Of a stretch of 64,000 nucleotides of DNA, positions 1 through 64,000 are shown one piece after another. The stretch is from the NCBI GenBank assembly GCA_028819565.1, contig JAPPLD010000027.1, positions 16,802 to 80,801 on the forward strand. Direction: 5' to 3'. The stretch is from Gammaproteobacteria bacterium (GTDB lineage: Bacteria; Pseudomonadota; Gammaproteobacteria; Poriferisulfidales; Poriferisulfidaceae). Each line of letters opens with the position of its first letter. Position 1 is the stretch's first letter. Under the pieces are notes generated by a model. It was not told where the DNA came from and did no database searches. It saw only the letters and a program-made list of their open reading frames with translations. The position numbers and the translations under genes are program-made.

Positions 1-656
1 GCCACATTTTGCGCGATGCGCACATCGCCGCCGAACGGGGCCGCATCACCTGCCTGCTCGGGCGCAACGGCGTCGGCAAGACCAGCTTCCTGCGCGGGCT
101 GACCGGGCAGATTCCAGTGCGCAGCGGTCAAGTCTTGTGGGATGGCGAGGACATCACCCACCTGCCCGCGCACAGCCGCGCCCACCGCGGCATCGCCTAC
201 GTGCCGCAGGGCCGAGACATCTTCCCCCGCCTGACGGTCGAAGAAAACCTGATGACGGGCTTCAACTGCCTGCCGCGCAACGATGCGCGCGTCCCGCCGG
301 AAGTGTTCGAACTGTTCCCGGTCCTGGCCGACATGATGGGCCGGCGCGGCGGCGACCTGTCCGGCGGCCAGCAACAGCAGCTCGCAATCGGCCGCGCACT
401 GGTCACCCGCCCCCGCCTGCTACTGCTGGACGAACCCACCGAGGGCATCCAGCCCTCGATCATCAAGGACATCGAAAAGGTCATCCGGCTGCTCGGCAAA
501 CGCGGCGACATGGCCGTGCTGCTGGTTGAACAGTACTACGAACTGGCCTGCGACCTGGCCGACGACGTCGCGGTCATGGACCGCGGGCGCATCCTGCTGT
601 CCGGCCCGATTGGCGACTTCGAAGAAGCCGAGATCCGCCAACACCTCACCGTATGA
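1..656 (+). CDS. urtE: urea ABC transporter ATP-binding protein UrtE (LivF-like), 5'-truncated at window edge
   Basis: Walker A (GRNGVGKTS), ABC signature LSGGQQQ and Walker B LLLLDEP in the translation. It sits immediately upstream of the urease operon, and its frame continues to the window start. Confidence 0.8.
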   Translation, partial: HILRDAHIAAERGRITCLLGRNGVGKTSFLRGLTGQIPVRSGQVLWDGEDITHLPAHSRAHRGIAYVPQGRDIFPRLTVEENLMTGFNCLPRNDARVPPEVFELFPVLADMMGRRGGDLSGGQQQQLAIGRALVTRPRLLLLDEPTEGIQPSIIKDIEKVIRLLGKRGDMAVLLVEQYYELACDLADDVAVMDRGRILLSGPIGDFEEAEIRQHLTV

Positions 657-1489
657 ACTCCTCTCCCATCGCCGACGGATCCGCCACCCTGAGCTTCGAG
701 GCGGCTCGCGACGGCACGGCGATTGGCGAACTGTACCAGCACGACCCGCTGCGCCTGCTGTTTCCCCGCCACGTGGAGGGCGAGCCGCTCACCGGCGTCC
801 TGGTCACCACGTCCGGAGGGCTGGTCGGGGGCGACCGGCTCCAGGTCCGCGTCTCGAGCGGCGAGGAGACAGCCGGGCGGGTGCTGGCACAGGCGGCGGA
901 AAAAATCTATCGCTCCACCGGGGCGGATTCGCGCATCAAGATCCGGTTGCAGGCGGAAGCGGGTTCCTGGCTGGAGTGGCTTCCGCAGGAAACCATCCTG
1001 TTCGATTCGTCGCGGCTACGGCGCTCGACCGAGATCCGGGCCGTCCCCGGCGCGCGAATGCTGTGTGGGGAAATGGTCGTGCTCGGGCGCACCGCCATGG
1101 GCGAACGCATGCGCCAGGGCTTGCTGCACGAGGCCTGGGAGGTCTACTGGGACGACCGCTTAGCCTGGGCGGACGCCCTGCACCTGAATTCCGGGTTCGG
1201 ACGCGTCAGCGACGCCCCCGCGGGCCTGGACGGCGCGCGCGCCTGCGCCAGCATCCTCTACGTCGGCGACGATGCCGGCGAACACCTCGATTCGGCCCGA
1301 ACCCTGATCGACGAGACCGTGGAAGATTCCCTGCGGGTGGCCGCAAGCTGCATGGGAAAGGTCCTGGTCATCCGCTGGCTCGGCCGGGACAGCCTGCAAC
1401 TACGCGACGCCTACGGCCGGTTCTGGGCGGCATTTCGTCATTACCTGGCCGGCTATCCGCCTATAATGCCAAGGCTATGGCAGGCTTGA
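653..1489 (+). CDS. ureD: urease accessory protein UreD/UreH
   Basis: 278-aa ORF directly upstream of ureABC, with a start overlapping the urtE stop. The position and size fit UreD. Confidence 0.8.
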
Positions 1490-1502
1490 CAGAGGGGACG
1501 CC

Positions 1503-1805
1503 ATGAACCTGACGCCGCGCGAGAAAGACAAGCTGCTCATCGCCATGGCCGCCGAGGTGGCACGCCGCCGGCAGGCACGGGGCGTCAAGCTCAATTATCC
1601 GGAAGCCGTTGCGCTGATCAGCGATTTCGTGGTCGAGGGCGCGCGTGACGGACGCAGTGTTGCCGAACTGATGCGCGACGGCGCCAAGGTGCTCGGCCGT
1701 GACGACGTCATGGACGGCGTCGCGGACATGATCCATGACATCCAGGTCGAAGCGACCTTCCCCGACGGGACCAAGCTGGTCACCGTCCACAACCCTATCC
1801 GCTGA
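1503..1805 (+). CDS. ureA: urease subunit gamma
   Basis: 100 aa, [13 protein letters not shown]...; canonical UreA N-terminus. Confidence 0.95.
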
Positions 1806-1808
1806 AGC

Positions 1809-2120
1809 ATGATCCCCGGCGAAATCCTCCCGGCCGACGGCTCGCTGACCCTCAACGAGGGCCGTCAGACCCTCACCCTGACCGTGGCCAACACCGGCGA
1901 CCGCCCCGTGCAGGTCGGCTCCCACTACCATTTCTTTGAAGTCAACTCGGCGCTTGACTTCGACCGCAATGCCGCACGCGGATACCGTCTCGACATCCCG
2001 GCCGGCACCGCCGTGCGCTTCGAGCCGGGGCAGAGCCGGGAAGTGACTCTAGTGCGCTACGCCGGCGCAGGCCAAGTGTACGGCTTCAATAGCGCCGTCA
2101 ACGGACCCCTGAAGGACTGA
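1809..2120 (+). CDS. ureB: urease subunit beta
   Basis: 103 aa, MIPGEI...[17 protein letters not shown] motif typical of UreB. Confidence 0.95.
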
Positions 2121-2123
2121 GCC

Positions 2124-3833
2124 ATGGCCTACGAGATTGATCGCGCCAGTTACGCATCCATGTTCGGACCGACCGCCGGCGACCGCATCCGCCTGGCGGA
2201 TACCGACCTGTTCATCGAGGTGGAGGAGGATCGCGCCTGCTATGGCGAAGAAGTCAAGTTCGGCGGCGGCAAGGTGATCCGCGATGGCATGGGGCAGTCC
2301 CAGGCCAGCCGCGCCGACGGCGCAGTCGATACCGTCATCACCAACGCACTGATCCTTGACCATTGGGGCATCATCAAAGCCGATATCGGCATCCGGGATG
2401 GACGCATCGTCGGCATCGGCAAGGCCGGCAACCCGGACGTGCAGCCGGGCGTGGACATCGTGATTGGCCCCGGCACCGAGGCCATCGCCGGCGAGGGACG
2501 TATCCTGACGGCCGGCGGGATCGACGCGCATATCCACTGGATCAGTCCGCAGCAGATCGAGGAATCCCTGTATTCGGGGGTCACCACCATGCTCGGCGGC
2601 GGCACCGGCCCGGCCGAAGGCACCAACGCCACGACCTGCACGCCCGGGCCCTGGCACATGGCGCGCATGCTGCAGGCGGCCGAAGGCTTCCCCATGAACC
2701 TCGGCTTCTTCGGCAAGGGCAACGCGACCCGTCCCACCGCATTGAGAGAGCAGATCGAAGCCGGCGCCTGCGGGCTCAAACTGCACGAGGACTGGGGCAC
2801 GACTCCGGCCGCCATCGACAACTGCCTGGCGGTTGCGGATGAGATGGACGTGCAGGTCGCCATCCATACCGACACCTTGAACGAATCGGGCTTCGTGGAG
2901 AATACCGTCGCGGCGTTTCGCGGGCGAACCATTCATGCCTTCCACACGGAAGGCGCGGGCGGTGGCCACGCCCCGGACATCATCAAGTTGTGCGGCGAAC
3001 ACAACGTGCTGCCCTCCTCCACCAACCCGACCCGGCCCTATACCGTCAACACCGTGGATGAGCACCTCGACATGCTGATGGTCTGCCACCATCTGGATGC
3101 CAGAATCCCGGAAGACATCGCCTTCGCGGAAAGCCGCATCCGGCGCGAAACCATTGCCGCCGAAGACATCCTGCACGACTTCGGAGCCTTCTCGATGATC
3201 GCCTCCGACAGCCAAGCGATGGGCCGGGTCGGGGAAGTCATCCTGCGAACCTGGCAGACGGCCGACAAGATGAAGAAACAGCGTGGCCGGCTGTCGGAAG
3301 AGACTGGCGACAACGATAACCTTCGGGTCCGGCGTTATCTCGCCAAATACACCATCAATCCGGCGCTGACGCACGGCATTGCGGATTATGTCGGCTCCGT
3401 CGAGGTCGGCAAGCTGGCGGACCTAGTGCTTTGGAAACCGATGTTCTTCGGGGTTAAACCCGATCTGGTACTCAAGTGCGGCACCATCGCCGCTGCCGCG
3501 ATGGGCGACCCGAACGCCTCAATCCCGACCCCCCAGCCGGTCCACTATCGGCCCATGTTCGGGGGGTTCGGACGCTCTCTCATCGAAAGTGCCGTTACTT
3601 TCGTCTCCCGGGTAGGGCTGGATGCCGACCTGAGAAACCAGTTGGGCCTGTCGAAGACCCTGCTTCCCGTGTCCGGCACCCGCCGAATCGCCAAGACGGA
3701 CATGATCCTGAACAACGCCCTGCCCAAGATGGAAGTCGACCCGGAAACCTACGAAGTCCGTGCCGACGGCGAATTGCTGACCTGCGAACCGGCAGACATA
3801 CTGGCAATGGCCCAGCGTTACTTCCTGTTCTGA
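2124..3833 (+). CDS. ureC: urease subunit alpha
   Basis: 569 aa; amidohydrolase nickel-site motifs ([20 protein letters not shown]). Confidence 0.97.
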
Positions 3834-4303
3834 TGCTGGCGCGTGCAACCACTGTCGCCTCGGCAAACGAATGGCCGGCCGAACGGCAGCGTGCGACGGT
3901 CACCCTGGACTACGACGGCCGCTACCGCCGCCGAATCCGGCTCGTCACCGACGAAGGGGACCCATTCCTCTTGGACCTCCCCCAAGCCGTACGCCTTGGC
4001 GAAGGTGATGGTTTGGTACTGGAAGACGGCGGATATGTGCGGGTCGTCGCAGCGGCGGAACCGGTTGCGGACCTGAGCTGCCGCGAACTCTCCGAAACCA
4101 CCCGGATCGCCTGGCACATCGGCAATCGCCACATTCCGATCCAGGTTCTTCCAGATGGCGCCTTGCGGATCCGGGACGACCACGTCATCGTCGAGATGGC
4201 CCGGCAACTGGGTGCGCAAGTTCACTGCCACCAAGCCCCCTTCTCCCCCGAGCCCGGCGCCTACGCCTCGCGCGGCGATGAACATCACGCCCATGAGCAC
4301 TGA
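3833..4303 (+). CDS. ureE: urease accessory protein UreE (nickel metallochaperone)
   Basis: ATG overlaps the ureC stop (tgATG). The C-terminal tail is His-rich (DEHHAHEH). The upstream in-frame extension of the 275-aa ORF is rejected. Confidence 0.85.
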   Translation: MLARATTVASANEWPAERQRATVTLDYDGRYRRRIRLVTDEGDPFLLDLPQAVRLGEGDGLVLEDGGYVRVVAAAEPVADLSCRELSETTRIAWHIGNRHIPIQVLPDGALRIRDDHVIVEMARQLGAQVHCHQAPFSPEPGAYASRGDEHHAHEH

Positions 4304-5003
4304 CGGCATCTCGGTCGGCGGCGCGCAGCTGGTTCGCCTGATGAACTGGCTGTCCCCTTCTTTCCCGGTCGGCGCCTACAGCTATTCGCACGGGATCGAG
4401 TACGCGGTGGAAACCGGCCTGATCCACGACCGGGACACCTTGCGCGACTGGATCTCCGAAGTCATCGCGGCCGGAACCGGGCGAGTCGACGCGGATCTGC
4501 ACCGTGCGGCCCATGAAGCGGTCCGAAACCGTGACGAAACCCTATTCATCTGGGCGCTGGAACATGGCGACGCGATGCGCGCCACCCGGGAACTCGGCGA
4601 GGAGACCGAGAACCAAGGCCAGGCATTCTTGACCGCAGTCGCTCGCCCCTGGCCGGCAACCGGGCTCGACTGGGCCCGAGAAAAGGCGGCGGAACAGCAA
4701 CGACCGATGGTCTATCCGGTGGCCGTCGGCGCCGTGGCGGCAGCGCAGGACATCCCGCTGGAACCCGCGCTGGTCGCTTATCTCCACGCGCTGGCCGCTA
4801 ACCTGGTGTCCGCCGGCATCCGGCTAATCCCCCTAGGACAGAGCGACGGTCAGCAGGCGCTGGCCGACCTGGAACCGGTCATCCTGGATGCGGTCGCACA
4901 GGCCCTGGAACGGGATCGAGAGGACATCGGACAGGCCGCCCTGATGGTGGACTGGGCCTCTGCCCGCCACGAAACCCAGTACACCCGCCTGTTCCGCTCA
5001 TGA
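4278..5003 (+). CDS. ureF: urease accessory protein UreF
   Basis: Contains the UreF-like core [21 protein letters not shown]. The start is uncertain (4278 or 4293) and overlaps the ureE 3' end. Confidence 0.8.
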
Positions 5004-5647
5004 GCACACCTTTCCGCGTCGGCATCGGCGGCCCGGTCGGCACCGGCAAGACCGCATTGATGGACGCCCTGTGCAAGCGGCTGCGCGATGACTACGACAT
5101 CGCAGCCATCACCAACGATATCTACACCGAGGAAGACGCCCAGTTCCTGACGCGTTCGGGGGCGCTGGCACCGGAGCGCATCCGCGGAGTCGAGACCGGC
5201 GGGTGCCCGCACACGGCCATCCGCGAGGATGCCTCCATGAATCTCGCGGCGGTCGGCGACATGGTGGCGCGTTTCCCGGACCTAGACATCGTGCTAATCG
5301 AGTCCGGCGGTGATAATCTCGCTGCCACCTTCTCCCCGGAACTCGCCGACCTCACCATCTACGTCATCGACGTCTCCGCTGGCGACAAGATCCCGCGCAA
5401 GGGCGGACCCGGCATCACACGTTCCGACCTGCTGGTCATCAACAAGACCGACCTCGCGCCGCTGGTCGGCGCCAGCCTGGAAGTGATGGAACGGGACTCT
5501 CGCCGCATGCGCGGGGAGCGGCCTTTCCTGTTCAGCAATCTGAAAGCCCAGGAGGGAGTCGGCGAGATCGTGGATTTCGTGCTGGCCTCCGGCGGATTCA
5601 CCACACAGGAACCTGCCGGCGGCGAAACCGATACATCATCCCACTGA
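5000..5647 (+). CDS. ureG: urease accessory GTPase UreG
   Basis: P-loop GPVGTGKT and the conserved CPH metal-binding motif. Confidence 0.95.
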
Positions 5648-5673
5648 GAAGAACTTTTGATTTGGAGAAACCC

Positions 5674-5832
5674 GTGAAACTCATACACCGAACCGTGATT
5701 CCCTTGTCCGCGCTGCTGTTCGCCCTGCCCGCATCCGGTCACGACACCGGAACCGTCCACGACCACGGGATCGGCTATCTCTTGCTGCTGGTGGCGCTGG
5801 TTGCGGGAGCCACGGCCCTGCTACGTCGGTAA
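5674..5832 (+). CDS. 52-aa signal-peptide/His-motif/TM mini-protein; possible truncated HupE/UreJ nickel permease remnant
   Basis: GTG start with GGAG RBS 7 nt upstream. Translation: MKLIHRTVIPLSALLFALPASGHDTGTVHDHGIGYLLLLVALVAGATALLRR. It sits where ureJ lies in ureDABCEFGJ-type operons. Confidence 0.3.
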   Translation: MKLIHRTVIPLSALLFALPASGHDTGTVHDHGIGYLLLLVALVAGATALLRR

Positions 5833-5963
5833 CGGCTTCTTACTGCCGGGTTCCCGCCGAATGAGCCCGGTAGCGGAAATGTCCACTCATCCTGTTTTGG
5901 CAAAGGCAAGAATCCCCGCGTTATTTTAGGGATCCGGCAAGATTCGGGTTTTCGGGCTCCGTC

Positions 5964-6155
5964 TCAGGACAAAAGCCATTTCGCCAAGAGGATTCCGATG
6001 CCGGCCAACGCGACGGCTCCGCTCATGGAGCCCGCCAGAAACCAGATCTTCAGGTCCTTCAGATCCTCTTTCGTGGAAACATGCTCCATCTGGGTTTCGA
6101 GCCTGACCAGCCTTTGCCGAACTTCGGTCTCGAAAGTCATGGACTCTGCCGTCAT
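5964..6155 (-). CDS. DUF1640-like coiled-coil protein with C-terminal TM anchor
   Basis: AGGAGG RBS 8 nt upstream of the ATG (MTAESMTFE...). C-terminal hydrophobic helix. Paralogous to the gene at 24385-24771. Confidence 0.45.
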   Translation of the reverse strand: MTAESMTFETEVRQRLVRLETQMEHVSTKEDLKDLKIWFLAGSMSGAVALAGIGILLAKWLLS

Positions 6156-6340
6156 GCGATCCTCCTGTGATCGTAGGAGGCATCCTATCATAGCGATTTC
6201 CAACCCGCGCAATGCTTTGAAAAGTCCTACAAAAGAAATTCCGTCTCCTTTGTTTCCTAGCACATCTAATTGATTTATAGAACTATTTATTGCCAACCTA
6301 AAAAGCAAGGCGACTTCTCGACCGCCTGCCCGAAATCGGT

Positions 6341-6356
6341 CTCGGCTATAGCCGAG
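6341..6356. terminator. perfect 16-bp palindrome CTCGGCTATAGCCGAG spanning the yejF stop codon (putative operon-end hairpin)
   Basis: Seen directly; extended imperfect arms cggt/accg. Confidence 0.3.
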
Positions 6357-7995
6357 GCACCGCCGACAGCAGTGTTCGAGTGTATTCGTGCTGCGGGTTC
6401 TGCAGGATCTCGACCGTGTCTCCCTGCTCGACGATCCGCCCCTCGTGCATGACCGCCATGCGGTGCGCCATCCAGGACACGACCGCGATGTTGTGCGTGA
6501 TGAACAGGTAGGTCAGGCCGTGTCGGTCCTGCAGATCCTGTAGCAGGTTCAGGATCTGGGCCTGAATGGTGACGTCCAACGCACTGGTCGGCTCGTCACA
6601 TACGATCAACCGCGGGTTGACCGCCAAGGCCCGGGCGATCGCGATGCGCTGACGCTGCCCGCCCGAGAATTCATGCGGGTAGCGGGTCTGGTGCTCGGGC
6701 TTCAGCCCGACCTGCAACAGTAATTCCTCGATCCGCTCGCGCCGCTCGACCGCATCTTGCGCCACGCCCAGGACCTGCATCCCCTCAGCGATGATGTCGC
6801 CGATGACCATGCGGGGGTTGAGGGACGAAAACGGGTCCTGGAAGACGATCTGCAGTTCCGACCGGAACGGAGCCATCTCGTGGGCTGAGCAATGGCTCAG
6901 GTCGTGCCCCCGGTAGTGAACGCTTCCCTGCGTGATCGGCAGCAAGCGGATCAGGCTCTTGCCGGTGGTCGTCTTGCCGCAGCCAGATTCCCCCACCAGG
7001 GCGAACGTCTCTCCTTCCCGCAAGGTGAACGACAGGCCGTCCACCGCCCGAACATGACCGACGACACGGCGGAATACGCCGCGACGGATCGGGAAATGGA
7101 TGCGCAGGTCCTCGACTTCCAGCAGAGGGTCGGAGCTTGGTCGCGAGGCCGGTTCGACCGCCTGTTCGTCGGAATCGGATCCGTTGCCGTGCAGCCGCAG
7201 TCCCCGCTTGGAGATGTTCGGCAGCGCCGCGAACAGGTTGCGACTGTATTCGTGCTGGGGATTCTCGAAAAATTCCCCTGCGGATTCTGCCTCCACGATC
7301 CTTCCATGCTGCATGATGGCAACCGCATCCGCCATGCTCTTCGCCACCGCCAAGTCGTGCGTGATGAACAGCATCGCCATGCCCAGGTCGCGCTGCAGTT
7401 CGCGCAGCAGCTCCAGCACCTGCGCCTGGATGGTGACGTCCAGCGCCGTGGTCGGCTCGTCCGCGATCAGCAGTTCGGGTTCCGCCGCCAGCGCCCCCGC
7501 GATCATCACCCGCTGCTTCATGCCGCCGGACAGTTGGTGCGGATACTCGTACAAGCGCCGCCGGGGCTCCGGGACACGCACCGCGTCGAGCAACTCCAGC
7601 GCGCGGGCCAGGCTTGCCTTCCGCGACAGCCCCCGGTGCCGGCGCAACGGCTCGCAGATCTGCTGACCCACCGTCATTACCGGGTTGAGCGACATCATCG
7701 GTTCCTGGAAGATCATGCCGATCGTGCCACCGCGAATCCCCCGCATCTGCACCTCCGGCAACTCCAGCAAATCCCGCCCATTCAGCCGGATTTCGCCGGT
7801 TTCGATTCGGGCCGCTTCCGGAAGCAGCCGCATCACGCTCAGCGCCGTCACCGACTTGCCGCTGCCGGACTCGCCGAGCAGGGCGAACGTGCCCTGTTTC
7901 GGGATGGAGAAGCTGACGTCCTCGACCGCCACCTCTCGGTCCGGTCCGGTACCGAACGCGATCTGCAGGTGGTTGACCTCAAGCAGCGTACTCAT
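6346..7995 (-). CDS. yejF: peptide ABC transporter ATP-binding protein with duplicated ATPase domains (YejF-like)
   Basis: Two Walker A/ABC-signature/Walker B sets (GESGSGKS...LSGGMKQR; GESGCGKTT...FSGGQRQR). Start taken at [10 protein letters not shown], overlapping the yejE stop. Confidence 0.85.
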
Positions 7996-9362
7996 CGCTT
8001 CACCCTCGGGTCGAAGGCATCGCGCACCGCATCCGACAGCAGGTTCGCGAACAATACCAGGGCAAACATGAACACGAACGAAGCCGTCAGCGACCACCAC
8101 ACCGGAGGCTCGCGCGACATCTCAAGCCGCGCACTGTTGATCATGTTCCCCCAGCTGTTCATGGACGGGTCAACCCCGATGTCGACATACGACAACACCG
8201 CCTCGGCCAGCACCAGGCCGCTGAAGTCCAGCACCACCGTGATCAGCACGATATGCATGACGTTCGGAAGGATGTGCCGCATCAGGATGCGCGGCCCCGA
8301 CACCCCGAATGCCACTGCGGCCTGGATGTATTCATGCTCCCGCAACTTGAGAGATTCGCCGCGCAACAGCCGGCAAAGCCCGGTCCAGCTGGTCAGGCCC
8401 AGGATCATGCACAGGAACAGCAACCGCAGGTCTGCACGCTCCGCCAGGCTCGCATACTCGTCGGCATGGGCGTTCAGGTAGACATGCAGGGACAGGATCG
8501 CCGCAGCGATCAGCAACACGCCGGGAATCGAGTTCAGCGTGATGTAGATGTACTGGATGACGTCGTCCACCCAACCCCGGTAGTAACCGGCCGTGATGCC
8601 AAGCGCAATCGCGAACGGCAACATGATCAGGGTCGTCAGGGTGCCGATCAGCACCCCGGTGCGGATGCTCTTCAGGGTCTGGTAAAGCACGTCTTCGCCG
8701 ACCTTGTCGGTGCCGAACACGTGGTAGGCCCCGGCCAACTGCGTGACGATCCCGATCAGCATCAGGATCAGCAACACGGTGACCGCTACGGACCGCCAGG
8801 GAATCGCGGCCTCTCCCTCTGCCCGGGGTTGCGCGCCCCGCAGCCGACGGGCCAGCCGGACGCCCAACAACAGGAGGGCCCAGACCCCCGCTCCCAACAA
8901 GGCTCCGCGCAGGATCCGGACCGTGATGTCCCAACCGCGTTCCTGTTCCGGGTCCGCAAGATGGGCACCCGCGTACTCGAGCCGGGGATAGACCCGGATC
9001 CGCCCCTGCGGCGTCTCCCGGGTCTCCTTGCTGTGCGCGTGATAGGCGAATGGCGCGGAGTAAGTCCGCTCAACCTGGGTACGCAAGGGCCCGGCCAAGA
9101 TGTCGAACACGCTCAAGATCTCGTTTGAATACTCCACCTGGGCGCCCGGCTGTTCCAGGCGCGGATGGAAATGCAGCGAATCCAGGATCGCGATGGCCGC
9201 GAAGAAACCCAGCGCCACCACCGACACCGCGCCGCCGCGCCGGGTCATGACAGATCGCCAGGCATGCCGCAGGTGCGGCGTACGCAGAACGAAACCCACG
9301 TACAGCGCCACCCCTGCCAGCAGCAGGTAGAGAAAGAAATCGGTCAGCAGGACGACCCACAT
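7992..9362 (-). CDS. yejE: ABC transporter permease (YejE/DppC-like), extended N-terminal region
   Basis: C-terminal DppC-type permease core. The chosen ATG overlaps the yejB stop (TGA/ATG). The 673-aa ORF N-terminus is rejected. Confidence 0.75.
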   Translation of the reverse strand: MWVVLLTDFFLYLLLAGVALYVGFVLRTPHLRHAWRSVMTRRGGAVSVVALGFFAAIAILDSLHFHPRLEQPGAQVEYSNEILSVFDILAGPLRTQVERTYSAPFAYHAHSKETRETPQGRIRVYPRLEYAGAHLADPEQERGWDITVRILRGALLGAGVWALLLLGVRLARRLRGAQPRAEGEAAIPWRSVAVTVLLILMLIGIVTQLAGAYHVFGTDKVGEDVLYQTLKSIRTGVLIGTLTTLIMLPFAIALGITAGYYRGWVDDVIQYIYITLNSIPGVLLIAAAILSLHVYLNAHADEYASLAERADLRLLFLCMILGLTSWTGLCRLLRGESLKLREHEYIQAAVAFGVSGPRILMRHILPNVMHIVLITVVLDFSGLVLAEAVLSYVDIGVDPSMNSWGNMINSARLEMSREPPVWWSLTASFVFMFALVLFANLLSDAVRDAFDPRVKR

Positions 9363-9364
9363 GG

Positions 9365-10342
9365 TCAGCGCAGGCGGATGCGGGGGTCCGCAAGAGTGTA
9401 GGAAATATCGGTCAGCAGCAGGCCCAGGATGTACAGCACCGTGCCGAGGAACACCATCGCCCGCACGATCGAGAAGTCCTGGCGTTGGATCGCGTCGATG
9501 GTGTAGCTGCCGAGCCCCGGAATGCCGAAGAAAGACTCGGTGATGAGGCTGCCCATGAACAGCAGCGGCAGGATCACGACTACACCGGTCAGGATCGGAA
9601 TCAGGGCGTTGCGCAGCACGTGCCGGAACAGGACCCACTGCTCGGACAGCCCCTTGGCGCGCGCCGTGCGCACGTAGTCCTTGGAGATCTCCTCCAGGAA
9701 CAGGGTTCGGTACCAGCGGGTGCCGGAGCCGATCCCGTAGATGACGCTGATGATGACCGGAAGGATCAGAAACTTCACCGCCTCGTACCCGGTGTCGTAG
9801 CCCGAGATGGGGACCAGCTGCAGCAGCTTGCCGACCAGGTATTGCCCGCCGATGATGTAGAACAGGCTGGAGACCGACATCAGGATCACGCACAGCACCA
9901 CCCCGCCCACGTCCAGGTAGGACGCACGGAAGAACGCCAGCATCAACGCCAGCGTGGCGTTCAGCAGCAACCCGAGTATCAGGCTCGGCACCGCGATCGC
10001 CAAGCTCGGCCACATGCGCTGGCGGATGTCGTGGCCGATGTTGCGGCCGCTGTCGGAATTGCCGAAGTCGAATACGAACAGGCGCACCGACTTGGTGTAG
10101 AAGATGGTATCGGTCAGGCTATCCAGTCCGGCCGCCTCCGGGTTGTACAAAAGCGGCTTGTCGTAGCCATGTTCCTGCTTCCATGCCTCCACCTGCTCCT
10201 GCGTGGTGTACTTGTCGCCCAAATGCAACCGGGCCACCTCTTCCGGCGAGTTGACCACGAAGAACAGCATGAACGTCAGCAGGTTGACCCCGATCAGGAT
10301 CGGGATTGCGTACAGTGCCCGGCGGATGATGTAGGCAATCAT
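9365..10342 (-). CDS. yejB: ABC transporter permease (YejB/DppB-like)
   Basis: MIAYIIRRALYAIPILIGVNLLTF... typical DppB N-terminus. Confidence 0.85.
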   Translation of the reverse strand: MIAYIIRRALYAIPILIGVNLLTFMLFFVVNSPEEVARLHLGDKYTTQEQVEAWKQEHGYDKPLLYNPEAAGLDSLTDTIFYTKSVRLFVFDFGNSDSGRNIGHDIRQRMWPSLAIAVPSLILGLLLNATLALMLAFFRASYLDVGGVVLCVILMSVSSLFYIIGGQYLVGKLLQLVPISGYDTGYEAVKFLILPVIISVIYGIGSGTRWYRTLFLEEISKDYVRTARAKGLSEQWVLFRHVLRNALIPILTGVVVILPLLFMGSLITESFFGIPGLGSYTIDAIQRQDFSIVRAMVFLGTVLYILGLLLTDISYTLADPRIRLR

Positions 10343-12495
10343 CGGCCGCGCTCCCGTTCACGACGGAGGAATCCGATCAGCGCCGGCAAGATCAGCAGTA
10401 CCAGAACGCCCAACCCTGCCCAGAGCGGCCAGACCGTCGGCCGGTTCCAGTCCTGGAGAGCCGCCGCGCGCGATTCGGTGTCGATGCGCCGGTACTTGAG
10501 CGTGTTGTAGGACATGGTGGTCGGCTTGTTGTTGTGCACCCACTGGTGGGACAGGATGTAGCTGACCGGGTGGAGGCCCCAGGACCAGGGAGCGTCGCGG
10601 CGGAGAATCTCCATCATCCGGTCGATGATCTGCTGGCGCCGCTCCCCGTTCGGAATGTTCTTCATCTGCGAGAACAGCGCATCGTATTCGGGGTTTTTGT
10701 AGTTGGCGGAATTCGGTCCGTTGGTATCGACCTGGGCATTGGGGCCGTACAGCAGGAACAGGAAGTTCTCCGGATCCGGGTAATCCGCATGCCAGCCCCA
10801 CTGGAAGATCTGTCCGGTGCCTTTGCGCATCTTCGCCCGGAAACGGTTGTAGTCCGTGGCGCGAATGACCAGTTGGATGTCGAGCTTGGCGAACTGCTTG
10901 CGCAACCAGTTCAGCGATGCCTTGGCATCCGGCCCGGCGCCGACCGCCTCGAAATACAGCACCAGCGGCTTTCCCGTCTCCTGGTCGATTCCGTTCTGGT
11001 AGCCTGCCCGACGCATCAGCTCCCGTGCCTCTTCGATGTTGCGCCGGACCGCCTTGCCATCCTCCCAGCGGTAGACATAGGGGTTGATGCCCGCCTCGCC
11101 TTCCCGGACTCCAAAAATCTGCGGCGGCAGCGGCCCCTGAGCTGGAATCCCGCGCCCGTTGGTGAAGATCGAGATGTTCTCCTCGTAGTCCACCGCGATG
11201 GAAATCGCGCGCCGCAGCAGCCGGCTGCGCTCACCGTATCCGCCCACGACCGGATCCAGCATGTTGAAGCCCATGTAGAAAACGGTCAGGTCGACCGCCG
11301 TGCGCAGCACGATCCCCTTCTCCTCCATCGCGTCGGTCAGCCCCACTTCCCCCCCGCCGCCATACTCGATGGCCTGATCGAAACTGTCCGAGCCAATTCC
11401 GGACAGGTCGTAGTAGCCCTGAAGGAACTTGCTCCAGCGCGGGATACTCTCCTTCTCCAGGCTGAAGACCGCCCGGTCGATGAACGGCATGGTGCGTCCC
11501 CGGTCGTCCAGGAATCCCTGCCTTTCGTCCCCCGGCTCCCCCTCGTCCGGGTAGGGCTGACCTCGGAAGTTCGGATTGCGCTCCAGCACCATCCGCAGGT
11601 TCGGATTGTTCTCGGTCAGCATGTAGGGGCCGGTGCCGATCGCGTACCAGTGCAACGTCAGGTTGCGCTGCGCCATGCCCGGCTGCTCGTGAAACACGTC
11701 CGCCTCCCACGGCATCGGCGCGAAAAACGGCATGGCCAGCCAGTAGATGAATTGGGGGTAGGTTCCCTTCAGTCGGACCCGGTAGCGGTATCGCGACAGC
11801 GGCTCCACGCCGGACATCGACAGGCCGCGCAGATCCATCGGGACGCCCTCCGTGTTCTGGATATGCGCCTGGAATTCGGCGAAACCCTCGACGTATTCCG
11901 CGATGATGCCGGCAATGGGGCAATGCCGCCGCGGATCGGCCAGCCGCTTGATCTGGTACACGAAATCCTCCGCCACCAGTTCACGGCTCCCGGTCTGCGT
12001 GAAATCCGCGAGCGCGTTGACCGACTCGAGATCCGCTTCGGCCAGATCGTGATAGCGGTAGCTGCCGTCCTCGCGGCGCGCCAGCGCCGGGTGCGGCTGG
12101 TAGAGAATCCCGGGCTTGATATCGACCCGGTACTCGGTATACGCCGCTTCCTCCGCCGGAACCCCGGGTGGAAGCTCGTTGCCCTCCTCATCCAGGTATA
12201 GGACTTCCGGCATGCGGGCCGCGGACAGGGGCATCAACTCGTAGGGACGCTTCAGGTAGTGGTAGGCCAGCGGCGGCTCGTAGATCTGCTGGATGAAACT
12301 GTACGAAGTCGTGGTGTAGGACCGCGCGGGGTCCATGAATTGGGGCCGGTCGCTGAACGAGGCATACAGCACCGACCCGGATCCCAGGTTCTCCCCGCGA
12401 GGGTCGTTCCAGGAATCCCCGCAACCTGCCAGCAGGACAAGTGCGGCGACACTCCCCCATAGACGGGACGGGCCGCAGCGGCGGATGAAGCGCAC
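10339..12495 (-). CDS. yejA: extracellular solute-binding protein family 5 (YejA-like), lipoprotein
   Basis: Large SBP_bac_5-like ORF. Likely GTG start giving MRFIRRCGPSRLWGSVAALVLLAGC, with a lipobox. Confidence 0.75.
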   Translation of the reverse strand: MRFIRRCGPSRLWGSVAALVLLAGCGDSWNDPRGENLGSGSVLYASFSDRPQFMDPARSYTTTSYSFIQQIYEPPLAYHYLKRPYELMPLSAARMPEVLYLDEEGNELPPGVPAEEAAYTEYRVDIKPGILYQPHPALARREDGSYRYHDLAEADLESVNALADFTQTGSRELVAEDFVYQIKRLADPRRHCPIAGIIAEYVEGFAEFQAHIQNTEGVPMDLRGLSMSGVEPLSRYRYRVRLKGTYPQFIYWLAMPFFAPMPWEADVFHEQPGMAQRNLTLHWYAIGTGPYMLTENNPNLRMVLERNPNFRGQPYPDEGEPGDERQGFLDDRGRTMPFIDRAVFSLEKESIPRWSKFLQGYYDLSGIGSDSFDQAIEYGGGGEVGLTDAMEEKGIVLRTAVDLTVFYMGFNMLDPVVGGYGERSRLLRRAISIAVDYEENISIFTNGRGIPAQGPLPPQIFGVREGEAGINPYVYRWEDGKAVRRNIEEARELMRRAGYQNGIDQETGKPLVLYFEAVGAGPDAKASLNWLRKQFAKLDIQLVIRATDYNRFRAKMRKGTGQIFQWGWHADYPDPENFLFLLYGPNAQVDTNGPNSANYKNPEYDALFSQMKNIPNGERRQQIIDRMMEILRRDAPWSWGLHPVSYILSHQWVHNNKPTTMSYNTLKYRRIDTESRAAALQDWNRPTVWPLWAGLGVLVLLILPALIGFLRRERERGR

Positions 12496-12568
12496 GGGAG
12501 TCGGGTTCGTTATAAAATGGATTGAGTTCATTTTAATCTACCCGCCAATCCGGCCGCCACTTGAAACC

Positions 12569-13357
12569 ATGGGATTCCTCGACGGCAAGAAAGCCTTGAT
12601 CACCGGCGTCGCGAGCAACCGCTCCATCGCGTGGGGCATTGCCGAGTGCATGCACGAGCAGGGGGCGGAACTGGCTCTCACCTACCAGAACGAAAAACTC
12701 AAATCCCGGATCGACCAGCTCGCCGAAGCCTGCGGCGGCTCGCTGACCCTGCCCTGCGACGTGGCCGAAGAGTCCCAGGTGGAAGAAACGTTTGCACGTT
12801 TGGCTGAACACTGGTCCCAGCTCGACATCCTGGTGCACTGCATCGCTTACGCGCCACGCGAGGCATTGGACGGAGACTTCTGCGAGAACACGTCGCGCGA
12901 TGCCTTCGCCGTGGCTCACGACATCAGCAGCTACAGCCTGACTTCCCTGGCCCGGGCGGCACGCCCGATGATGCGCGAGCATCCGTCCGCCGTGCTGGCG
13001 CTGACCTACCTCGGCTCCATGCGCAGCATGCCGAACTACAACGTGATGGGCCTCGCCAAGGCCAGCCTTGAGGCGAACGTGCGTTATCTGGCCTATTCCC
13101 TGGGTCCGGAGCAGATCCGGGTCAACGGGATTTCCGCCGGACCGATCAGGACCCTGGCCGCAGCCGGCATCGGGAATTTCCGCATGATGCTGGACCACGT
13201 GGCGGAAAACGCGCCGCTGCGCCGCAACGTCACGCCGCGGGATGTCGGCCATGCGGCCGCCTTCCTGTGCTCGGACCTGGCTGGCGGCATTACCGGCGAG
13301 ATCACCTATGTCGACGCCGGCTACAGCACCATTGGCATGACCGGCTTCGACGAATAA
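12569..13357 (+). CDS. fabI: enoyl-[acyl-carrier-protein] reductase (NADH) FabI
   Basis: MGFLDGKKALITGVASNRSIAWGIA... SDR-type FabI hallmark. Confidence 0.9.
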   Translation: MGFLDGKKALITGVASNRSIAWGIAECMHEQGAELALTYQNEKLKSRIDQLAEACGGSLTLPCDVAEESQVEETFARLAEHWSQLDILVHCIAYAPREALDGDFCENTSRDAFAVAHDISSYSLTSLARAARPMMREHPSAVLALTYLGSMRSMPNYNVMGLAKASLEANVRYLAYSLGPEQIRVNGISAGPIRTLAAAGIGNFRMMLDHVAENAPLRRNVTPRDVGHAAAFLCSDLAGGITGEITYVDAGYSTIGMTGFDE

Positions 13358-13521
13358 AGTCACACGGTACGTAAAAGCGCAAGCGACAAGCCTTCGGCAG
13401 ACCACCAGGTCTGTTTCCAAAAATCCTGCAGGGCATCGATAGGCGGTGGATGTGGTGTATCCTGTTGCAGGTTCACCACCATCGGCCACCGAGACGGCTG
13501 GAATCAGAAAACCAGGGAAAC

Positions 13522-14604
13522 ATGCACCGGGCTTCGTCACTCCTGCTGTTGACATTGATTGCGACGGGGATTTCGGGTTGCGACCCGAAGCCCACGCTGG
13601 AGATGTTTCGGTCCGGCGACCAGCCGTGTTACGACCGGTCCGTCCAAGCCCAAACTGCCGTGGTGGACAGCCACATCCACTTCCGCCCGTTTGGCGGTCC
13701 TCCGATCCCGTTCGAGGAAGTGATTTCGTATCTCGAGGAGACCGGAGTCCTGTTCGCCAATGTCTATGGCATTGGCCAGATGTTGCCCGTGACGTCCTCC
13801 TGCACCTATTACCTAGACTGTCCTGGCACGCCGGTGACGCCAACGCTGAAGAACGACTTCATCAATGCCGCCAGTGCGCTCATGTTTGCGTCCTCTGAGG
13901 TCCATCTGACGCTCTCGATGAGTTTCCCGGATCTGTTGAATCCGGAAACAATTCCTCCAGAGATGCAACTGCTGGAGGAAGAATACCCCGGCGTATTCAC
14001 CTGGATGGGCGAGGTCAACCTGGTGAAACAGGCTTTGTTTGCCAATGGACGGAAACCGGTTCCCATGGCCACGCTAGCCGAATGGGCCGCCTTCATGGCG
14101 ATCCTGCGGGAACGGGACATCCCGCTCGCGCTTCACGCCGACCTGGGCAACGACGAGGAACCGACCAAATACCTGCCCCTGCTGGAGGAAGTGCTGCGCC
14201 TGTATCCAGACAACGTGATCATCTGGATGCACATGGGGCTGTCGCGGGAACTGGTAAGGATGGATGTTGCCCAGCATATCCAAATCATGAGTTCTCTGCT
14301 AGACCGCTACCCGAAACTGATGATGGACATTTCTTGGCGAGTGATCGACGATGCCTACTTTTCCGTCCCGGAGCACCGGGTGCGTTATGTGTCATTTCTG
14401 AATGACTACTCGGAGCGCATTCTCCCGGGAACGGACTTCCTGGCCTCGGGGGACAAGGACTTCGATGTCTATCGTACGGAGTTGCAGGTCACCAGCAGAA
14501 TTCTTCATAGCCTGAACGACGTGGCCTTCCGAAACATCGCCCTGGGGCAGAATTATTTCCGACTGCTGAATCTGGACTACACCGCACCGCCGGTGTGCCA
14601 ATGA
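13522..14604 (+). CDS. putative amidohydrolase-family (TIM-barrel metal-dependent hydrolase) lipoprotein
   Basis: Signal peptide with lipobox (LIATGISGC). VDSHIHF metal-ligand-like motif. Assignment is weak. Confidence 0.4.
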   Translation: MHRASSLLLLTLIATGISGCDPKPTLEMFRSGDQPCYDRSVQAQTAVVDSHIHFRPFGGPPIPFEEVISYLEETGVLFANVYGIGQMLPVTSSCTYYLDCPGTPVTPTLKNDFINAASALMFASSEVHLTLSMSFPDLLNPETIPPEMQLLEEEYPGVFTWMGEVNLVKQALFANGRKPVPMATLAEWAAFMAILRERDIPLALHADLGNDEEPTKYLPLLEEVLRLYPDNVIIWMHMGLSRELVRMDVAQHIQIMSSLLDRYPKLMMDISWRVIDDAYFSVPEHRVRYVSFLNDYSERILPGTDFLASGDKDFDVYRTELQVTSRILHSLNDVAFRNIALGQNYFRLLNLDYTAPPVCQ

Positions 14605-14611
14605 GACTTTA

Positions 14612-15871
14612 TTAAGCTCGGACCGCCGTCTCCTCTCCTTCGCTGCGGGCGATCACCACCGCGCCACTCGAGTCGCCGAACACGTTGACGCTGGTGCGGC
14701 ACATGTCCAGCAACCGGTCGACAGCCAGGATCAGGCCAACCGCTTCCGCGGGCAGGCCCACCACTCCCAAGATCAGCACGATCGCGACCAGGCTCGCGGC
14801 CGGAATCCCGGCGACGCCAATGGAAGTGAGAAGCGCCAAGATCACCACCGTCGCCTGTTGCGCGGCACTCAGGTCAAGGCCGTAAGCCTGCGCCAGGAAT
14901 AGCACCGCCACGCATTCGTACAGGGCAGTGCCGTCCATGTTGACGGTAGCCCCGAGCGGCAGCACGAAACTGCCTACGCGATTGGAAACGCCCGCCCGGC
15001 TCCTGACACAGTCCAGCGTCACAGGCAGCGTCGCCGAGGACGAACTGGTGGAGAATGCGGTCAGTAGAGCAGCCAACATGGCACGAAAATGCCGCAGCGG
15101 CGAGATCCCGAATGCGCGCATGAGAAGCGGCAGGATCACGAACATGTGTAGCGCCAAGGCGCCCAGCACGGTAAAGAAGAAAGAAGCCAGCGGGATGAAC
15201 ACCTCGAGCCCCGAGGTGATGACCACCTTGCCCACCAAGGCGAACACCCCGATAGGGGCGAACAGCATGATCAGGTTGGTGATCTTCATCATCACTTCCT
15301 GCACGCCCTGCCAGAACGTATGCAGGGTGTCGCGCCCGCCCTTGAACACGCGCTCCATGAAGTAGCCAAACAGAAGGCTGAAGAAGATCAGGCCGAGCAT
15401 CTGCCCTTCCGCCGCAGCCGCCACGATGTTGGTAGGGATCATGCGCAGGAACACGCCGATTACGTCGGCGCCGCTGCGTCCGGCCACCTTCTCGGTGATC
15501 TGTCCCGTATCCTCGTGCAGGCCCAGCATCTCTTTCGCCGGAATCCCGTCGCCGGTCAGACCCGGCTGAATCAGATTGACCAGGAACAGCCCCGCGACGA
15601 TCGCCAGCGTGCTGGTCGTCAGATAGTACAAAAGCGTCTTGCCGCCCAACGCGCCCAGCTTGTCGGCTCCGAGGTTGCCGATCCCGATGATGATCGATGC
15701 GACGATCAGCGGCACGATGATCATCTTCAATGCGTTCAGGAACATCTTCCCGACGAAATCCAGCACGGGAACGACCGCGCTGCCCACCGCGCCGTCCGCA
15801 TCCAACAAAAGCCCAGCCAAAACGGCCAAAGCAAGCGCAATCAGGATTTGCCAATGTACTGCCAGACGCAT
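14612..15871 (-). CDS. dicarboxylate/amino acid:cation symporter (DAACS family, GltP/DctA-like)
   Basis: 419-aa polytopic protein with characteristic DAACS segments ([17 protein letters not shown]..., NMDGTALYE). Confidence 0.85.
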
Positions 15872-15910
15872 GGTGGGACCTCTCGTTCTAATGACTGTGA
15901 AGGCGGAGAC

Positions 15911-17773
15911 TTACTCCAGCCGGTCGGGATAGCGGGTGACTTCCGCCTGCGCGAGGAGTGCGGCCCGGAAGGCCTCCGCCTCGTCAAATCGCATCTTCGC
16001 GCGAAGATTCTCGCGATCCTCTTCTCGTATCTCCGCCGGGGGCGCCTCGTGCACGGCGTCTACGGCAACCAGTGCCACGCCGTCGTACAGGATCGCTACG
16101 CCGACAGACGGAGAACCCTCCGGCTGGGACAGGGAAAAGGCTTTCTCCCCGACCTGCCGCGGGACCTCCTCGGCATCCCGAGTCAACCCGGCACGCGTGA
16201 TCAGTTTGGCCCCATCGCTCTCGGCCAGGGCTTCGATATCGGGCTCCTCCCGTAACCGTTCCGTGAGTTCAGATGCATGCGCGAGAAGCGCGGTCCAGGC
16301 CGCCTGCCGCGCCAGATCGTTGCGGATCCGATCCGCCACCGCCTCAAGCGGGAGCGTCCGGGCTTCCTCGTATTCGTCGACCCGCACCACGATCGACCAG
16401 TCGACCTCCAGGTCGATCCGGTCGCTGTTCATCCCACCACGCAAGACTTCGTCGCTGCGCAAGGCCGTGAGAACCGCCTCTTGGGTCAACACTCCCGCCG
16501 GCAAAGCCGTCAGGGGGACCAGGTCGGTGTTCTGGATTTCCATTCCCAATTGTTCCGCAGCCGCTGCGAGGCTTTCCGGGTTCTCGTAGGTCAACAGGCC
16601 GAGTTCCTCCGCGGCGGCCGCATAGCGACCCTCCAGGTCGGCACGCCGGGCCTGTTCGACGACCTGGTCGAGTACTTCCTCAAGAGGCTGGAGCCGTGCC
16701 GGTTCCAGTTCCTGCACGTCCAGCAGGTAAACCCCCCGCTCCGTCTTGATCGGCTCACTCACTTTGCCGGGTTCCAGGGTGAACACCAGAGCCGCCAGAT
16801 CCTCCGGGAGATCCTCTTCCGCCACCCAGCCGATTTGCCCGCCCCGTGAGCGACTCAGTTCGTCCTGGGAGTGTTCCTGGGCCAACTCGGCGAAATCCTC
16901 TCCCTCCTGGAGGCGTTTGTAAAGCGCCTGTGCCTGTTCGTCCGATTCGGATCCCTCCAGGAAGATCTGCCGCAATTTGCGCAATTCCGGCGCCATGAAG
17001 TCCAGAGCGCGGGCTTCGTAATACTCCGCAACCGCCTCCTCACTCAACGGCGTCCCGTCTTCCATGCTGTCGAGGCGCAGTTCCAAGTACGACACCTTGA
17101 CGCGCTCCGGAGCCATGTAGCGGTCCTGCGACTCTTCGTAGTCTGCCTTGATTTCCTCCTCGGTCACCGCTTCCAGGTCGAAGAAGCGGTCTCCCTTGAC
17201 TTCGAAGTACCGGATGTCCCGGGTTTGATCCTTCAAGGCCTGGTATTCCCGCACTTCGGCATCCGTCGCCAGTGCCGAGTCCGTCAACATCTGCGCGATG
17301 ATCTGCGTGCGCATCTGTTCGCGCTGATCTGCCTCGAAACGGGCCGGCGTGATCCGGTTGACTTCCAGGATCTTCTGGTAGCGCTCCTCGTCGAAACGGC
17401 CGTCGACCCGGAACAGATCCATGGCCTGAATGCTTTGCGCCAGCTTCGCATCGGTGACGTCGAGCCGCTCACCGTCGAGATACTGGAACAGGAGCACCCG
17501 GTCGACCAACCCGTCCAGCACTCGCAGCTTCAGGCCGCGCTCCCACTGTTCGGAGTCCATTCCGGACGGGGGAGGATTATCGGAACGGGTGCGCTGGTAG
17601 ACCTCGTTGTAACGTTCGACGGGAACGGGATGGCCGTTGACTTCCGCCACGTCAGCACCGCCGCCAAAGCCCAGGTATTCGCTGATGCCCCAGAGCGCGA
17701 ACGGGATGCTGATGATCAGAACGATGAAGTAAGCCACCCATCCGGTGGCTCGCTCTCGAATCACATGCAACAT
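15911..17773 (-). CDS. ppiD: periplasmic chaperone PpiD (SurA-domain peptidyl-prolyl isomerase)
   Basis: N-terminal TM anchor then long periplasmic SurA-like region. Conserved position next to hupB-lon. Confidence 0.8.
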   Translation of the reverse strand: MLHVIRERATGWVAYFIVLIISIPFALWGISEYLGFGGGADVAEVNGHPVPVERYNEVYQRTRSDNPPPSGMDSEQWERGLKLRVLDGLVDRVLLFQYLDGERLDVTDAKLAQSIQAMDLFRVDGRFDEERYQKILEVNRITPARFEADQREQMRTQIIAQMLTDSALATDAEVREYQALKDQTRDIRYFEVKGDRFFDLEAVTEEEIKADYEESQDRYMAPERVKVSYLELRLDSMEDGTPLSEEAVAEYYEARALDFMAPELRKLRQIFLEGSESDEQAQALYKRLQEGEDFAELAQEHSQDELSRSRGGQIGWVAEEDLPEDLAALVFTLEPGKVSEPIKTERGVYLLDVQELEPARLQPLEEVLDQVVEQARRADLEGRYAAAAEELGLLTYENPESLAAAAEQLGMEIQNTDLVPLTALPAGVLTQEAVLTALRSDEVLRGGMNSDRIDLEVDWSIVVRVDEYEEARTLPLEAVADRIRNDLARQAAWTALLAHASELTERLREEPDIEALAESDGAKLITRAGLTRDAEEVPRQVGEKAFSLSQPEGSPSVGVAILYDGVALVAVDAVHEAPPAEIREEDRENLRAKMRFDEAEAFRAALLAQAEVTRYPDRLE

Positions 17774-17830
17774 TTTTTAGCGGATCAGGCTGGATCTGAG
17801 AGGAGTGGAAGGAATGTGAGTCCCGGCGAC

Positions 17831-17907
17831 TGGCGGAGTGGACGGGACTCGAACCCGCGACCACCGGCGTGACAGGCCGGTATTCTAACCAACTGAACTA
17901 CCACTCC
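17831..17907 (-). tRNA. tRNA-Asp (GTC)
   Basis: The reverse complement gives a cloverleaf nearly identical to E. coli tRNA-Asp. Anticodon loop CUGUCAC. CCA encoded. Confidence 0.85.
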
Positions 17908-17936
17908 ACCTCAGAAAACAGACAAAGCCACCGGCA

Positions 17937-18013
17937 TGGTGGGTGCTGAGGGACTTGAACCCCCGACATCCGCCTTGTAAGGGCGACGCTCTACCAACTG
18001 AGCTAAGCACCCT
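17937..18013 (-). tRNA. tRNA-Val (TAC)
   Basis: The reverse complement begins GGGTGCTTAGCTCAGTTGGTAGAGC. Anticodon loop CUUACAA. CCA encoded. Confidence 0.85.
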
Positions 18014-18024
18014 TGGGGCCAGTA

Positions 18025-18297
18025 TTAATTCAGCGCGTCTTTCAGGGCCTTGCCCGCCTTAAAAGAAGGGCTGTTGGATGCCTTAATTTGTATGGACTCT
18101 CCCGTTGCCGGATTCCGACCCATTCGGGCGGAACGATGCTTGGCCTGAAAGGTCCCGAATCCGGGGATGCTGACCTTATCGCCTGCACGCAATGCAGACT
18201 TGATGGCGTTCGTCATGGAATCCAGCGCCTTAATCGCCGAAGATTTGGTGATGCCAGCGTCCTCGGCCATTGCCGAGGCGAGATCGTTTTTATTCAT
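18025..18297 (-). CDS. hupB: DNA-binding protein HU-beta
   Basis: 90 aa, MNKNDL...GFGTFQAKHRSARMGRNPATGE canonical HU arm. Confidence 0.95.
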   Translation of the reverse strand: MNKNDLASAMAEDAGITKSSAIKALDSMTNAIKSALRAGDKVSIPGFGTFQAKHRSARMGRNPATGESIQIKASNSPSFKAGKALKDALN

Positions 18298-18416
18298 TAT
18301 GTTTTTCTCCGAATGTCAGTGAGAACTATGGGCAGGTAAGGTACGCCATTATACATATTTACCGCCTATCCTTCCGGGCGGAATGCAGGGGAACGGGGCT
18401 CGGGAAAACCGAGCGG

Positions 18417-20864
18417 TCAGTGATGGATTGCCGGGTCCAGCTGAGCCTCTTTCTCCGGCAACGGCTTCTCGCCCGCCGGCTGGCCTTCTCCTTCCAATTC
18501 CGGCTGCGGCATCCATTCCAGAGCCAGCTCCATGGTTTCGTCGATCCACTGGCAGGGAACGATCTCCAAGGCCTGCCGGATGTTGCGCGGCAATTCCACC
18601 AGGTCCTTCTCGTTCTCCTTCGGGATGACGACTGTCTGAATGCCCCCGCGCATGGCCGCCAGTAATTTTTCCTTCAGCCCGCCGATCGGGAGGATCTCGC
18701 CGCGCAGCGTGATCTCTCCAGTCATCGCCACTTCGGCCTTGACCGGAATCCCGGTCAGCGCGGACACGATTGCCACCGTCATGGTGACACCGGCACTCGG
18801 ACCGTCCTTCGGGGTCGCTCCTTCCGGGACATGCACGTGGATGTCCTTCTTCTCATGGAAATCCTGCTGGATGCCCAGCGTCTTGGCCCGACTGCGCACG
18901 ACCGTCTGTGCCGCCTTGATCGACTCCTGCATGATGTCGCCGAGCTGCCCGGTGTAAATCAGTTTCCCCGAGCCGGTGACGATCGCGGCCTCCACCCGCA
19001 GCAACTCGCCGCCGACCTCGGTCCAGGCCAGGCCGTTGACCTGACCGACCTGGTTATTCTCGTCGGCCAGCCCATACCGGAAGCGATGGACGCCAAGCAA
19101 CTTCCGCAACTGTGCCGCGGTGATCCGAATCTGTTCCTTGCGCGGCTTGAGCAGCAACTGCTTGACCGTCTTGCGGCAGATCTTGGACAGTTCCCGCTCC
19201 AGGTTCCGGACGCCCGCCTCGCGCGTGTAGTAGCGGATCACGTTCTGGATCGCGCGGTCTGGAATCAGCAACTCCGACTTCTTCAGCCCGTTGTTCTTCA
19301 ACTGCTTCGGAATCAGGTAACGCCGGGCGATGTTCATCTTCTCGTCCTCGGTGTAGCCGGAGATCCGGATGACCTCCACCCGGTCCAGCAGGGCCGGGGG
19401 AATCTTCAGCGTGTTGGCCGTACAGACGAACATCACGTCCGACAGGTCGAAGTCCACTTCCAGGTAGTGGTCGTTGAACATATGGTTCTGTTCAGGGTCC
19501 AGCACCTCCAGCAGCGCCGATGCCGGGTCGCCGCGGAAATCCATCGCCATCTTGTCGATCTCGTCGAGCAGGAACAGCGGGTTGCGCACCCCAACCCGGG
19601 ACATGTTCTGGATAATCTTGCCGGGCAGGGAACCGATGTAAGTGCGTCGGTGCCCCCGGATCTCGGCCTCGTCGCGCACCCCGCCGAGGGACATGCGGGT
19701 GAACTCGCGCCCGGTAGCGCGGGCGATCGATTGCCCGAGGCTGGTCTTGCCGACTCCCGGCGGACCCACCAGGCACAGGATCGGGCCCTTGATCTTCTTC
19801 ACGCGGTTCTGTACCGCCAGGTATTCCAGGATGCGCTCCTTGACCTTTTCCAGGCCGTAATGATCCTTCTCCAGCACCCGCTCAGCCTTCTTCAGGTCGC
19901 GGCATACCCGGGAACGTTTCTTCCAAGGCACGTTGACCAGCCAGTCGATGTAGTTGCGAACCACCGTCGCCTCCGCCGACATCGGCGACATCATCCGCAA
20001 CTTGCCGAGTTCGTGCGTGGCCTTCTTCTTGGCCTCCGCCGACATGCCCGCCTTCTCGATCTTCTCGGCCAGCTCGTCGGTCTCGCTCGCGCCCTCGTCA
20101 TTATCCGAAAGCTCCTGCTGGATCGCCTTCATCTGCTCGTTCAGGTAATACTCGCGCTGGCTTTTCTCCATCTGCTGCTTGACCCGCCCGCGAATCTGCT
20201 TCTCCAGGCTCAGGATGTCCAGTTCCGACTCGATCAGCTTGAGCAGGGCCTCGATGCGCTCCCGAACCGACAGGATTTCCAGGATTTTCTGTTTCTCGTC
20301 CAGTTTCAGGGTCATGTGCGCCGAAATCGTATCGGTCAGCCGCGAGGCATTGTCGATGCCGGACAGGGACGCCAAAGCTTCCGGCGGGATCTTCTTGTTG
20401 ACCTTGACGTACTGTTCGAAACCCTTGTGCAGGGAACGCACCAGCCCCTCGATCTCGGCCGACTCTGCTCCCTGGGTTTCGGCCAGCATGGAAACCTGTG
20501 CGCTGAAATAGTCGTCCATGCGCTCGTAGTGGTCCACGCGCGCCCGATCCGCACCCTCCACCAGCACCTTGACCGTCCCGTCCGGGAGTTCCAGCAACTG
20601 CAGGATGGAACTGATCGTGCCAACCGAATAGATGTGATCCGGGTCCGGGTCGTCGGTTTCGGCCTGTTTCTGGGTCAGCAGCAGGATCTGCTTGCTGGCT
20701 GCCATCGCCGCCTCCACCGCCCGGATGGATTTTCGGCGGCCCACGAACAGCGGGATCACCATACCCGGGTACACCACTACGTCGCGCAGCGGCAATACCG
20801 GCAACAACAAGCCTTCGTTGGACGGCTCGAGTTCTGCTTCCTCTGGCATGGGTTTTTTGCTCAT
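18417..20864 (-). CDS. lon: ATP-dependent Lon protease
   Basis: LPLRDVVVYPGMVIPLFVGR N-domain, AAA+ GPPGVGKTS, and the protease Ser site PKDGPSAG. Confidence 0.95.
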   Translation of the reverse strand: MSKKPMPEEAELEPSNEGLLLPVLPLRDVVVYPGMVIPLFVGRRKSIRAVEAAMAASKQILLLTQKQAETDDPDPDHIYSVGTISSILQLLELPDGTVKVLVEGADRARVDHYERMDDYFSAQVSMLAETQGAESAEIEGLVRSLHKGFEQYVKVNKKIPPEALASLSGIDNASRLTDTISAHMTLKLDEKQKILEILSVRERIEALLKLIESELDILSLEKQIRGRVKQQMEKSQREYYLNEQMKAIQQELSDNDEGASETDELAEKIEKAGMSAEAKKKATHELGKLRMMSPMSAEATVVRNYIDWLVNVPWKKRSRVCRDLKKAERVLEKDHYGLEKVKERILEYLAVQNRVKKIKGPILCLVGPPGVGKTSLGQSIARATGREFTRMSLGGVRDEAEIRGHRRTYIGSLPGKIIQNMSRVGVRNPLFLLDEIDKMAMDFRGDPASALLEVLDPEQNHMFNDHYLEVDFDLSDVMFVCTANTLKIPPALLDRVEVIRISGYTEDEKMNIARRYLIPKQLKNNGLKKSELLIPDRAIQNVIRYYTREAGVRNLERELSKICRKTVKQLLLKPRKEQIRITAAQLRKLLGVHRFRYGLADENNQVGQVNGLAWTEVGGELLRVEAAIVTGSGKLIYTGQLGDIMQESIKAAQTVVRSRAKTLGIQQDFHEKKDIHVHVPEGATPKDGPSAGVTMTVAIVSALTGIPVKAEVAMTGEITLRGEILPIGGLKEKLLAAMRGGIQTVVIPKENEKDLVELPRNIRQALEIVPCQWIDETMELALEWMPQPELEGEGQPAGEKPLPEKEAQLDPAIHH

Positions 20865-20994
20865 GGGACTCCTATTTGAATGCACCGGTTTTGACCGGCC
20901 CTACTAGCATCATAAGGGCGAAAAGCCCGATTTTCAACTTCCGCCCGCGCGAAACGGCCGAAATCACGGCTCGGTTCCGGTTCTGGCAAAGCCT

Positions 20995-22254
20995 TTAAGC
21001 CAGCCGTTCTTCGACGTCCGGATCCTCGTAAATCAGGTACGGCGATTTCTCGCCCAAGACCACGGCCTCGTCGATCACCACCCGAACCACGCCCTCGAAC
21101 GAGGGCAATTCGTACATGGTGTCGAGCAGCACGGTCTCCAGGATGGTGCGCAAGCCACGGGCGCCGGTTTTGCGCTCCTTCGCCTGCCGCGCCACCGCTT
21201 CCAGGGCATTGTCGCGAAATTCCAACGTCACGCCCTCCATCGAGAACAGCTTCTTGTATTGCCGGGTGATCGCGTTCTTCGGCTCCACCAGCACCCGGAC
21301 CAGCATGTCTTCGTCCAGTTCCTCCAATACCGCCACCATCGGCAGTCGGCCCACGAACTCCGGGATCAGCCCGTAGTGAATCAGGTCCTCCGGCTGCACC
21401 TGGTTCAGGATGTCATAGGAATCGCGCCTTTCCTGGCTGTAGATCTCGGCACCGAATCCGATGCCGCTCTTCTCGGTGCGGGAGCGAATCACCTTGTCGA
21501 GGCCTGCGAACGCACCGCCGCAGATGAACAGGATGTCGCTGGTGTTGACCTGCAGGAATTCCTGCTGCGGGTGCTTGCGGCCGCCCTGCGGCGGCACCGA
21601 GGCGATGGTGCCCTCAATCAGCTTGAGCAATGCCTGCTGCACGCCCTCGCCCGAGACATCGCGCGTAATCGACGGGTTGTCGGATTTGCGCGAAATCTTG
21701 TCGATCTCGTCGATATACACGATCCCGTTCTGTGCACGCTGTACGTCGTAGTCGCACTTCTGCAGCAACTTCTGGATGATGTTCTCCACATCCTCGCCCA
21801 CGTAGCCGGCCTCGGTCAGCGTGGTCGCATCCGCGATCGTGAACGGCACGTTCAAGCGGTTCGCCAGCGTCTCCGCAAGCAACGTCTTGCCCGATCCGGT
21901 CGGGCCGATCAGCAGGATGTTGCTCTTCGCCAACTCGACGTCGTCGTCCTCGTCGGCCCGGGAACTGACCCGCTTGTAGTGGTTGTACACGGCCACCGCC
22001 AGTGCCTTCTTGGCCTGCTCCTGACCCACCACGTGCTCTTCGAGCGAAGCGTAGATGTCCTCGGGGCCGGGCAGCGAATCCGGCCGCTGCTCGGTTTCCA
22101 CCTTCAACTCGTCACGGATGATCTCGTTGCACAGAGCCACGCACTCGTCGCAGATATAGACCTTTGGCCCGGCAATCAACTTGCGGACTTCGTGCTGGTT
22201 CTTCCTACAGAACGAGCACCGCAACGGCGCCTTCGTATCTTTCCCTTTCTCCAT
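20995..22254 (-). CDS. clpX: ATP-dependent Clp protease ATP-binding subunit ClpX
   Basis: Zinc-finger [18 protein letters not shown] and Walker A GPTGSGKT. Confidence 0.97.
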
Positions 22255-22283
22255 GCTCGTGCCCTGCCTGTGCCGCGTCCCGG

Positions 22284-22910
22284 TCAGTCAGAATTCGTAT
22301 TGTTCAGTAATTCCGTCCGGGTGGTCAGCACCTGGTCGACGATGCCGTACTTCTGCGCGTCCTCGCTGCTCATGAAGTGGTCGCGCTCCGTATCTTGCCG
22401 GATTTTATCAACTTTCTTGCCGGTATGCCGCGCCAGCACCTGGTTGACCTGCTCTCGGGCCCGTAGGATCTCCTTGGCGTGGATGTCCACGTCGGTAGCC
22501 TGCCCCTCGAAGCCGCCGAGCGGCTGATGGATCATGATCCGCGAATGCGGCAGCGCGTAGCGCTTGCCGGGCGCGCCGGCCGCCAGCAACAGCGCCCCCA
22601 TGCTCGCCGCCTGCCCGATGCACAGGGTGCTGACGTCGGAGCGACAGAACTGCATCGTGTCGTGCACCGCAAGCCCGGCGCTGACCGAGCCCCCCGGGGA
22701 ATTGATGTACAGGGAGATGTCCTTGTCCGGGTTCTCCGACTCCAGGAACAGGATCTGCGCCACCACCAGGTTGGCCACGTGGTCGTCGATGCCGCCCACG
22801 ATGAAGACCACCCGCTCCTTGAGCAGGCGCGAATAGATGTCGTACGCGCGCTCGCCGCGCGCGCTCTGCTCCACCACCATGGGGATGTATTGGGATTGGA
22901 TTTCAGTCAT
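22284..22910 (-). CDS. clpP: ATP-dependent Clp protease proteolytic subunit ClpP
   Basis: 208-aa portion from [15 protein letters not shown] with the catalytic Ser region GQAASMGA. The upstream ORF extension is rejected. Confidence 0.93.
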
Positions 22911-24208
22911 CGTCCGGTCCGCTCGCCCAGTTGTTCCAGCGTCATACGCTCCTTTTTCACTGTAGCATGTTCCAGCACCCAGCGGATGATGGCGTCCCAA
23001 GTCGCCTCGCGCTGCAAGTGCCCGCGCACATCCGGATTCCGTCGCGCATTGCGCCGGGCCGCCGCCGAATCCTTGAACTGCCCGGCATAGGCATCCTCGA
23101 TCCGTTTCTGATCCTCTTCGGTCGGCTCCGTCCCGCTCGACGCGCGCAATGCCTGAAACGCCGTGATTCTCTGAGCATCCAACAGCGCCATCTGGTGGAT
23201 CGGGTGATCCCCGCCCAATTCCTGCTCCGGCGGAATCCCCATTTCTTTCACACGTACCAACAAGCACCATTCCCTAAGCGATTCGGGCACCGGCAATGCC
23301 GGCTCTTTCCCCGCCGCAAGACCCTGCGTAATCTGCCCAACCAGGTACTCACGCTGCATCTCCACCCGTCGGTAATCCAAGTGCGCATGCACGGAATCCC
23401 GGATTGTCTCGCGCGTCGCGCCCGCACCACCGCATTGTGCGAGCCACGCCGAATCCTCCCAGTCCGGTAACACGGCCTCGCGCACCTCCTGCACACGAAC
23501 CCGGAATTGCCGGGTCTGCCCAGACAAGGGGTGTCCGTCGGTCCGTTCCGCAAAGGCCACCTGCGCCGATTTCTCGTCACCCGTGCTCATGCCCGCAAGA
23601 TGTTCATGCAACTCTTCCAGCATCGTGCCCGGCTCCAGCACCAAGGCCATGTCCGGGCTGTCCTCGACGATCTCCGCGAGCGTCTCGTCCATCCCGCAGG
23701 TTGCGTACTGGAACGCCACCTGGTCGCCGACCGCTACCGGCCGCTCCACCGCCTTCCACTCAACGGACTGGCGGCGCAGCCGCTCCATCCCTTCTTCCAC
23801 CTCCGCATCTTCCACCGCAGCCTCGGGTTCGACCAGCGTCAACCCCGAGACCTTCGATTCCGCAAGCTCCGGATAGACATCGAACCGGGCTTGGTACTTC
23901 ATCGGGCGGTCTTCGCCGTACTCTTCCACCGTGACCCGCGGATCGACGACTGGCTGCACTTTTTCCGCCGCCAGCGCCTCGCGGAGGGAATCGTTGGCCA
24001 GTTTCTCCACCACCTCACCGTAGACCTGCGGGAGATGGCGCTGCCGAACCACCTGCACCGGTATCTTGCCTGGGCGAAAACCCTTGATGCGCAGAGTCCG
24101 GGAAAGTTGTCGGAGACGGTTTTCGACCTGTTCGACGAACTGCTGCTGCGGCACCGTAACCCGCAGGGCGCGCGCCGTCGATCCTAAAACTTCAAGGGAA
24201 ACTTCCAT
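22907..24208 (-). CDS. tig: trigger factor
   Basis: [20 protein letters not shown]... plus an FKBP-type middle domain. Conserved tig-clpP-clpX-lon order. Confidence 0.9.
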
Positions 24209-24231
24209 CGTTCTTGTTGTGCGGGAGGATG

Positions 24232-24317
24232 TGGTGCGAAAGGAGAGACTCGAACTCTCACGGGATAATCCCACTGGCACCTAAAGCCAGCGCGTCTACC
24301 AGTTCCGCCACTTTCGC
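24232..24317 (-). tRNA. tRNA-Leu (TAG)
   Basis: The reverse complement is GCGAAAGTGGCGGAACTGGTAGACGCGCTGGCTTTAGGTGCCAG...CTCCTTTCGCACCA, a long-arm class II tRNA. Confidence 0.85.
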
Positions 24318-24384
24318 CCTGTCGCGGACTTAATAGTATAAGGAATGGAACCGGTCTGTGGACGGCCTGCCTTGAAGGAGCGCC

Positions 24385-24771
24385 TCAGGAATGATTCCCG
24401 CCCGCAAGCGTAACCACGAAAGTGGCGATGGTTCCGGAAATACCGGCGATCACTCCGGCACCGATCAGAAAGCGCCAGTACATCGTGGCAAACTGCTCCT
24501 GTATCTCCGCCCGTATCTCACTGCGAAAACTCCCGATTTCACTGCGCAGGACGAGTTCCAGCTTTTCCAGTCCGGTTCGCAGGTCGTCTTTCGTGGCGAA
24601 ATCAACCTGCGCCTCCCGGATGGTCTCAACGATGGCCACAGCCTGTTGTTCCCGGAATTCCGCTTCCTTCAGGTTCTCGACTGCTTTCATTGTATCGAAC
24701 CCGGGCGGACGCAGAGCGGGCTGCTTGCGCGAACCGGAAGCGGGAGCAGATTTCTGAGCGTTCGGGTCCAT
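24385..24771 (-). CDS. DUF1640-like coiled-coil protein with C-terminal TM anchor
   Basis: AAGGAGG RBS before ATG (MDPNAQKS...). The C-terminus LIGAGVIAGISGTIATFVV is paralogous to the 5964-6155 product. Confidence 0.5.
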   Translation of the reverse strand: MDPNAQKSAPASGSRKQPALRPPGFDTMKAVENLKEAEFREQQAVAIVETIREAQVDFATKDDLRTGLEKLELVLRSEIGSFRSEIRAEIQEQFATMYWRFLIGAGVIAGISGTIATFVVTLAGGNHS

Positions 24772-24868
24772 GTGGAATTCCTCCTTGCAGGATAGGCCAT
24801 GAGAGTACCCTCTGGGCCCATCCGGTGAAAACTTCAATCCTGCCGAGAGGAAGGGAGAAAGCAAGAAA

Positions 24869-24901
24869 CAATGGTCTGAAAATTCCGACCATTTTTCCTT
24901 G
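24869..24901. repeat. 33-bp palindromic intergenic element, copy 1 (AATGGTCTGAAAATTCCGACCATTTTTCCTTG)
   Basis: Near-identical copy at 25886-25918. Inverted repeat AATGGTC-N10-GACCATT. Lies 79 bp upstream of the CPBP gene. Confidence 0.7.
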
Positions 24902-24979
24902 CCTTTTGGGCTTGCTTGGTGTAGTCAGTTCCATTTCCTCTAAAATCATGGGTTTCCGAATATTGGTGAATCGATTCTC

Positions 24980-25828
24980 GTGCGAAGCTTCTGGACCTAC
25001 GCTCTCCTGCTGCTCGCCGCACTGGCGGGCGGTGCTTTCCTGTGGGGCCTGATCTATGCGGTCTGGCCGCTGCCGGTCCCGCACCACAAACTCGTCAAGT
25101 ACGGTGCTTTACTGGTCGCCGTCGTCGTGCTCGTGCTGTGGGCGCGACGCCGGGTTACCCGGGACGCCCTCGGCCTGAGCGGCGGCATCGAATCCCTGTT
25201 CGTGCAAGGGTTGGTCGCATTCTCCCTCACGGCTGTCCTGCTGATACCCCTGTGGCTGTTCCTCCTTGAGATGAACGCGCGTTTCCTCGATCCCTGGATG
25301 TGGAGCCTTGAGTTGAGCTACAAGCTGGCCGGATACCTGGTTGCGGCACTCGCCGTCGCGACAGTGGAAGAACTGTATTTCCGTGGTCTCCTGCTGTCGC
25401 GAGTGTCCGGCTACGGGTTGCCGCTGATCGCCTCGGCTCTGTTTTTCGCCGGCATCCATTTCCTCAATCCAACGCCTGATTCGGGATTGGCGGACCAGTG
25501 GAACGGAGGGTGGCTGCTGCTTGCCAATGCCACGCTCGACATGCCCGAACAATGGTTGGAGCAACTGCCCCGTCTGTCTCTTCTGCTTCTAATCGGTCTC
25601 GGTCTCGGCCTCGTGCGACTGCGCACCGGCAGCCTGGCGTTCTGCATCGGCGCACATGCCGCCATGGTCTTCAGCCTTAAATCCTTCCAGTTCTTCACCT
25701 ATCCCGGTCCTTTTGGGCCCGCCTGGCTCGGCACCGACGCGTCCGGTGGCTGGACCGGGGTCGCGTGGATGGCTATTCTTGTCCTCGGGCTCTGGCGCCT
25801 CTCTCCAAAACTCGGAAAAGCGCCCTGA
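24980..25828 (+). CDS. CPBP family intramembrane glutamic endopeptidase (CAAX protease/Abi family)
   Basis: Multi-TM protein with the EELYFRG motif and downstream His motifs typical of the CPBP/Abi family. Confidence 0.75.
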   Translation: MRSFWTYALLLLAALAGGAFLWGLIYAVWPLPVPHHKLVKYGALLVAVVVLVLWARRRVTRDALGLSGGIESLFVQGLVAFSLTAVLLIPLWLFLLEMNARFLDPWMWSLELSYKLAGYLVAALAVATVEELYFRGLLLSRVSGYGLPLIASALFFAGIHFLNPTPDSGLADQWNGGWLLLANATLDMPEQWLEQLPRLSLLLLIGLGLGLVRLRTGSLAFCIGAHAAMVFSLKSFQFFTYPGPFGPAWLGTDASGGWTGVAWMAILVLGLWRLSPKLGKAP

Positions 25829-25885
25829 AACTAAGATTCGGCACCCTTTTTTGTTTCATAACTAATTGATTCATAAAAGATAAAA

Positions 25886-25918
25886 ATGGTCTAAAAATTC
25901 CGACCATTTTTCCTTGAT
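25886..25918. repeat. 33-bp palindromic intergenic element, copy 2
   Basis: One mismatch to copy 1. Lies 49 bp upstream of the pilL-like start. Confidence 0.7.
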
Positions 25919-25966
25919 TTCGCCTCTTCGCTGGCCTAATGTGGCAGGACCAACCGGAGCCTGCCC

Positions 25967-26731
25967 ATGCGCGGAATCTTTCTTGCCTGCTGTCTCGCCC
26001 TCCCCGGCCTGGGGTCGGCCGCCGAAGATCCTGTCCCCATCGCCCGCTACGCCTACCTGATACCCGGCAGCAGCCATGCGCAACGCCATCCTCTTCAGGT
26101 TACCCTGACCCAAATCCGGTTTCCGCAGGAAATCGCCACCGTCGGCGACGCCTTGGCCCACCTGCTGACGCGCTCGGGCTACCACCTCGACGAACAGCGC
26201 AGCCACTGGGCAAAAACCATTCTGATGCCGCAACCGTTGCCGGAAGTCCACCGGGATCTCGGGCCCATTCATCTGTCGGAGGCTTTGAGCGTCTTGGCCG
26301 GAGGCGCTTGGCAATTCAAGGTCAATCCGCTGTATCGCACCCTGATTATCCAGCCAACCGAAGAGTGGCAGGCGCAGCTGGAGCGGCAGGCTCCCCCTAT
26401 TGAAATCGAGGATGCCCAAAGCCTCGCGATGGAAGGCCCGGGTCCGGCGGCAACGGATCTGCCCTTGCCGACCGGCTTGCATGATCCGGCCGAGATCTTC
26501 GTCGAAGACATGACCCTGCAGGAAGCATTGGACCTGATCGTCCCCGTCGGCTGGACGCTTCGCCCGGAAGTCCCGGCCGCCCTTTTGCAAGCCCGGGTCT
26601 CGCTGATTTCCTCGACGACCTGGTGGGATGCCCTGACCGAACTGGCCCGAAAACTCGGAGATCAGGCCCAAGACGAATTCGTCCTGCACGTCTTCGAAGA
26701 TCAGAAACTGGTCGTGTTGGGACAGCCGTGA
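25967..26731 (+). CDS. pilL: type IVb pilus biogenesis lipoprotein, PilL-like
   Basis: Signal peptide. First gene of a pilL-N-O-P-Q cluster. Assignment is mainly by context and size. Confidence 0.45.
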   Translation: MRGIFLACCLALPGLGSAAEDPVPIARYAYLIPGSSHAQRHPLQVTLTQIRFPQEIATVGDALAHLLTRSGYHLDEQRSHWAKTILMPQPLPEVHRDLGPIHLSEALSVLAGGAWQFKVNPLYRTLIIQPTEEWQAQLERQAPPIEIEDAQSLAMEGPGPAATDLPLPTGLHDPAEIFVEDMTLQEALDLIVPVGWTLRPEVPAALLQARVSLISSTTWWDALTELARKLGDQAQDEFVLHVFEDQKLVVLGQP

Positions 26732-28242
26732 ACCCACGCGCTGCACTGCCCCTGGTCGCACTCGTGCTGTATGCCTGCGCCAGGCCGGAGGTTTCGCCCG
26801 GTGAAATCCATCTCCCACAACCGTTGGATGCTCCGACCGCGACGCCAGCCTCGCCGATACCGCCTCGCCCGTTTGTCCGCATCGAGCAACCGCACGCGAA
26901 AAACGCCGATTTGTCCGTCACTCTCAACCTCAGGGAGGTCACGCTGGCCGAATGCCTGACCCGGGCCGACCCGGCCCTGAACCTCGTGCCCGCCACCCCG
27001 GAGATCGACCTGAGCCAGCGCTACAGCGTCCGCGTCAACAGTCTCAACCTTCGGCAGTACCTGGACATTCTCGAGGGCATGACCGGCTACGCGCTGGAAC
27101 TGGACCCTGAATTGCCGATCGTGCACGTGTCGTCCTACCTGACGCGTTCCTGGGACGTCAGCACGTTCGCCAGCCACGGCCAAGCGAAACTCAAGGTCGG
27201 CCAAGCCGTCTCACTGTCTTCTTCCGCCGGAAGCAAGGACGGCAAAGAAAGCGAAGGCGACAGCCGGTCCGAGGAGGGAGCCGCGACGGTGACTTACGAC
27301 CACACGGATTCCCCATGGGAAGACCTGCTCGCCAATGCGCGTTCGATCCTGGGGGTGTCCGATGCTGGAACAGCACCGACACCCGGGGCACTCCCTCAAA
27401 CCTGGCTGGTCGCGGATCAACGCCTTGGCCTGCTGCGAGCACGAGGACCGGTTTCGCGCATCCACGAACTCGATGCCTGGCTGACCGAACAGACCCGCAG
27501 GGGTGCACGGCAGATCTTGATGGCCGTTGCCATTCTCGACGTCTCCCGTGAGGAAGGATTCGGCGGCGGACTGGACCTGAGCCTACTCTACGATTCGGTG
27601 GACCGGCGCATCGCCGCCTCCCGAACCGTACCCGGCAACCTGTCTTTCGTACGCGCTGGCGGAGCTTGGGAAGTCGATGCGGCACTGGAGTTTGGGCGCT
27701 GGAGTCTCAACGCCATGGTGCAGCAGCTATCGCGGCACGGCCAAGTCACGGTCCGCAGCGACCCGGTCTTCACCGTCGTCAACGGCATGACGACTTTCCT
27801 CGGCGATGGCGAGGAAGTCAGTTTCATTGCCGGCACCGACCTGGTGCTCGGTGAAGGCAGCCGCGAACCGGTTCTTGCCACCGAATTCGAGCACATCCGG
27901 GTTGGCTTCCGTATCGCCGTCACTCCGCGTATGCGCCATGACGGTTCCATCCTGGTTGAAGTCGTCCCGGTGCTGTCGTCGATCCGCTCGCACAGCGAAT
28001 TCGAGACCGGCGTCTCCACTGTCGTGCGACCCAACATCGCCATCCAGGAAATGGCCACGCTGGCCATCACCCGGAGCGGCAAGCCTATCCTGCTCGGCGG
28101 GCTGATCCAGAGTCGGTCATTGCAGGCTGCCCACCAACTGGACTGCGACCATTTCCTGTGCCGGGCCTTCGCTGCCTCCACCTTGGAAAAGACCAATCGG
28201 GAATTGATGATCGTCATCACCCCCATCGAGGTGGCCATTTGA
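26728..28242 (+). CDS. pilN: type IVb pilus secretin lipoprotein, PilN-like (GspD/secretin domain)
   Basis: C-terminal secretin domain (ITRSGKPILLGGLIQ...ELMIVITPIEV). Probable GTG start overlapping the pilL stop. Confidence 0.75.
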   Translation: MNPRAALPLVALVLYACARPEVSPGEIHLPQPLDAPTATPASPIPPRPFVRIEQPHAKNADLSVTLNLREVTLAECLTRADPALNLVPATPEIDLSQRYSVRVNSLNLRQYLDILEGMTGYALELDPELPIVHVSSYLTRSWDVSTFASHGQAKLKVGQAVSLSSSAGSKDGKESEGDSRSEEGAATVTYDHTDSPWEDLLANARSILGVSDAGTAPTPGALPQTWLVADQRLGLLRARGPVSRIHELDAWLTEQTRRGARQILMAVAILDVSREEGFGGGLDLSLLYDSVDRRIAASRTVPGNLSFVRAGGAWEVDAALEFGRWSLNAMVQQLSRHGQVTVRSDPVFTVVNGMTTFLGDGEEVSFIAGTDLVLGEGSREPVLATEFEHIRVGFRIAVTPRMRHDGSILVEVVPVLSSIRSHSEFETGVSTVVRPNIAIQEMATLAITRSGKPILLGGLIQSRSLQAAHQLDCDHFLCRAFAASTLEKTNRELMIVITPIEVAI

Positions 28243-29111
28243 TGATTACACTCGACCGCCCTATCCGGATCGGCTCACGCCAAGTAATCCTGGTGGACGA
28301 CCTGGTGCTGACGCATCTCACCGGTGCTTTAGCTGAACGTCTGATGGCCGTCGCTTCAGATGATCCGGAACTGCCCCTCTATGTCGAGCAAGAATCCGTC
28401 GACGCCCTGTCTGAACTCTATCCCGGCCTACCCCTGTACGGACTCTGGCAGGTCCTGGTCGCGTCCGGGCTCATCCCGCAGAAACCCGGCCTGTACCAGG
28501 TCGCCACGGATACCGAGCCGCACGGGGGGCGCTACCTCCTTCGCGAAACCGGCAACGCCTGCAGCGGACGGATCACGGGCGAAACCCTGCTGGATGCGTT
28601 CGCACTAACCGACATCGCACCCGAGCCAATTTGGATCGACCCGGTACCCGAGATACTCAACCTTCCATCGCAGCCAATCCAAACCCTGCGATACCGCCGG
28701 GCTCAGAAGGCCCGTGCCCGCCTTCGAGCTCTGACAGCCGCTGCCATCATGGTTCTCGGCAGCGCGTTCGCCGGTACCGCGGCCGACCATATCCTGAGCC
28801 ATCGCCATGCACAAAAAGTACATCAGGCCGAACGTCTGCGCGAACAGACCGTCCGGCTGCAACAGGATCTCGCTCGTTTGGAAGCCAGCGGACGCATTGA
28901 ACCCATCGACCAATCACGCCGTCTCGATCAGTTGCTAGTCCTGTCCTGGAACTTCCAGCCAGTCGAACTGCCGCAAGCCTCTGTACTGGCCGCCTCGACG
29001 CTGACAGCCATCGTGTACCCGCTCGACACGCTCCCGCCCACTCCTCCAGCCGGGCTGATGGCCCGGCAGATCACGCACCAACCCGATGGCTCGCTTCGCA
29101 TTGTCTGGTAG
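28242..29111 (+). CDS. pilO: pilus assembly protein, PilO-like
   Basis: ATG overlaps the secretin stop. One TM segment (LTAAAIMVLGSAFAGTAA). Contextual assignment. Confidence 0.4.
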   Translation: MITLDRPIRIGSRQVILVDDLVLTHLTGALAERLMAVASDDPELPLYVEQESVDALSELYPGLPLYGLWQVLVASGLIPQKPGLYQVATDTEPHGGRYLLRETGNACSGRITGETLLDAFALTDIAPEPIWIDPVPEILNLPSQPIQTLRYRRAQKARARLRALTAAAIMVLGSAFAGTAADHILSHRHAQKVHQAERLREQTVRLQQDLARLEASGRIEPIDQSRRLDQLLVLSWNFQPVELPQASVLAASTLTAIVYPLDTLPPTPPAGLMARQITHQPDGSLRIVW

Positions 29112-29595
29112 CCGGTGGCAACCGCAAGGACTATTCGTGCTGTTCGGCATCCTATGTCTAAGCCTTGCGGGTCTTGCCGTAACTGTGCTCGACCAGAAGC
29201 GTGTCACCCCGGACTTGGCCGTAATTTCCGAACAGTACGCGCAACTTGTGCAATCCCGGCAACGCCTCGAAAGCCTGCCGCCGGTGCGTCCCATCCACTG
29301 GCAACTGCGGCGATTGCGCCAACTGGCCCGGGCTCTGCCGGGGGTGCATGAGATGAAGGTTATCGAAGCGGATCCGAGCTTCTACCCGGAAGCAGTCCAG
29401 CAACGAATCGGCAGTTTCGGTGGCACGGTGTGGAAAGTTGCGCTGCGCGGGACGTTTCCGTCCGTCGTCTGGCTGTGCCGAATCGCCCAACCACAGGTGC
29501 CGCTGATCGTGGACGAGATCCGGGCCTCGGGTGGAGTCGCGCATGTCGTGCTGTTCATGCTTGGTGCGAACCCCGACGTCAAGGGTGAGGCATGA
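29086..29595 (+). CDS. pilus assembly protein, PilP-like (membrane-anchored)
   Basis: N-terminal hydrophobic anchor LFVLFGILCLSLAGLAV. Within the pil operon. Start uncertain. Confidence 0.35.
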   Translation: MARFALSGSRWQPQGLFVLFGILCLSLAGLAVTVLDQKRVTPDLAVISEQYAQLVQSRQRLESLPPVRPIHWQLRRLRQLARALPGVHEMKVIEADPSFYPEAVQQRIGSFGGTVWKVALRGTFPSVVWLCRIAQPQVPLIVDEIRASGGVAHVVLFMLGANPDVKGEA

Positions 29596-30062
29596 GGGCG
29601 GCCTTGCTGGCAGTCGCCCTGTCTGCCCCGGTGCTGGCGGACGGCGATCCTGCCGGAGAAGTCTCCCGGCGAATTCTCCAAGAGGCCGAGACCCATATTC
29701 ACGAATTGCAGCGCCTGCATGCCACCGACGCGCTCCTTGAAATCCAGTTGCGGATCGCGAAGAAGCTCCAGGAATGCCGGCAGACCGGCTATCCCTGCCC
29801 GGGTGCGGAATTGATCCCGTCGCCGCCCGGAGAGGTGGATCACCCTGACCCGATCCCGGCGCGAACCTTAGATCTGCCGCGACTCATCAATATCTACCAG
29901 GGACGTGCGCAATTGCGCCTCGACAGCGGTCAGCACATCGAGGTTCGTTCTGGTCAGCAACTTGGGCCTTGGCAAATCCATTCGGTCGGCATTGACTCGC
30001 TCGAAGTCCAGGGCTCCGATGGAATGCGGTTTCGGATCCCGCTTGAGGGGAGGGTGCCGTGA
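29592..30062 (+). CDS. secreted pilus-associated protein (PilP/PilM-like, uncertain)
   Basis: Signal peptide MRAALLAVALSAPVLA. Translationally coupled within the pil operon. Confidence 0.3.
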   Translation: MRAALLAVALSAPVLADGDPAGEVSRRILQEAETHIHELQRLHATDALLEIQLRIAKKLQECRQTGYPCPGAELIPSPPGEVDHPDPIPARTLDLPRLINIYQGRAQLRLDSGQHIEVRSGQQLGPWQIHSVGIDSLEVQGSDGMRFRIPLEGRVP

Positions 30063-31762
30063 GCGTTCTACCCGGTCGGATCATGCAACGCTTCGAGGCG
30101 GTCCGTCAGATGCTCGTCAATTCCGGTGCCCTGCCGTCGAATGCCATGCAACTGGCCTGCCCGGACACCCCTGAGGCGATTGTCCCTCGCCTGCTGCGGG
30201 CTGGTGCCGATGTGGAATCGGTCACGCTAGCCCTGTCGGAGGCTTTTTCGATACCAGTGTATTCCGAGAACCTGCACGGCCCTTTGGACTATGCCGCGGA
30301 TGGTGCCGTGGCCTGGGCCGACGGTCGATTGTTCGTGACCGACCCGTTCGCCTGCCAACACCTGATCCGCAATCCGCAACTGGCACTGCCGAGGGATGCC
30401 TTGAGCCGGCACCGCGGAGAAACCGGGCTGATCCCGATCCAGCCAGACGCCCGCTCCGAAAAGGTCCAGGATCCGTCCCTGTCTCCGGAAGCGGAACAGG
30501 TTCTGCACGAATGGCTCACGCTCGCCATTGACCATCAGGCCAGTGACCTTCACATCGTGCCGCGCGACAACGAGGCCGTGGAAATCAAGATGCGCCGAAA
30601 CGGCCTGCTCCTGACCCTGCGTGAGGAACGCATGGTGATGTCGGAGAGATGCAACTACCGGCTGATCTCCAACACCCTGCTGACCTTGTCCGGGAACCAG
30701 CACGGGGTCTACAACACGCCAAAGGACGGCAGCCTGGAGATGTCCCTGAGGGGGCAGGTTTTCTTCATCCGGGTCAACATGTGTCCGGTCACCATCGGCC
30801 GCAAGGTCTGGGGTTCGTTCACGCTGCGCATCGCGGCCGGCTACCAGCGTTCGGTGCAGACCTTGAGTCAATTGGCCTTGGGTCCTGCTTTCATCAAGTC
30901 ATTGCGCCGGATCGTCGCCATGAACAGCGGCCTGTTCCTGCTGACCGGCCCAACCGGAGCAGGCAAAACCACGACTTTCTATGCACTGGTGATGGAGATC
31001 CTTCGGCGCAACCGAAGCCAAGTCTCCATCAAGACGCTGGAGGACCCTATCGAGGTGCAGATCCCGGGCATCGACCAGATCCAAATCAACGACGACATCG
31101 GCATGAGCTACGCCACAGGCCTGCGCGCACTCCTCCGCGCAGACCCGGACGTCATCCTGATCGGTGAAATCCGGGATGAGGAGACGGCGCAACTCGCCTG
31201 CCGGGCGAGCCTGACCGGCCACCTAGTGCTTTCCACCCTGCACACCAACAACAGCCTCGGCGCCATCGAACGCCTGCGCAATCTCGGCGTCCACTCCCAC
31301 CTGATCGCCGACACCCTGGCTGCTGTCAGTGCGCAGCGGCTGGTCCGTCAAGTCTGTCCTCTTTGCGCCACGCATGGCTACGACGAAGCCGGCTGGGAAG
31401 CCACTGGCCTGCTTGGGCTCCCGCCGGGCGAGCATTGGCCGATCGCCCGCCCGGAGGGATGCGAGCGCTGCGAGCACAGCGGCTATCGCGGACGCATTTG
31501 CATCGCGGAAACCTTGTTCCTGGAGCCCCGGCTTGCCAACCGCATCGCCGACGGCTCTGGTCTGGCGCAACTGTACGACACCGCCCGCACCCAGGGATTT
31601 CACGGCCTTTGGGATCACGCCACGGACCTGGTCCGCGCCGGACAGACCACCTGGGCTGAATGCCTGCGCACCCTGCCCGAACCTCCCGGTGAACCCATTC
31701 AGATTCCCGAATCACACACCCTTCCCCTTCAACTTGCTTTCACGGAGAACCCCGCATCATGA
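30059..31762 (+). CDS. pilQ: type IV pilus assembly ATPase, PilQ/GspE family
   Basis: Walker A LLTGPTGAGKTTT, Asp box, and a tetracysteine motif (CPLC...CERC). Confidence 0.85.
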   Translation: MSVLPGRIMQRFEAVRQMLVNSGALPSNAMQLACPDTPEAIVPRLLRAGADVESVTLALSEAFSIPVYSENLHGPLDYAADGAVAWADGRLFVTDPFACQHLIRNPQLALPRDALSRHRGETGLIPIQPDARSEKVQDPSLSPEAEQVLHEWLTLAIDHQASDLHIVPRDNEAVEIKMRRNGLLLTLREERMVMSERCNYRLISNTLLTLSGNQHGVYNTPKDGSLEMSLRGQVFFIRVNMCPVTIGRKVWGSFTLRIAAGYQRSVQTLSQLALGPAFIKSLRRIVAMNSGLFLLTGPTGAGKTTTFYALVMEILRRNRSQVSIKTLEDPIEVQIPGIDQIQINDDIGMSYATGLRALLRADPDVILIGEIRDEETAQLACRASLTGHLVLSTLHTNNSLGAIERLRNLGVHSHLIADTLAAVSAQRLVRQVCPLCATHGYDEAGWEATGLLGLPPGEHWPIARPEGCERCEHSGYRGRICIAETLFLEPRLANRIADGSGLAQLYDTARTQGFHGLWDHATDLVRAGQTTWAECLRTLPEPPGEPIQIPESHTLPLQLAFTENPAS

Positions 31763-32220
31763 AACACCCAAACCCAAGCTTCCGCCAACGCGGATTCACC
31801 TTGCCGGAGATCCTGGCCGTCATCGCGCTAATCGGTATTCTCGTCTCGACGATCGTCACGAGTTTCGGGACGGCCGAGACGGAACTGGCGATGGCCAGCA
31901 GCAAGGATGCCCTGCTCAACGACATCCCTGCCGCCTTGATTTCGTACCGCGCGATTAACGGCAGCCTGAGCGGCGTAACCAAGACGGACATCACGAATGC
32001 CGGCGTCCCTGCCAATGGACCGTTCGGCGATGCCTGGGCGCTGGGAACTCCGGCCGCGCGGACCGTCAGCCTCAGTTGGGTGCTCACCAGCGCCGAGGAT
32101 GCAGACGCCTTCGGTCCCGATCTAGCCACCGCCCTCGGACTCGCGTCGGGTTCGGCCGTCAGTTCGACTTCCTACGACGGCGACGACGACACGTTGACGG
32201 TGAACTACCGGATTCCCTGA
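31759..32220 (+). CDS. pilS: type IV prepilin (PilS-like major pilin)
   Basis: N-terminus KHPNPSFRQRGFTLPEILAVIALIGILVS: class III signal with GFTLPE cleavage/methylation motif. Confidence 0.75.
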   Translation: MKHPNPSFRQRGFTLPEILAVIALIGILVSTIVTSFGTAETELAMASSKDALLNDIPAALISYRAINGSLSGVTKTDITNAGVPANGPFGDAWALGTPAARTVSLSWVLTSAEDADAFGPDLATALGLASGSAVSSTSYDGDDDTLTVNYRIP

Positions 32221-32222
32221 CC

Positions 32223-33368
32223 GTGACCCTTTATGCCGTGCGCTGCCTGTCACCGCAGGGCGCCACCATTGCGCTCGCGGTGGATGCGGACAGCCCGGAT
32301 TCCGCTCGTCGGCACCCGGCGGTCGCTCACCGTCGGGTGCTGTCGGTTCGGCGGCATTGGAAGGAATGGCTGGGCCTGCGACGGGTCGATCTCAATGAAC
32401 AGCGCCTGCTGTTGACCCAGATGTCCATGCGACTAAGCCGCGGCAGTCTGACATCCGAGGAACTGGACCGGATGGTCGCACAACTCCCAACGCTACGGCG
32501 GAACCGGCACTCCCGAAGTGCTGCGGGATTGGCCGGCCTGGCGCCTGCTGAACTCCTGCTACACCTCAACGTGCACCCTTTCGCCGTTGCCCTGTGCCGC
32601 GAGGGAGAGCGCCTAGGGCAGGTTCCCGACATGTTGCTGCAGGCGGCGGAATTCCTGGATCGCCAACGGCAAAGCCGGGAGAAATTCCATGCCCCTTTGA
32701 TGCGCGCCGGCCTGTACACGGTGGCCGCACTCGGCCTGTTCACCCTTACGCCGTTCTTGTTCCAGATGCTGCTCGACCGCCTGTCCAGCCGCGTCGAAAT
32801 CCAAACGACTCTCGCGACGGACATCTTGATGACCCTGCATGCCCTGCTGACCCGCTATCTGCCTCTGACGCTGGGTGCAGTCGCCATATCCGCCTTCGCC
32901 GGATACCGATTCTGGAACCGCATCCGGATACTTCCTCTGCTACGCGACATCGATGCCCTAGTACGTGGGCAACGTTCCTCCGTACTGCTTGCCGTCCTCG
33001 CCCCAGCCTTCCGCAAGGGCGTCCATCTCGCCGATCTGGTGCGCTCGCTGCATCCCCTGCTCGGAAAGCGTGCCAGCCAGTACCTGTACACGCGCCTGCG
33101 CACCGGGCACAGTCTTTCACAGAGCCTCTCCGAGCACTATTTCAGCCGTACCCTGGCGGTGGGGCTGTACCGGTTTGAGGATGCACCGACGGCACAGCTT
33201 CCACACTTATTCTCGGCCATACAGACCAACCTGCACACCGAAATCAGTTGGCATCTGGAACGGATCGTGCGCTGGACCCGCTGGTTTTACTCGGGGTTGA
33301 TCCTGACTCTCATGTTGCTGCTCGTCAAGGGGTTTCTGGTTCCGATCTACTCGATCTCCGTCCAATGA
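32223..33368 (+). CDS. pilR: type IV pilus inner-membrane platform protein (GspF/PilR-like)
   Basis: GspF-family architecture. Proposed GTG start right after the pilS stop. Confidence 0.65.
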   Translation: MTLYAVRCLSPQGATIALAVDADSPDSARRHPAVAHRRVLSVRRHWKEWLGLRRVDLNEQRLLLTQMSMRLSRGSLTSEELDRMVAQLPTLRRNRHSRSAAGLAGLAPAELLLHLNVHPFAVALCREGERLGQVPDMLLQAAEFLDRQRQSREKFHAPLMRAGLYTVAALGLFTLTPFLFQMLLDRLSSRVEIQTTLATDILMTLHALLTRYLPLTLGAVAISAFAGYRFWNRIRILPLLRDIDALVRGQRSSVLLAVLAPAFRKGVHLADLVRSLHPLLGKRASQYLYTRLRTGHSLSQSLSEHYFSRTLAVGLYRFEDAPTAQLPHLFSAIQTNLHTEISWHLERIVRWTRWFYSGLILTLMLLLVKGFLVPIYSISVQ

Positions 33369-33775
33369 AGACCATCGCGCAACAAGGGTTCACCTTGCCG
33401 GAAGTGCTGGCTGCTCTAGCAATGGTGGGCCTTGCAATTGGCCTAATCGGCTCGTTCGCCAGTGCGCGCATTGATGCAGGAAAAATCCATGTGAAGCGGG
33501 CTGAGAGCCGGTATGTCGCATCGTTGGCCGTCCGCGCACACCGGGACGGCCTACTCACCGGCGATGTTGCCACCGCCGCCGACCTGCAAGCCGCCCTGCC
33601 TCACCTCTCGGTTCCGGCCCGGCTGGGTGACGGGCTAACCTACCGGGTCGCGCTCGACGGTGCTGACCCTCGCATTCTGATCGATGGAGAAACTGGAACC
33701 GTGCGAGCCTCCTTTTCGGCCTCGGAACTCCGCATTCCGCTTTGGCGGGCGCGCCGGCTGCGCCAGATTCGGTAG
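33365..33775 (+). CDS. prepilin-type protein (second pilin/minor pilin)
   Basis: MKTIAQQGFTLPEVLAALAMVGLAIGLIG: same GFTLPE prepilin motif. Start overlaps the pilR stop. Confidence 0.6.
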   Translation: MKTIAQQGFTLPEVLAALAMVGLAIGLIGSFASARIDAGKIHVKRAESRYVASLAVRAHRDGLLTGDVATAADLQAALPHLSVPARLGDGLTYRVALDGADPRILIDGETGTVRASFSASELRIPLWRARRLRQIR

Positions 33776-33783
33776 GGAACCGG

Positions 33784-34659
33784 ATGAAGCATTCCCGTTC
33801 CAGCCTTTGGATGCACCAATCCGGCTTCAGCCTACTGGAACTGGTCATCACCCTGACGTTGTTCTCGATTCTCGCCGGCACCCTGCAACTCTCTGCCACC
33901 CGCCGTCTTGTCGATGATCTCGAACGTGACCGCACCGAGCAGGCAGCAGAAGAAATCTACCGGCTGGCCAATGCGGCGCAGCACTACCTCATAAACGAAG
34001 GCGGGTGGCCGTTGGAAATGCTGCTGTGCCAAGGCGCATACGACGAATTGAATGCGAAGGGCCTGCTCAAGGGCGCACCCCGGCTTTCCTCGTATCTCGA
34101 TTCCAGTGGAAACCGTACCGGGTATGCGCTGTCCTGTGATTCCAACCATTTCACCATCGTGGTCACCACGGAAAATGCCGAACAGGCGGCCGTCCTCGCG
34201 CAGAAAGTGCCCGGCGCATCGGCCTCCGGCACGGCCGTGACCGTGCACTACCCCCGGCCCGCCGACACGCCCGGCACGGAAGGCGCGTTCATGCCGCTGG
34301 ACGGCTCCGCCAGTCCCACGGCAACCTGGGACCTAGGCAACCAGTACCTGTTCGGCGCCCGCGACGTGGCCACCGAGACCGGACAAACCCTACTCAACTC
34401 CGTGCAGTTCGCCACCGCAGCCAGCTCTGGCGACCTGATTCGCAAACCGACCTGTCCGGACAGCATGACGCCGCGCATCTTCACCGCCCTCAGCCGGGTT
34501 TCGTCGCCCAGCGGCCGGGCGCTGCACGGAATCCAGCTGCCGGTAGACGATCTCACCGATTCCTGGCGGGTGCGGGCGGTCATCACCGGATCCGGAGGCG
34601 AGGAAAGCGCCACTTCCGACACGGCCACCATCGCCGTCTTCGTCAAATGTTCATACTGA
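33784..34659 (+). CDS. pilV: PilV-like minor pilin/tip adhesin
   Basis: MKHSRSSLWMHQSGFSLLELVITLTLFSILAG prepilin N-terminus followed by a ~260-aa variable domain. Confidence 0.55.
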   Translation: MKHSRSSLWMHQSGFSLLELVITLTLFSILAGTLQLSATRRLVDDLERDRTEQAAEEIYRLANAAQHYLINEGGWPLEMLLCQGAYDELNAKGLLKGAPRLSSYLDSSGNRTGYALSCDSNHFTIVVTTENAEQAAVLAQKVPGASASGTAVTVHYPRPADTPGTEGAFMPLDGSASPTATWDLGNQYLFGARDVATETGQTLLNSVQFATAASSGDLIRKPTCPDSMTPRIFTALSRVSSPSGRALHGIQLPVDDLTDSWRVRAVITGSGGEESATSDTATIAVFVKCSY

Positions 34660-34671
34660 GAGGAAATTCCA

Positions 34672-35040
34672 ATGCCGATGAAACTAAACCCTCACCTGCT
34701 GCCGATTCTTGTGATTCTGGTCGGCTCAACGGGCGGAGTCTCTGCACAAACACCAGGCTCCACTCCGCACACCTATGCCAAGTGCACCGAGCTTGGCCTG
34801 ACCGACTCGGCCTGTCATCGCCAGATTATCGAGGCCGGCGGAACCGTCCAATCAAGCCCGACTTCCACCCGAACCGTCGTGCCCCAGAACTTCCGGGGAT
34901 GGAGTGAACAGGAACGCTGGTATCGGAAGTACGTGGAGTACGCCAAGCGGGGCCATCACCGGATCAAGCCGATTGAGGATGTTATCGAACACTATCCAGG
35001 TTTCCCCATACTGATTCCATACTACCTGACCTACCCATAG
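34672..35040 (+). CDS. small secreted Cys-containing hypothetical protein
   Basis: Signal peptide MPMKLNPHLLPILVILVGSTGGVSA. Lower GC than the surrounding genes. Confidence 0.3.
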   Translation: MPMKLNPHLLPILVILVGSTGGVSAQTPGSTPHTYAKCTELGLTDSACHRQIIEAGGTVQSSPTSTRTVVPQNFRGWSEQERWYRKYVEYAKRGHHRIKPIEDVIEHYPGFPILIPYYLTYP

Positions 35041-35104
35041 AGAGATTTGGGTCAAGGAGCAAGGAAAAGACGCTTGACGTACATCGTCATGACTCCTACA
35101 ATTT

Positions 35105-35389
35105 ATGATTCTAAGTTACTGCGACAAGAGGACCGATAATTTCGCAAAAGGAATTCATGTCCCCGCGTTTCACGGGTTTGAGGAACAGACCGAGAGACGG
35201 CTTTCGATCCTGAATGCAGCACCTTCTCTAGAGAGCTTGCGCGCATTGCCCAGCAATCGGCTTGAGGCTCTCGAGGGAAACCGTCTCGGTTGGTACTCCA
35301 TTCGAATCAACCGGCAATGGCGGCTATGTTTTGAGTGGCCAGACGGCCAGACAGGCCCTAGCAACGTAATAATTCAAGATTACCACTGA
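35105..35389 (+). CDS. higB: type II toxin HigB (RelE/ParE superfamily, plasmid maintenance killer)
   Basis: 94 aa. Pattern ...RLEAL.GNRLGWYSIRINRQWRLCFEW.DG....V.I.DYH matches the HigB family. Confidence 0.8.
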   Translation: MILSYCDKRTDNFAKGIHVPAFHGFEEQTERRLSILNAAPSLESLRALPSNRLEALEGNRLGWYSIRINRQWRLCFEWPDGQTGPSNVIIQDYH

Positions 35390-35405
35390 ACCTTTTAGGA
35401 GAGCC

Positions 35406-35705
35406 ATGTTTTTAAGAGCTGTTCACCCTGGCGCCGTCCTTAAGGGCGAACTCGCCGAGATTGGAATTACTCCAACCGAGTTTGCCCGTCAAATCGATGT
35501 GCCACCCAACCGCATTAGTCAGATCATCAGGGGCCAGCGATCGATTACTGGTGACACCGCATTGAGGTTTGGCCACTGGTTCTGTACCGGCCCTCAATTC
35601 TGGATCAGCCTTCAGTCCCAGTTCGACTTGATGGTCGCCGAACAATCGGCGGGAAAATCAATCGAGAACCTCCCCACCAAAGACAGCAGACCGCACGCTC
35701 CCTGA
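35406..35705 (+). CDS. higA: antitoxin HigA (HTH_XRE)
   Basis: LKGELAEIGITPTEFARQIDVPPNRISQIIRGQRSIT helix-turn-helix. Immediately downstream of higB. Confidence 0.8.
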   Translation: MFLRAVHPGAVLKGELAEIGITPTEFARQIDVPPNRISQIIRGQRSITGDTALRFGHWFCTGPQFWISLQSQFDLMVAEQSAGKSIENLPTKDSRPHAP

Positions 35706-35713
35706 TTCATCTC

Positions 35714-36808
35714 TCACACGTTGAAGCGGAAATGGATGACATCCGCTTCCCGCACTTCGTAGTCCCGGCCTTCCGTTCGGCTTTTGCCCGCCTCCCGGGC
35801 ACCCACCTCCCCGCCGCAGGCGACGTAATCTTCATAGGCGATCACATCCGCACAAATAAATCCTTTCTCGAAATCAGTATGGATTGCGCCTGCCGCCTGC
35901 GGGGCGTGCATGCCCCGGCGAATGGTCCATGCTCTCGCCTCCTTCGGTCCTGCCGTGAAATACGTCATGCAACCCAGAAGCCGGTAGGCCGCCTCGATCA
36001 CTCGGTCCAATCCTGGCGCGGATAGACCCAAACCCGCCAGAAAATCCTCCCGGCTTTCCATGTCCAACCGGGAAATCTCGGATTCCAGAGCAGCGCAGAT
36101 CGGAATGATATCGATCCCTTTCCCGCGCGCGTATTCTTCCAATGCACGCAGGGAGTCATTCCCGCCGGAAGGGCCATCCTCGTCGACATTGGCGATGAAC
36201 AGAGACGGCTTGGCCGTCAGTAGGAAAAGTGGATTCAACACGCCTCGCTCCGCTTCACCCAGTCCCTGCTCACATACCGGGATGCCTTGATCGAGATTTT
36301 CGCAGGCTGCCTCCAGCACGGCCTGCGCCGCACGAGCTTCCTTGTCGCCGGTCTTGGCCTGCCGCCGCCATTTCTCAAGCGACCGCTCCGCTGTCCCCAA
36401 GTCAGCTAAGAGCAATTCCGTCTGGATCGTCTCGCAATCCCGAACCGGGTCGATCGCCCCGTCTACATGGACGACATTGCCGTCCGCGAAGCACCGTACG
36501 ACCTGGGCGATGGCGTCCGCCTCGCGAATATGCGCGAGGAACTGGTTACCGAGCCCCTCGCCTTGCGAAGCACCCCGGACCAATCCGGCGATGTCGACGA
36601 ACTCCACCGCGGCCGGGATTCGCTGCGCCGATCCCGCCAGATCCGCCAAGCGGTCAAGCCGACGGTCCGGAACCGGTACGACACCTTGGTTCGGGTCGAT
36701 CGTGCAAAACGGGTAGTTTTGGGCTGCCGCTTCAGCACAGGTCAGGGCATTGAACAGTGTGGATTTCCCGACGTTGGGCAATCCGACGATGCCACACTTG
36801 AGGCTCAT
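35714..36808 (-). CDS. ychF: redox-regulated ribosome-binding ATPase YchF
   Basis: MSLKCGIVGLPNVGKSTLFNALT G1 motif plus a TGS domain. Confidence 0.95.
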   Translation of the reverse strand: MSLKCGIVGLPNVGKSTLFNALTCAEAAAQNYPFCTIDPNQGVVPVPDRRLDRLADLAGSAQRIPAAVEFVDIAGLVRGASQGEGLGNQFLAHIREADAIAQVVRCFADGNVVHVDGAIDPVRDCETIQTELLLADLGTAERSLEKWRRQAKTGDKEARAAQAVLEAACENLDQGIPVCEQGLGEAERGVLNPLFLLTAKPSLFIANVDEDGPSGGNDSLRALEEYARGKGIDIIPICAALESEISRLDMESREDFLAGLGLSAPGLDRVIEAAYRLLGCMTYFTAGPKEARAWTIRRGMHAPQAAGAIHTDFEKGFICADVIAYEDYVACGGEVGAREAGKSRTEGRDYEVREADVIHFRFNV

Positions 36809-37404
36809 CCGGTCAGGCCGTTCGGGTCATGCAGCGCGTTCATGACGCTCTGGAAATCTCCCGCGACGAGACTGCCGGCATGCTCCAGCACCTGCTGCAC
36901 CGCCTGATCCACCGCGGCACGGTCCGAACTGGACAGCGGCTTGAGCACGTAGCCCACTACTTCTGAAGCCCGTCCGGGGTGCCCGACACCGAGTTTCAGG
37001 CGCCAGAAGTCCTTGCCGAGATGTTGGGAGAGATCGCGGATGCCCTTGTGACCACCGTGCCCTCCGGAAAACTTTAGGCGCGCCGTCCCGTCCGGAAGGT
37101 CAATGTCGTCATGCGCAACCAGCAGAGCCGAGGCGGGAATACGAAAGTAACGGCAGACTGCCGCGATCGAGGCGCCGCTCACATTGACGTAGGAGTTGGG
37201 CTTGAACAGGCGAAGCGGATGCCCTTCCATTTCGACTGACGCGGTTTCGCCTTTCAGTTGCCGGGAAGGTTGCAGCTGCGCACCCAACCGATCAGCCAGT
37301 GCGTCAATCAACCAGAATCCGGCATTGTGCCGGGTGCGGGCGTATTCCGCACCGGGATTGCCAAGCCCTGCGATCAACCGGATCGCATCGCCTGATTCCG
37401 CCAT
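36805..37404 (-). CDS. pth: peptidyl-tRNA hydrolase
   Basis: LIAGLGNPGAEYARTRHNAGF signature. Confidence 0.95.
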   Translation of the reverse strand: MAESGDAIRLIAGLGNPGAEYARTRHNAGFWLIDALADRLGAQLQPSRQLKGETASVEMEGHPLRLFKPNSYVNVSGASIAAVCRYFRIPASALLVAHDDIDLPDGTARLKFSGGHGGHKGIRDLSQHLGKDFWRLKLGVGHPGRASEVVGYVLKPLSSSDRAAVDQAVQQVLEHAGSLVAGDFQSVMNALHDPNGLTG

Positions 37405-37418
37405 TGACCCGGTTCCGA

Positions 37419-38126
37419 TCAGGACTCTTCTTCAGCAGAATCCGCGTCTTTCTCTTCGGCCTCGGCTGCCTGCCCCTCGGCCTCTTCACCCTCTTCGCCC
37501 TCAGGCTCTTCGACCGCTACTTCTTCTTCTATTATCTCTTCGCGCCGGACATGGATGGTGGCTACGGCATGATCGTGTCCGTGCGACAGCTCGACCAGTT
37601 CCAAGCCTTCCGGGATCGCCAGATCAGAAAGATGGACCAGTTCACCGATATGCAATTCGGAAATGTCGACTTCGATGAATTCCGGAAGATCGGAAGGCAG
37701 GCAGGAAACCTCCACTTCCGTCATCAGGTGGCTGATCAGCCCACTCTGCTCCTTGACGCCGGGCGCAATATCCTCGCCCTTGAAATGCAGCGGAATTGTC
37801 ATCTTGATCTTCGCGTCCTTACTGATGCGCTGCAGGTCGATATGCAGCAGCACGTCCGAACGGACCGGATGGCGCTGAACGCTGCGCAGGATGACTTGTT
37901 CCTTTTCTCTCTTGCCCTTCAGCTTCAGGTTCAGGACGTGCGAGTAAAAGGCCTCATGTTCCAGATGGCGGGACACTTCAAGACCTGACAAGGTGATCGG
38001 AACGGCATCGCCCCCCGCGCCATAGACCACGCCAGGCAGCTGCCCTGCGCGCCGCATCTTCCGCATCGCGCTGGTCCCGGTCTCCTTGCGCGGCTCTGCA
38101 GACAGGTTGAAGTCGATTTCGCTCAT
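37419..38126 (-). CDS. rplY: 50S ribosomal protein L25/general stress protein Ctc
   Basis: From MSEIDFN. L25 beta-barrel plus an acidic C-terminal extension. Conserved ychF-pth-ctc order. Confidence 0.85.
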   Translation of the reverse strand: MSEIDFNLSAEPRKETGTSAMRKMRRAGQLPGVVYGAGGDAVPITLSGLEVSRHLEHEAFYSHVLNLKLKGKREKEQVILRSVQRHPVRSDVLLHIDLQRISKDAKIKMTIPLHFKGEDIAPGVKEQSGLISHLMTEVEVSCLPSDLPEFIEVDISELHIGELVHLSDLAIPEGLELVELSHGHDHAVATIHVRREEIIEEEVAVEEPEGEEGEEAEGQAAEAEEKDADSAEEES

Positions 38127-38311
38127 GGTCGGGTTCGCCCCTCTGTCGTCGGGGGCGCGTATTATCAACTCAAATGCCTTTTAGGGCAAGCACCACAAGA
38201 GTCTCTTGCGATACGAAACGCACCGCGCTCGCACGGAAATTTGCTTGAATTTGTGAGCCCGAGGGGCTCATGGTATTCTTTGCCACATCGTCTCGGGAGG
38301 AGGGAAGCCAC

Positions 38312-41217
<2,906 letters not shown>

Positions 41218-41228
41218 TCTCGGAAAAC

Positions 41229-41268
41229 AAGGGGGGCATTTCGATCGAAACGCGCCCCTTTTTCTTTT
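41229..41268 (+). terminator. intrinsic terminator after katG
   Basis: GC-rich dyad (AAGGGGGGC...GCGCCCCTT) followed by TTTTTCTTTT. Confidence 0.55.
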
Positions 41269-41417
41269 AAGCTGGAATTTTCGGTTCGTACCAGAGTGAC
41301 GAACCCATCAGTTTCAATCCGCTGCCGGATCATAGCCTGCGCACAATTCTGTATGCTAACCTTTCTTAGCCCAGCGCTTTCCACAGCTCGTTGGTTTCCC
41401 TAGGGAGGAACTTCAAG

Positions 41418-42845
41418 ATGAAAGCCGGGGCTCAGAAAATCAACCCAGTCGCATTTTGTTTCCTCATACTGGCCGTCGTCGGTCTCAATGCGCACCCGGC
41501 CTTGGCGCAAACGAATGAAGCTTGTCCGCCAACTCCCAGGGTAGTTCCTATCGGCGGTCCAAGTGTGACCGCACAACAGGTGGAAGGTGGCGCCAGCCTC
41601 CAAACCTTTATGCAAGACGCGAGAACAGCTTTCAAGGCTGCGGCTGCAGCAAATCGGGCGACAGGGCTCCATTTTGGATGCCTTATCAGGCAAGAAGGGG
41701 GACCTTGGCGTTCCGGCTCTACTTACCTGGTGCAACTGGCACCAACCAGCAGGGTGTTTCTTCACGCAAAGAACATGGCGTTGTCGGGCAACCTCCTGAA
41801 TCGTGGGATTTTTGCAGCAATTCTTACTTCGCTGGGAGTCAACCCTCAGAACGCCACCTACCTTACCGACTTGAGAGGAAAAGCTAATGATGCGCCCGTC
41901 TCATTCAATGCGGACCCAGGGCGTTCCGGTTATGCCAGCGCCTACGTGGGGACCAGGGGTCCGATCATACTGCTCGCCGGATTCGACCTCAACGCATCCC
42001 ACTTGGCCCCCGAACAAATCGATCACGGTGATCCGACCATTCGCGCCCAAGACGTGGTGGACCGCAGAACCTTGAAGGCCTTCGTCGCGAACGCGATCGA
42101 CCAATTTAGAGAGTTTGGAAGAACCGGAGGTCGAGAAGGCCTTTCGAAAGCCAAGGTTGCCTTTCGGGATCCGAACGGGCCTTGGCGACACGGTTCCGTG
42201 TACTTATATATCTTGGATCTTTCCAGCAACATCATCTTATTTCACGGAGCATTCCCCGACAGATTCGAGGTTCGAACTTTGATTCCAACGCAGCGAGACG
42301 CTGTCACCGGAGAACTTATTCTGCCGCAAGTCCTCAACGCGGCCAAAAGCAGCCCGGAAGGTGGCTTCGTGCAGTATTACTTCGACGATCCCATTGACGA
42401 GGGCGATAGCGCCAACATCCCCAAGGTGGGATATGCCCGCGAGTTCGAAGCCAGGAGGGGGGCAGACAACAGTCTTGCCCGCTATATTATCGGCTCGGGC
42501 TTTTACCTAAGTGATCCTGGGGTGATCGCCCATCGCCAAACCTTAGCCATCAAGGCCATCCAGCCGCAGGTCATGCGGGCGATGACCGCCAGCACGGTCG
42601 ATGCGGTATCAAACCGGATCGAGCGGGCGATTTCCGACGACGCTTCGCAAACCCAAGGCCTCAACTTCGGCGGCGCCTCCAGTCTCTCCGACGCTCTGCT
42701 GGCACACGGGCAGTCGCTGGAGAACGGCACCTTCGACCTCGGCCAGCTACTCGCCGGGGCGTCCTTCACTCTGCCACTCAACGCGACGAGCACCGGCAAG
42801 CGGCTGTTCCGAAACGCAACGATCTGGGGAAACGGCGACTACTGA
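41418..42845 (+). CDS. secreted tandem sCache_2-like domain protein; N-terminal (passenger) part of an interrupted autotransporter
   Basis: GGAGG RBS. Signal peptide MKAGAQKINPVAFCFLILAVVGLNAHPALA. Two repeats match the sCache_2 pattern (YLYILDLSSNIILFHGAFPD...GGFVQYYFDDP...PKVGYAREFE...YIIGSGFY). Ends at an in-frame TGA at 42843-42845. Confidence 0.55.
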   Translation: MKAGAQKINPVAFCFLILAVVGLNAHPALAQTNEACPPTPRVVPIGGPSVTAQQVEGGASLQTFMQDARTAFKAAAAANRATGLHFGCLIRQEGGPWRSGSTYLVQLAPTSRVFLHAKNMALSGNLLNRGIFAAILTSLGVNPQNATYLTDLRGKANDAPVSFNADPGRSGYASAYVGTRGPIILLAGFDLNASHLAPEQIDHGDPTIRAQDVVDRRTLKAFVANAIDQFREFGRTGGREGLSKAKVAFRDPNGPWRHGSVYLYILDLSSNIILFHGAFPDRFEVRTLIPTQRDAVTGELILPQVLNAAKSSPEGGFVQYYFDDPIDEGDSANIPKVGYAREFEARRGADNSLARYIIGSGFYLSDPGVIAHRQTLAIKAIQPQVMRAMTASTVDAVSNRIERAISDDASQTQGLNFGGASSLSDALLAHGQSLENGTFDLGQLLAGASFTLPLNATSTGKRLFRNATIWGNGDY

Positions 42846-43928
42846 GACTTCGACGGCGGGAACAGCCAGACCTTGAACTACGAGGGCGACGTGACAAGCA
42901 TCAACTTCGGGATAGATTCCCGGGCGGGCGCGGACATGCTGGCTGGCTTCTCAGTGTCGCGAGCGGAAGCGGAAGTCGACTACGACGACATCAGTGGGGG
43001 CTCGGGCGAGTCCACAACCACGCTGATTAGCGTCAACCCGTACGTGGGCTGGCGGGTGGATCACTGCATCAATGTGTGGGCCACGGCCGGCTACGGCTGG
43101 GGCGATATTGAGATCAACGATACGGCGGCGGCCACGCAGGAGAGCGACCTTGAGCAACAGATGGTCGCAGCTGGCGTGAGCGGGCTGCTGGTAGACAACG
43201 ATGAAGTGATCCAAGGCGGCACGACCACGGTGCGAATCAAGGCCGAGGCCGCGTACACATGGGCCGACACCGATGGCGAGGGCGCCCTGAAGGGTCTGAC
43301 GCTGAATGCCAGCCGCTCACGGCTGCTGCTGGAAGCTGTCCACGAGCAGGCCCTTGAGTCGGGAGGCACTCTGAACTCGTCGCTGGAAGTCGGTGTGCGA
43401 CATGACGGCGGGGACGGAGAGGACGGCGAAGGCTTCGAGACTGGGGCCGGGCTGCGCTTTTCCGACCCGGCGACCGGAGTAACCTTCGAGGGCCGGGCGC
43501 GAGCCCTGCTCGGCCACAACGGCGACTACGACGAATGGGGCATCAGCGGGCTGGCGCGCATTGATCCGGGTGCGGATGGCGTCGGGCTTGCGGTCAGCAT
43601 AGAGCCCCAGTGGGGCCAGACGGCCAGCGGTGTCCAGCGAATGTGGGAGGCTGATGCCATCGGAATGACATTATCGGGCGACCGATCGCCGTTACACATG
43701 AACGCGCGGGTTGCGTATGGCATGATCGCCCTGTTGGGCGGGCGCCAAGGGGTGTTGACGCCGTACACCAACATGTCACTGTCCGGCGAAGGTTCACGAC
43801 GCCTGAGCATGGGCGGGCAGTTCAATGTCGGGACATCGGTGCAAATAAGTATGGAGATCCTGCACGACCAGCCGGCATATGGCGGCTCCGTCCATGGCAT
43901 CATGCTGCATAGCAGCTTCAACTGGTAA
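42846..43928 (+). CDS. autotransporter beta-barrel translocator domain, in frame with the upstream ORF
   Basis: Alternating amphipathic beta-strands, Gly/Asp-rich turns, and a terminal ...HSSFNW aromatic signature. No signal peptide of its own. Same frame as 41418-42845. Confidence 0.55.
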   Translation, partial: DFDGGNSQTLNYEGDVTSINFGIDSRAGADMLAGFSVSRAEAEVDYDDISGGSGESTTTLISVNPYVGWRVDHCINVWATAGYGWGDIEINDTAAATQESDLEQQMVAAGVSGLLVDNDEVIQGGTTTVRIKAEAAYTWADTDGEGALKGLTLNASRSRLLLEAVHEQALESGGTLNSSLEVGVRHDGGDGEDGEGFETGAGLRFSDPATGVTFEGRARALLGHNGDYDEWGISGLARIDPGADGVGLAVSIEPQWGQTASGVQRMWEADAIGMTLSGDRSPLHMNARVAYGMIALLGGRQGVLTPYTNMSLSGEGSRRLSMGGQFNVGTSVQISMEILHDQPAYGGSVHGIMLHSSFNW

Positions 43929-43976
43929 TCTTAGGGCGAGGACAGCCTGGGCAAGTGTCCAGACTGTTCCCTCCTG

Positions 43977-44831
43977 TCAACTGTTGCTTTTCGGCTCGGC
44001 CTCGGGTGGCCGTTTCGGCGGTGCGTCATGCTCCACGCATTCGGCCAAGTTGTACGTCAAGAAGGCGCGCCCCTTGGCCCGCGCAATCATCACGACTCCC
44101 AGATCCGCAGCCAATTCCACGCCCATCTGTGTGACGCCGGAGCGCGACAGGAGCACCGGAATTCCCATACCCGCACATTTCATGACTATCTCGGAGGTCA
44201 ATCGTCCGGTCGTGTAGAAAATCTTGTCTGTACCGTCCATGTCCTGTAACCACATGCGCCCCGCGATGGTATCCGCCGCATTGTGGCGCCCGACATCCTC
44301 CACGAACATCAAGATGTCCTCTCCCACGCACAACGCGCACCCGTGCACGGCCCCAGACTCCTTGTAGATCTGGTTGGAACTCGCAATGTTGGCCAACAGG
44401 CGGTAAATCAAGGACTGGCGGACCGTTGTCTTTGGCAGGCGCTGGTCGTAGAGCTTATCCAGCGTGCAGCTGAATACGGTCCCTTGGCCGCAGCCCGTGG
44501 TGACCGTACGCTGGGACAGCTTCTCTTCCCAGTCCGTGATGCCGCACCCCGGGCGCATATCAACCGAGACCGTCTCGCGTTCCCAATCAACCCGTACGGC
44601 CGCAATATCTTCCAGTCGTTCCACCAACCGCTGGTTGCGGAGATAGCCAAGCGCCAGTTCCTCCGGGTGCATGCCCAACGTCATCAGCGTTACTACCTCG
44701 CGTTCATCCACTTTCAGCGTCAGCGGACGCTCCCCGGCAATACGGACCGTCCGCACATCGCCATATTGGTCCCGTGCCGTGACTTCGTGCGTGGGGCTCA
44801 GGCCCTGATCGCTCAACTCCGGTTCACGCAT
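43977..44831 (-). CDS. fdhD: formate dehydrogenase accessory sulfurtransferase FdhD
   Basis: EDVGRHNA motif and conserved Cys region. Confidence 0.85.
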   Translation of the reverse strand: MREPELSDQGLSPTHEVTARDQYGDVRTVRIAGERPLTLKVDEREVVTLMTLGMHPEELALGYLRNQRLVERLEDIAAVRVDWERETVSVDMRPGCGITDWEEKLSQRTVTTGCGQGTVFSCTLDKLYDQRLPKTTVRQSLIYRLLANIASSNQIYKESGAVHGCALCVGEDILMFVEDVGRHNAADTIAGRMWLQDMDGTDKIFYTTGRLTSEIVMKCAGMGIPVLLSRSGVTQMGVELAADLGVVMIARAKGRAFLTYNLAECVEHDAPPKRPPEAEPKSNS

Positions 44832-46116
44832 TGCCGTTCCCCTGACCGTCTGGAGTCGATTCGAGGCGTGTATAGACCCGGACCGTGCGCACCGAGGTTT
44901 CATCCGTCTTGACCACCTCCACCGGATAGCGGTCAATCAGCATGCTGGTGCCCGGCGCCGGGATATCTTCCAGGTGTTCCAGGATCAAACCGTTGAGCGT
45001 TCTTGGCCCGTCCATGTGAAAGTGGCTGTTCAGGAGATCATTGAGTTCGCGGACATGAATGCCCGCGTCCACCACGACGCTGCCATCGGGCAGGGTTTCA
45101 TAGACCCCCGGGTCCAATGCTCCGGAATCCACGGTGAACGCTCCCACGATCTCTTCCAATATGTGCTCCAGGGTCACCAGGCCCTGAATGTCGCCGTACT
45201 CGTCGATCACCAGACCGACCCGGCGCCGGTGTTTCTGGAAATTGTACAACTGCCGGTTGAGATTGGTCCCCTCGGGAATGAAATACGGCTCCCGCATGGT
45301 TTCCCGGATGTGTTCCGGCAACAGGTCCTCGTTCAAGATATGCGGCAACAGTTTGCGCCAGTGCAGCATGCCGCAGACCTTGTCGAGCCCTCCCTCGTAC
45401 ACCAGCACCCGCGTGTAGGTCGGGTTTTGCAATTGATCCAACACCTCGCTCCAGTCGTCACTGAGATCGATCCCGACGATTTCATTGCGCGGCACCATCA
45501 CGTCCTCCACCGTGATCTTCTCCAGATCCAGAATACTCAGCAACATCTTTCGATGCTCCCGGGAAATCAAACTACGGGATTCCTGCACGACGCTGCGGAG
45601 TTCTTCCTGAGTCAGCGCATTGCGTGCTTCCTCCCGAGGCATTCCCAAAACCCGAAGCAGGCCGTTGGCGAACTGGTTGATCAGCCACACCAGCGGATAG
45701 GCAATTACCAGAAGCGGCCGGTACACGACGGCGGCCGGGTAGGCGACACGCTCGGCGTGTAATGCCGCTAAGGTCTTCGGTGCCACTTCCGCAAAAACCA
45801 GGATGGCCACGGTCAATAGGCCTGTGGCCACGGCCACCCCGATCTCCTGAAAGTAGATATAGCCGAGGTACGTGGCCAACTGGGTAATCAGGATGTTGAC
45901 GAGGTTGTTGCCCAGAAGGATCAACCCGATCAGTTTGTCCGGCTTGTCCAGCAGTGCCTGCGCACAACGAGCACCGTATTTGCCCTGCTCTGCCAGATGA
46001 CGGAGCCGGTAACGGTTCAGCGCCATCAGCGCGGTTTCGGAACCGGAGAAAAACGCCGACAGAAGGAAAAGCAGAACCAGCAAAGCGACTAGTTCCGGCA
46101 GTGAAAACAAGCTCAC
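44824..46116 (-). CDS. HlyC/CorC (CNNM) family transporter with DUF21, CBS pair and CorC_HlyC domains
   Basis: N-terminal 4-TM DUF21, a tandem CBS pair, and a C-terminal transporter-associated domain. Confidence 0.85.
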   Translation of the reverse strand: MSLFSLPELVALLVLLFLLSAFFSGSETALMALNRYRLRHLAEQGKYGARCAQALLDKPDKLIGLILLGNNLVNILITQLATYLGYIYFQEIGVAVATGLLTVAILVFAEVAPKTLAALHAERVAYPAAVVYRPLLVIAYPLVWLINQFANGLLRVLGMPREEARNALTQEELRSVVQESRSLISREHRKMLLSILDLEKITVEDVMVPRNEIVGIDLSDDWSEVLDQLQNPTYTRVLVYEGGLDKVCGMLHWRKLLPHILNEDLLPEHIRETMREPYFIPEGTNLNRQLYNFQKHRRRVGLVIDEYGDIQGLVTLEHILEEIVGAFTVDSGALDPGVYETLPDGSVVVDAGIHVRELNDLLNSHFHMDGPRTLNGLILEHLEDIPAPGTSMLIDRYPVEVVKTDETSVRTVRVYTRLESTPDGQGNGNA

Positions 46117-46241
46117 GATACTTTTCCTCTCAAAGTCGGGACAGCCTCACGAAAAGACCAGCATGCCCCATGCCTATAATTGAATGTTCGGGCACGGGCT
46201 TTAGAGACTGCACGAAGACGATTTTTTTCTCACGAGACGCC

Positions 46242-46736
46242 ATGAACCGGAAAACCCAAGCCAAGGCCCCTGATCCCACCATCGCCCGGAACCGTCGGGC
46301 CCGACACGATTACGCCATCGAGGAAACCTTCGAAGCTGGACTCGCCCTGACCGGCTGGGAAGTCAAGAGCCTGCGCGAGGGGCGCGTCCAAATCAACGAA
46401 GGTTACATCTCCATTCGCAAGGGAGAAGGCTGGCTCCTGGGCAGCCACATCAACCCCCTGCCCAACGTCTCTCATCTGCCGACCGACCCGGCCCGGCCAA
46501 GAAAACTGCTTTTGCACGAAAAAGAAATTGCTCATCTTCAGGGTGCTGTAGACCGACGGGGCTACACCCTGATTCCCCTGTCACTGTATTGGAAACAGGG
46601 TCGGGCAAAACTGCAATTGGCGCTGGCGCGCGGCAAGCACAAGCACGACCGGCGACAAACCGTGAAGACTCGCGACTGGGAGCGCGACCGCGAACGCCTG
46701 CTGCGCCGGTCCGCCCGGCAAGGCGGGAAACCCTGA
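46242..46736 (+). CDS. smpB: SsrA-binding protein SmpB
   Basis: IARNRRARHDYAIEETFEAGLALTGWEVKSLR canonical SmpB. Confidence 0.95.
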   Translation: MNRKTQAKAPDPTIARNRRARHDYAIEETFEAGLALTGWEVKSLREGRVQINEGYISIRKGEGWLLGSHINPLPNVSHLPTDPARPRKLLLHEKEIAHLQGAVDRRGYTLIPLSLYWKQGRAKLQLALARGKHKHDRRQTVKTRDWERDRERLLRRSARQGGKP

Positions 46737-46785
46737 AGAGCCGGGAATCGACGCCGGCGGAGGTTTCCCGTCCGGTTTCAGCGGA

Positions 46786-47046
46786 TTATTGATTGGAACA
46801 GGAATACGGAGTCACGCTCACGTCGACCTTGCCCACAACAGCTTGATAACACTCCGTATAGCTGTTGTAGTGGCCCGCGACATGTGCTTCCTCGCCGACC
46901 CCGACGACCGCCACCCAAGGCCCTTCCGATGCGGATTCTGCCGCCGTTTCGGACACCGCAGGCGCTTCCTCGCCACCTGTCTGATACAGCCAGTAGAAGA
47001 AGACCACCACGGCCGCGATGATGATTCCGGTAATCAGTTTGTCCAC
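46786..47046 (-). CDS. small membrane protein, hypothetical
   Basis: N-terminal TM helix MDKLITGIIIAAVVVFFYWLY and an acidic tail. Confidence 0.3.
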   Translation of the reverse strand: MDKLITGIIIAAVVVFFYWLYQTGGEEAPAVSETAAESASEGPWVAVVGVGEEAHVAGHYNSYTECYQAVVGKVDVSVTPYSCSNQ

Positions 47047-47224
47047 AAAAACATCCTCCAGTTTGGATTAATCGCCCCCGTGAACGGATTCCGCCCAGAG
47101 GCCTTGTTGTTTGCGCCTAGATTAGCAGATTTGGGTTGCCGGTGCCAACTCCCGAGGTTGCCCAAACGCTTGATGTCCGATGCCCTCCCCCGGAAAGAAA
47201 TCAGGCAGAATCGAGCTTTATCTC

Positions 47225-47944
47225 TTACCCGTCTTCCTTCGAAAGGCGATCCAATTCCTGCCAGACGCAAGCCCGACCTTCCTCGGATTCGGCCTGGATA
47301 ACGCCAAGAAATTCCTCGTGCGAACGCCGTTCCTCCAGACCGGCCCGCAGGACAGGGATGGGGGCTTTTTCGACGTTGGTACGGCGGCGACGGGTCTGGA
47401 CTTCCAGCGAAAGCCCCATCTGCCCTCCTGTCATTCTCAGATAGACATGAGCCAGCAACTGGGCATCCAGGAGAGCCCCGTGCCATTCCCTCTGCCTGCG
47501 ATCAACCTGGTAGAAGTCGCACAACTGGTCCAGGCTGCTGCCCCCCGACGATTTTTCCCGCGCCAACATCAGGGTGTCCGTGACTTTCAGGCAGCAATCC
47601 TCGAATTTGTCGGCACGCCCCGCCAGTTCCAGTTCATGGTTGAGAAACCCCAAGTCGAATCCGGCATTGTGAATCAGGACTTCCGCGTCCTTCACGAACT
47701 CCAGTACCTCGTCGAGGATCTCCGGAAATTTGGGCTTGCCCACCAGTTGTTCGGCAGTGATTCCATGCACCCGTTGCGCGCCTTCTTCGATTTCACAGTC
47801 CGGGTTGACATAAGACTGGTACTGCCGCCCGGTCAGATCCCGGTCTATGATCTCCACGCAGCCAATCTCTATGATCCGGTTGCCCACCGTCAGGCCCGTG
47901 GTTTCCAGATCAAGCGCAACCTGGCGAGAAACCGAGTCGCTCAT
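47225..47944 (-). CDS. dnaQ: DNA polymerase III subunit epsilon (3'-5' exonuclease)
   Basis: Exo I LDLETTGL, Exo II, Exo III HGALLDAQL motifs. Confidence 0.9.
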   Translation of the reverse strand: MSDSVSRQVALDLETTGLTVGNRIIEIGCVEIIDRDLTGRQYQSYVNPDCEIEEGAQRVHGITAEQLVGKPKFPEILDEVLEFVKDAEVLIHNAGFDLGFLNHELELAGRADKFEDCCLKVTDTLMLAREKSSGGSSLDQLCDFYQVDRRQREWHGALLDAQLLAHVYLRMTGGQMGLSLEVQTRRRRTNVEKAPIPVLRAGLEERRSHEEFLGVIQAESEEGRACVWQELDRLSKEDG

Positions 47945-48381
47945 GATCCCGACATCCGCGCAATCGCTTCATTCGCCAGGGCATCGGCACGTTCATTCCC
48001 TTCCACGCCGCTGTGGCCCCGAACCCAGCGCCAATGCACCCGGTGGGTTTCGACCAGCGCATCCAATTGCTGCCAGAGGTCCTGGTTCTTGACCGGTTTG
48101 CCAGCGGAAGTCTTCCAACCTTTGCGTTTCCAGTCGGCCAGCCACGATTGCATGCCGTTTTTCAGGTAAGTGGAATCGGTTACGAGTTCGACTTCACAGG
48201 GTTCTTTCAGGCTGTCCAAGGCCTCGATCGCCGCCTGAAGTTCCATCCGGTTGTTGGTGGTCTGCTCTTGCGCTCCCAGCAGTTCGCGCGTGTGTCCGCG
48301 CGACTCCAGTACGACCCCCCAGCCACCTGGACCCGGGTTCCCATGACAAGCCCCATCGGTGTAGGCTCGAACCTGTTTCAC
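47941..48381 (-). CDS. rnhA: ribonuclease HI
   Basis: YTDGACHGNPGPGGWGVVL and DSTYL motifs. GTG start with GAGG RBS. Divergent/overlapping arrangement with dnaQ. Confidence 0.9.
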   Translation of the reverse strand: MKQVRAYTDGACHGNPGPGGWGVVLESRGHTRELLGAQEQTTNNRMELQAAIEALDSLKEPCEVELVTDSTYLKNGMQSWLADWKRKGWKTSAGKPVKNQDLWQQLDALVETHRVHWRWVRGHSGVEGNERADALANEAIARMSGS

Positions 48382-49121
48382 GGATTTATTCCTCTGGAAG
48401 TCGGTTCCACCCCGGCAAGCCTTTCGGAGATGAGAACCGGCGAACGGTACCAGCGTTCGCGTGCCGGAGTGACCGGAACGCGCAACTTGCGTGCCAGCAC
48501 GCAGTATACGCCACCCAGATGATCCAGCCGCCAGCGAGCCTGGACCTCCAGGCCGCTGGTGCGCTGTTGTAGAAATCGGCTTTGGATCGGAGGCCGAAAT
48601 GCCGCGTAACGGCAGTCCTGGATTTCGAAATTCAACACCGAGAGCCAATCCCGGACCCTCCGGAAGCCATAGAAATGCCTATCCCACGGAAAGCGCCCGA
48701 CCGCGAGCAATCGGTATAGTCCGTACCAGCTCCACGGATTGAATCCGACCAGCAGCAGGTGTCCGTTCCCAACCAATACCCGATCCGCTTCACGTAAAAC
48801 TCCATGTGGCTGATCGCTCAACTCCAAGGGATGGGTCAAAGCAAGAAGGTCTAGGCAGTTCGACGCCAACGGCAGTGCATCCGGACGACCGCGGATCTGG
48901 CTTTGGCCGGCTCCAGGATGCATGAAGAACCGATGATCGAAACTGCCTCGTGCCGCTGAGACTTCGTTGAACAGGACGTCCGGCCCGCAGTACAACGCAT
49001 GTTGCCCGGAAAGGTTCTCCTGAAGATGGGCCAGATGTTCATGGATAAGAGCCAAGGACTCCTGTCCGGCCCGGCTTGCATACCAGTGCCCCAACTGCTC
49101 GTAAAGAGTGGCGATGCCCAT
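48378..49121 (-). CDS. class I SAM-dependent methyltransferase (YafS-like)
   Basis: Rossmann-like MTase region. Conserved position adjacent to rnhA as in enterobacterial yafS. Start uncertain. Confidence 0.55.
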   Translation of the reverse strand: MGIATLYEQLGHWYASRAGQESLALIHEHLAHLQENLSGQHALYCGPDVLFNEVSAARGSFDHRFFMHPGAGQSQIRGRPDALPLASNCLDLLALTHPLELSDQPHGVLREADRVLVGNGHLLLVGFNPWSWYGLYRLLAVGRFPWDRHFYGFRRVRDWLSVLNFEIQDCRYAAFRPPIQSRFLQQRTSGLEVQARWRLDHLGGVYCVLARKLRVPVTPARERWYRSPVLISERLAGVEPTSRGINP

Positions 49122-49134
49122 AGGGAAATTACAC

Positions 49135-49740
49135 TCAGGGAGACAGGCGGTCCTGTCGCCAGCCTCCTTCGGTTGTCCGCTGATAGCGGATGCGATCATG
49201 CATCCGCCCGGAGGCGTTCTGCCAGAATTCGATCCGCTCCGGCGTTAACACGTAGCCGCCCCAAAACTCAGGTCGCGGGATCTCCCGACCCTCAAACCGC
49301 TTCTCGATTTCCCGATATTGGTCTTCCAACTGGTGGTGGTCCGCCACTTCCTCGCTCTGCCTGGAGGCATACGCCCCGATTTGGCTATCACGGGGACGGG
49401 TTCGGAAATAGGCATCGCTAATCTCCGCATCCAGGCGGCGAACCGTGCCCTCCACTCGAACCTGCCGCCCAGGAGGCTCCCACCAGAAAGTCAGCGCAGC
49501 ATCCGGATGACTCTCCAGTTCCCGGGCCTTGGCGCTGTGGTAGTTGGTGTAGAACACGAAGCCTTCGGCCTCCAGCCCTTTGAACAACACCATCCGTGCC
49601 CGGGGCCGGCCTTCGGCATCGACCGTCGCCAGATTCACCGCATTCGGCAGCACCAAGCCCCCCTGCTCCGCTTCCGCGAGCCAACGGGCAAATAGTTCAA
49701 ACGGGTCTGTTCCGGCGGAAGCGCGGGTCAGCCTGTCCAT
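49135..49740 (-). CDS. pdxH: pyridoxamine 5'-phosphate oxidase
   Basis: FYTNYHSAKA, RPRDSQIGAYASRQS, and C-terminal ...FWQ...RLSP signatures. Confidence 0.9.
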   Translation of the reverse strand: MDRLTRASAGTDPFELFARWLAEAEQGGLVLPNAVNLATVDAEGRPRARMVLFKGLEAEGFVFYTNYHSAKARELESHPDAALTFWWEPPGRQVRVEGTVRRLDAEISDAYFRTRPRDSQIGAYASRQSEEVADHHQLEDQYREIEKRFEGREIPRPEFWGGYVLTPERIEFWQNASGRMHDRIRYQRTTEGGWRQDRLSP

Positions 49741-49801
49741 TTAGAGTGTTGTCCTCCGTATCAGTTATATTATTAAACACACCTAACCACACCCTTATCC
49801 G

Positions 49802-50026
49802 ATGAGCGAAGAAACCCTAGTCAGACCGGCCGATGAAGAAGGCTACATCATCGCTTGGAGAGCCAAGTATCAATTCGAGACCGGGCAACTGGACGGCGAA
49901 ATGACCTATGGCGAGGCGACCCAGAAGTGCGCCGAACTGTGCGCTAAGGAACCCGAGAAAACCTTCTGGCCACAACGGGTCACAAGTGCCGAAGCCTCCT
50001 ACGGAAAATTCCACAAAGCGCACTGA
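49802..50026 (+). CDS. small hypothetical protein (74 aa)
   Basis: ORF only, no recognisable motif. Overlaps the proposed thpR 5' region if thpR starts upstream. Confidence 0.2.
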   Translation: MSEETLVRPADEEGYIIAWRAKYQFETGQLDGEMTYGEATQKCAELCAKEPEKTFWPQRVTSAEASYGKFHKAH

Positions 50027-50033
50027 TCCCAGC

Positions 50034-50573
50034 TTGCCGGACTCGCCGCAGCGACTGTTTTTTGCATTGCTGCCCGATGGGGCCGTGCGTAAACGGTTGC
50101 ATCAACTGCAGAAAGATCTGGAAAAGGCAGGCGGGCGCCCCGTGCCCGAGGAAAACCTGCATCTGACCCTGTTGTTCCTAGGCAATGTCGAAGCTGACAA
50201 GGTGGATGCCGTTCGCGACATCGCCGCGGGCATCGAAGGGAAACGATTTGACCTAGTGCTCGATACCCTCGGGGGATTCCGGCAGAACAATGCCCGTATC
50301 CTGTGGGTCGGCCCTTCCGAATCGCCCCCAGCACTCGGGGCCTTGCATCAATCGCTGCGTCGGCAGGTCAGGAAAATCGGCCTGCGCGTCGGAAAGGGGG
50401 TCTACCGCCCGCACGTGACCCTGGTTCGCAAGGCCGACCTGCGGAAAAAGTCACCGGAAGATCTGGAACCAGACATCCAGTGGACGGCGCACCGCCTCGC
50501 TTTGATTGCGTCGGAACTGCTACCTTCCGGTTCCTGCTATAAAACTCTCTTAGAGAAAAAACTTTCTGAATAA
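50034..50573 (+). CDS. thpR: RNA 2',3'-cyclic phosphodiesterase ThpR/LigT (2H phosphoesterase)
   Basis: Two H-x-T-x motifs (HLTLLFLG, HVTLVRK). Proposed TTG start; no in-frame ATG near the domain start. Confidence 0.65.
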   Translation: MPDSPQRLFFALLPDGAVRKRLHQLQKDLEKAGGRPVPEENLHLTLLFLGNVEADKVDAVRDIAAGIEGKRFDLVLDTLGGFRQNNARILWVGPSESPPALGALHQSLRRQVRKIGLRVGKGVYRPHVTLVRKADLRKKSPEDLEPDIQWTAHRLALIASELLPSGSCYKTLLEKKLSE

Positions 50574-50598
50574 ATTGAATTAGATCAGATTACTCTGA

Positions 50599-50632
50599 AG
50601 TCGGTGATTCTGTCTGGCCACATCAGACCGAC
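50599..50632. terminator. bidirectional hairpin between convergent thpR and the TonB-dependent receptor gene
   Basis: GTCGGT...ACCGAC with an inner GTCTG/CAGAC stem. Confidence 0.3.
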
Positions 50633-50712
50633 ACTAAAATTTGCCTTTGGCATGGAAGCCTCCTCCGGAGACTTCCAACTGGAATTACTTGCATGCGAAC
50701 CCGAGATTGCCC

Positions 50713-53313
50713 TTAGAACTCCAGCATAGCTCGCGCGTAGAGAAAGCGCCCATCGATTCCACCTGGGGCGAAGCGAGGGTACCTGCTTCCACGACCGGTC
50801 GCCCCCGGAGAGCGATCCGGGTGTTTGTCTAGAAAATTATCCGAGCCCAGTGTCAAACTGAAGCTGCCAATTTTTCGGGTGACGCTAATATCTGCCAACC
50901 CGTAGCCTTTGAAATCGGTCGAATCATACCAAGAATACCAGTCTCCAAAGTAGTTGTAGCGCAGCATGAGGCGCCAGTCGCCCATAGCATGGTTGGCGGT
51001 CAAACTGTAACGGGTATCCGGCACACTCTCTTCAATCCGTTTCTTGAGGCTGGCACTGAGATTGCTGGATTTGGTGACTTTGGTATCGGTGCGATTGTAG
51101 GAAACCAGAAAATCCGTATCGCCCATATTGCTCTCTACAGAGTATGTCATGACGATGTCGAAACCATCGGTCTTGGTGTCGAAGTCGTTCTCGAAAAACT
51201 GGAGTGATGAGAAACTCTTCTTCAATTCATCTACGTCATCTTGGGACACATTGTTCTGGTCATATCGGTCGTAAGTCTTCTGGCAAGCCTTCGCTTTATC
51301 GTTATCAGCTTTTTCCATACTAGCCACCAAGGCTTGTCTGGCCATTGCGCCCACCGGACACGTCAAATCGATCGTATCGGACAAGAAAATTCGATCCTCC
51401 ACGTCAGTTCTGAAATAGTCCACAGTAATGTTCAAGGCATCCAAGTCGAAGACAAACCCCAAGCTAAAACTGTCGGATTCTTCCGAGTCGAGAGTGCGAC
51501 CTCCGAATTTTCTGGCCGTCGCACTATCCGGGGACACGACCCCGGTCTGAACAGAAACCGGAGGGACTTGTTGCGGATCGAAAATCGTGCTGATCTTCGA
51601 TGCATTCTGCTGACCTGGCGACGGCGCCCGGAATCCTGTGCCTAGCGAAGCGCGAAAAGCAAGAGGATCCGCCACCTGAACCCGGGTAGAAAGTTTGGCG
51701 TTTGTCGTGGTTCCGAAGTCGTCGAAATCCTCCCAGCGAATCGCCCCACCAACCGTCCAGTCCGGCAGGACGTCGGCTTCAAAGTCAATGTAGGTCGCGA
51801 TGTTTTCACGATCCCATTTGCCAGATGCCATCGGGCTAAAACCAGCGTAGCCATTCGAACCATTCGCAGCTTCATCTTTGTATTCGCCGACTCGCCAAGA
51901 TTCGACATCACCCGTGGTTACCTCAAATTCCTCCTCACGCCATTCCAAACCACCTGCGATGCTGAGGTCCGAGGCGAGCCCAACATCAGCCATGTATGAG
52001 AGATCAATGTTGAGGTTGGTTTCCGTCTGAGTATATTCGCCCACATCAAACGAGGTGGGGCTGTCAGGCCCCCAAGTGGCATTCACCGTGTTGCGGATGA
52101 AATAATCGGCCTCATTCTCGCCAACACTGGCACTAATGTCATAGGACAAGCCACTGCCAATCGAATGCGCAACGCCCTTCATACCTACAACCACCGAGTA
52201 GTCTGTAACATCGGCCCCAAACCTAGGTTGAAATCCACCCGGGAACCATTCATGAAAAGAAAAGCAACTGTCATCGGCCTTCAACTGTTCATAGATCGTT
52301 GGTAGCCCAGAATCTTGAATCGACAAGTCGGTATAGGCGCTGCAACCCATTCCAAAAAGCAAAACTTCGCTAGTGTTCGAATTCTTTACGAACACCCCTC
52401 TCCTATTTTTCGGGCTGCGATAGAAAAATCCGGTGTCAACCTCCCGGCTCGCGTAGTTGCCGAAAGCGTAGACCCTCCGGTCCGCATCCAAGTCTATTCC
52501 CAAGTTGACAAAGGTCTTGATGTTGTCGTCAATGTCCGGGCTACCCCAGACATGCGCAGGGTCGGCAATGTGAGTGTTACCTGCCGCCTCCATGGCTCTC
52601 ACATCATTCCGCAGGTCGCTGCGGTCGGTCGGAGAGTCCGAACTGTATTCAAAACTGAAATTGGCGAAGCCGTGCTCGGTCAAGGGCAGACCCACGTTTC
52701 CGGATACTCGGATTTTGTCTTCGTCGCCATCCTCTCCGTATGCGCCATAGCGAGCCTCCAAGGTAGCCCCCTCCGAATCGTCCTTGAGAACAAAATTGAC
52801 CACCCCGGCAATGGCGTCCGAACCGTACTGGGCCGCCGCCCCGTCGCGCAACACTTCCACTTGCTTCAGGGCAATGCCGGGAATCACGGAAACATCCGGG
52901 CCTTGGGCGCCATCCGAACGACCGTCCGAGATCCACGTGATGGTTGCGCCGCGATGACGGCGCTTGCCGTTGACCAACACCAGCGTGTGATCCGGAGCCA
53001 AACCTCTCATATTGATCGGGTTTTGCAAAGCCGCCTCGTCACGTCCCGGCTGTATGCTCACATGATACGAAGGCACAACCGTACGCAGCATGTAATTCAT
53101 GTCGCCGGAACCCTGATCCATAAGGCTCTCGCTGTCGATCACATCAATGGGAACCGAGGAGTCCATGACCGAGCGAGGCTGGGCACGGGTTCCAATGACA
53201 ACCAGTTCCTCGACCTCTTCCTCTTCGGCCAGAACGACTGACGGCCAAGTTCCGGCAAGTAACAAGGACAAGCCGAAAATCGTGGGCAGTGAAATGCTTT
53301 TACCTAATCTCAT
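50713..53313 (-). CDS. TonB-dependent outer-membrane receptor
   Basis: Signal peptide, plug/TonB-box region, 22-strand barrel with terminal aromatic (...ARAMLEF), AGGGAGG RBS. GC content is visibly lower than the flanking genes. Confidence 0.9.
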   Translation of the reverse strand: MRLGKSISLPTIFGLSLLLAGTWPSVVLAEEEEVEELVVIGTRAQPRSVMDSSVPIDVIDSESLMDQGSGDMNYMLRTVVPSYHVSIQPGRDEAALQNPINMRGLAPDHTLVLVNGKRRHRGATITWISDGRSDGAQGPDVSVIPGIALKQVEVLRDGAAAQYGSDAIAGVVNFVLKDDSEGATLEARYGAYGEDGDEDKIRVSGNVGLPLTEHGFANFSFEYSSDSPTDRSDLRNDVRAMEAAGNTHIADPAHVWGSPDIDDNIKTFVNLGIDLDADRRVYAFGNYASREVDTGFFYRSPKNRRGVFVKNSNTSEVLLFGMGCSAYTDLSIQDSGLPTIYEQLKADDSCFSFHEWFPGGFQPRFGADVTDYSVVVGMKGVAHSIGSGLSYDISASVGENEADYFIRNTVNATWGPDSPTSFDVGEYTQTETNLNIDLSYMADVGLASDLSIAGGLEWREEEFEVTTGDVESWRVGEYKDEAANGSNGYAGFSPMASGKWDRENIATYIDFEADVLPDWTVGGAIRWEDFDDFGTTTNAKLSTRVQVADPLAFRASLGTGFRAPSPGQQNASKISTIFDPQQVPPVSVQTGVVSPDSATARKFGGRTLDSEESDSFSLGFVFDLDALNITVDYFRTDVEDRIFLSDTIDLTCPVGAMARQALVASMEKADNDKAKACQKTYDRYDQNNVSQDDVDELKKSFSSLQFFENDFDTKTDGFDIVMTYSVESNMGDTDFLVSYNRTDTKVTKSSNLSASLKKRIEESVPDTRYSLTANHAMGDWRLMLRYNYFGDWYSWYDSTDFKGYGLADISVTRKIGSFSLTLGSDNFLDKHPDRSPGATGRGSRYPRFAPGGIDGRFLYARAMLEF

Positions 53314-53520
53314 GCTGGGCCTCCCTGATCAGGTTTGACTTTGTATTGTATGACAAGGAGGAAGAGGGACAACAGCCGAGTGGTCAAAACGGCAACACTC
53401 TCTCCGCCAAAAACCGTGACACCAGCGCAGGTCTTCCTTCATCACAGAAAACCGATAGCGGCCCTGCATTACAATTGCCGATTGTGCCTTCGGGCAGTGC
53501 CATGCGAGGTTGATCTATAA

Positions 53521-54192
53521 ATGCCGGTCATATTGTTCGCGGTGCTGGTGGTCGTAGTTTTCACGCTGCTCGGCACCGGTGTTCACTACTACGAGTACGG
53601 AAGCCTGAGCTGGGTCTTTCTCCTGATGGCCTTGTTCCTGTCAACCAACCTGCTGATTGCCGGGTGGGAGATGTGCCTGTTTCTCCGCCGGGATCACATC
53701 AAAAGCCGTAGTGAGTATTGGCGCGACCGGCAAAAGGAGACCGGCCGGGCACCCGGCATTGAATTTCTGACTTCCCGGGTCTCCTGGCGGAACATGCTGT
53801 CCCCGACGTTCTGGGCGGATGTCTGGGCCGCCTATTCCTTATACGATGACGCCTATACAGACCGGGGTACGTTTGGCTTCAACGCCGACACCGGCAATGG
53901 CTTCTTCACGCCGATTCCAACCTTAATCCTGTACGCGGCATTGACGACCGGGTTTATGCCCGCCGTCTACACGGGCATTCTCGGCCTTGCCCTGTTCTGG
54001 CAATGGACATACGTCTCCTCGCTCTACTGGGTCAGCTTCCTTATTGCCGGTCGACAGCACCGCATTAGCAAGCGGGAAGTGTACGCGTATGTCTTCTCGC
54101 CCAACGCCTTCTGGATCGCACTCCCGATTTTGGGACTGTACATGTCCGCCCGCTTGATCATTGACGGCAACTACAGTGTCCTAGGCTTCTGA
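53521..54192 (+). CDS. polytopic membrane protein, possibly EXPERA/EBP-like (sterol-isomerase fold), weak
   Basis: 4-5 TM helices. Motif-level resemblance (W..Y..YDD.Y.DR; Y.Y.F..NAFWI.LP) to emopamil-binding-protein-like proteins. Confidence 0.4.
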   Translation: MPVILFAVLVVVVFTLLGTGVHYYEYGSLSWVFLLMALFLSTNLLIAGWEMCLFLRRDHIKSRSEYWRDRQKETGRAPGIEFLTSRVSWRNMLSPTFWADVWAAYSLYDDAYTDRGTFGFNADTGNGFFTPIPTLILYAALTTGFMPAVYTGILGLALFWQWTYVSSLYWVSFLIAGRQHRISKREVYAYVFSPNAFWIALPILGLYMSARLIIDGNYSVLGF

Positions 54193-54207
54193 CAACAGGA
54201 GAACATC

Positions 54208-55392
54208 ATGCGAAAGCTCGCCATCGGCCTGCTTAGCCTGTTTCGGAAGGCTTCTCTTTTCGTCTGGAGACTGCGCGGCAAGACGGAGGACGATGTGGCC
54301 GCGCAACGGGTTGCCAGCGGCCAATCCTGGAGCGAGTTCTGCGACTCCCTGAAGGCGGCAGGAGCCGCACTGCAGTTCCCGGGGACGCCTCGGGACTCGT
54401 TCAATCAAGCGGAAGGCTACCGGTACCTGAGCCGGGTCGCGCGGGCCGGCCTGATGGCTTTCATCGAACACGCTGACGCGAAAGCCCCCGTGCTGCATCG
54501 GGTCGTCAACGAAACCACCAAGATCGGTGCAGACAATCCCGACAATTTCTACCAGACAGCCGCGCTGGACGGTCGTTACGAATACAAGATTACTGGACGG
54601 CGCAACAGCATCGCCTACCTGAGCTTCGGCACCCAGTCCGGTCACTATGGTGAAGGCGGCGGCCTGCCTCCCACCGGGCACATCGAGTCCGACCAGATCG
54701 AAATGGACGAAGACGGGCGCTTCGAACTGATCCTCAGCAGCAAGCCGCAGGACGGAAACTGGCTCCCGATGGCCCCCGAGACCGGCACCCTGGTGGTACG
54801 CCAGACTTTCCTCGACCGGGATGCGGAGATTCCAGCGGAATTAAGTATCGAGCGAATTAACTGCCCCAAGCACGAGCTCCGCCCTTCTCCCCTCACTCCC
54901 CTGAAACTGGACAAAGGATTGAAAAAAGTCGGGGCGTTGACTGCCGGTGCACCTCTATTGTTCTCCAAGTGGGCACGCGATTTCCAGAAACACAGTAATG
55001 AACTGCCGCAATTCGACCCGGAGGTGTCACTGGCCGCTGGGGGCGATCCCAACATCACCTACTACCACAGCCATTGGGCCATTGGGCAGGATGAGGCCCT
55101 CGTGATAGAAGTCACGCCACCGGAATGCGAATACTGGAACTTTCAATTGAACAATTACTGGATGGAGTCCCTGGACTATCGGCATCACCGAATTCACATT
55201 AATAAACACCTCGCCCATTACGAAGACGACCATTCCGTGCGACTGATCGTGGCGCACAAGGACCCCGGACACCCCAACTGGATCGAAACCGCCGGACACA
55301 CCTCCGGCACCATGTGCTTCCGGTGGGTACGAGCCAAGGAATCTCCGCAGCCAAAAACCCGGCTGGTCAAGTTGAGCAGCCTGCGGGGTTGA
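54208..55392 (+). CDS. DUF1214-like domain protein
   Basis: C-terminal region with the ...ECEYWNFQLNNYW... pattern reminiscent of DUF1214. No clear signal peptide. Confidence 0.4.
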   Translation: MRKLAIGLLSLFRKASLFVWRLRGKTEDDVAAQRVASGQSWSEFCDSLKAAGAALQFPGTPRDSFNQAEGYRYLSRVARAGLMAFIEHADAKAPVLHRVVNETTKIGADNPDNFYQTAALDGRYEYKITGRRNSIAYLSFGTQSGHYGEGGGLPPTGHIESDQIEMDEDGRFELILSSKPQDGNWLPMAPETGTLVVRQTFLDRDAEIPAELSIERINCPKHELRPSPLTPLKLDKGLKKVGALTAGAPLLFSKWARDFQKHSNELPQFDPEVSLAAGGDPNITYYHSHWAIGQDEALVIEVTPPECEYWNFQLNNYWMESLDYRHHRIHINKHLAHYEDDHSVRLIVAHKDPGHPNWIETAGHTSGTMCFRWVRAKESPQPKTRLVKLSSLRG

Positions 55393-55411
55393 CCGCGTAC
55401 GAGGCACGGCC

Positions 55412-56662
55412 ATGGCCAAAACGGACTTCACGACGTCCACGGACTACGAGCACCCCTATCGCCCCCTTCCGATCCGGGTTTTCAACTCTATCGGAAAGTC
55501 GGCCAGACTGTCTGGCCCTCTGGATGTCGAGAGACTCCTTGATGCCGCAAGACGGAAGACCGGGTTGTCGGATTTTGGCGGCGATGGACACCTCCAGGCC
55601 CTGGAGGTTCTCGTGAAATCGGCCAATGAAGAAGCCGACCTGACCCCGACAGGCCGGCTAATACAGAAATTCCGGCTCACCGGCGTGCTGGTTCAGCGTC
55701 TTCGGATCGAAGCGTTGCTCAAGAAGCATACGGAGATTGAGGACATCGGCCTCGGCACCATCGTCATGGTCGCCGGACTACCGCGCAGCGGAACCACGTT
55801 GCTGCATCGTCTGCTGCACTCCAATCCTGATATCCGGGGCGTATCCGGCGTGGAAGCACTGGAGCCGGTGCCGGCAGGCGGCGCGAGAAGGCATGAAGCG
55901 ACCGCCCGCAAACTGCGCGCGGTTCTCGCGAAACATGCGATTTCCTATTTGTCGCCACAGTTCGCAGCCATTCATCCGATCGACCCCAGCGAGCCGGAAG
56001 AAGACGTCATGCTGCTCGACCTGAATTTCATGAGCCAAGCCCCGGAAGCCATCATGCACGTCCCGTCTTATTCCGGCTGGCTGGAAGATCAGGATCATAC
56101 GCAGACCTACAAATATTTCCGCAAGATCGTGAAGATCCTGTGCTGGCAGTGCCCCAGCAAAAACTGGGTACTGAAGACGCCGCACCACATGGAGTATCTC
56201 GACGTGTTCCTGAAGGTCTTCCCGAATGCGACGGTCGTGCAGACCCATCGGGACCCGCGGAAGACATTGCCTTCCTTCTGCAGCATGGTGGCCCACAACC
56301 GCGCCATTTTCAGCGACTGCGTGGATCCGAGGGAAATCGCCCGGCACTGGATCCGGAAAACGCGCCGGATGGTCGAACTGACCATGGAAGTCCGGGCCGG
56401 AGCGGATACCGACCGGTTTGTCGACGTGTCGTATTACGATTTAATAAAAGACCCTCTTGGCCAGCTTCGGCAAGTCCATCGAAAGGCGGGGATCGACTTT
56501 GATGACGAAGCGACGCAGATTGCTGAAAAATATGTGAATAGAAACCCGAAAAACCGCTTCGGCAAACATGTCTACCAGCTAAGCGACTTCGGGTTGGACG
56601 AGAAAACGATCGAGGAGAATTTCTCCTCGTACCGGGCAAAACACGAGATTCCATTCGAGTAG
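55412..56662 (+). CDS. sulfotransferase family protein (PAPS-dependent)
   Basis: 5'-PSB loop LPRSGTTLL and a 3'-PB-like region downstream. Confidence 0.7.
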   Translation: MAKTDFTTSTDYEHPYRPLPIRVFNSIGKSARLSGPLDVERLLDAARRKTGLSDFGGDGHLQALEVLVKSANEEADLTPTGRLIQKFRLTGVLVQRLRIEALLKKHTEIEDIGLGTIVMVAGLPRSGTTLLHRLLHSNPDIRGVSGVEALEPVPAGGARRHEATARKLRAVLAKHAISYLSPQFAAIHPIDPSEPEEDVMLLDLNFMSQAPEAIMHVPSYSGWLEDQDHTQTYKYFRKIVKILCWQCPSKNWVLKTPHHMEYLDVFLKVFPNATVVQTHRDPRKTLPSFCSMVAHNRAIFSDCVDPREIARHWIRKTRRMVELTMEVRAGADTDRFVDVSYYDLIKDPLGQLRQVHRKAGIDFDDEATQIAEKYVNRNPKNRFGKHVYQLSDFGLDEKTIEENFSSYRAKHEIPFE

Positions 56663-56676
56663 ACCCAGGGGCTCGC

Positions 56677-57684
56677 ATGCGACAGGAAACTCGGCAGATC
56701 GGCGACGGCACTTTCGCCAGCGCCGTCATCAGTGCCATTCGGGATCTCGGGAAACCAAAAGCATCGGGAATCAACCCGGTGCCGGACGGTATCCGGATCG
56801 ATGGCAAAACCTGCCTGGTGACCGGGGCCAACAGCGGCCTGGGCAGGGCCGCCGCAATCGAACTCGCAAGGCGGGGCGGGAACATGATCCTGGCCTGCCG
56901 GCCCGGGCACGTTGACACCTGCGATGAAATCAAGCGGCTATCCGGCTCCGAAACCGTGGAAATGATGGGAGTAGATTTCGCCGATCTCGAATCCGTGCAC
57001 CGTTTCTGCGACCGCCTGAGCCAGCGTGAGGTTCGCATCGACATCGCGCTGATGAACGCCGGATTGATGCCGCGCAGGGCGATAAAGACCCCGCAAGGGT
57101 ATGAAGTGATGTTCGCGGTCCATTTCCTGTCCAATCGGGTGATGGTCGACCGATGGCTGCAAGACGGGGTGCTCCGCCCTGCCAGCCAAACCGGCAAGAT
57201 CCCGCGCATCATCTTTGTTTCCTCCGAGTCGCACCGGTCTTCCCATGCCATCGATTTCGAGCGCTTCGGTGCATTCGCCGATTACGGTATGAAAGAGGGC
57301 TTGAAACACTATGGTCTGAGCAAACTGATCCTGTGCACGTTCGCCACCGAGCTTTCCCGGCGCCTCAACCTCGGCAACAACGTGGAGGTCGCAGTGCACG
57401 CGATATGCCCCGGAGGGGTTGCCACCAATATCACCAGAGATGCACCCCTGCTGCTGAAACCGATTATCAACCCGGCGTTGAGGCTGCTCTTCCAGACTCC
57501 GGAAAAAGCCATCGGGCCTGCCATTTACCTGTGCTGCGCGGAAGCGGCGGACAAGGCCTCGGGAATGTACCTGCACTTGATGCAAAGGAAATCCTTCTCG
57601 CCGGCCGCCTCGGATCCGAAAAACGGACTCCGGCTGTGGGAAGCCAGCCAGGTTTTAGTGGCAAAATCGCGAGAATCCGTCTGA
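56677..57684 (+). CDS. SDR family oxidoreductase, retinol-dehydrogenase-like
   Basis: GKTCLVTGANSGLGRAAAIELARRGG NAD(P) motif, NAG, and a Y-x3-K active site. Confidence 0.8.
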   Translation: MRQETRQIGDGTFASAVISAIRDLGKPKASGINPVPDGIRIDGKTCLVTGANSGLGRAAAIELARRGGNMILACRPGHVDTCDEIKRLSGSETVEMMGVDFADLESVHRFCDRLSQREVRIDIALMNAGLMPRRAIKTPQGYEVMFAVHFLSNRVMVDRWLQDGVLRPASQTGKIPRIIFVSSESHRSSHAIDFERFGAFADYGMKEGLKHYGLSKLILCTFATELSRRLNLGNNVEVAVHAICPGGVATNITRDAPLLLKPIINPALRLLFQTPEKAIGPAIYLCCAEAADKASGMYLHLMQRKSFSPAASDPKNGLRLWEASQVLVAKSRESV

Positions 57685-57699
57685 CTCTTCCGTCGAAAC

Positions 57700-58710
57700 A
57701 TGCCAAACGCACTCTCTAAAACCGCCAGGCACGTGTGGGGCCTTCTCACCCCGAAACCGATGGCAGAAAAGGTCGACATGTCCGGTCGGAACGTCATCGT
57801 GACTGGCGCAAGTCCCCATTCCCTCGGCTATGAAACCGCCAGAATCCTTGCAAGTTGGGGTGCATCGGTCGTCGCCACCAGTCGGCGGCATGTCACAGCG
57901 GCGGAAAAGTGCCTGAAGGACGACCTGCGCAAGAACGGCGTCGACGAGAACAATATCGCGGTCCGCCCGTTGGACCTGTGCGACAGTGACAGCGTCAGTG
58001 ATTTTGCAACGTGGTACCGGGAAAACTATGACGGAAAACTGCATGTACTGGTCAACAACGCGGGCATTTTGAAGGACGTCCTCAATCCATGGAAAAAGAT
58101 ACCCCTGACCGAGGACGGCTTCGAGATCCACTGGCGCACCAACTATCTCGGAGCCTTCCATCTGACGAGCCTGCTGTTGCCGCTCCTGAAGCAAAGCGGG
58201 CTGGAAAGCGGCGATGCGCGGGTCGTCAACGTATCTTCCCACCTGCACGACCAGGGCAGGAACGAGGATCTGTTCAACGACGAGAAAATCTATCATTCCT
58301 TGAGCGCGTACGGACGATCAAAGCTGGCGATGGTTCACTTTTCGCGCGAGATCGAAAGGCGGTTCGCAGAAGACTACAACCTGCACTCGATGGCCGTGCA
58401 TCCGGGCTCCGTCGACACCAACATGACGCGGGTGGAGATGCCGGAAGGAAAGATCGGAAACGCCTGGCGCTGGATCGGTTCCGCGATGGCACCCCTGATC
58501 ATGCTGCACCGAACGCATGGCGCGCAAACCACTGTGATGTGCGCCAGCCAGTCTCCCCTGCAAGGCGGACAGTATTATGTGCGTTGCGAGATCGCGGAAT
58601 CGACCGACGAAAGCAAGGACGAGATCGTATCGAAGCAGTTATGGGAACAATCGGAAGCATGGGTTGAAACGCTCAAGAAGCCCGACGGAGGCAAGCATGA
58701 GTCAATTTGA
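57700..58710 (+). CDS. SDR family oxidoreductase, RDH11-14/WWOX-like
   Basis: VTGASPHSLGY..., VNNAG, TEDGFEIHWRTNYLGAFHLTSLLLPLLK, YGRSKLA, HPGSVDTNM. Confidence 0.8.
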   Translation: MPNALSKTARHVWGLLTPKPMAEKVDMSGRNVIVTGASPHSLGYETARILASWGASVVATSRRHVTAAEKCLKDDLRKNGVDENNIAVRPLDLCDSDSVSDFATWYRENYDGKLHVLVNNAGILKDVLNPWKKIPLTEDGFEIHWRTNYLGAFHLTSLLLPLLKQSGLESGDARVVNVSSHLHDQGRNEDLFNDEKIYHSLSAYGRSKLAMVHFSREIERRFAEDYNLHSMAVHPGSVDTNMTRVEMPEGKIGNAWRWIGSAMAPLIMLHRTHGAQTTVMCASQSPLQGGQYYVRCEIAESTDESKDEIVSKQLWEQSEAWVETLKKPDGGKHESI

Positions 58711-59173
58711 AGTCCGCACCGACCCCATTCAGATCGACGCGCCCATCGACCTTGTCTGGGATGTCTTGACCGAAGTCGAGAAATACGGAGAGTGGAATCC
58801 GTTCACGCCACAGGCTCAAACGGATTTCAAGATCGGGTCTCCCGCGCACCTGCGGGTCCGGATGGGCCCGACCAAGATGAAGATCACCGAAACCGTGTGC
58901 GCGTTCGAAAAGCCCCAGCTGATTGCCTGGACCAAGACGTTCGGAGCCCGCTGGTTCCTGGTTGCGGTGCGGCGGCAAATCCTGGAGCCGGTGGGTGACA
59001 CCCGTTGCACCTATCACAACACGGATCAACTGACCGGCTTGATGGCTCCGGTCGTCTTGCTGCTGAACGGGGGCTACATGCGCCGTGGCTTCAACGACGT
59101 GGCGGAAGGATTGAAACATTATGCGGAAGCGATGTATGAACGAAAGGGAGCCGAAGAGGCTCCTCATCCCTGA
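58697..59173 (+). CDS. SRPBCC (START/Bet v1-like) ligand-binding protein
   Basis: MSQFEVRTDPIQIDAPIDLVWDVLTEVEKYGEWNP typical SRPBCC opening. Confidence 0.6.
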   Translation: MSQFEVRTDPIQIDAPIDLVWDVLTEVEKYGEWNPFTPQAQTDFKIGSPAHLRVRMGPTKMKITETVCAFEKPQLIAWTKTFGARWFLVAVRRQILEPVGDTRCTYHNTDQLTGLMAPVVLLLNGGYMRRGFNDVAEGLKHYAEAMYERKGAEEAPHP

Positions 59174-59202
59174 AACCGGTTGTAATGATTGCGGGGGCCG
59201 CA
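59075..59202. repeat. direct repeat copy A: 3' end of the SRPBCC gene, downstream spacer, and a 12-13 nt tRNA-fMet 3' fragment (TTGCGGGGGC)
   Basis: Approximately 80% identical to 61590-61715. Confidence 0.65.
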
Positions 59203-59296
59203 AACCCCAAAACCGATATTTGTTCGAAGCCCCGGTTCAGAACAGCTAGACCCTTTGACCCGGAGCCGTCATGCGGGATCCTCCCGGTCGGTTGCC

Positions 59297-61504
59297 CTAA
59301 TCCTGCGGCAGGCTTTCGTCCGGTCCCGTTCCGAAATGATCCGCAAACATGTATCGATACAGATCAATGATCAATTCCTGTTCGTGCTCCTCCAGCCAGC
59401 ACCGGGCGCTAGGGGTGAGCAACATCGTGCGGCATGGTTCGTCTGCAACCACCGTCGTCTTGGCGTCCACCGTCGGGTCGGCAAGCCAAATTACATCGCC
59501 GGGACTGCACTGGCGGAGCCGCATGCCTGCGGAATCGTGAACGGAAGCGCGGCCCGATAACAGCAATTGCAGGCCTTCGCATGGGATGTCCGGGCCCGCA
59601 AGAACCTCCTCAGCGGCATAGTCCCGGGAAGTCAGCCACGGCCGAAGCGCCTCGATGAGATCCTCGAAGCGAACTTGCCGCTCCAGTTGGCGCTCCAGAT
59701 CCTCGGAGGCTCGCTCCAGCAGCGAAGTTCGTCTCTGCTCCACCATGGCCGCATCCGCCCTCCATGCCGCGATGATAAGTTCTTCGCAACGCTCCAAGCC
59801 GAGATCGGCGTCCGACTCCAGCCACAATTTCGCAAATACCGCAGGAGCCACGTTCCGCTCCAGGCCGAACCGAAGCTTCTCGGACAGGCCGCTCAAAACC
59901 ACCTGCACGCCCGCCGCGTTCGCGCGCCGCACGGACCGCGCCACGACGTTCACCGCCGAAAAATCGAATCCGGAGACATGGCTGAAGTCGATCATCAGGC
60001 AGGAAGCCCGTGACGGACCCTTTAGGGACTTCTTGAGACGGTCCGCCAAGGTGCCCACGCTGCCGAAGAAGATGTATCCCTGAAGCTGGTACGCCTGCAC
60101 CCGGTCGCCCTCCGCCAGGAGGATGGCGCGGTCGGGAATGGAACGGGCCTTGTTGCTCCGGCGCTCGCGCACGGTGAAGTGCGAGGCAATCGGATTCACG
60201 CGGCTGAGGCGCACGGCGAAGAACACGAGGGTGGCCACCGCGCCGGCGCCCATGCCCTCAAGCAGACCGAAGAAGACGATGACGACGAAGATCAGGAGGA
60301 GGATGGCGTATTCCGACCCGGGCAGGCGTCTGCGGTTTCTCACCAGCCCCTCGTCCAGCATGCCGAGGCCGACGAAGACCAGCATGGCACCGACGAACGC
60401 GGTCGGCACCCATTCCAGCATGCCGTCGCCCAGCAGAAGCACCGCCCCGACGACGCAGGCCGCGATCACCCCGGTCAGCCGGGTGGTAGCGTGGAACAGC
60501 TTGCTGCGGAGCGATGCAGGGACAATCACCGTCGCCGCCATCCCCCCGCCAAGCCCGGCGACGATGCTGGCCACGCCCGTCGTCTGGAACTCACGGTCCC
60601 AGACCAGGTCCACATCCGTGGCGACTTCCAGCCCGGCGATATTCATGATGACGCAGACCAGGACGATCGCGACCAGCGTCAGCATGTTCGGCAACTGCCC
60701 GGCGATCGCGGACCAATCCACGTGCGCGAGATCGGTCGGCCACACGGCCGGCCATAGACTTCCCTCGGCCGTACTCGTGAGCAGGAGCCCTGCCGCCCTA
60801 GCCTCGTCCCCGGAAAGACCAAGGACGGAAAGCGCGAGATGGTAGGCACCAATCGTGAGTACAACACTCATCGGCAGAATCAAGGGATTTTTCCAGCGCC
60901 TTATGGCACCATACAAGGCGATCCCGTAGGCGAGGCCTGGCAGCCACGTCCACAGCGTGGTCGGCTCCAGAAGCGCTGACGCCGTTCTCCCATCCGAACT
61001 CGCACTCATCAGAGACATGGCTGCCAAACAGACAGCCCCTCCGATGCCAGCCACGAATCCCCCCGCCACCGGATACGGAATGAAACGCAACAAGTTGGCG
61101 AGCCGGAACCGTCCGATCAGGAGACAGCACACCCCCGTCGCGACGGCGCTGATGATCAGCGCACACACCGTGGTCACAAAGAGCTTCTCGGCATCCACTT
61201 CCATCGTCGCCGCAATGGTCGCCATCACGAACACGGGCAGGGAGGACAGGCCTGCGATGGCGCCCCGGTACCCTCCCAAAAGCGCGAAGATCAGGCATGC
61301 GGCAAAGTTTCCGAACAGCACCAAGCCGACGCCCTGGGAAGAATGCGGAGCCAAGGCTCCAGAGAAGATGAAAGTCCCATAGGCCACCTGAATGGCCAAC
61401 AAGGCGAGACCCGAGCTGATTCCGACCGACACCGCCGGAAGCAGTACCGAGGATGGAATCTCGGCCCGAAGTCCGTCGGCAAGGTGTCGCAGTGGCGATT
61501 TCAT
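59297..61504 (-). CDS. SulP/SLC26 family anion transporter fused to STAS and cyclic-nucleotide-binding (CAP-like) domains
   Basis: N-terminal SulP TM core, STAS (IDFSHVSGFDFSAV...VVLSGL), and a C-terminal beta-roll (LLLSGRASVHD...CSPGDVIW). Confidence 0.8.
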   Translation of the reverse strand: MKSPLRHLADGLRAEIPSSVLLPAVSVGISSGLALLAIQVAYGTFIFSGALAPHSSQGVGLVLFGNFAACLIFALLGGYRGAIAGLSSLPVFVMATIAATMEVDAEKLFVTTVCALIISAVATGVCCLLIGRFRLANLLRFIPYPVAGGFVAGIGGAVCLAAMSLMSASSDGRTASALLEPTTLWTWLPGLAYGIALYGAIRRWKNPLILPMSVVLTIGAYHLALSVLGLSGDEARAAGLLLTSTAEGSLWPAVWPTDLAHVDWSAIAGQLPNMLTLVAIVLVCVIMNIAGLEVATDVDLVWDREFQTTGVASIVAGLGGGMAATVIVPASLRSKLFHATTRLTGVIAACVVGAVLLLGDGMLEWVPTAFVGAMLVFVGLGMLDEGLVRNRRRLPGSEYAILLLIFVVIVFFGLLEGMGAGAVATLVFFAVRLSRVNPIASHFTVRERRSNKARSIPDRAILLAEGDRVQAYQLQGYIFFGSVGTLADRLKKSLKGPSRASCLMIDFSHVSGFDFSAVNVVARSVRRANAAGVQVVLSGLSEKLRFGLERNVAPAVFAKLWLESDADLGLERCEELIIAAWRADAAMVEQRRTSLLERASEDLERQLERQVRFEDLIEALRPWLTSRDYAAEEVLAGPDIPCEGLQLLLSGRASVHDSAGMRLRQCSPGDVIWLADPTVDAKTTVVADEPCRTMLLTPSARCWLEEHEQELIIDLYRYMFADHFGTGPDESLPQD

Positions 61505-61589
61505 CCTATGGGCTTTGCCGCGTCAGCGGTGACATCGGGAAACTATGTATTGGGATGGATTGTAACCTGCACCGCTACCGGCAATCGGC

Positions 61590-61779
<190 letters not shown>

Positions 61780-61822
61780 TCGCTTGGTCAGAATTTGATT
61801 TTAACATATAGCCTACAATCAC

Positions 61823-63181
61823 TTGGACACGTACCCCGAACCCATGTCCACCTCTCTCGTCTATACCGTCGCCGAAATCAACCAGCAGGTCCGAACGCTC
61901 TTGCTGGAAAACTTTTCGGAAGTCATCGTGCGCGGGGAGATCAGCGGCCTGAAGCAATACGCTTCCGGCCACTGGTACTTCACCCTGAAGGACCCGGACT
62001 CGGAAATTCGCTGCGCCATGTTCCGCAACCGGAACCAGCGGGTCTCGTTCGTGCCCCAAGACGGAGACGCCGTCCGAGTGCGGGCCCGGGTCGATCTTTA
62101 TGTGCAGCGAGGCAGTTACCAACTAGTCATCGAAGACATGGAACCGGAGGGCCGCGGCGAATTGTTGCGGCGTCTGGAGGAATTGAAGGCTCGGCTCAGA
62201 GACGAAGGGCTGTTCGACCTGCAACGGAAGCAGGCCCTGCCCCCCTACCCCATGATGATCGGCGTAATCACCTCGGCCGACGGTGCGGCGTTGCGGGACG
62301 TGGCGCGAACCCTGCGGCGGCGCTGGCCAGTCGCCCGGCTGTGCGTCTACCCGTCGCGAGTCCAAGGAGAAGAGGCTCCGGCCTCGCTGGTCGAAGCCCT
62401 CGCTCTCGCTTCCCGGGATAACCGTTGCGATGTGTTGATCCTGGCACGCGGAGGCGGCAGTTTTGAAGACCTTCTGGCTTTCAGCGATGAGACGGTCGTG
62501 CGGGCGGTCGCCGCCTGCCCGATTCCGCTGATTTCCGGAATCGGTCACGAGACCGACACTTCCCTGGTCGATTTCGCTGCCGACGTCCGGGCAGCCACCC
62601 CGACTGCGGCAGCGGAACAAGCAAGCCCGGATGCGACCGCGCTCAAACGGCAAGGTCTGAGATTGCTTGGGCGACTCCATAGTTTTCTCGGCCTTCGCCT
62701 GAAACAGGTTCATAGAGAACTAGACACTCAAGACCATCGACTTGAGTTGGCCCACCCGGCCGCCCGAATCAGGGGACACCAGCAGCGACTGGATGAGACA
62801 TCCGAGCGCCTGGTCCAAATGCTCCACCAACGCATGGAGCGACGGCAGCACCAGTTGGCCCTGTCCCACCGCCGCCTGCTCGCCTGCTCGCCAAAACCGC
62901 GTCTGGCCAGATTGGAACAGGCAGTCCAGCAATGCCGATGGCGAATCAATGCGGCAACGCAGAACTTGCACCAGACCTTGCGCACCCGACTGGAGCAAGC
63001 AAGCGGAACCCTTGAAGCAGTCAGTCCGCTGCGTACCCTTGAACGCGGCTATGCGATCGCGACCCTGAAGACCCCATCCGGGCCTGAATTGATTCGGAAG
63101 ACCGGCCAAACTCGTGTCGGTGATACTTTCGACCTGCAGGTTTCTGACGGCTCGATTTCGGCGGAGGTGACCGAAACCTAA
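61823..63181 (+). CDS. xseA: exodeoxyribonuclease VII large subunit
   Basis: N-terminal OB-fold (VRGEISGLKQYASGHWYFTLKD) and the XseA catalytic region. Confidence 0.9.
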   Translation: MDTYPEPMSTSLVYTVAEINQQVRTLLLENFSEVIVRGEISGLKQYASGHWYFTLKDPDSEIRCAMFRNRNQRVSFVPQDGDAVRVRARVDLYVQRGSYQLVIEDMEPEGRGELLRRLEELKARLRDEGLFDLQRKQALPPYPMMIGVITSADGAALRDVARTLRRRWPVARLCVYPSRVQGEEAPASLVEALALASRDNRCDVLILARGGGSFEDLLAFSDETVVRAVAACPIPLISGIGHETDTSLVDFAADVRAATPTAAAEQASPDATALKRQGLRLLGRLHSFLGLRLKQVHRELDTQDHRLELAHPAARIRGHQQRLDETSERLVQMLHQRMERRQHQLALSHRRLLACSPKPRLARLEQAVQQCRWRINAATQNLHQTLRTRLEQASGTLEAVSPLRTLERGYAIATLKTPSGPELIRKTGQTRVGDTFDLQVSDGSISAEVTET

Positions 63182-63242
63182 TAGAAACCGAGGAAAGACC
63201 CGGTTGATCCCGGACCGCATCCGATGCGTCCAAGCGGGCCAA

Positions 63243-63270
63243 TTGACAGACCGCAGGCACTGGATACAAT
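63243..63270 (+). promoter_or_regulatory. sigma70-type promoter TTGACA-16-TACAAT
   Basis: Hexamers read directly. ~75 bp upstream of the downstream dehydrogenase gene. Confidence 0.5.
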
Positions 63271-63346
63271 TTGCGACGAGGCTATCACGCCGTCAGCGGG
63301 GGGGCGTGCTTGTCCTCGAATTTCCTGCGAAATCCATATAGATCGA

Positions 63347-64000
63347 AGTGCTGGAGCAATCATCCCGGAATAGTAGCCCGTTGCTTGGAGTGCTTCGAGG
63401 CGAGGGAGTCGGCCCCGAGGTCGTCGATGCCGCCCTGGAAGTCCTGAAGGGGCTGCGCGATCCTTTTGGGCTCGAGGTCGAGATCGAATTCGGCGGGCCG
63501 ATCGGTACTGAGGCTTATGCTCTCGGAGGGAACGATCTTCTTCCCGAGGTGGAGGATTTCTGCCGCGGGATCTTCAAGCGCAAGGGATCCGTGCTCGCCG
63601 GAGCGGGAGGGGGCCGCTTCGTGTACGACCTTCGCGATCGCTTCCAGTTGTTCTACAAGTTGAGTCCTATTCTGAGCTATCCGGAATTGCGGGGAGTGCG
63701 ACGACTGAAAGGGGAATTCTCCGACGATGTGGATGTTCTGGTCATCAGGGAAAACCTCGGCGGTCTGTACCAGGGGAAGTCACGTGAAACGAAGGGGGGG
63801 CCGAGTACCGCGGGAGTGGAGCACACCTTTTCGTCCACGGAAAGGCAGGTTGCGGCTGTTCTGAAAGTTGCCCGCTCTTTCGCCGAATCCCGCTCGGGAC
63901 ATCTCGCCGTCGTGATCAAGAACTCGGGGCTTCCCGAGTTGGGCGCATTGTGGAAGCGCATGGCGAAGGCGGTGGCTGGGGGAAACGGCATCGAGTGCGA
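63347..64000 (+). CDS. isocitrate/isopropylmalate dehydrogenase family protein (tartrate/IPM-DH-like), 3'-truncated at window end
   Basis: LLGVLRGEGVGPEVVDAAL (the IAVLPGDGIGPEV equivalent) and VIRENLGGLY. Probable GTG start. No stop within the window. Confidence 0.65.

Follow-up and report, generated by a model that had tools for sequence, protein, structure and literature searches.

The gene described here lies on the forward strand of the window, the 64,000-nucleotide stretch of DNA that was analysed, and its host is probably a 'Candidatus Porisulfidus'-like gammaproteobacterial sponge symbiont. A single reading frame extends over positions 41418-43928, and its sole interruption is a TGA at 42843-42845. 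The ORF upstream of this codon (41418-42845) starts with ATG, encodes 475 aa, and closes at the TGA. Past the TGA, the same frame is open through 43928 with no second stop on the way, and its product ends in ...SSFNW. The presence of one in-frame TGA in an otherwise continuous frame agrees with the original prediction. A Shine-Dalgarno-like GGGAGG, read directly from the sequence, is located at 41403-41408, 9 nt 5' of the ATG, and the equivalent Met is the start in homologs too. Residues 1-30 (41418-41507) appear by eye to form a Sec-type signal peptide, MKAGAQKINPVAFCFLILAVVGLNAHPALA followed by QT, with a basic n-region, a hydrophobic core, and an A-x-A motif. Cleavage is predicted after ALA and before Q, and the same n-h-c layout recurs across homologs. 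The order of genes (katG, the gene itself, fdhD, CNNM/CorC, and smpB) is the same in four related loci (L001-L004), and the window locus is the syntenic ortholog of the genes found there. No paralogs of the gene were found elsewhere in the window.

The N-terminal half carries two modules. Module 2 (residues ~216-363, 42063-42506) is a canonical sCache_2-like domain as judged from Pfam, Foldseek, and conservation. Its AlphaFold2 (AF2) model (pLDDT ~95) consists of a long helix at residues 216-250 followed by strands and helices, in keeping with the PAS-like alpha/beta fold of sCache_2 domains, and the best PDB matches of the window's own product in Foldseek were 2QHK/4EXO (target TM 0.69-0.70) and also TlpB 3UB8. 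The Pfam dCache_2 model PF08269 matches residues 256-366 (E 5.4e-7, 29.5 bits against a cut-off of 26.5 bits), and the match falls on the part of the model that is common to dCache_2 and sCache_2. The sCache_2 model PF17200 is matched above threshold by relatives of the protein (P0020, P0021, P0136, P0137, and P0159), and distant relatives match the NCBIfam MctS and CtpM sensor regions. NCBIfam gave no match for either half or for the intact ortholog P0001. Module 1 (residues ~52-190, 41571-41987; AF2 pLDDT ~95) is a degenerate sCache_2-like alpha/beta domain recognized by its homology to module 2. The two halves of the passenger align to each other in BLASTP (E 3e-7), and a profile-profile comparison built on 107 family members gave a probability of 95.6% (E 1.1e-8). 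On these alignments, modules 1 and 2 are homologous repeats, as had been proposed from the sequence of the window. In module 2, 49 of 150 columns are conserved at >=95% among 107 homologs. The conserved polar and aromatic residues W256, R257, H258, Y262, Y264, H276, Y320, K336, and R341 are compatible with a putative ligand pocket. Two near-invariant cysteines, Cys36 and Cys88, lie inside or adjoin module 1.

The modules are followed by a long linker helix of 38 residues in the AF2 secondary structure (residues 367-404, 42516-42629). It contains a near-invariant motif, PQVMRAMTASTVDAVS, at 42564-42611, and we infer that it is a candidate pore-spanning helix. From the helix to the barrel runs a conserved ~60-aa segment (42630-42815); it includes several invariant residues and is modelled with a pLDDT below 50-60. 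The remaining region (residues ~467-836, 42816-43925, with the stop at 43926-43928) is an autotransporter-type beta-barrel. The C-terminal half matches Pfam Autotransporter PF03797 with an E of 1.5e-9 and 38.4 bits (cut-off 26 bits), an alignment that covers model positions 1-212 only, of 255. Thus both halves score above Pfam thresholds in the HMM searches that the original prediction had suggested, and its assignment of 42846-43928 to an autotransporter barrel holds. The end of the product, ...HSSFNW, provides the terminal aromatic residue of a BAM beta-signal, and the W is conserved in >=90% of homologs. The AF2 model of P0001 has 18 DSSP strands in a barrel region of ~368 aa, which exceeds a classical 12-strand beta-domain by ~100 aa. 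The region may thus be a barrel of autotransporter origin whose strands number more than 12. An internal duplication as the source of the long barrel was not supported (hhalign probability 1.8%), and a search of the family profile against all PDB sequences returned nothing meaningful.

The gene belongs to a large family. Its homologs number more than 1,200, most of them fusions of about 840 aa with no interruption, and in the fetched loci 68 copies were counted that are intact over their full length. In other words, the uninterrupted fusion that was to be looked for is the rule. The best-matching genomes are all MAGs; the recognizable genome names are mostly sponge-microbiome bins and represent ~8 phyla. 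Often, several family copies occur in one genome. Identity between phyla reaches up to 63-76%. In sponge-microbiome MAGs, gammaproteobacterial members share 45-57% identity with those of Cyanobacteria, Nitrospirales, Gemmatimonadota, and Acidobacteriota. There are signs of exchange of the family between phyla. No homologs were found among 72,556 plasmid records. One protein, P0112, was found in identical form on 16 contigs; its mobility is unproven, as three places were compared and a single true breakpoint was definable. The double-Cache unit also appears in other contexts: as arrays in which 2-7 units, with Big_2 spacers, precede the barrel, joined to a T9SS sorting domain (P0136), and as a Tat lipoprotein (P0252). 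No account of the family emerged from a literature search that covered Cache and autotransporter (PF03797) proteins, sponges, and Porisulfidus; its members are already in databases under generic names. The architecture had been predicted to be unusual; it is not rare in the habitat of this organism, however, being widespread in sponge-microbiome MAGs.

How would the intact protein work? The reading that we favor, with a probability of about 0.8, is that the gene encodes a single-gene, type Va-like autotransporter with a double sCache_2-like passenger, and that this copy was inactivated by a C>T change. The intact protein (~838 aa) would consist, in order, of the Sec signal peptide, degenerate module 1, canonical module 2, the helix, the ~60-aa segment, and the barrel. 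It would be exported into the periplasm via Sec, BAM would help the barrel to enter the outer membrane, and the linker would thread the barrel and thereby place the double-Cache unit on the cell surface. There, the displayed unit would bind a small ligand from the sponge environment, probably a metabolite of the carboxylate type or a similar one, or a matrix moiety. Surface display is indicated by the arrays with Big_2 spacers, the T9SS tail, and the Tat lipoprotein. The domain identities, the mutation and its recurrence across assemblies, the synteny, and the family distribution are demonstrated, whereas surface display, ligand binding, and the biological role are inferred. The protein may act as a receptor, an adhesin, or a capture device; as it carries no output domain, it would not be a signalling sensor. 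No conserved partner genes were found beside family members, which is expected of a self-sufficient autotransporter. In the window, a single C>T transition at the Arg codon 476 (CGA) created TGA in the first barrel strand.

What does the TGA represent? Codon 476 (42843-42845) carries a genuine nonsense mutation, from CGA to TGA. The same site is CGA in the syntenic relatives L002, L003, and L006 and CGC in L004. Arg occupies the column in 18 of 19 aligned homologs, and the column tolerates Arg or Leu. An error of sequencing or assembly in a gene that is intact in the organism might be entertained because related long-read contigs sometimes carry likely assembly indels, such as in L002, a 7x contig where ychF is split. 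However, the lesion here is a substitution rather than a homopolymer indel, and it is common to the window and L001 (a 143x contig ~28 SNPs away), which are not identical assemblies. It recurs on an Illumina scaffold, ROBB21-1_SAMN13943215, as well as in the independent Logan assembly of SRR10996925. Furthermore, the truncated form exists as three NCBI MAG proteins, and all five members of the P0022 cluster end in ...WGNGDY. Because the same stop is carried by at least five assemblies from different platforms, a sequencing error is excluded for practical purposes and has only a minute probability. Decoding of the TGA into a full-length protein, by selenocysteine insertion, reassignment to Trp or Gly, or programmed readthrough, is very improbable, if a little less so. 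UGA is the leakiest stop codon, the column tolerates either Arg or Leu, and fdhD adjoins the gene, so that the genome may encode a formate dehydrogenase, an enzyme that is often a selenoprotein. Against this, 43 of the 65 long ORFs in the window end in TGA, in line with the standard genetic code, and the site is Arg, not Cys, in homologs, being simply CGA in the closest relatives. No tRNA-Sec was found within the window, no SECIS-like fold or stable hairpin is present 3' of the TGA (z 0.34), and no Rfam element was found. Recoding is therefore unsupported by these searches, and low-level UGA readthrough may occur at codon 476.

The window gene is a young nonsense pseudogene that is fixed in one sub-lineage. 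It is considered young because decay is minimal: of 120 near-invariant positions, it departs from the family at just 2. Among the explanations offered by the original prediction for the TGA, a recent pseudogene stands, whereas a sequencing error fails on the recurrence of the stop in assemblies and a separate second gene fails because a leaderless barrel is inert. The earliest in-frame starts past the stop are TTG at 42873 and GTG at 42891, and their products would be without a leader and with strand 1 incomplete. The barrel half is dead, an inert by-product of the stop and not a designed second gene, and at most a soluble periplasmic 475-aa remnant is possible. Downstream of the stop, the ratio of nonsynonymous to synonymous changes was 8:9, compared to 5:27 in intact sister lineages (Fisher p 0.04; p = 0.07 once the nonsense change is left out), a weak hint of relaxed constraint. 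A decay test on the SNPs within the gene between the window and L001 (5:2 nonsynonymous to synonymous) was dropped; the flanking housekeeping genes gave 5:3 and the divergence is shallow. One may ask whether the truncation is tolerated or even useful, so that the 475-aa product is a functional periplasmic double-Cache binding protein and the gene is remodelled rather than dead. The N-terminal ORF retains its RBS, signal peptide, and two modules with almost no decay, the TGA allele is fixed in several samples, and barrel-less double-Cache proteins exist elsewhere, namely the Tat lipoprotein P0252 and P0020 with four units. But the truncated product has no anchor, stops in barrel strand 1, and carries the helix and the ~60-aa segment, both of which model poorly in isolation. 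In related lineages, moreover, the orthologous gene is broken at other sites by different lesions, a stop at codon 53 (L007) and frameshifts (L003 and L008). Because related lineages are broken differently, the pattern looks like gene loss and not like selection for one truncated form, and remodelling is an unlikely explanation. A further alternative concerns the intact family: it would not be a true autotransporter at all, and the Cache unit would be a periplasmic ligand sensor whose enlarged barrel forms a gated outer-membrane channel or anchor, with the helix and the ~60-aa segment as its plug. The 18 modelled strands in the ~368-aa region, the near-invariant helix motif, the conserved segment ahead of the barrel, and the restriction of the PF03797 alignment to part of the model are all in favor of it. 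So is the near-invariant C36/C88 pair. Disulfide loops are subject to limits in type Va secretion, and this pair, spaced 52 residues apart, would sit uneasily with the classical autotransporter route once periplasmic oxidation had joined it. We regard the channel model as quite unlikely.

Overall, the interpretation put forward in the original prediction is supported, its four suggested checks all having borne it out, and the interest lies in the intact family rather than in the broken copy of the window. The window copy is chiefly of value because it gives one symbiont lineage a natural knockout. To our knowledge, the mutual recognition and attachment of sponges and their very diverse, mainly uncultured symbionts are largely unexplained, and attention so far has been on eukaryote-like repeat proteins. 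The family is a concrete candidate for a shared host-interaction device in sponge symbionts. A tentative extension, which we consider possible but rather doubtful, is that the family is a sponge symbiosis factor: a surface receptor for small molecules or matrix, built from Cache domains, that recognizes a host compound, has been exchanged among at least eight phyla, and is mounted on the recipient's own export device, be it a T9SS tail, a lipid anchor, or the barrel of an autotransporter. If this were true, the losses that have struck the Porisulfidus clade, with its reduced genomes, repeatedly and independently would reflect host-specific selection, for example, escape from recognition. Type V secretion would gain a passenger class not seen before and possibly a barrel of non-canonical size. 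For Cache biology, it would be an example of the fold being employed outside signal transduction.

The closest points of comparison among autotransporters are EstA of Pseudomonas aeruginosa, a full-length autotransporter (PDB 3KVN), and AaaA (PDB 9OQA). Each has an enzyme as its passenger, a GDSL esterase in EstA and an aminopeptidase in AaaA, whereas two sCache_2-like modules occupy this position here. Furthermore, the barrel region is ~100 aa longer than in EstA and AaaA, and the ~60-aa segment parts the helix from the barrel. AIDA-I (4MEE), Hbp (3AEH), NalP (1UYO), EspP, and BrkA combine beta-helical adhesin or protease passengers with 12-strand barrels. Compared to such classical translocators, the model here has 18 beta segments, and sequence comparison detects no PDB chain; classical autotransporters are also without the conserved ~60-aa segment found here between helix and barrel.

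Surface or attachment proteins with cadherin and fibronectin III domains are reported to be enriched in sponge symbionts and to have been laterally transferred (Robbins et al. 2021, PMC8163846). The present family has in common with them its occurrence in sponge-microbiome MAGs of many phyla and the signs of inter-phylum exchange. However, those proteins are eukaryote-like adhesion repeats, while a bacterial small-molecule-binding fold is used here; the words 'autotransporter' and 'Cache' occur 0 times in that paper. The fold itself is that of the Vibrio parahaemolyticus MCP (2QHK/4EXO) and Helicobacter pylori TlpB (3UB8), with a target TM of 0.61-0.70, and module 2 has kept the sCache_2 sequence motif of chemoreceptor and kinase sensors. 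In those inner-membrane signalling proteins, sCache_2 sits between two transmembrane helices and drives an output domain. Module 2 shares their fold and ancestry, yet it is no signal-transduction sensor: unlike the sCache_2 sensors, the family has no TM2 or output domain, and its Cache unit is duplicated and joined to an outer-membrane export and anchor device.

The gene at window positions 41418-43928 (plus strand) was originally predicted to be one frame interrupted by a lone in-frame TGA, and this is how it reads: 837 codons in a single frame, with one internal stop (TGA, 42843-42845) and a C-terminal SSFNW closed by a stop at 43928. Upstream of its ATG at 41418 lies GGGAGG (41403-41408), and this ATG corresponds to the start Met of the homologs. 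Residues 1-30 form a putative Sec-like signal peptide, recognized by eye from a basic n-region, a hydrophobic core, and ALA/Q. The G+C content of the window is 60.7%. The standard genetic code holds, as 43 of the window's 65 long ORFs close with TGA.

What does the internal TGA represent? The options proposed were a recent pseudogene, a sequencing error, and two separate products. A sequencing error is ruled out because the stop is also present in L001 (a relative's 1.85-Mb contig, 143x, with ~28 SNPs and one indel against the window over 13.4 kb), on the Illumina scaffold ROBB21-1_SAMN13943215, in an independent Logan assembly of SRR10996925, and in three NCBI MAG proteins. The scaffold and the Logan assembly encode the exact window product, and each of the five proteins in the 90% cluster has WGNGDY as its C-terminus. 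The window and L001 differ by a one-base indel at window 46221, between the CNNM/CorC gene and smpB. The codon at the TGA position is CGA in the syntenic relatives L002, L003, and L006 (Ca. Porisulfidus sp. TsSOB) and CGC in L004, and the column holds Arg in 18 of the 19 homologs of a 20-sequence alignment (Leu in one). In other words, one C>T transition produced the TGA, which falls within the first barrel strand, between TIWGNGDY and DFDGG. Recoding is unsupported, as the homologs have Arg, not Cys, at the site; no tRNA-Sec was found within the window, no stable hairpin 3' of the TGA (z 0.34), and no Rfam match. Two separate products fail as well, because the barrel half lacks a leader: products of the first in-frame starts 3' of the TGA (TTG 42873, GTG 42891) would be leaderless and could not reach the outer membrane. 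The recent pseudogene is the option that stands.

Loss of this gene is not confined to the window. Four related genomes share the gene order HTH, ychF, pth, L25, 141-aa ORF, katG, the gene, fdhD, CNNM/CorC, and smpB. Within the Porisulfidus clade, taken as ≥75% identity, L002, L004, L005, and L006 carry an intact copy, and four of eight lineages carry a broken one, each with a different lesion: the premature TGA (window and L001), frameshifts in L003 (5334-7854) and L008 (127-2636), and, in L007 (4001-6505), a stop at codon 53. These different lesions suggest recurrent loss in a reduced-genome symbiont. Beyond the clade, only four copies (L023, L052, L054, and L080) carry a clear stop or frameshift; across all fetched loci, 68 full-length copies are intact. 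The ychF gene, intact in the window, L001, and L004, falls into two ORFs of 43 and 324 aa in L002 (299-1391; 7x contig), probably because of an assembly indel, which advises caution on frameshifts in low-coverage long-read contigs.

The window lesion appears to be young. Lineage-specific changes 3' of the stop number 8 nonsynonymous to 9 synonymous in the window, against 5 to 27 in L002 and L006, the sisters with an intact gene (Fisher p = 0.04, rising to 0.07 once the nonsense change is left out). The difference weakly hints that constraint relaxed after the stop, as would fit a young pseudogene. The ratio of nonsynonymous to synonymous SNPs between the window and L001 was uninformative as a decay test. 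dN/dS is higher in the passenger (0.41-0.49) than in the barrel (0.20-0.26) and far lower in flanking genes (0.02-0.10), the smpB values being invalid owing to the indel at 46221. The conserved 141-aa ORF between the L25 gene and katG (window 38312-38737; L001 2895-3320), which has no Pfam match, shows 0.23-0.30, comparatively high against its neighbors' 0.02-0.10. Only 2 of 120 near-invariant family positions are broken in the window lineage. A functional periplasmic remnant in this lineage is improbable. The window copy is an ordinary young pseudogene.

The passenger was predicted to hold two tandem sCache_2-like domains, and several lines of evidence agree on this. The N-terminal half matches Pfam dCache_2 (PF08269) at residues 256-366 (E 5.4e-7, 29.5 bits, cut-off 26.5), and relatives match PF17200 sCache_2 directly; NCBIfam gave no match for either half of the gene. 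The passenger is an internal repeat by BLASTP (E 3e-7), and hhalign of module 1 against module 2 (107 homologs) gave a probability of 95.6% (E 1.1e-8). An AlphaFold2 model of the window's 475-aa product, built on 108 sequences (mean pLDDT 83; ~95 across residues 40-330), has two alpha/beta modules and, after both, a 38-residue helix; in each module a long N-terminal helix leads into a strand-helix-strand core. Its top Foldseek match in the PDB is the sCache_2 sensor domain of a Vibrio parahaemolyticus chemoreceptor (2QHK/4EXO, target TM 0.69-0.70), followed by H. pylori TlpB (3UB8, 0.61). Module 2 is the canonical one, with 49 of 150 columns at least 95% conserved, and module 1 is degenerate, with 23 of 135.

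A read-through query retrieved more than 1,236 homologs, mostly of 830-875 aa and mostly intact; where named, they carry only 'autotransporter domain-containing protein'. An exhaustive passenger-only phmmer search of 1.84 billion cluster representatives gave only 443 matches at E ≤ 0.001, in several architectures. The double-Cache unit precedes a barrel once (~840 aa), twice (P0021), or at least three times (P0023, N-terminally incomplete), and P0137, P0159, and P0134 join five to seven canonical sCache_2 domains to Big_2 spacers and a barrel. P0030 has three units and a Big_2 domain with no Pfam barrel match, and P0020 has four units without a barrel. P0136 ends two units with a T9SS type A sorting domain (residues 692-766; TIGR04183, 32.7 bits, cut-off 23; PF18962), and P0252 is a one-unit lipoprotein with a Tat signal (residues 6-29).

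When 185,579 species were scanned, each represented by one genome, 216 family loci emerged. Among the best 80 of these, all are MAGs, recognizable record names are mostly sponge-associated, including Ca. Porisulfidus (93% identity to the window), Ca. Poriferihabitaceae, and Ca. Synechococcus spongiarum, and some are COS, RHO, IRC, and SB bins. These bins stem from work on demosponges by Robbins et al. 2021 (PMC8163846). The labels of the best 80, which may be imprecise and include misbinned contigs, span Gamma- and Alphaproteobacteria, Nitrospirales, Binatia/'Deltaproteobacteria'/Thermodesulfobacteriota, Gemmatimonadota, Acidobacteriota, Cyanobacteria, and, doubtfully, Chloroflexota. Nearest-neighbor identity between phyla reaches 63-76% (Arenicellales-Alphaproteobacteria 76%, S. 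spongiarum-Alphaproteobacteria 65%, Vicinamibacteria-Palauibacter 69%), whereas syntenic orthologs within the Porisulfidus clade are just 75-83% identical, which argues for transfer between phyla. PLSDB plasmids carried no family member, and the neighborhoods compared held no conserved partner gene.

Many genomes have several copies, some in tandem. In L087, a 2.6-Mb circular Nitrospirales contig, two paralogs (1-17081) flank a hybrid GAF/PAS histidine kinase-response regulator and adjoin large Cadherin-like/Calx-beta and CARDB proteins, a surface-protein gene cluster. Two paralogs in L088 (4678-10511; 856 and 836 aa) have only a HigB-like toxin/HTH antitoxin pair between them. An identical 851-aa protein, P0112, occurs on 16 contigs. 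In three places (L089 1-5516, L090 1-5111, L091 6298-11218) it sits within a shared block that extends over at least 5.1 kb and is 99.96-100% identical. L089 and L090 part directly right of the block, where L090 runs into rve integrase and serine-recombinase genes. The P0112 gene is bracketed by a ~409-bp direct repeat (88% identical) and followed by a conserved 64-aa ORF. The block is possibly a mobile cassette.

The original prediction of a Cache-passenger autotransporter broken by a TGA holds in both observation and interpretation. Its family is one of undescribed Cache-passenger autotransporters, apparently specific to the sponge microbiome; our literature search found no paper describing it, and it merits experimental follow-up. 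Its ligand, its surface exposure, and its biological role are inferred. Could the Cache modules instead be a periplasmic sensor, or the barrel a gated channel? A conserved Cys36/Cys88 pair, an enlarged barrel, and an unusually invariant helix motif speak for such readings, whose probability is low; the presence of the double-Cache unit on three surface-targeting devices and in bead-like arrays is the best available argument that it would work outside the cell.

How, then, does this Cache-passenger autotransporter compare with known ones? The C-terminal half matches Pfam Autotransporter (PF03797; E 1.5e-9, 38.4 bits, cut-off 26). Three features depart from the textbook: the length of the barrel region, its partial Pfam match, and a conserved, poorly modelled segment of ~60 aa between the helix and barrel strand 1. 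The PF03797 alignment stops at or before model position 212 of 255 in all matches. The model of P0001, an intact ortholog (838 aa, 90% identical; 107 sequences, pLDDT 77, pTM 0.68), has a barrel region of ~368 aa with 18 DSSP strands; the closed barrel itself may have a different number. Internal duplication is not supported by hhalign as the source of the extra length. In the passenger, the near-invariant C36 (41523-41525) and C88 (41679-41681) lie 52 residues apart, and relatives with several double-Cache units have such a pair in each of them. For a classical autotransporter passenger, a disulfide loop spanning 52 residues is unusual.

Follow-up and report, generated by a model that had tools for sequence, protein, structure and literature searches.

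A conserved six-gene operon with an EBP-like membrane protein and a Stf1-type sulfotransferase in the sponge-associated gammaproteobacterium Candidatus Porisulfidus

Six plus-strand genes (53521-59173) form one operon in the window, the whole 64-kb stretch of DNA analyzed here, whose source is Candidatus Porisulfidus, a sulfur bacterium among the sponge-associated Gammaproteobacteria (Table 1). They encode, in this order, a membrane protein, a DUF1214-like protein, a sulfotransferase, two short-chain dehydrogenases (SDR1 and SDR2) and an SRPBCC protein. This content and order had been predicted from the nucleotide sequence; both were borne out, and every domain call found support. We infer for this operon a substrate, a reaction order and a sulfated product: with moderate confidence, the most likely substrate is a polycyclic lipid of the sterol type in the symbiont's cell envelope, a lipid that the operon would remodel and sulfate.

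Table 1. Features of the locus (positions in the 64-kb window)
Feature	Positions	Strand	Description
Hypervariable receptor part (barrel and loops), GC minimum of the window	50525-52409		GC 0.513; comparison with strain L006
TonB-dependent outer-membrane receptor, 866 aa	50713-53313	-	Plug and barrel domains
Divergent intergenic region, 207 nt	53314-53520		Between receptor gene and operon
EBP-like membrane protein, 223 aa	53521-54192	+	Five long helices in model
DUF1214-like protein, 394 aa	54208-55392	+	PF06742, E 2.9e-8, over only ~40 residues
Stf1-type sulfotransferase, 416 aa	55412-56662	+	Sulfotransfer_3, E 1e-44
SDR1, classical short-chain dehydrogenase, 335 aa	56677-57684	+	adh_short, E 2e-17
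SDR2, 336 aa	57700-58710	+	adh_short, E 1e-25; PRK06197, 171 bits (below its cut-off)
SRPBCC/START-like protein, 158 aa	58697-59173	+	Polyketide_cyc2, E 4.6e-10; AHSA1, E 1.5e-7
94-nt direct repeat, left copy	59105-59198	+	Holds SRPBCC 3' end, hairpin and 13-nt copy of tRNA-Met 3' end
SulP/STAS anion transporter, 735 aa	59297-61504	-	Sulfate_transp and STAS domains
94-nt direct repeat, right copy	61622-61715	+	79% identical; overlaps tRNA-Met 3' end
tRNA-Met (CAT)	61703-61779	-	Ancestral right-hand neighbour of the operon

Conservation of the operon and its enzymes

The six genes lie on one strand throughout, with gaps of 14-19 nt and a single 14-nt overlap, between the end of SDR2 and the start of the SRPBCC gene. 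The set was expected to recur in other genomes, and it does so across phyla, in sponge symbionts that are not related to each other: the full order was found in four species of Acidobacteriota and in one other gammaproteobacterium, and the protein identity among these gammaproteobacterial and acidobacterial copies is 57-82%. The operon is built of two sub-modules, both of which also occur separately in further phyla. The membrane protein, SDR2 and the SRPBCC protein make up a short operon at five loci (L009, L015, L017, L025 and L036), and locus L016 has the membrane protein and SDR2 only. The DUF1214-like protein, the sulfotransferase and SDR1 are encoded together without the membrane protein at two loci (L091 and L092), and the presence of these three genes differs among Porisulfidus species.

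The sulfotransferase matched STF1 of Mycobacterium tuberculosis (2zq5_A, E 4e-55), and its PRSGTT loop, at residues 124-129, pairs with VRTGTT of Stf1; judged by its family, it is assumed to use PAPS. The DUF1214-like protein matched 6ans_A from end to end (E 2e-120), and its best 120 clusters came from several phyla, all at least 78% identical. The translation of SDR1 shows the motifs TGANSGLG and YGLSK. PRK06197 was the best NCBIfam match for both dehydrogenases, below the PRK06197 cut-off. The SRPBCC protein is a probable lipid-binding carrier.

The operon had been regarded as one not described before. It is not wholly undescribed, since its DUF1214-like/sulfotransferase pair is homologous to genes of the operon Rv3531c-Rv3530c-Rv3529c (Stf1) of M. 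tuberculosis, which likewise encodes a DUF1214-like protein, an SDR and a Stf1-type sulfotransferase together. The mycobacterial operon belongs to the KstR cholesterol regulon, and the context is one of steroid metabolism in both cases; Rv3531c carries a KstR operator bound by KstR (PMC1995591). In M. haemophilum, the Stf1 orthologue (33% identical to the window sulfotransferase over 376 aa, E 2e-63), an SDR gene and, two genes upstream of Stf1, a DUF1214-like homologue (31% identical to that of the window over 334 aa, E 1e-37) lie between hsaEGF and kshA. The two systems differ in several respects. The gene order is DUF1214-like/SDR/sulfotransferase in mycobacteria and DUF1214-like/sulfotransferase/SDR in the window, and SDR1, which shares 27% identity over 92 aa with the mycobacterial SDR, is no orthologue of it; the two belong to different SDR subfamilies. 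Genes for an EBP-like protein, a second SDR and an SRPBCC protein are missing from the mycobacterial operon, and its neighbours are catabolic (kshA, hsaEFG, kstD), whereas the neighbours here are biosynthetic or remodelling enzymes.

Another sulfotransferase comparable to that of the window is BtSULT, which we take to be a Bacteroides cholesterol sulfotransferase acting on host cholesterol; its locus presumably holds PAPS-synthesis genes and no EBP-like, SDR or SRPBCC genes. Among solved structures, the window enzyme is nearest to Stf1, not to BtSULT. This gut-bacterial enzyme, the reference enzyme in a published study, also falls in Pfam Sulfotransfer_3 (PMC13449962).

The EBP-like membrane protein and its genomic contexts

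Searches with the membrane protein of the window gave no Pfam match even at E = 10, EXPERA included, and none of the solved structures was matched by sequence. Its AF2 model (pLDDT 89.9) placed two human EBP entries at the top of the PDB matches (8w0r_A, probability 1.00; 6oht_A, TM 0.55/0.59); these were the only matches with a probability of at least 0.99, and the rest reached at most 0.11. Across the family, EXPERA (PF05241) was the commonest sub-threshold Pfam match, found in 6 of 51 diverse members (best E 0.0029). An hhalign comparison with human EBP, whose sequence was checked to be identical to that of 6oht_A, gave an E value of 2e-4 and a probability of 47%. The original prediction of an EXPERA/EBP-type protein agrees with these results, in the fold and in that commonest sub-threshold match. 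Pfam holds no model for the family. The window protein, an unannotated relative of animal EBP, is a candidate for a sterol double-bond isomerase or for a subunit that binds sterol.

Human EBP, the 3-beta-hydroxysteroid delta-8,delta-7 isomerase (6OHT, 8W0R), has 230 aa against the 223 aa of the window protein, and both share a membrane fold of five long helices. The motifs W-x-x-Y-x-x-x-D-x-x-Y and N-x-x-W align: hhalign pairs W102/Y105/D109/Y112 with W101/Y104/D108/Y111 of EBP, and N195/W198 with N193/W196, two residues that we take to be required for EBP activity. In contrast, the sequence similarity is below all curated thresholds, and H76, E80 and E122 of EBP have no convincing counterparts in the alignment; the family has nearly invariant acidic residues of its own (E50, D109 and D123). 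The invariant or nearly invariant polar residues in its helices are E50, D109, D123, N126, N195 and W198. The family also differs from EBP in its distribution, being mostly bacterial, mostly from apparently host-associated MAGs, and with a few eukaryotic relatives.

As for EBP, the context of the family is sterol biosynthesis. Relatives of the membrane protein were found in uncultured MAGs of about 10 lineages (phylum or class), many of them with sponge- or coral-derived isolate names. Sterol genes were neighbours at 15 of the 90 loci compared (12 distinct loci), in Nitrospirales, Gammaproteobacteria, Arenicellales and Chloroflexota, with arrangements that differ among loci. The adjoining genes encode squalene epoxidase-oxidosqualene cyclase (SE-OSC), CYP51, ERG4/24, SdmAB-like, Rieske and 3beta-HSD proteins, and sterol methyltransferase genes also recur nearby. 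Among the genes listed for the 20-kb Nitrospira sterol cluster, none is a canonical EXPERA gene. The genome OY759361.1 has the membrane-protein gene twice, once in a sterol cluster and once beside the sulfotransferase module. In Bryobacterales, the operon is preceded by genes for FA_hydroxylase, sulfatase, ERG4_ERG24, Rieske plus KshA_C and DUF1295 proteins. A sterol-type substrate had been among those proposed, and it gains strong support from this context, with relatives of the membrane protein inside sterol-biosynthesis clusters and an acidobacterial operon flanked by steroid-type enzymes. At the majority of the loci, no lipid genes lie close to the membrane-protein gene; Gemmatimonadota copies adjoin a thymidine kinase and an Hsp70-like gene, and distant relatives adjoin LEH/SnoaL, MaoC and FadL-type genes.

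Sterol clusters of sponge symbionts, the same type of organism, have been described (Brown et al., 2023; PMC10070321) in a study that mentions neither an isomerase or EBP-like gene nor a sulfotransferase. Clusters similar to these (OSC, sdmAB-like, sterol methyltransferases) embed the membrane-protein family. They contain synthesis genes, whereas no sterol-synthesis genes were found at the Porisulfidus locus, within the 64-kb window.

Proposed pathway and alternative explanations

In the pathway that we favour, the EBP-like protein would bind a membrane sterol and move a double bond within its rings, like the delta-8 to delta-7 shift made by EBP; alternatively, it may merely hold the sterol. 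SDR1 and SDR2 would oxidise and then re-reduce a ring hydroxyl, whose configuration may invert through the ketone. The SRPBCC protein would ferry the hydrophobic intermediate from the membrane to the soluble enzymes and back, and the Stf1-type sulfotransferase, with its conserved DUF1214-like partner, would move sulfate from PAPS onto the hydroxyl. The neighbouring receptor and SulP transporter could provide substrate and sulfate, respectively. As hosts, sponges are typical sources of sulfated steroids (PMC8145587).

The same enzymology might instead act on a non-sterol hydrophobic alcohol, such as a hopanoid, a retinoid or carotenoid derivative, a polyprenol, or a sponge terpenoid or meroterpenoid, which we consider unlikely but realistic. 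Both dehydrogenases have their nearest relatives in the PRK06197 group and among protochlorophyllide reductases rather than among known hydroxysteroid dehydrogenases; Stf1 still has no assigned substrate (PMC13449962); the LEH/SnoaL, MaoC and FadL-type neighbours of distant relatives would suit terpenoid or other alicyclic substrates as well as steroids; and the window has no sterol-synthesis gene. However, it is sterol enzymes in particular that recur as neighbours (SE-OSC, CYP51, ERG4/24, sterol methyltransferases and KshA-like Rieske proteins), the sole structural match is a sterol isomerase, and the mycobacterial homologues belong to a cholesterol regulon.

It is rather improbable that the membrane protein is a non-enzymatic sterol-binding sensor or anchor, like the EXPERA proteins TMEM97 and TM6SF2, that either recruits soluble enzymes to the membrane or reports host sterol, in an operon for sterol uptake or tolerance from which no product is made. 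The polar residues kept within its helices are typical of a catalytic pocket, and in the sterol clusters its gene fills the slot of the missing delta-8/delta-7 isomerase among ring-modifying enzymes, although most genomes, many apparently from sponge or coral, have the gene by itself with no enzyme partners nearby, the three EBP residues lack clear counterparts, and a receptor gene adjoins in Porisulfidus and L086. An assembly of six genes with no shared function, by chance or as mobile cargo in a variable region beside a tRNA gene, is very improbable. The locus does border tRNA-Met and shows indel differences, with SulP between the two copies of the 94-nt repeat and three variable genes among Porisulfidus species, but the same order at 57-82% protein identity in Gammaproteobacteria and Acidobacteriota, the separate conservation of each sub-module in further phyla and the tight intergenic gaps speak against such an assembly, and no integrase or transposase was found in the operon region among the gene calls and domain matches.

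Neighbours of the operon

Synteny is kept across Porisulfidus species in the order thpR-receptor-membrane protein...SRPBCC-tRNA-Met-xseA. The receptor gene, divergent from the operon on the minus strand, reached no specific NCBIfam subfamily (best 83 bits vs. a cut-off of 583). Its position beside the membrane-protein gene is confined to Porisulfidus loci, and a full-length homologue was found in L086 (n = 1; 49% and 36% identity). The receptor had been counted with the gene set; this did not hold, as outside Porisulfidus only one other gammaproteobacterium has it together with the operon, and it is a lineage-specific neighbour outside the conserved module. The intergenic region between them showed one weak sigma-70-like match on the minus strand, not above shuffle expectation, and no Rfam match.

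A lower-GC island spanning the receptor gene and the operon had also been proposed. The dip is real: the GC content of 50574-59203 is 0.565 vs. 0.607 for the whole window, within the lowest 1.6% of 8.6-kb windows. It comes from the receptor gene, mainly from its hypervariable part, which has at most 70% nucleotide identity to strain L006, while the L006 flanks are 97-99% identical. The receptor gene has a GC content of 0.533, and its barrel part 0.513; the operon alone has 0.583, the 15th percentile, and GC3 values of its genes (0.72-0.76) are similar to that of the SulP neighbour (0.77). With low GC in the receptor gene and ordinary composition in the operon, the region is therefore not one compositional island.

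At the right edge, the SulP gene, a possible sulfate supply, has been inserted, with the SRPBCC gene on one side and tRNA-Met on the other. L009, L010, L017, L025 and all non-Porisulfidus copies of the operon lack it; it is a Porisulfidus-specific neighbour outside the conserved module. The repeat predicted near the tRNA is real, a 94-nt direct repeat that brackets the SulP gene and not the operon. In L009 and L017, tRNA-Met lies 13 nt past the SRPBCC stop codon.

Gene content, composition and synteny of the locus

All of the genes in the original prediction, including the TonB-dependent receptor, were present at their predicted positions (Table). The six operon genes are 14–19 nt apart or overlap by 14 nt. 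The last of them had been called an SRPBCC protein, and two Pfam models above their gathering scores bear this out: Polyketide_cyc2 (40.4 bits against a cut-off of 27.4) and AHSA1 (32.1 against 22.1). Both SDR translations contain the Rossmann TGxxxGxG motif and the catalytic YxxxK of classical SDRs. For the receptor, no substrate-specific NCBIfam model was reached, and when 50400-62000 was scanned with Rfam in search of a riboswitch hinting at its ligand, the tRNA-Met was the only match. Consensus scans for promoters (5 matches vs. 4.3 in shuffled sequence) and terminators (19 vs. 12.5) gave no usable signal.

Table. Features of the locus, in window positions
Feature	Position	Strand	Basis
thpR	49908-50573		phosphodiesterase model
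TonB-dependent receptor	50713-53313	-	Plug PF07715 and barrel PF00593, both above cut-offs
EBP-like membrane protein, 223 aa	53521-54192	+	AlphaFold2 fold
DUF1214-like protein	54208-55392	+	PF06742
Sulfotransfer_3 enzyme	55412-56662	+	PF13469, E 1e-44; PRSGTT loop
SDR1	56677-57684	+	adh_short above cut-off; TGANSGLG, YGLSK
SDR2	57700-58710	+	adh_short above cut-off; TGASPHSLG, YGRSK
SRPBCC protein	58697-59173	+	Polyketide_cyc2, AHSA1
94-nt direct repeat, left copy	59105-59198
SulP/STAS transporter	59297-61504	convergent with operon
94-nt direct repeat, right copy	61622-61715
tRNA-Met	61703-61779

The longest open reading frame of thpR encodes 221 aa, and its phosphodiesterase model begins at residue 49; gene callers assign 143-179 aa to its relatives. 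The first ~45 residues, which are basic and proline-rich, are probably not translated.

Receptor and operon had been framed as a single low-GC island. The drop in GC is real for the 8.6-kb interval (0.565 vs. 0.607 for the window; within the lowest 1.6% of windows), but it is due to the receptor gene (GC 0.533, GC3 0.61), the barrel part of which, at 0.513, is the GC minimum of the window. The operon alone is of ordinary composition (GC 0.583, 15th percentile), with a GC3 of 0.72-0.76 that is close to that of the adjoining SulP gene. Windowed composition thus rules out one island spanning both. A horizontally acquired island is not supported either: no integrase is present, and synteny of the locus frame extends over the Porisulfidus species, where variation is confined to the genes for the DUF1214-like protein, sulfotransferase, SDR1 and SulP. 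The original observation was largely right, but its island framing was wrong. Compared with strain L006, the barrel part of the receptor (~50525-52409) has a nucleotide identity of 70% or less and the flanks 97-99%; the receptor protein is 64% identical to its counterpart, and all neighboring proteins are 99-100% identical. The low-GC stretch is therefore a hypervariable receptor cassette and not an island that carries the operon, and the barrel stretch looks like the product of allelic replacement or of diversifying selection on a surface receptor.

The closest named genomes are Candidatus Porisulfidus, which are sponge-associated sulfur oxidizers. An identical EBP-like protein is encoded in GCA_028824105.1 and on contigs of metagenome series whose names suggest sponge studies. 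Across Porisulfidus species the frame of thpR, receptor and EBP-like gene on one side and SRPBCC gene, tRNA-Met and xseA on the other is kept. The genes for the DUF1214-like protein, sulfotransferase and SDR1 are present in some of these species (L011-L014) and absent from others (L009, L015, L017, L025), which retain a short operon of EBP-like, SDR2 and SRPBCC genes.

A tRNA-associated repeat had been noticed at the right edge, and we found it as a direct repeat whose two copies, 79% identical, lie on both sides of the SulP gene. Each contains the last 25 SRPBCC codons, a hairpin and 13 nt of the tRNA-Met 3' end. In relatives without SulP, the tRNA-Met is located 13 nt past the SRPBCC stop codon; therefore, SulP was inserted at the tRNA gene, with duplication.

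The receptor adjoins the operon only in Porisulfidus. We rejected it as a conserved operon partner, since the receptor beside a distant member of the EBP-like family (L094) is unrelated and the only true homologue elsewhere lies near a sterol cluster in L086. A role in substrate import is possible but unsupported.

The EBP-like membrane protein and its family

The membrane protein had been described as having 4-5 transmembrane segments and motif-level similarity to proteins of the EXPERA/EBP type. It had no Pfam match even at E=10, so the gathering score of EXPERA (PF05241) was not reached, and no NCBIfam match. Profiles of two family alignments, searched against all PDB sequences, matched no solved structure; the sole match of one of them, ornithine transcarbamylase, was dismissed as chance. 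Among 51 diverse family members, PF05241 was the commonest sub-threshold Pfam match (six members, best E 0.0029).

A confident AlphaFold2 model built from 33 homologues (pLDDT 89.9, pTM 0.85) has five long helices, arranged as an EBP-type multi-helix membrane fold. In a structure search of 350,542 PDB chains, the only high-probability matches were to human EBP (8w0r_A, E 0.013, probability 1.00; 6oht_A, TM-score 0.55/0.59, probability 0.99), the next PDB match having a probability of 0.11. Alignment with hhalign of the family profile to human EBP, in a sequence identical to 6oht_A, gave E 2e-4 and a probability of 47%. It pairs W102/Y105/D109/Y112 with EBP W101/Y104/D108/Y111, and EBP N193/W196 are matched by N195, which is nearly invariant in the family, and W198, which is invariant. 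From the mutagenesis literature, we take H76, E80, E122, T126, N193 and W196 to be the catalytic residues of EBP. The aligned block does not include H76 and E80, gaps fall in the E122/T126 region, and no convincing counterpart is seen for H76, E80 and E122; the family has its own invariant or nearly invariant residues (E50, D109, D123 and N126). Judged by modeled structure and by context, the protein resembles an EBP-fold protein; by the curated sequence criterion it does not qualify as a member. The original assignment is supported at the level of the fold.

A scan of one genome per species revealed 272 relatives. The best 80 of these are all from uncultured MAGs, are 53-64% identical and span Nitrospirota, Gemmatimonadota, Acidobacteriota, Latescibacterota, Binatia, Chloroflexota, Rhodothermales, Nitrospinota and several gammaproteobacterial orders. 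Many of these 80 have isolate names that are recognizably sponge- or coral-derived, and the family seems to mark life inside a host. An exhaustive profile search gave 346 clusters at 50% identity. Among the distant members of the family are eukaryotic ones (~31-33% identity; P0267 and P0523), from the choanoflagellate Salpingoeca urceolata and, as a fragment, the brown alga Scytosiphon promiscuus, so the family is not purely bacterial.

One 37%-identical member (L095 10001-11176, JGI 3300005056) is directly followed by a gene of the limonene-epoxide-hydrolase/SnoaL fold, with a 3beta-HSD-like gene and a FadL/Toluene_X outer-membrane channel upstream. EBP has a role in cholesterol-epoxide hydrolase, of which this arrangement is reminiscent.

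Sterol clusters and the sulfotransferase module

The window proteins and those of a 20-kb Nitrospira sterol cluster were compared by tblastn with 90 loci. At 15 loci (12 distinct), the genes found no more than a few kb from an EBP-like gene include a squalene-epoxidase/oxidosqualene-cyclase fusion, CYP51, ERG4/24, Rieske and 3beta-HSD genes, often with sterol methyltransferases as well. These loci belong to Nitrospirales, two gammaproteobacterial lineages, Arenicellales and Chloroflexota, and their arrangements vary. The Nitrospira cluster has no canonical EXPERA gene, and clusters of this kind have been described with no isomerase listed (Brown et al., 2023; PMC10070321). Of the eleven Nitrospira cluster genes tested, none has a homologue in the window. 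At most other EBP-like loci a lipid context is absent; for the Gemmatimonadota copies a shared one was rejected, their neighbors encoding thymidine kinase, an Hsp70-like protein and a HEAT-repeat protein.

The Nitrospira sp. MAG (L001 1-20735) appears to hold a complete sterol cluster, shared by L002, L003 and L020. It encodes a single 1131-aa squalene-epoxidase/oxidosqualene-cyclase fusion, CYP51, ERG4/24, SdmAB-like Rieske and 3beta-HSD proteins, two sterol methyltransferases, an FAD-binding protein of a kind recently identified as a C-24 reductase, a GPP34-P450 fusion, a fatty-acid desaturase and an MMPL transporter.

Whether the six genes recur together was checked in other genomes, and the same order was found in four Acidobacteriota species (L042, L055, L063, L088) and one other gammaproteobacterium (L047). 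The EBP-like proteins are 57-60% identical, the DUF1214-like proteins 81-82% and the remaining ones 60-72%. In Bryobacterales, FA_hydroxylase, sulfatase, ERG4_ERG24, a Rieske protein with a KshA C-terminal domain, and DUF1295 precede the operon. The 2.0-Mb gammaproteobacterial genome OY759361.1 carries two EBP-like paralogues, one in a sterol-biosynthesis cluster (L035) and one by the sulfotransferase module (L047), and in a rough neighbor-joining tree the sterol-cluster copies form the sister group of the acidobacterial operon copies. The EBP-like copy of L047 is convergent with the five-gene sulfotransferase/SDR/SRPBCC block. Neither the family nor the six-gene operon was found described in the searchable literature.

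The sulfotransferase, predicted from its PRSGTT loop, was confirmed by Sulfotransfer_3 (PF13469, 153.9 bits against a cut-off of 27) and by homology to STF1, residues 39-405 matching 2zq5_A at E 4e-55. Its GLPRSGTTLLHRLL pairs with Stf1 GLVRTGTTALHRLL at the 5'-phosphosulfate-binding loop, and HRDPRKTLPS with HRPVETIMAS at the 3'-phosphate-binding R...S motif. We read the GLPRSGTTLLHRLL loop and HRDPRKTLPS as PAPS-binding motifs, and assume from its family that this Stf1-type enzyme is PAPS-dependent. 2zq5_A is STF1 of Mycobacterium tuberculosis H37Rv, the substrate of which is unknown (PMC13449962).

The DUF1214-like call also held, with PF06742 above its cut-off (34.6 bits against 25) over part of the protein (residues 159-198 only); DUF1254 gave E 0.11, and the uncharacterized structure 6ans_A matches over the full length (E 2e-120). 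The top 120 clusters, which come from several phyla and include Gammaproteobacteria, Bryobacterales, Chloroflexi and Acidimicrobiia, never fall below 78% identity, a conservation far above that of the operon partners.

Mycobacteria have a related module. The Stf1 orthologue of M. haemophilum lies in the order hsd4B, kstD, hsaE, hsaG, hsaF, a 379-aa protein, SDR, Stf1, a small gene and kshA. The 379-aa protein is 31% identical to the DUF1214-like protein of the window over 334 aa (E 1e-37), and Stf1 is 33% identical to the sulfotransferase over 376 aa (E 2e-63). An SDR occurs in every version of the module; SDR1 and the mycobacterial SDR are distant (27% over just 92 aa). The M. tuberculosis counterparts, Rv3531c, Rv3530c and Rv3529c, are in the cholesterol gene cluster (PMC6429209), and KstR binds an operator upstream of Rv3531c (PMC1995591). 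As in Rv3531c-Rv3529c, the window has a DUF1214-like homologue encoded beside a Stf1 homologue. Unlike the KstR-controlled mycobacterial cluster, the Porisulfidus locus has no ksh, hsa, kstD or TetR gene in the 10 kb to each side of the operon; the acidobacterial operon copies are accompanied by a KshA-like Rieske gene. The module also occurs without the EBP-like gene in Acidimicrobiia (L091) and Chloroflexi (L092).

In the Chloroflexi MAG GCA_026710655.1 (L092 9001-15250), genes for an alpha/beta-hydrolase esterase and an FMO-like (Baeyer-Villiger-type) monooxygenase come after those for the DUF1214-like protein, sulfotransferase and SDR; such a pairing is typical of ketone cleavage.

Proposed function

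Our results showed that two conserved sub-modules make up the operon, and in independent lineages both are associated with steroid-type genes. Its most economical reading would be a pathway of sterol remodeling and sulfation. The EBP-like protein would bind a sterol in the membrane and shift a ring double bond, the SDRs would oxidize and then re-reduce a hydroxyl, and the sulfotransferase would sulfate that hydroxyl, with the SRPBCC protein as the lipid carrier. Sponges are a typical source of steroid sulfates (PMC8145587), which makes both the substrate and the product class plausible in this habitat. The functional idea of the original prediction may be regarded as well supported by these comparisons of genes and genomes, though not proven.

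A wider proposal, which we think unlikely, is that the EBP-like family is an unrecognized EBP/EXPERA branch that supplies bacterial sterol pathways with their missing delta-8/delta-7 isomerase and has reached sponge and coral symbionts in about ten lineages by horizontal transfer, and that the operon and the Stf1-type module make or reshape halistanol-type sulfated sterols. If this were true, part of the classic sponge steroid-sulfate chemistry would belong to bacteria, and a steroid would be the long-unknown substrate of mycobacterial Stf1. 

Three questions can now be tested with named genes. The first is which enzyme moves the ring double bond in bacterial sterol pathways; no isomerase is listed for the sponge-symbiont clusters described to date, and the EBP-like family takes that place. 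The second is the substrate of Stf1 and Rv3531c from the M. tuberculosis cholesterol regulon, whose sponge-symbiont homologues keep company with sterol-type enzymes, suggesting a steroid acceptor. The third is who makes or remodels sponge sterols and steroid sulfates. Sponge sterols serve as early-animal biomarkers, and a sterol-modifying module common to symbionts of many phyla would be added evidence that bacteria can contribute to the sponge sterol profile. There is precedent for a bacterial sterol enzyme found by its position in a sterol cluster, the C-24 reductase Bsr (PMC12004948).

The Nitrospira cluster also encodes an amine-oxidase/NAD_binding_8 flavoprotein (L001 6893-8281), with 77-93% conserved homologues in L023, L032, L034, L044 and L058. 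It is found close to the EBP-like gene both in sterol clusters and in Gemmatimonadota and Acidobacteriota loci without the other sterol genes. This flavoprotein is a second candidate for a sterol step with no assigned enzyme.
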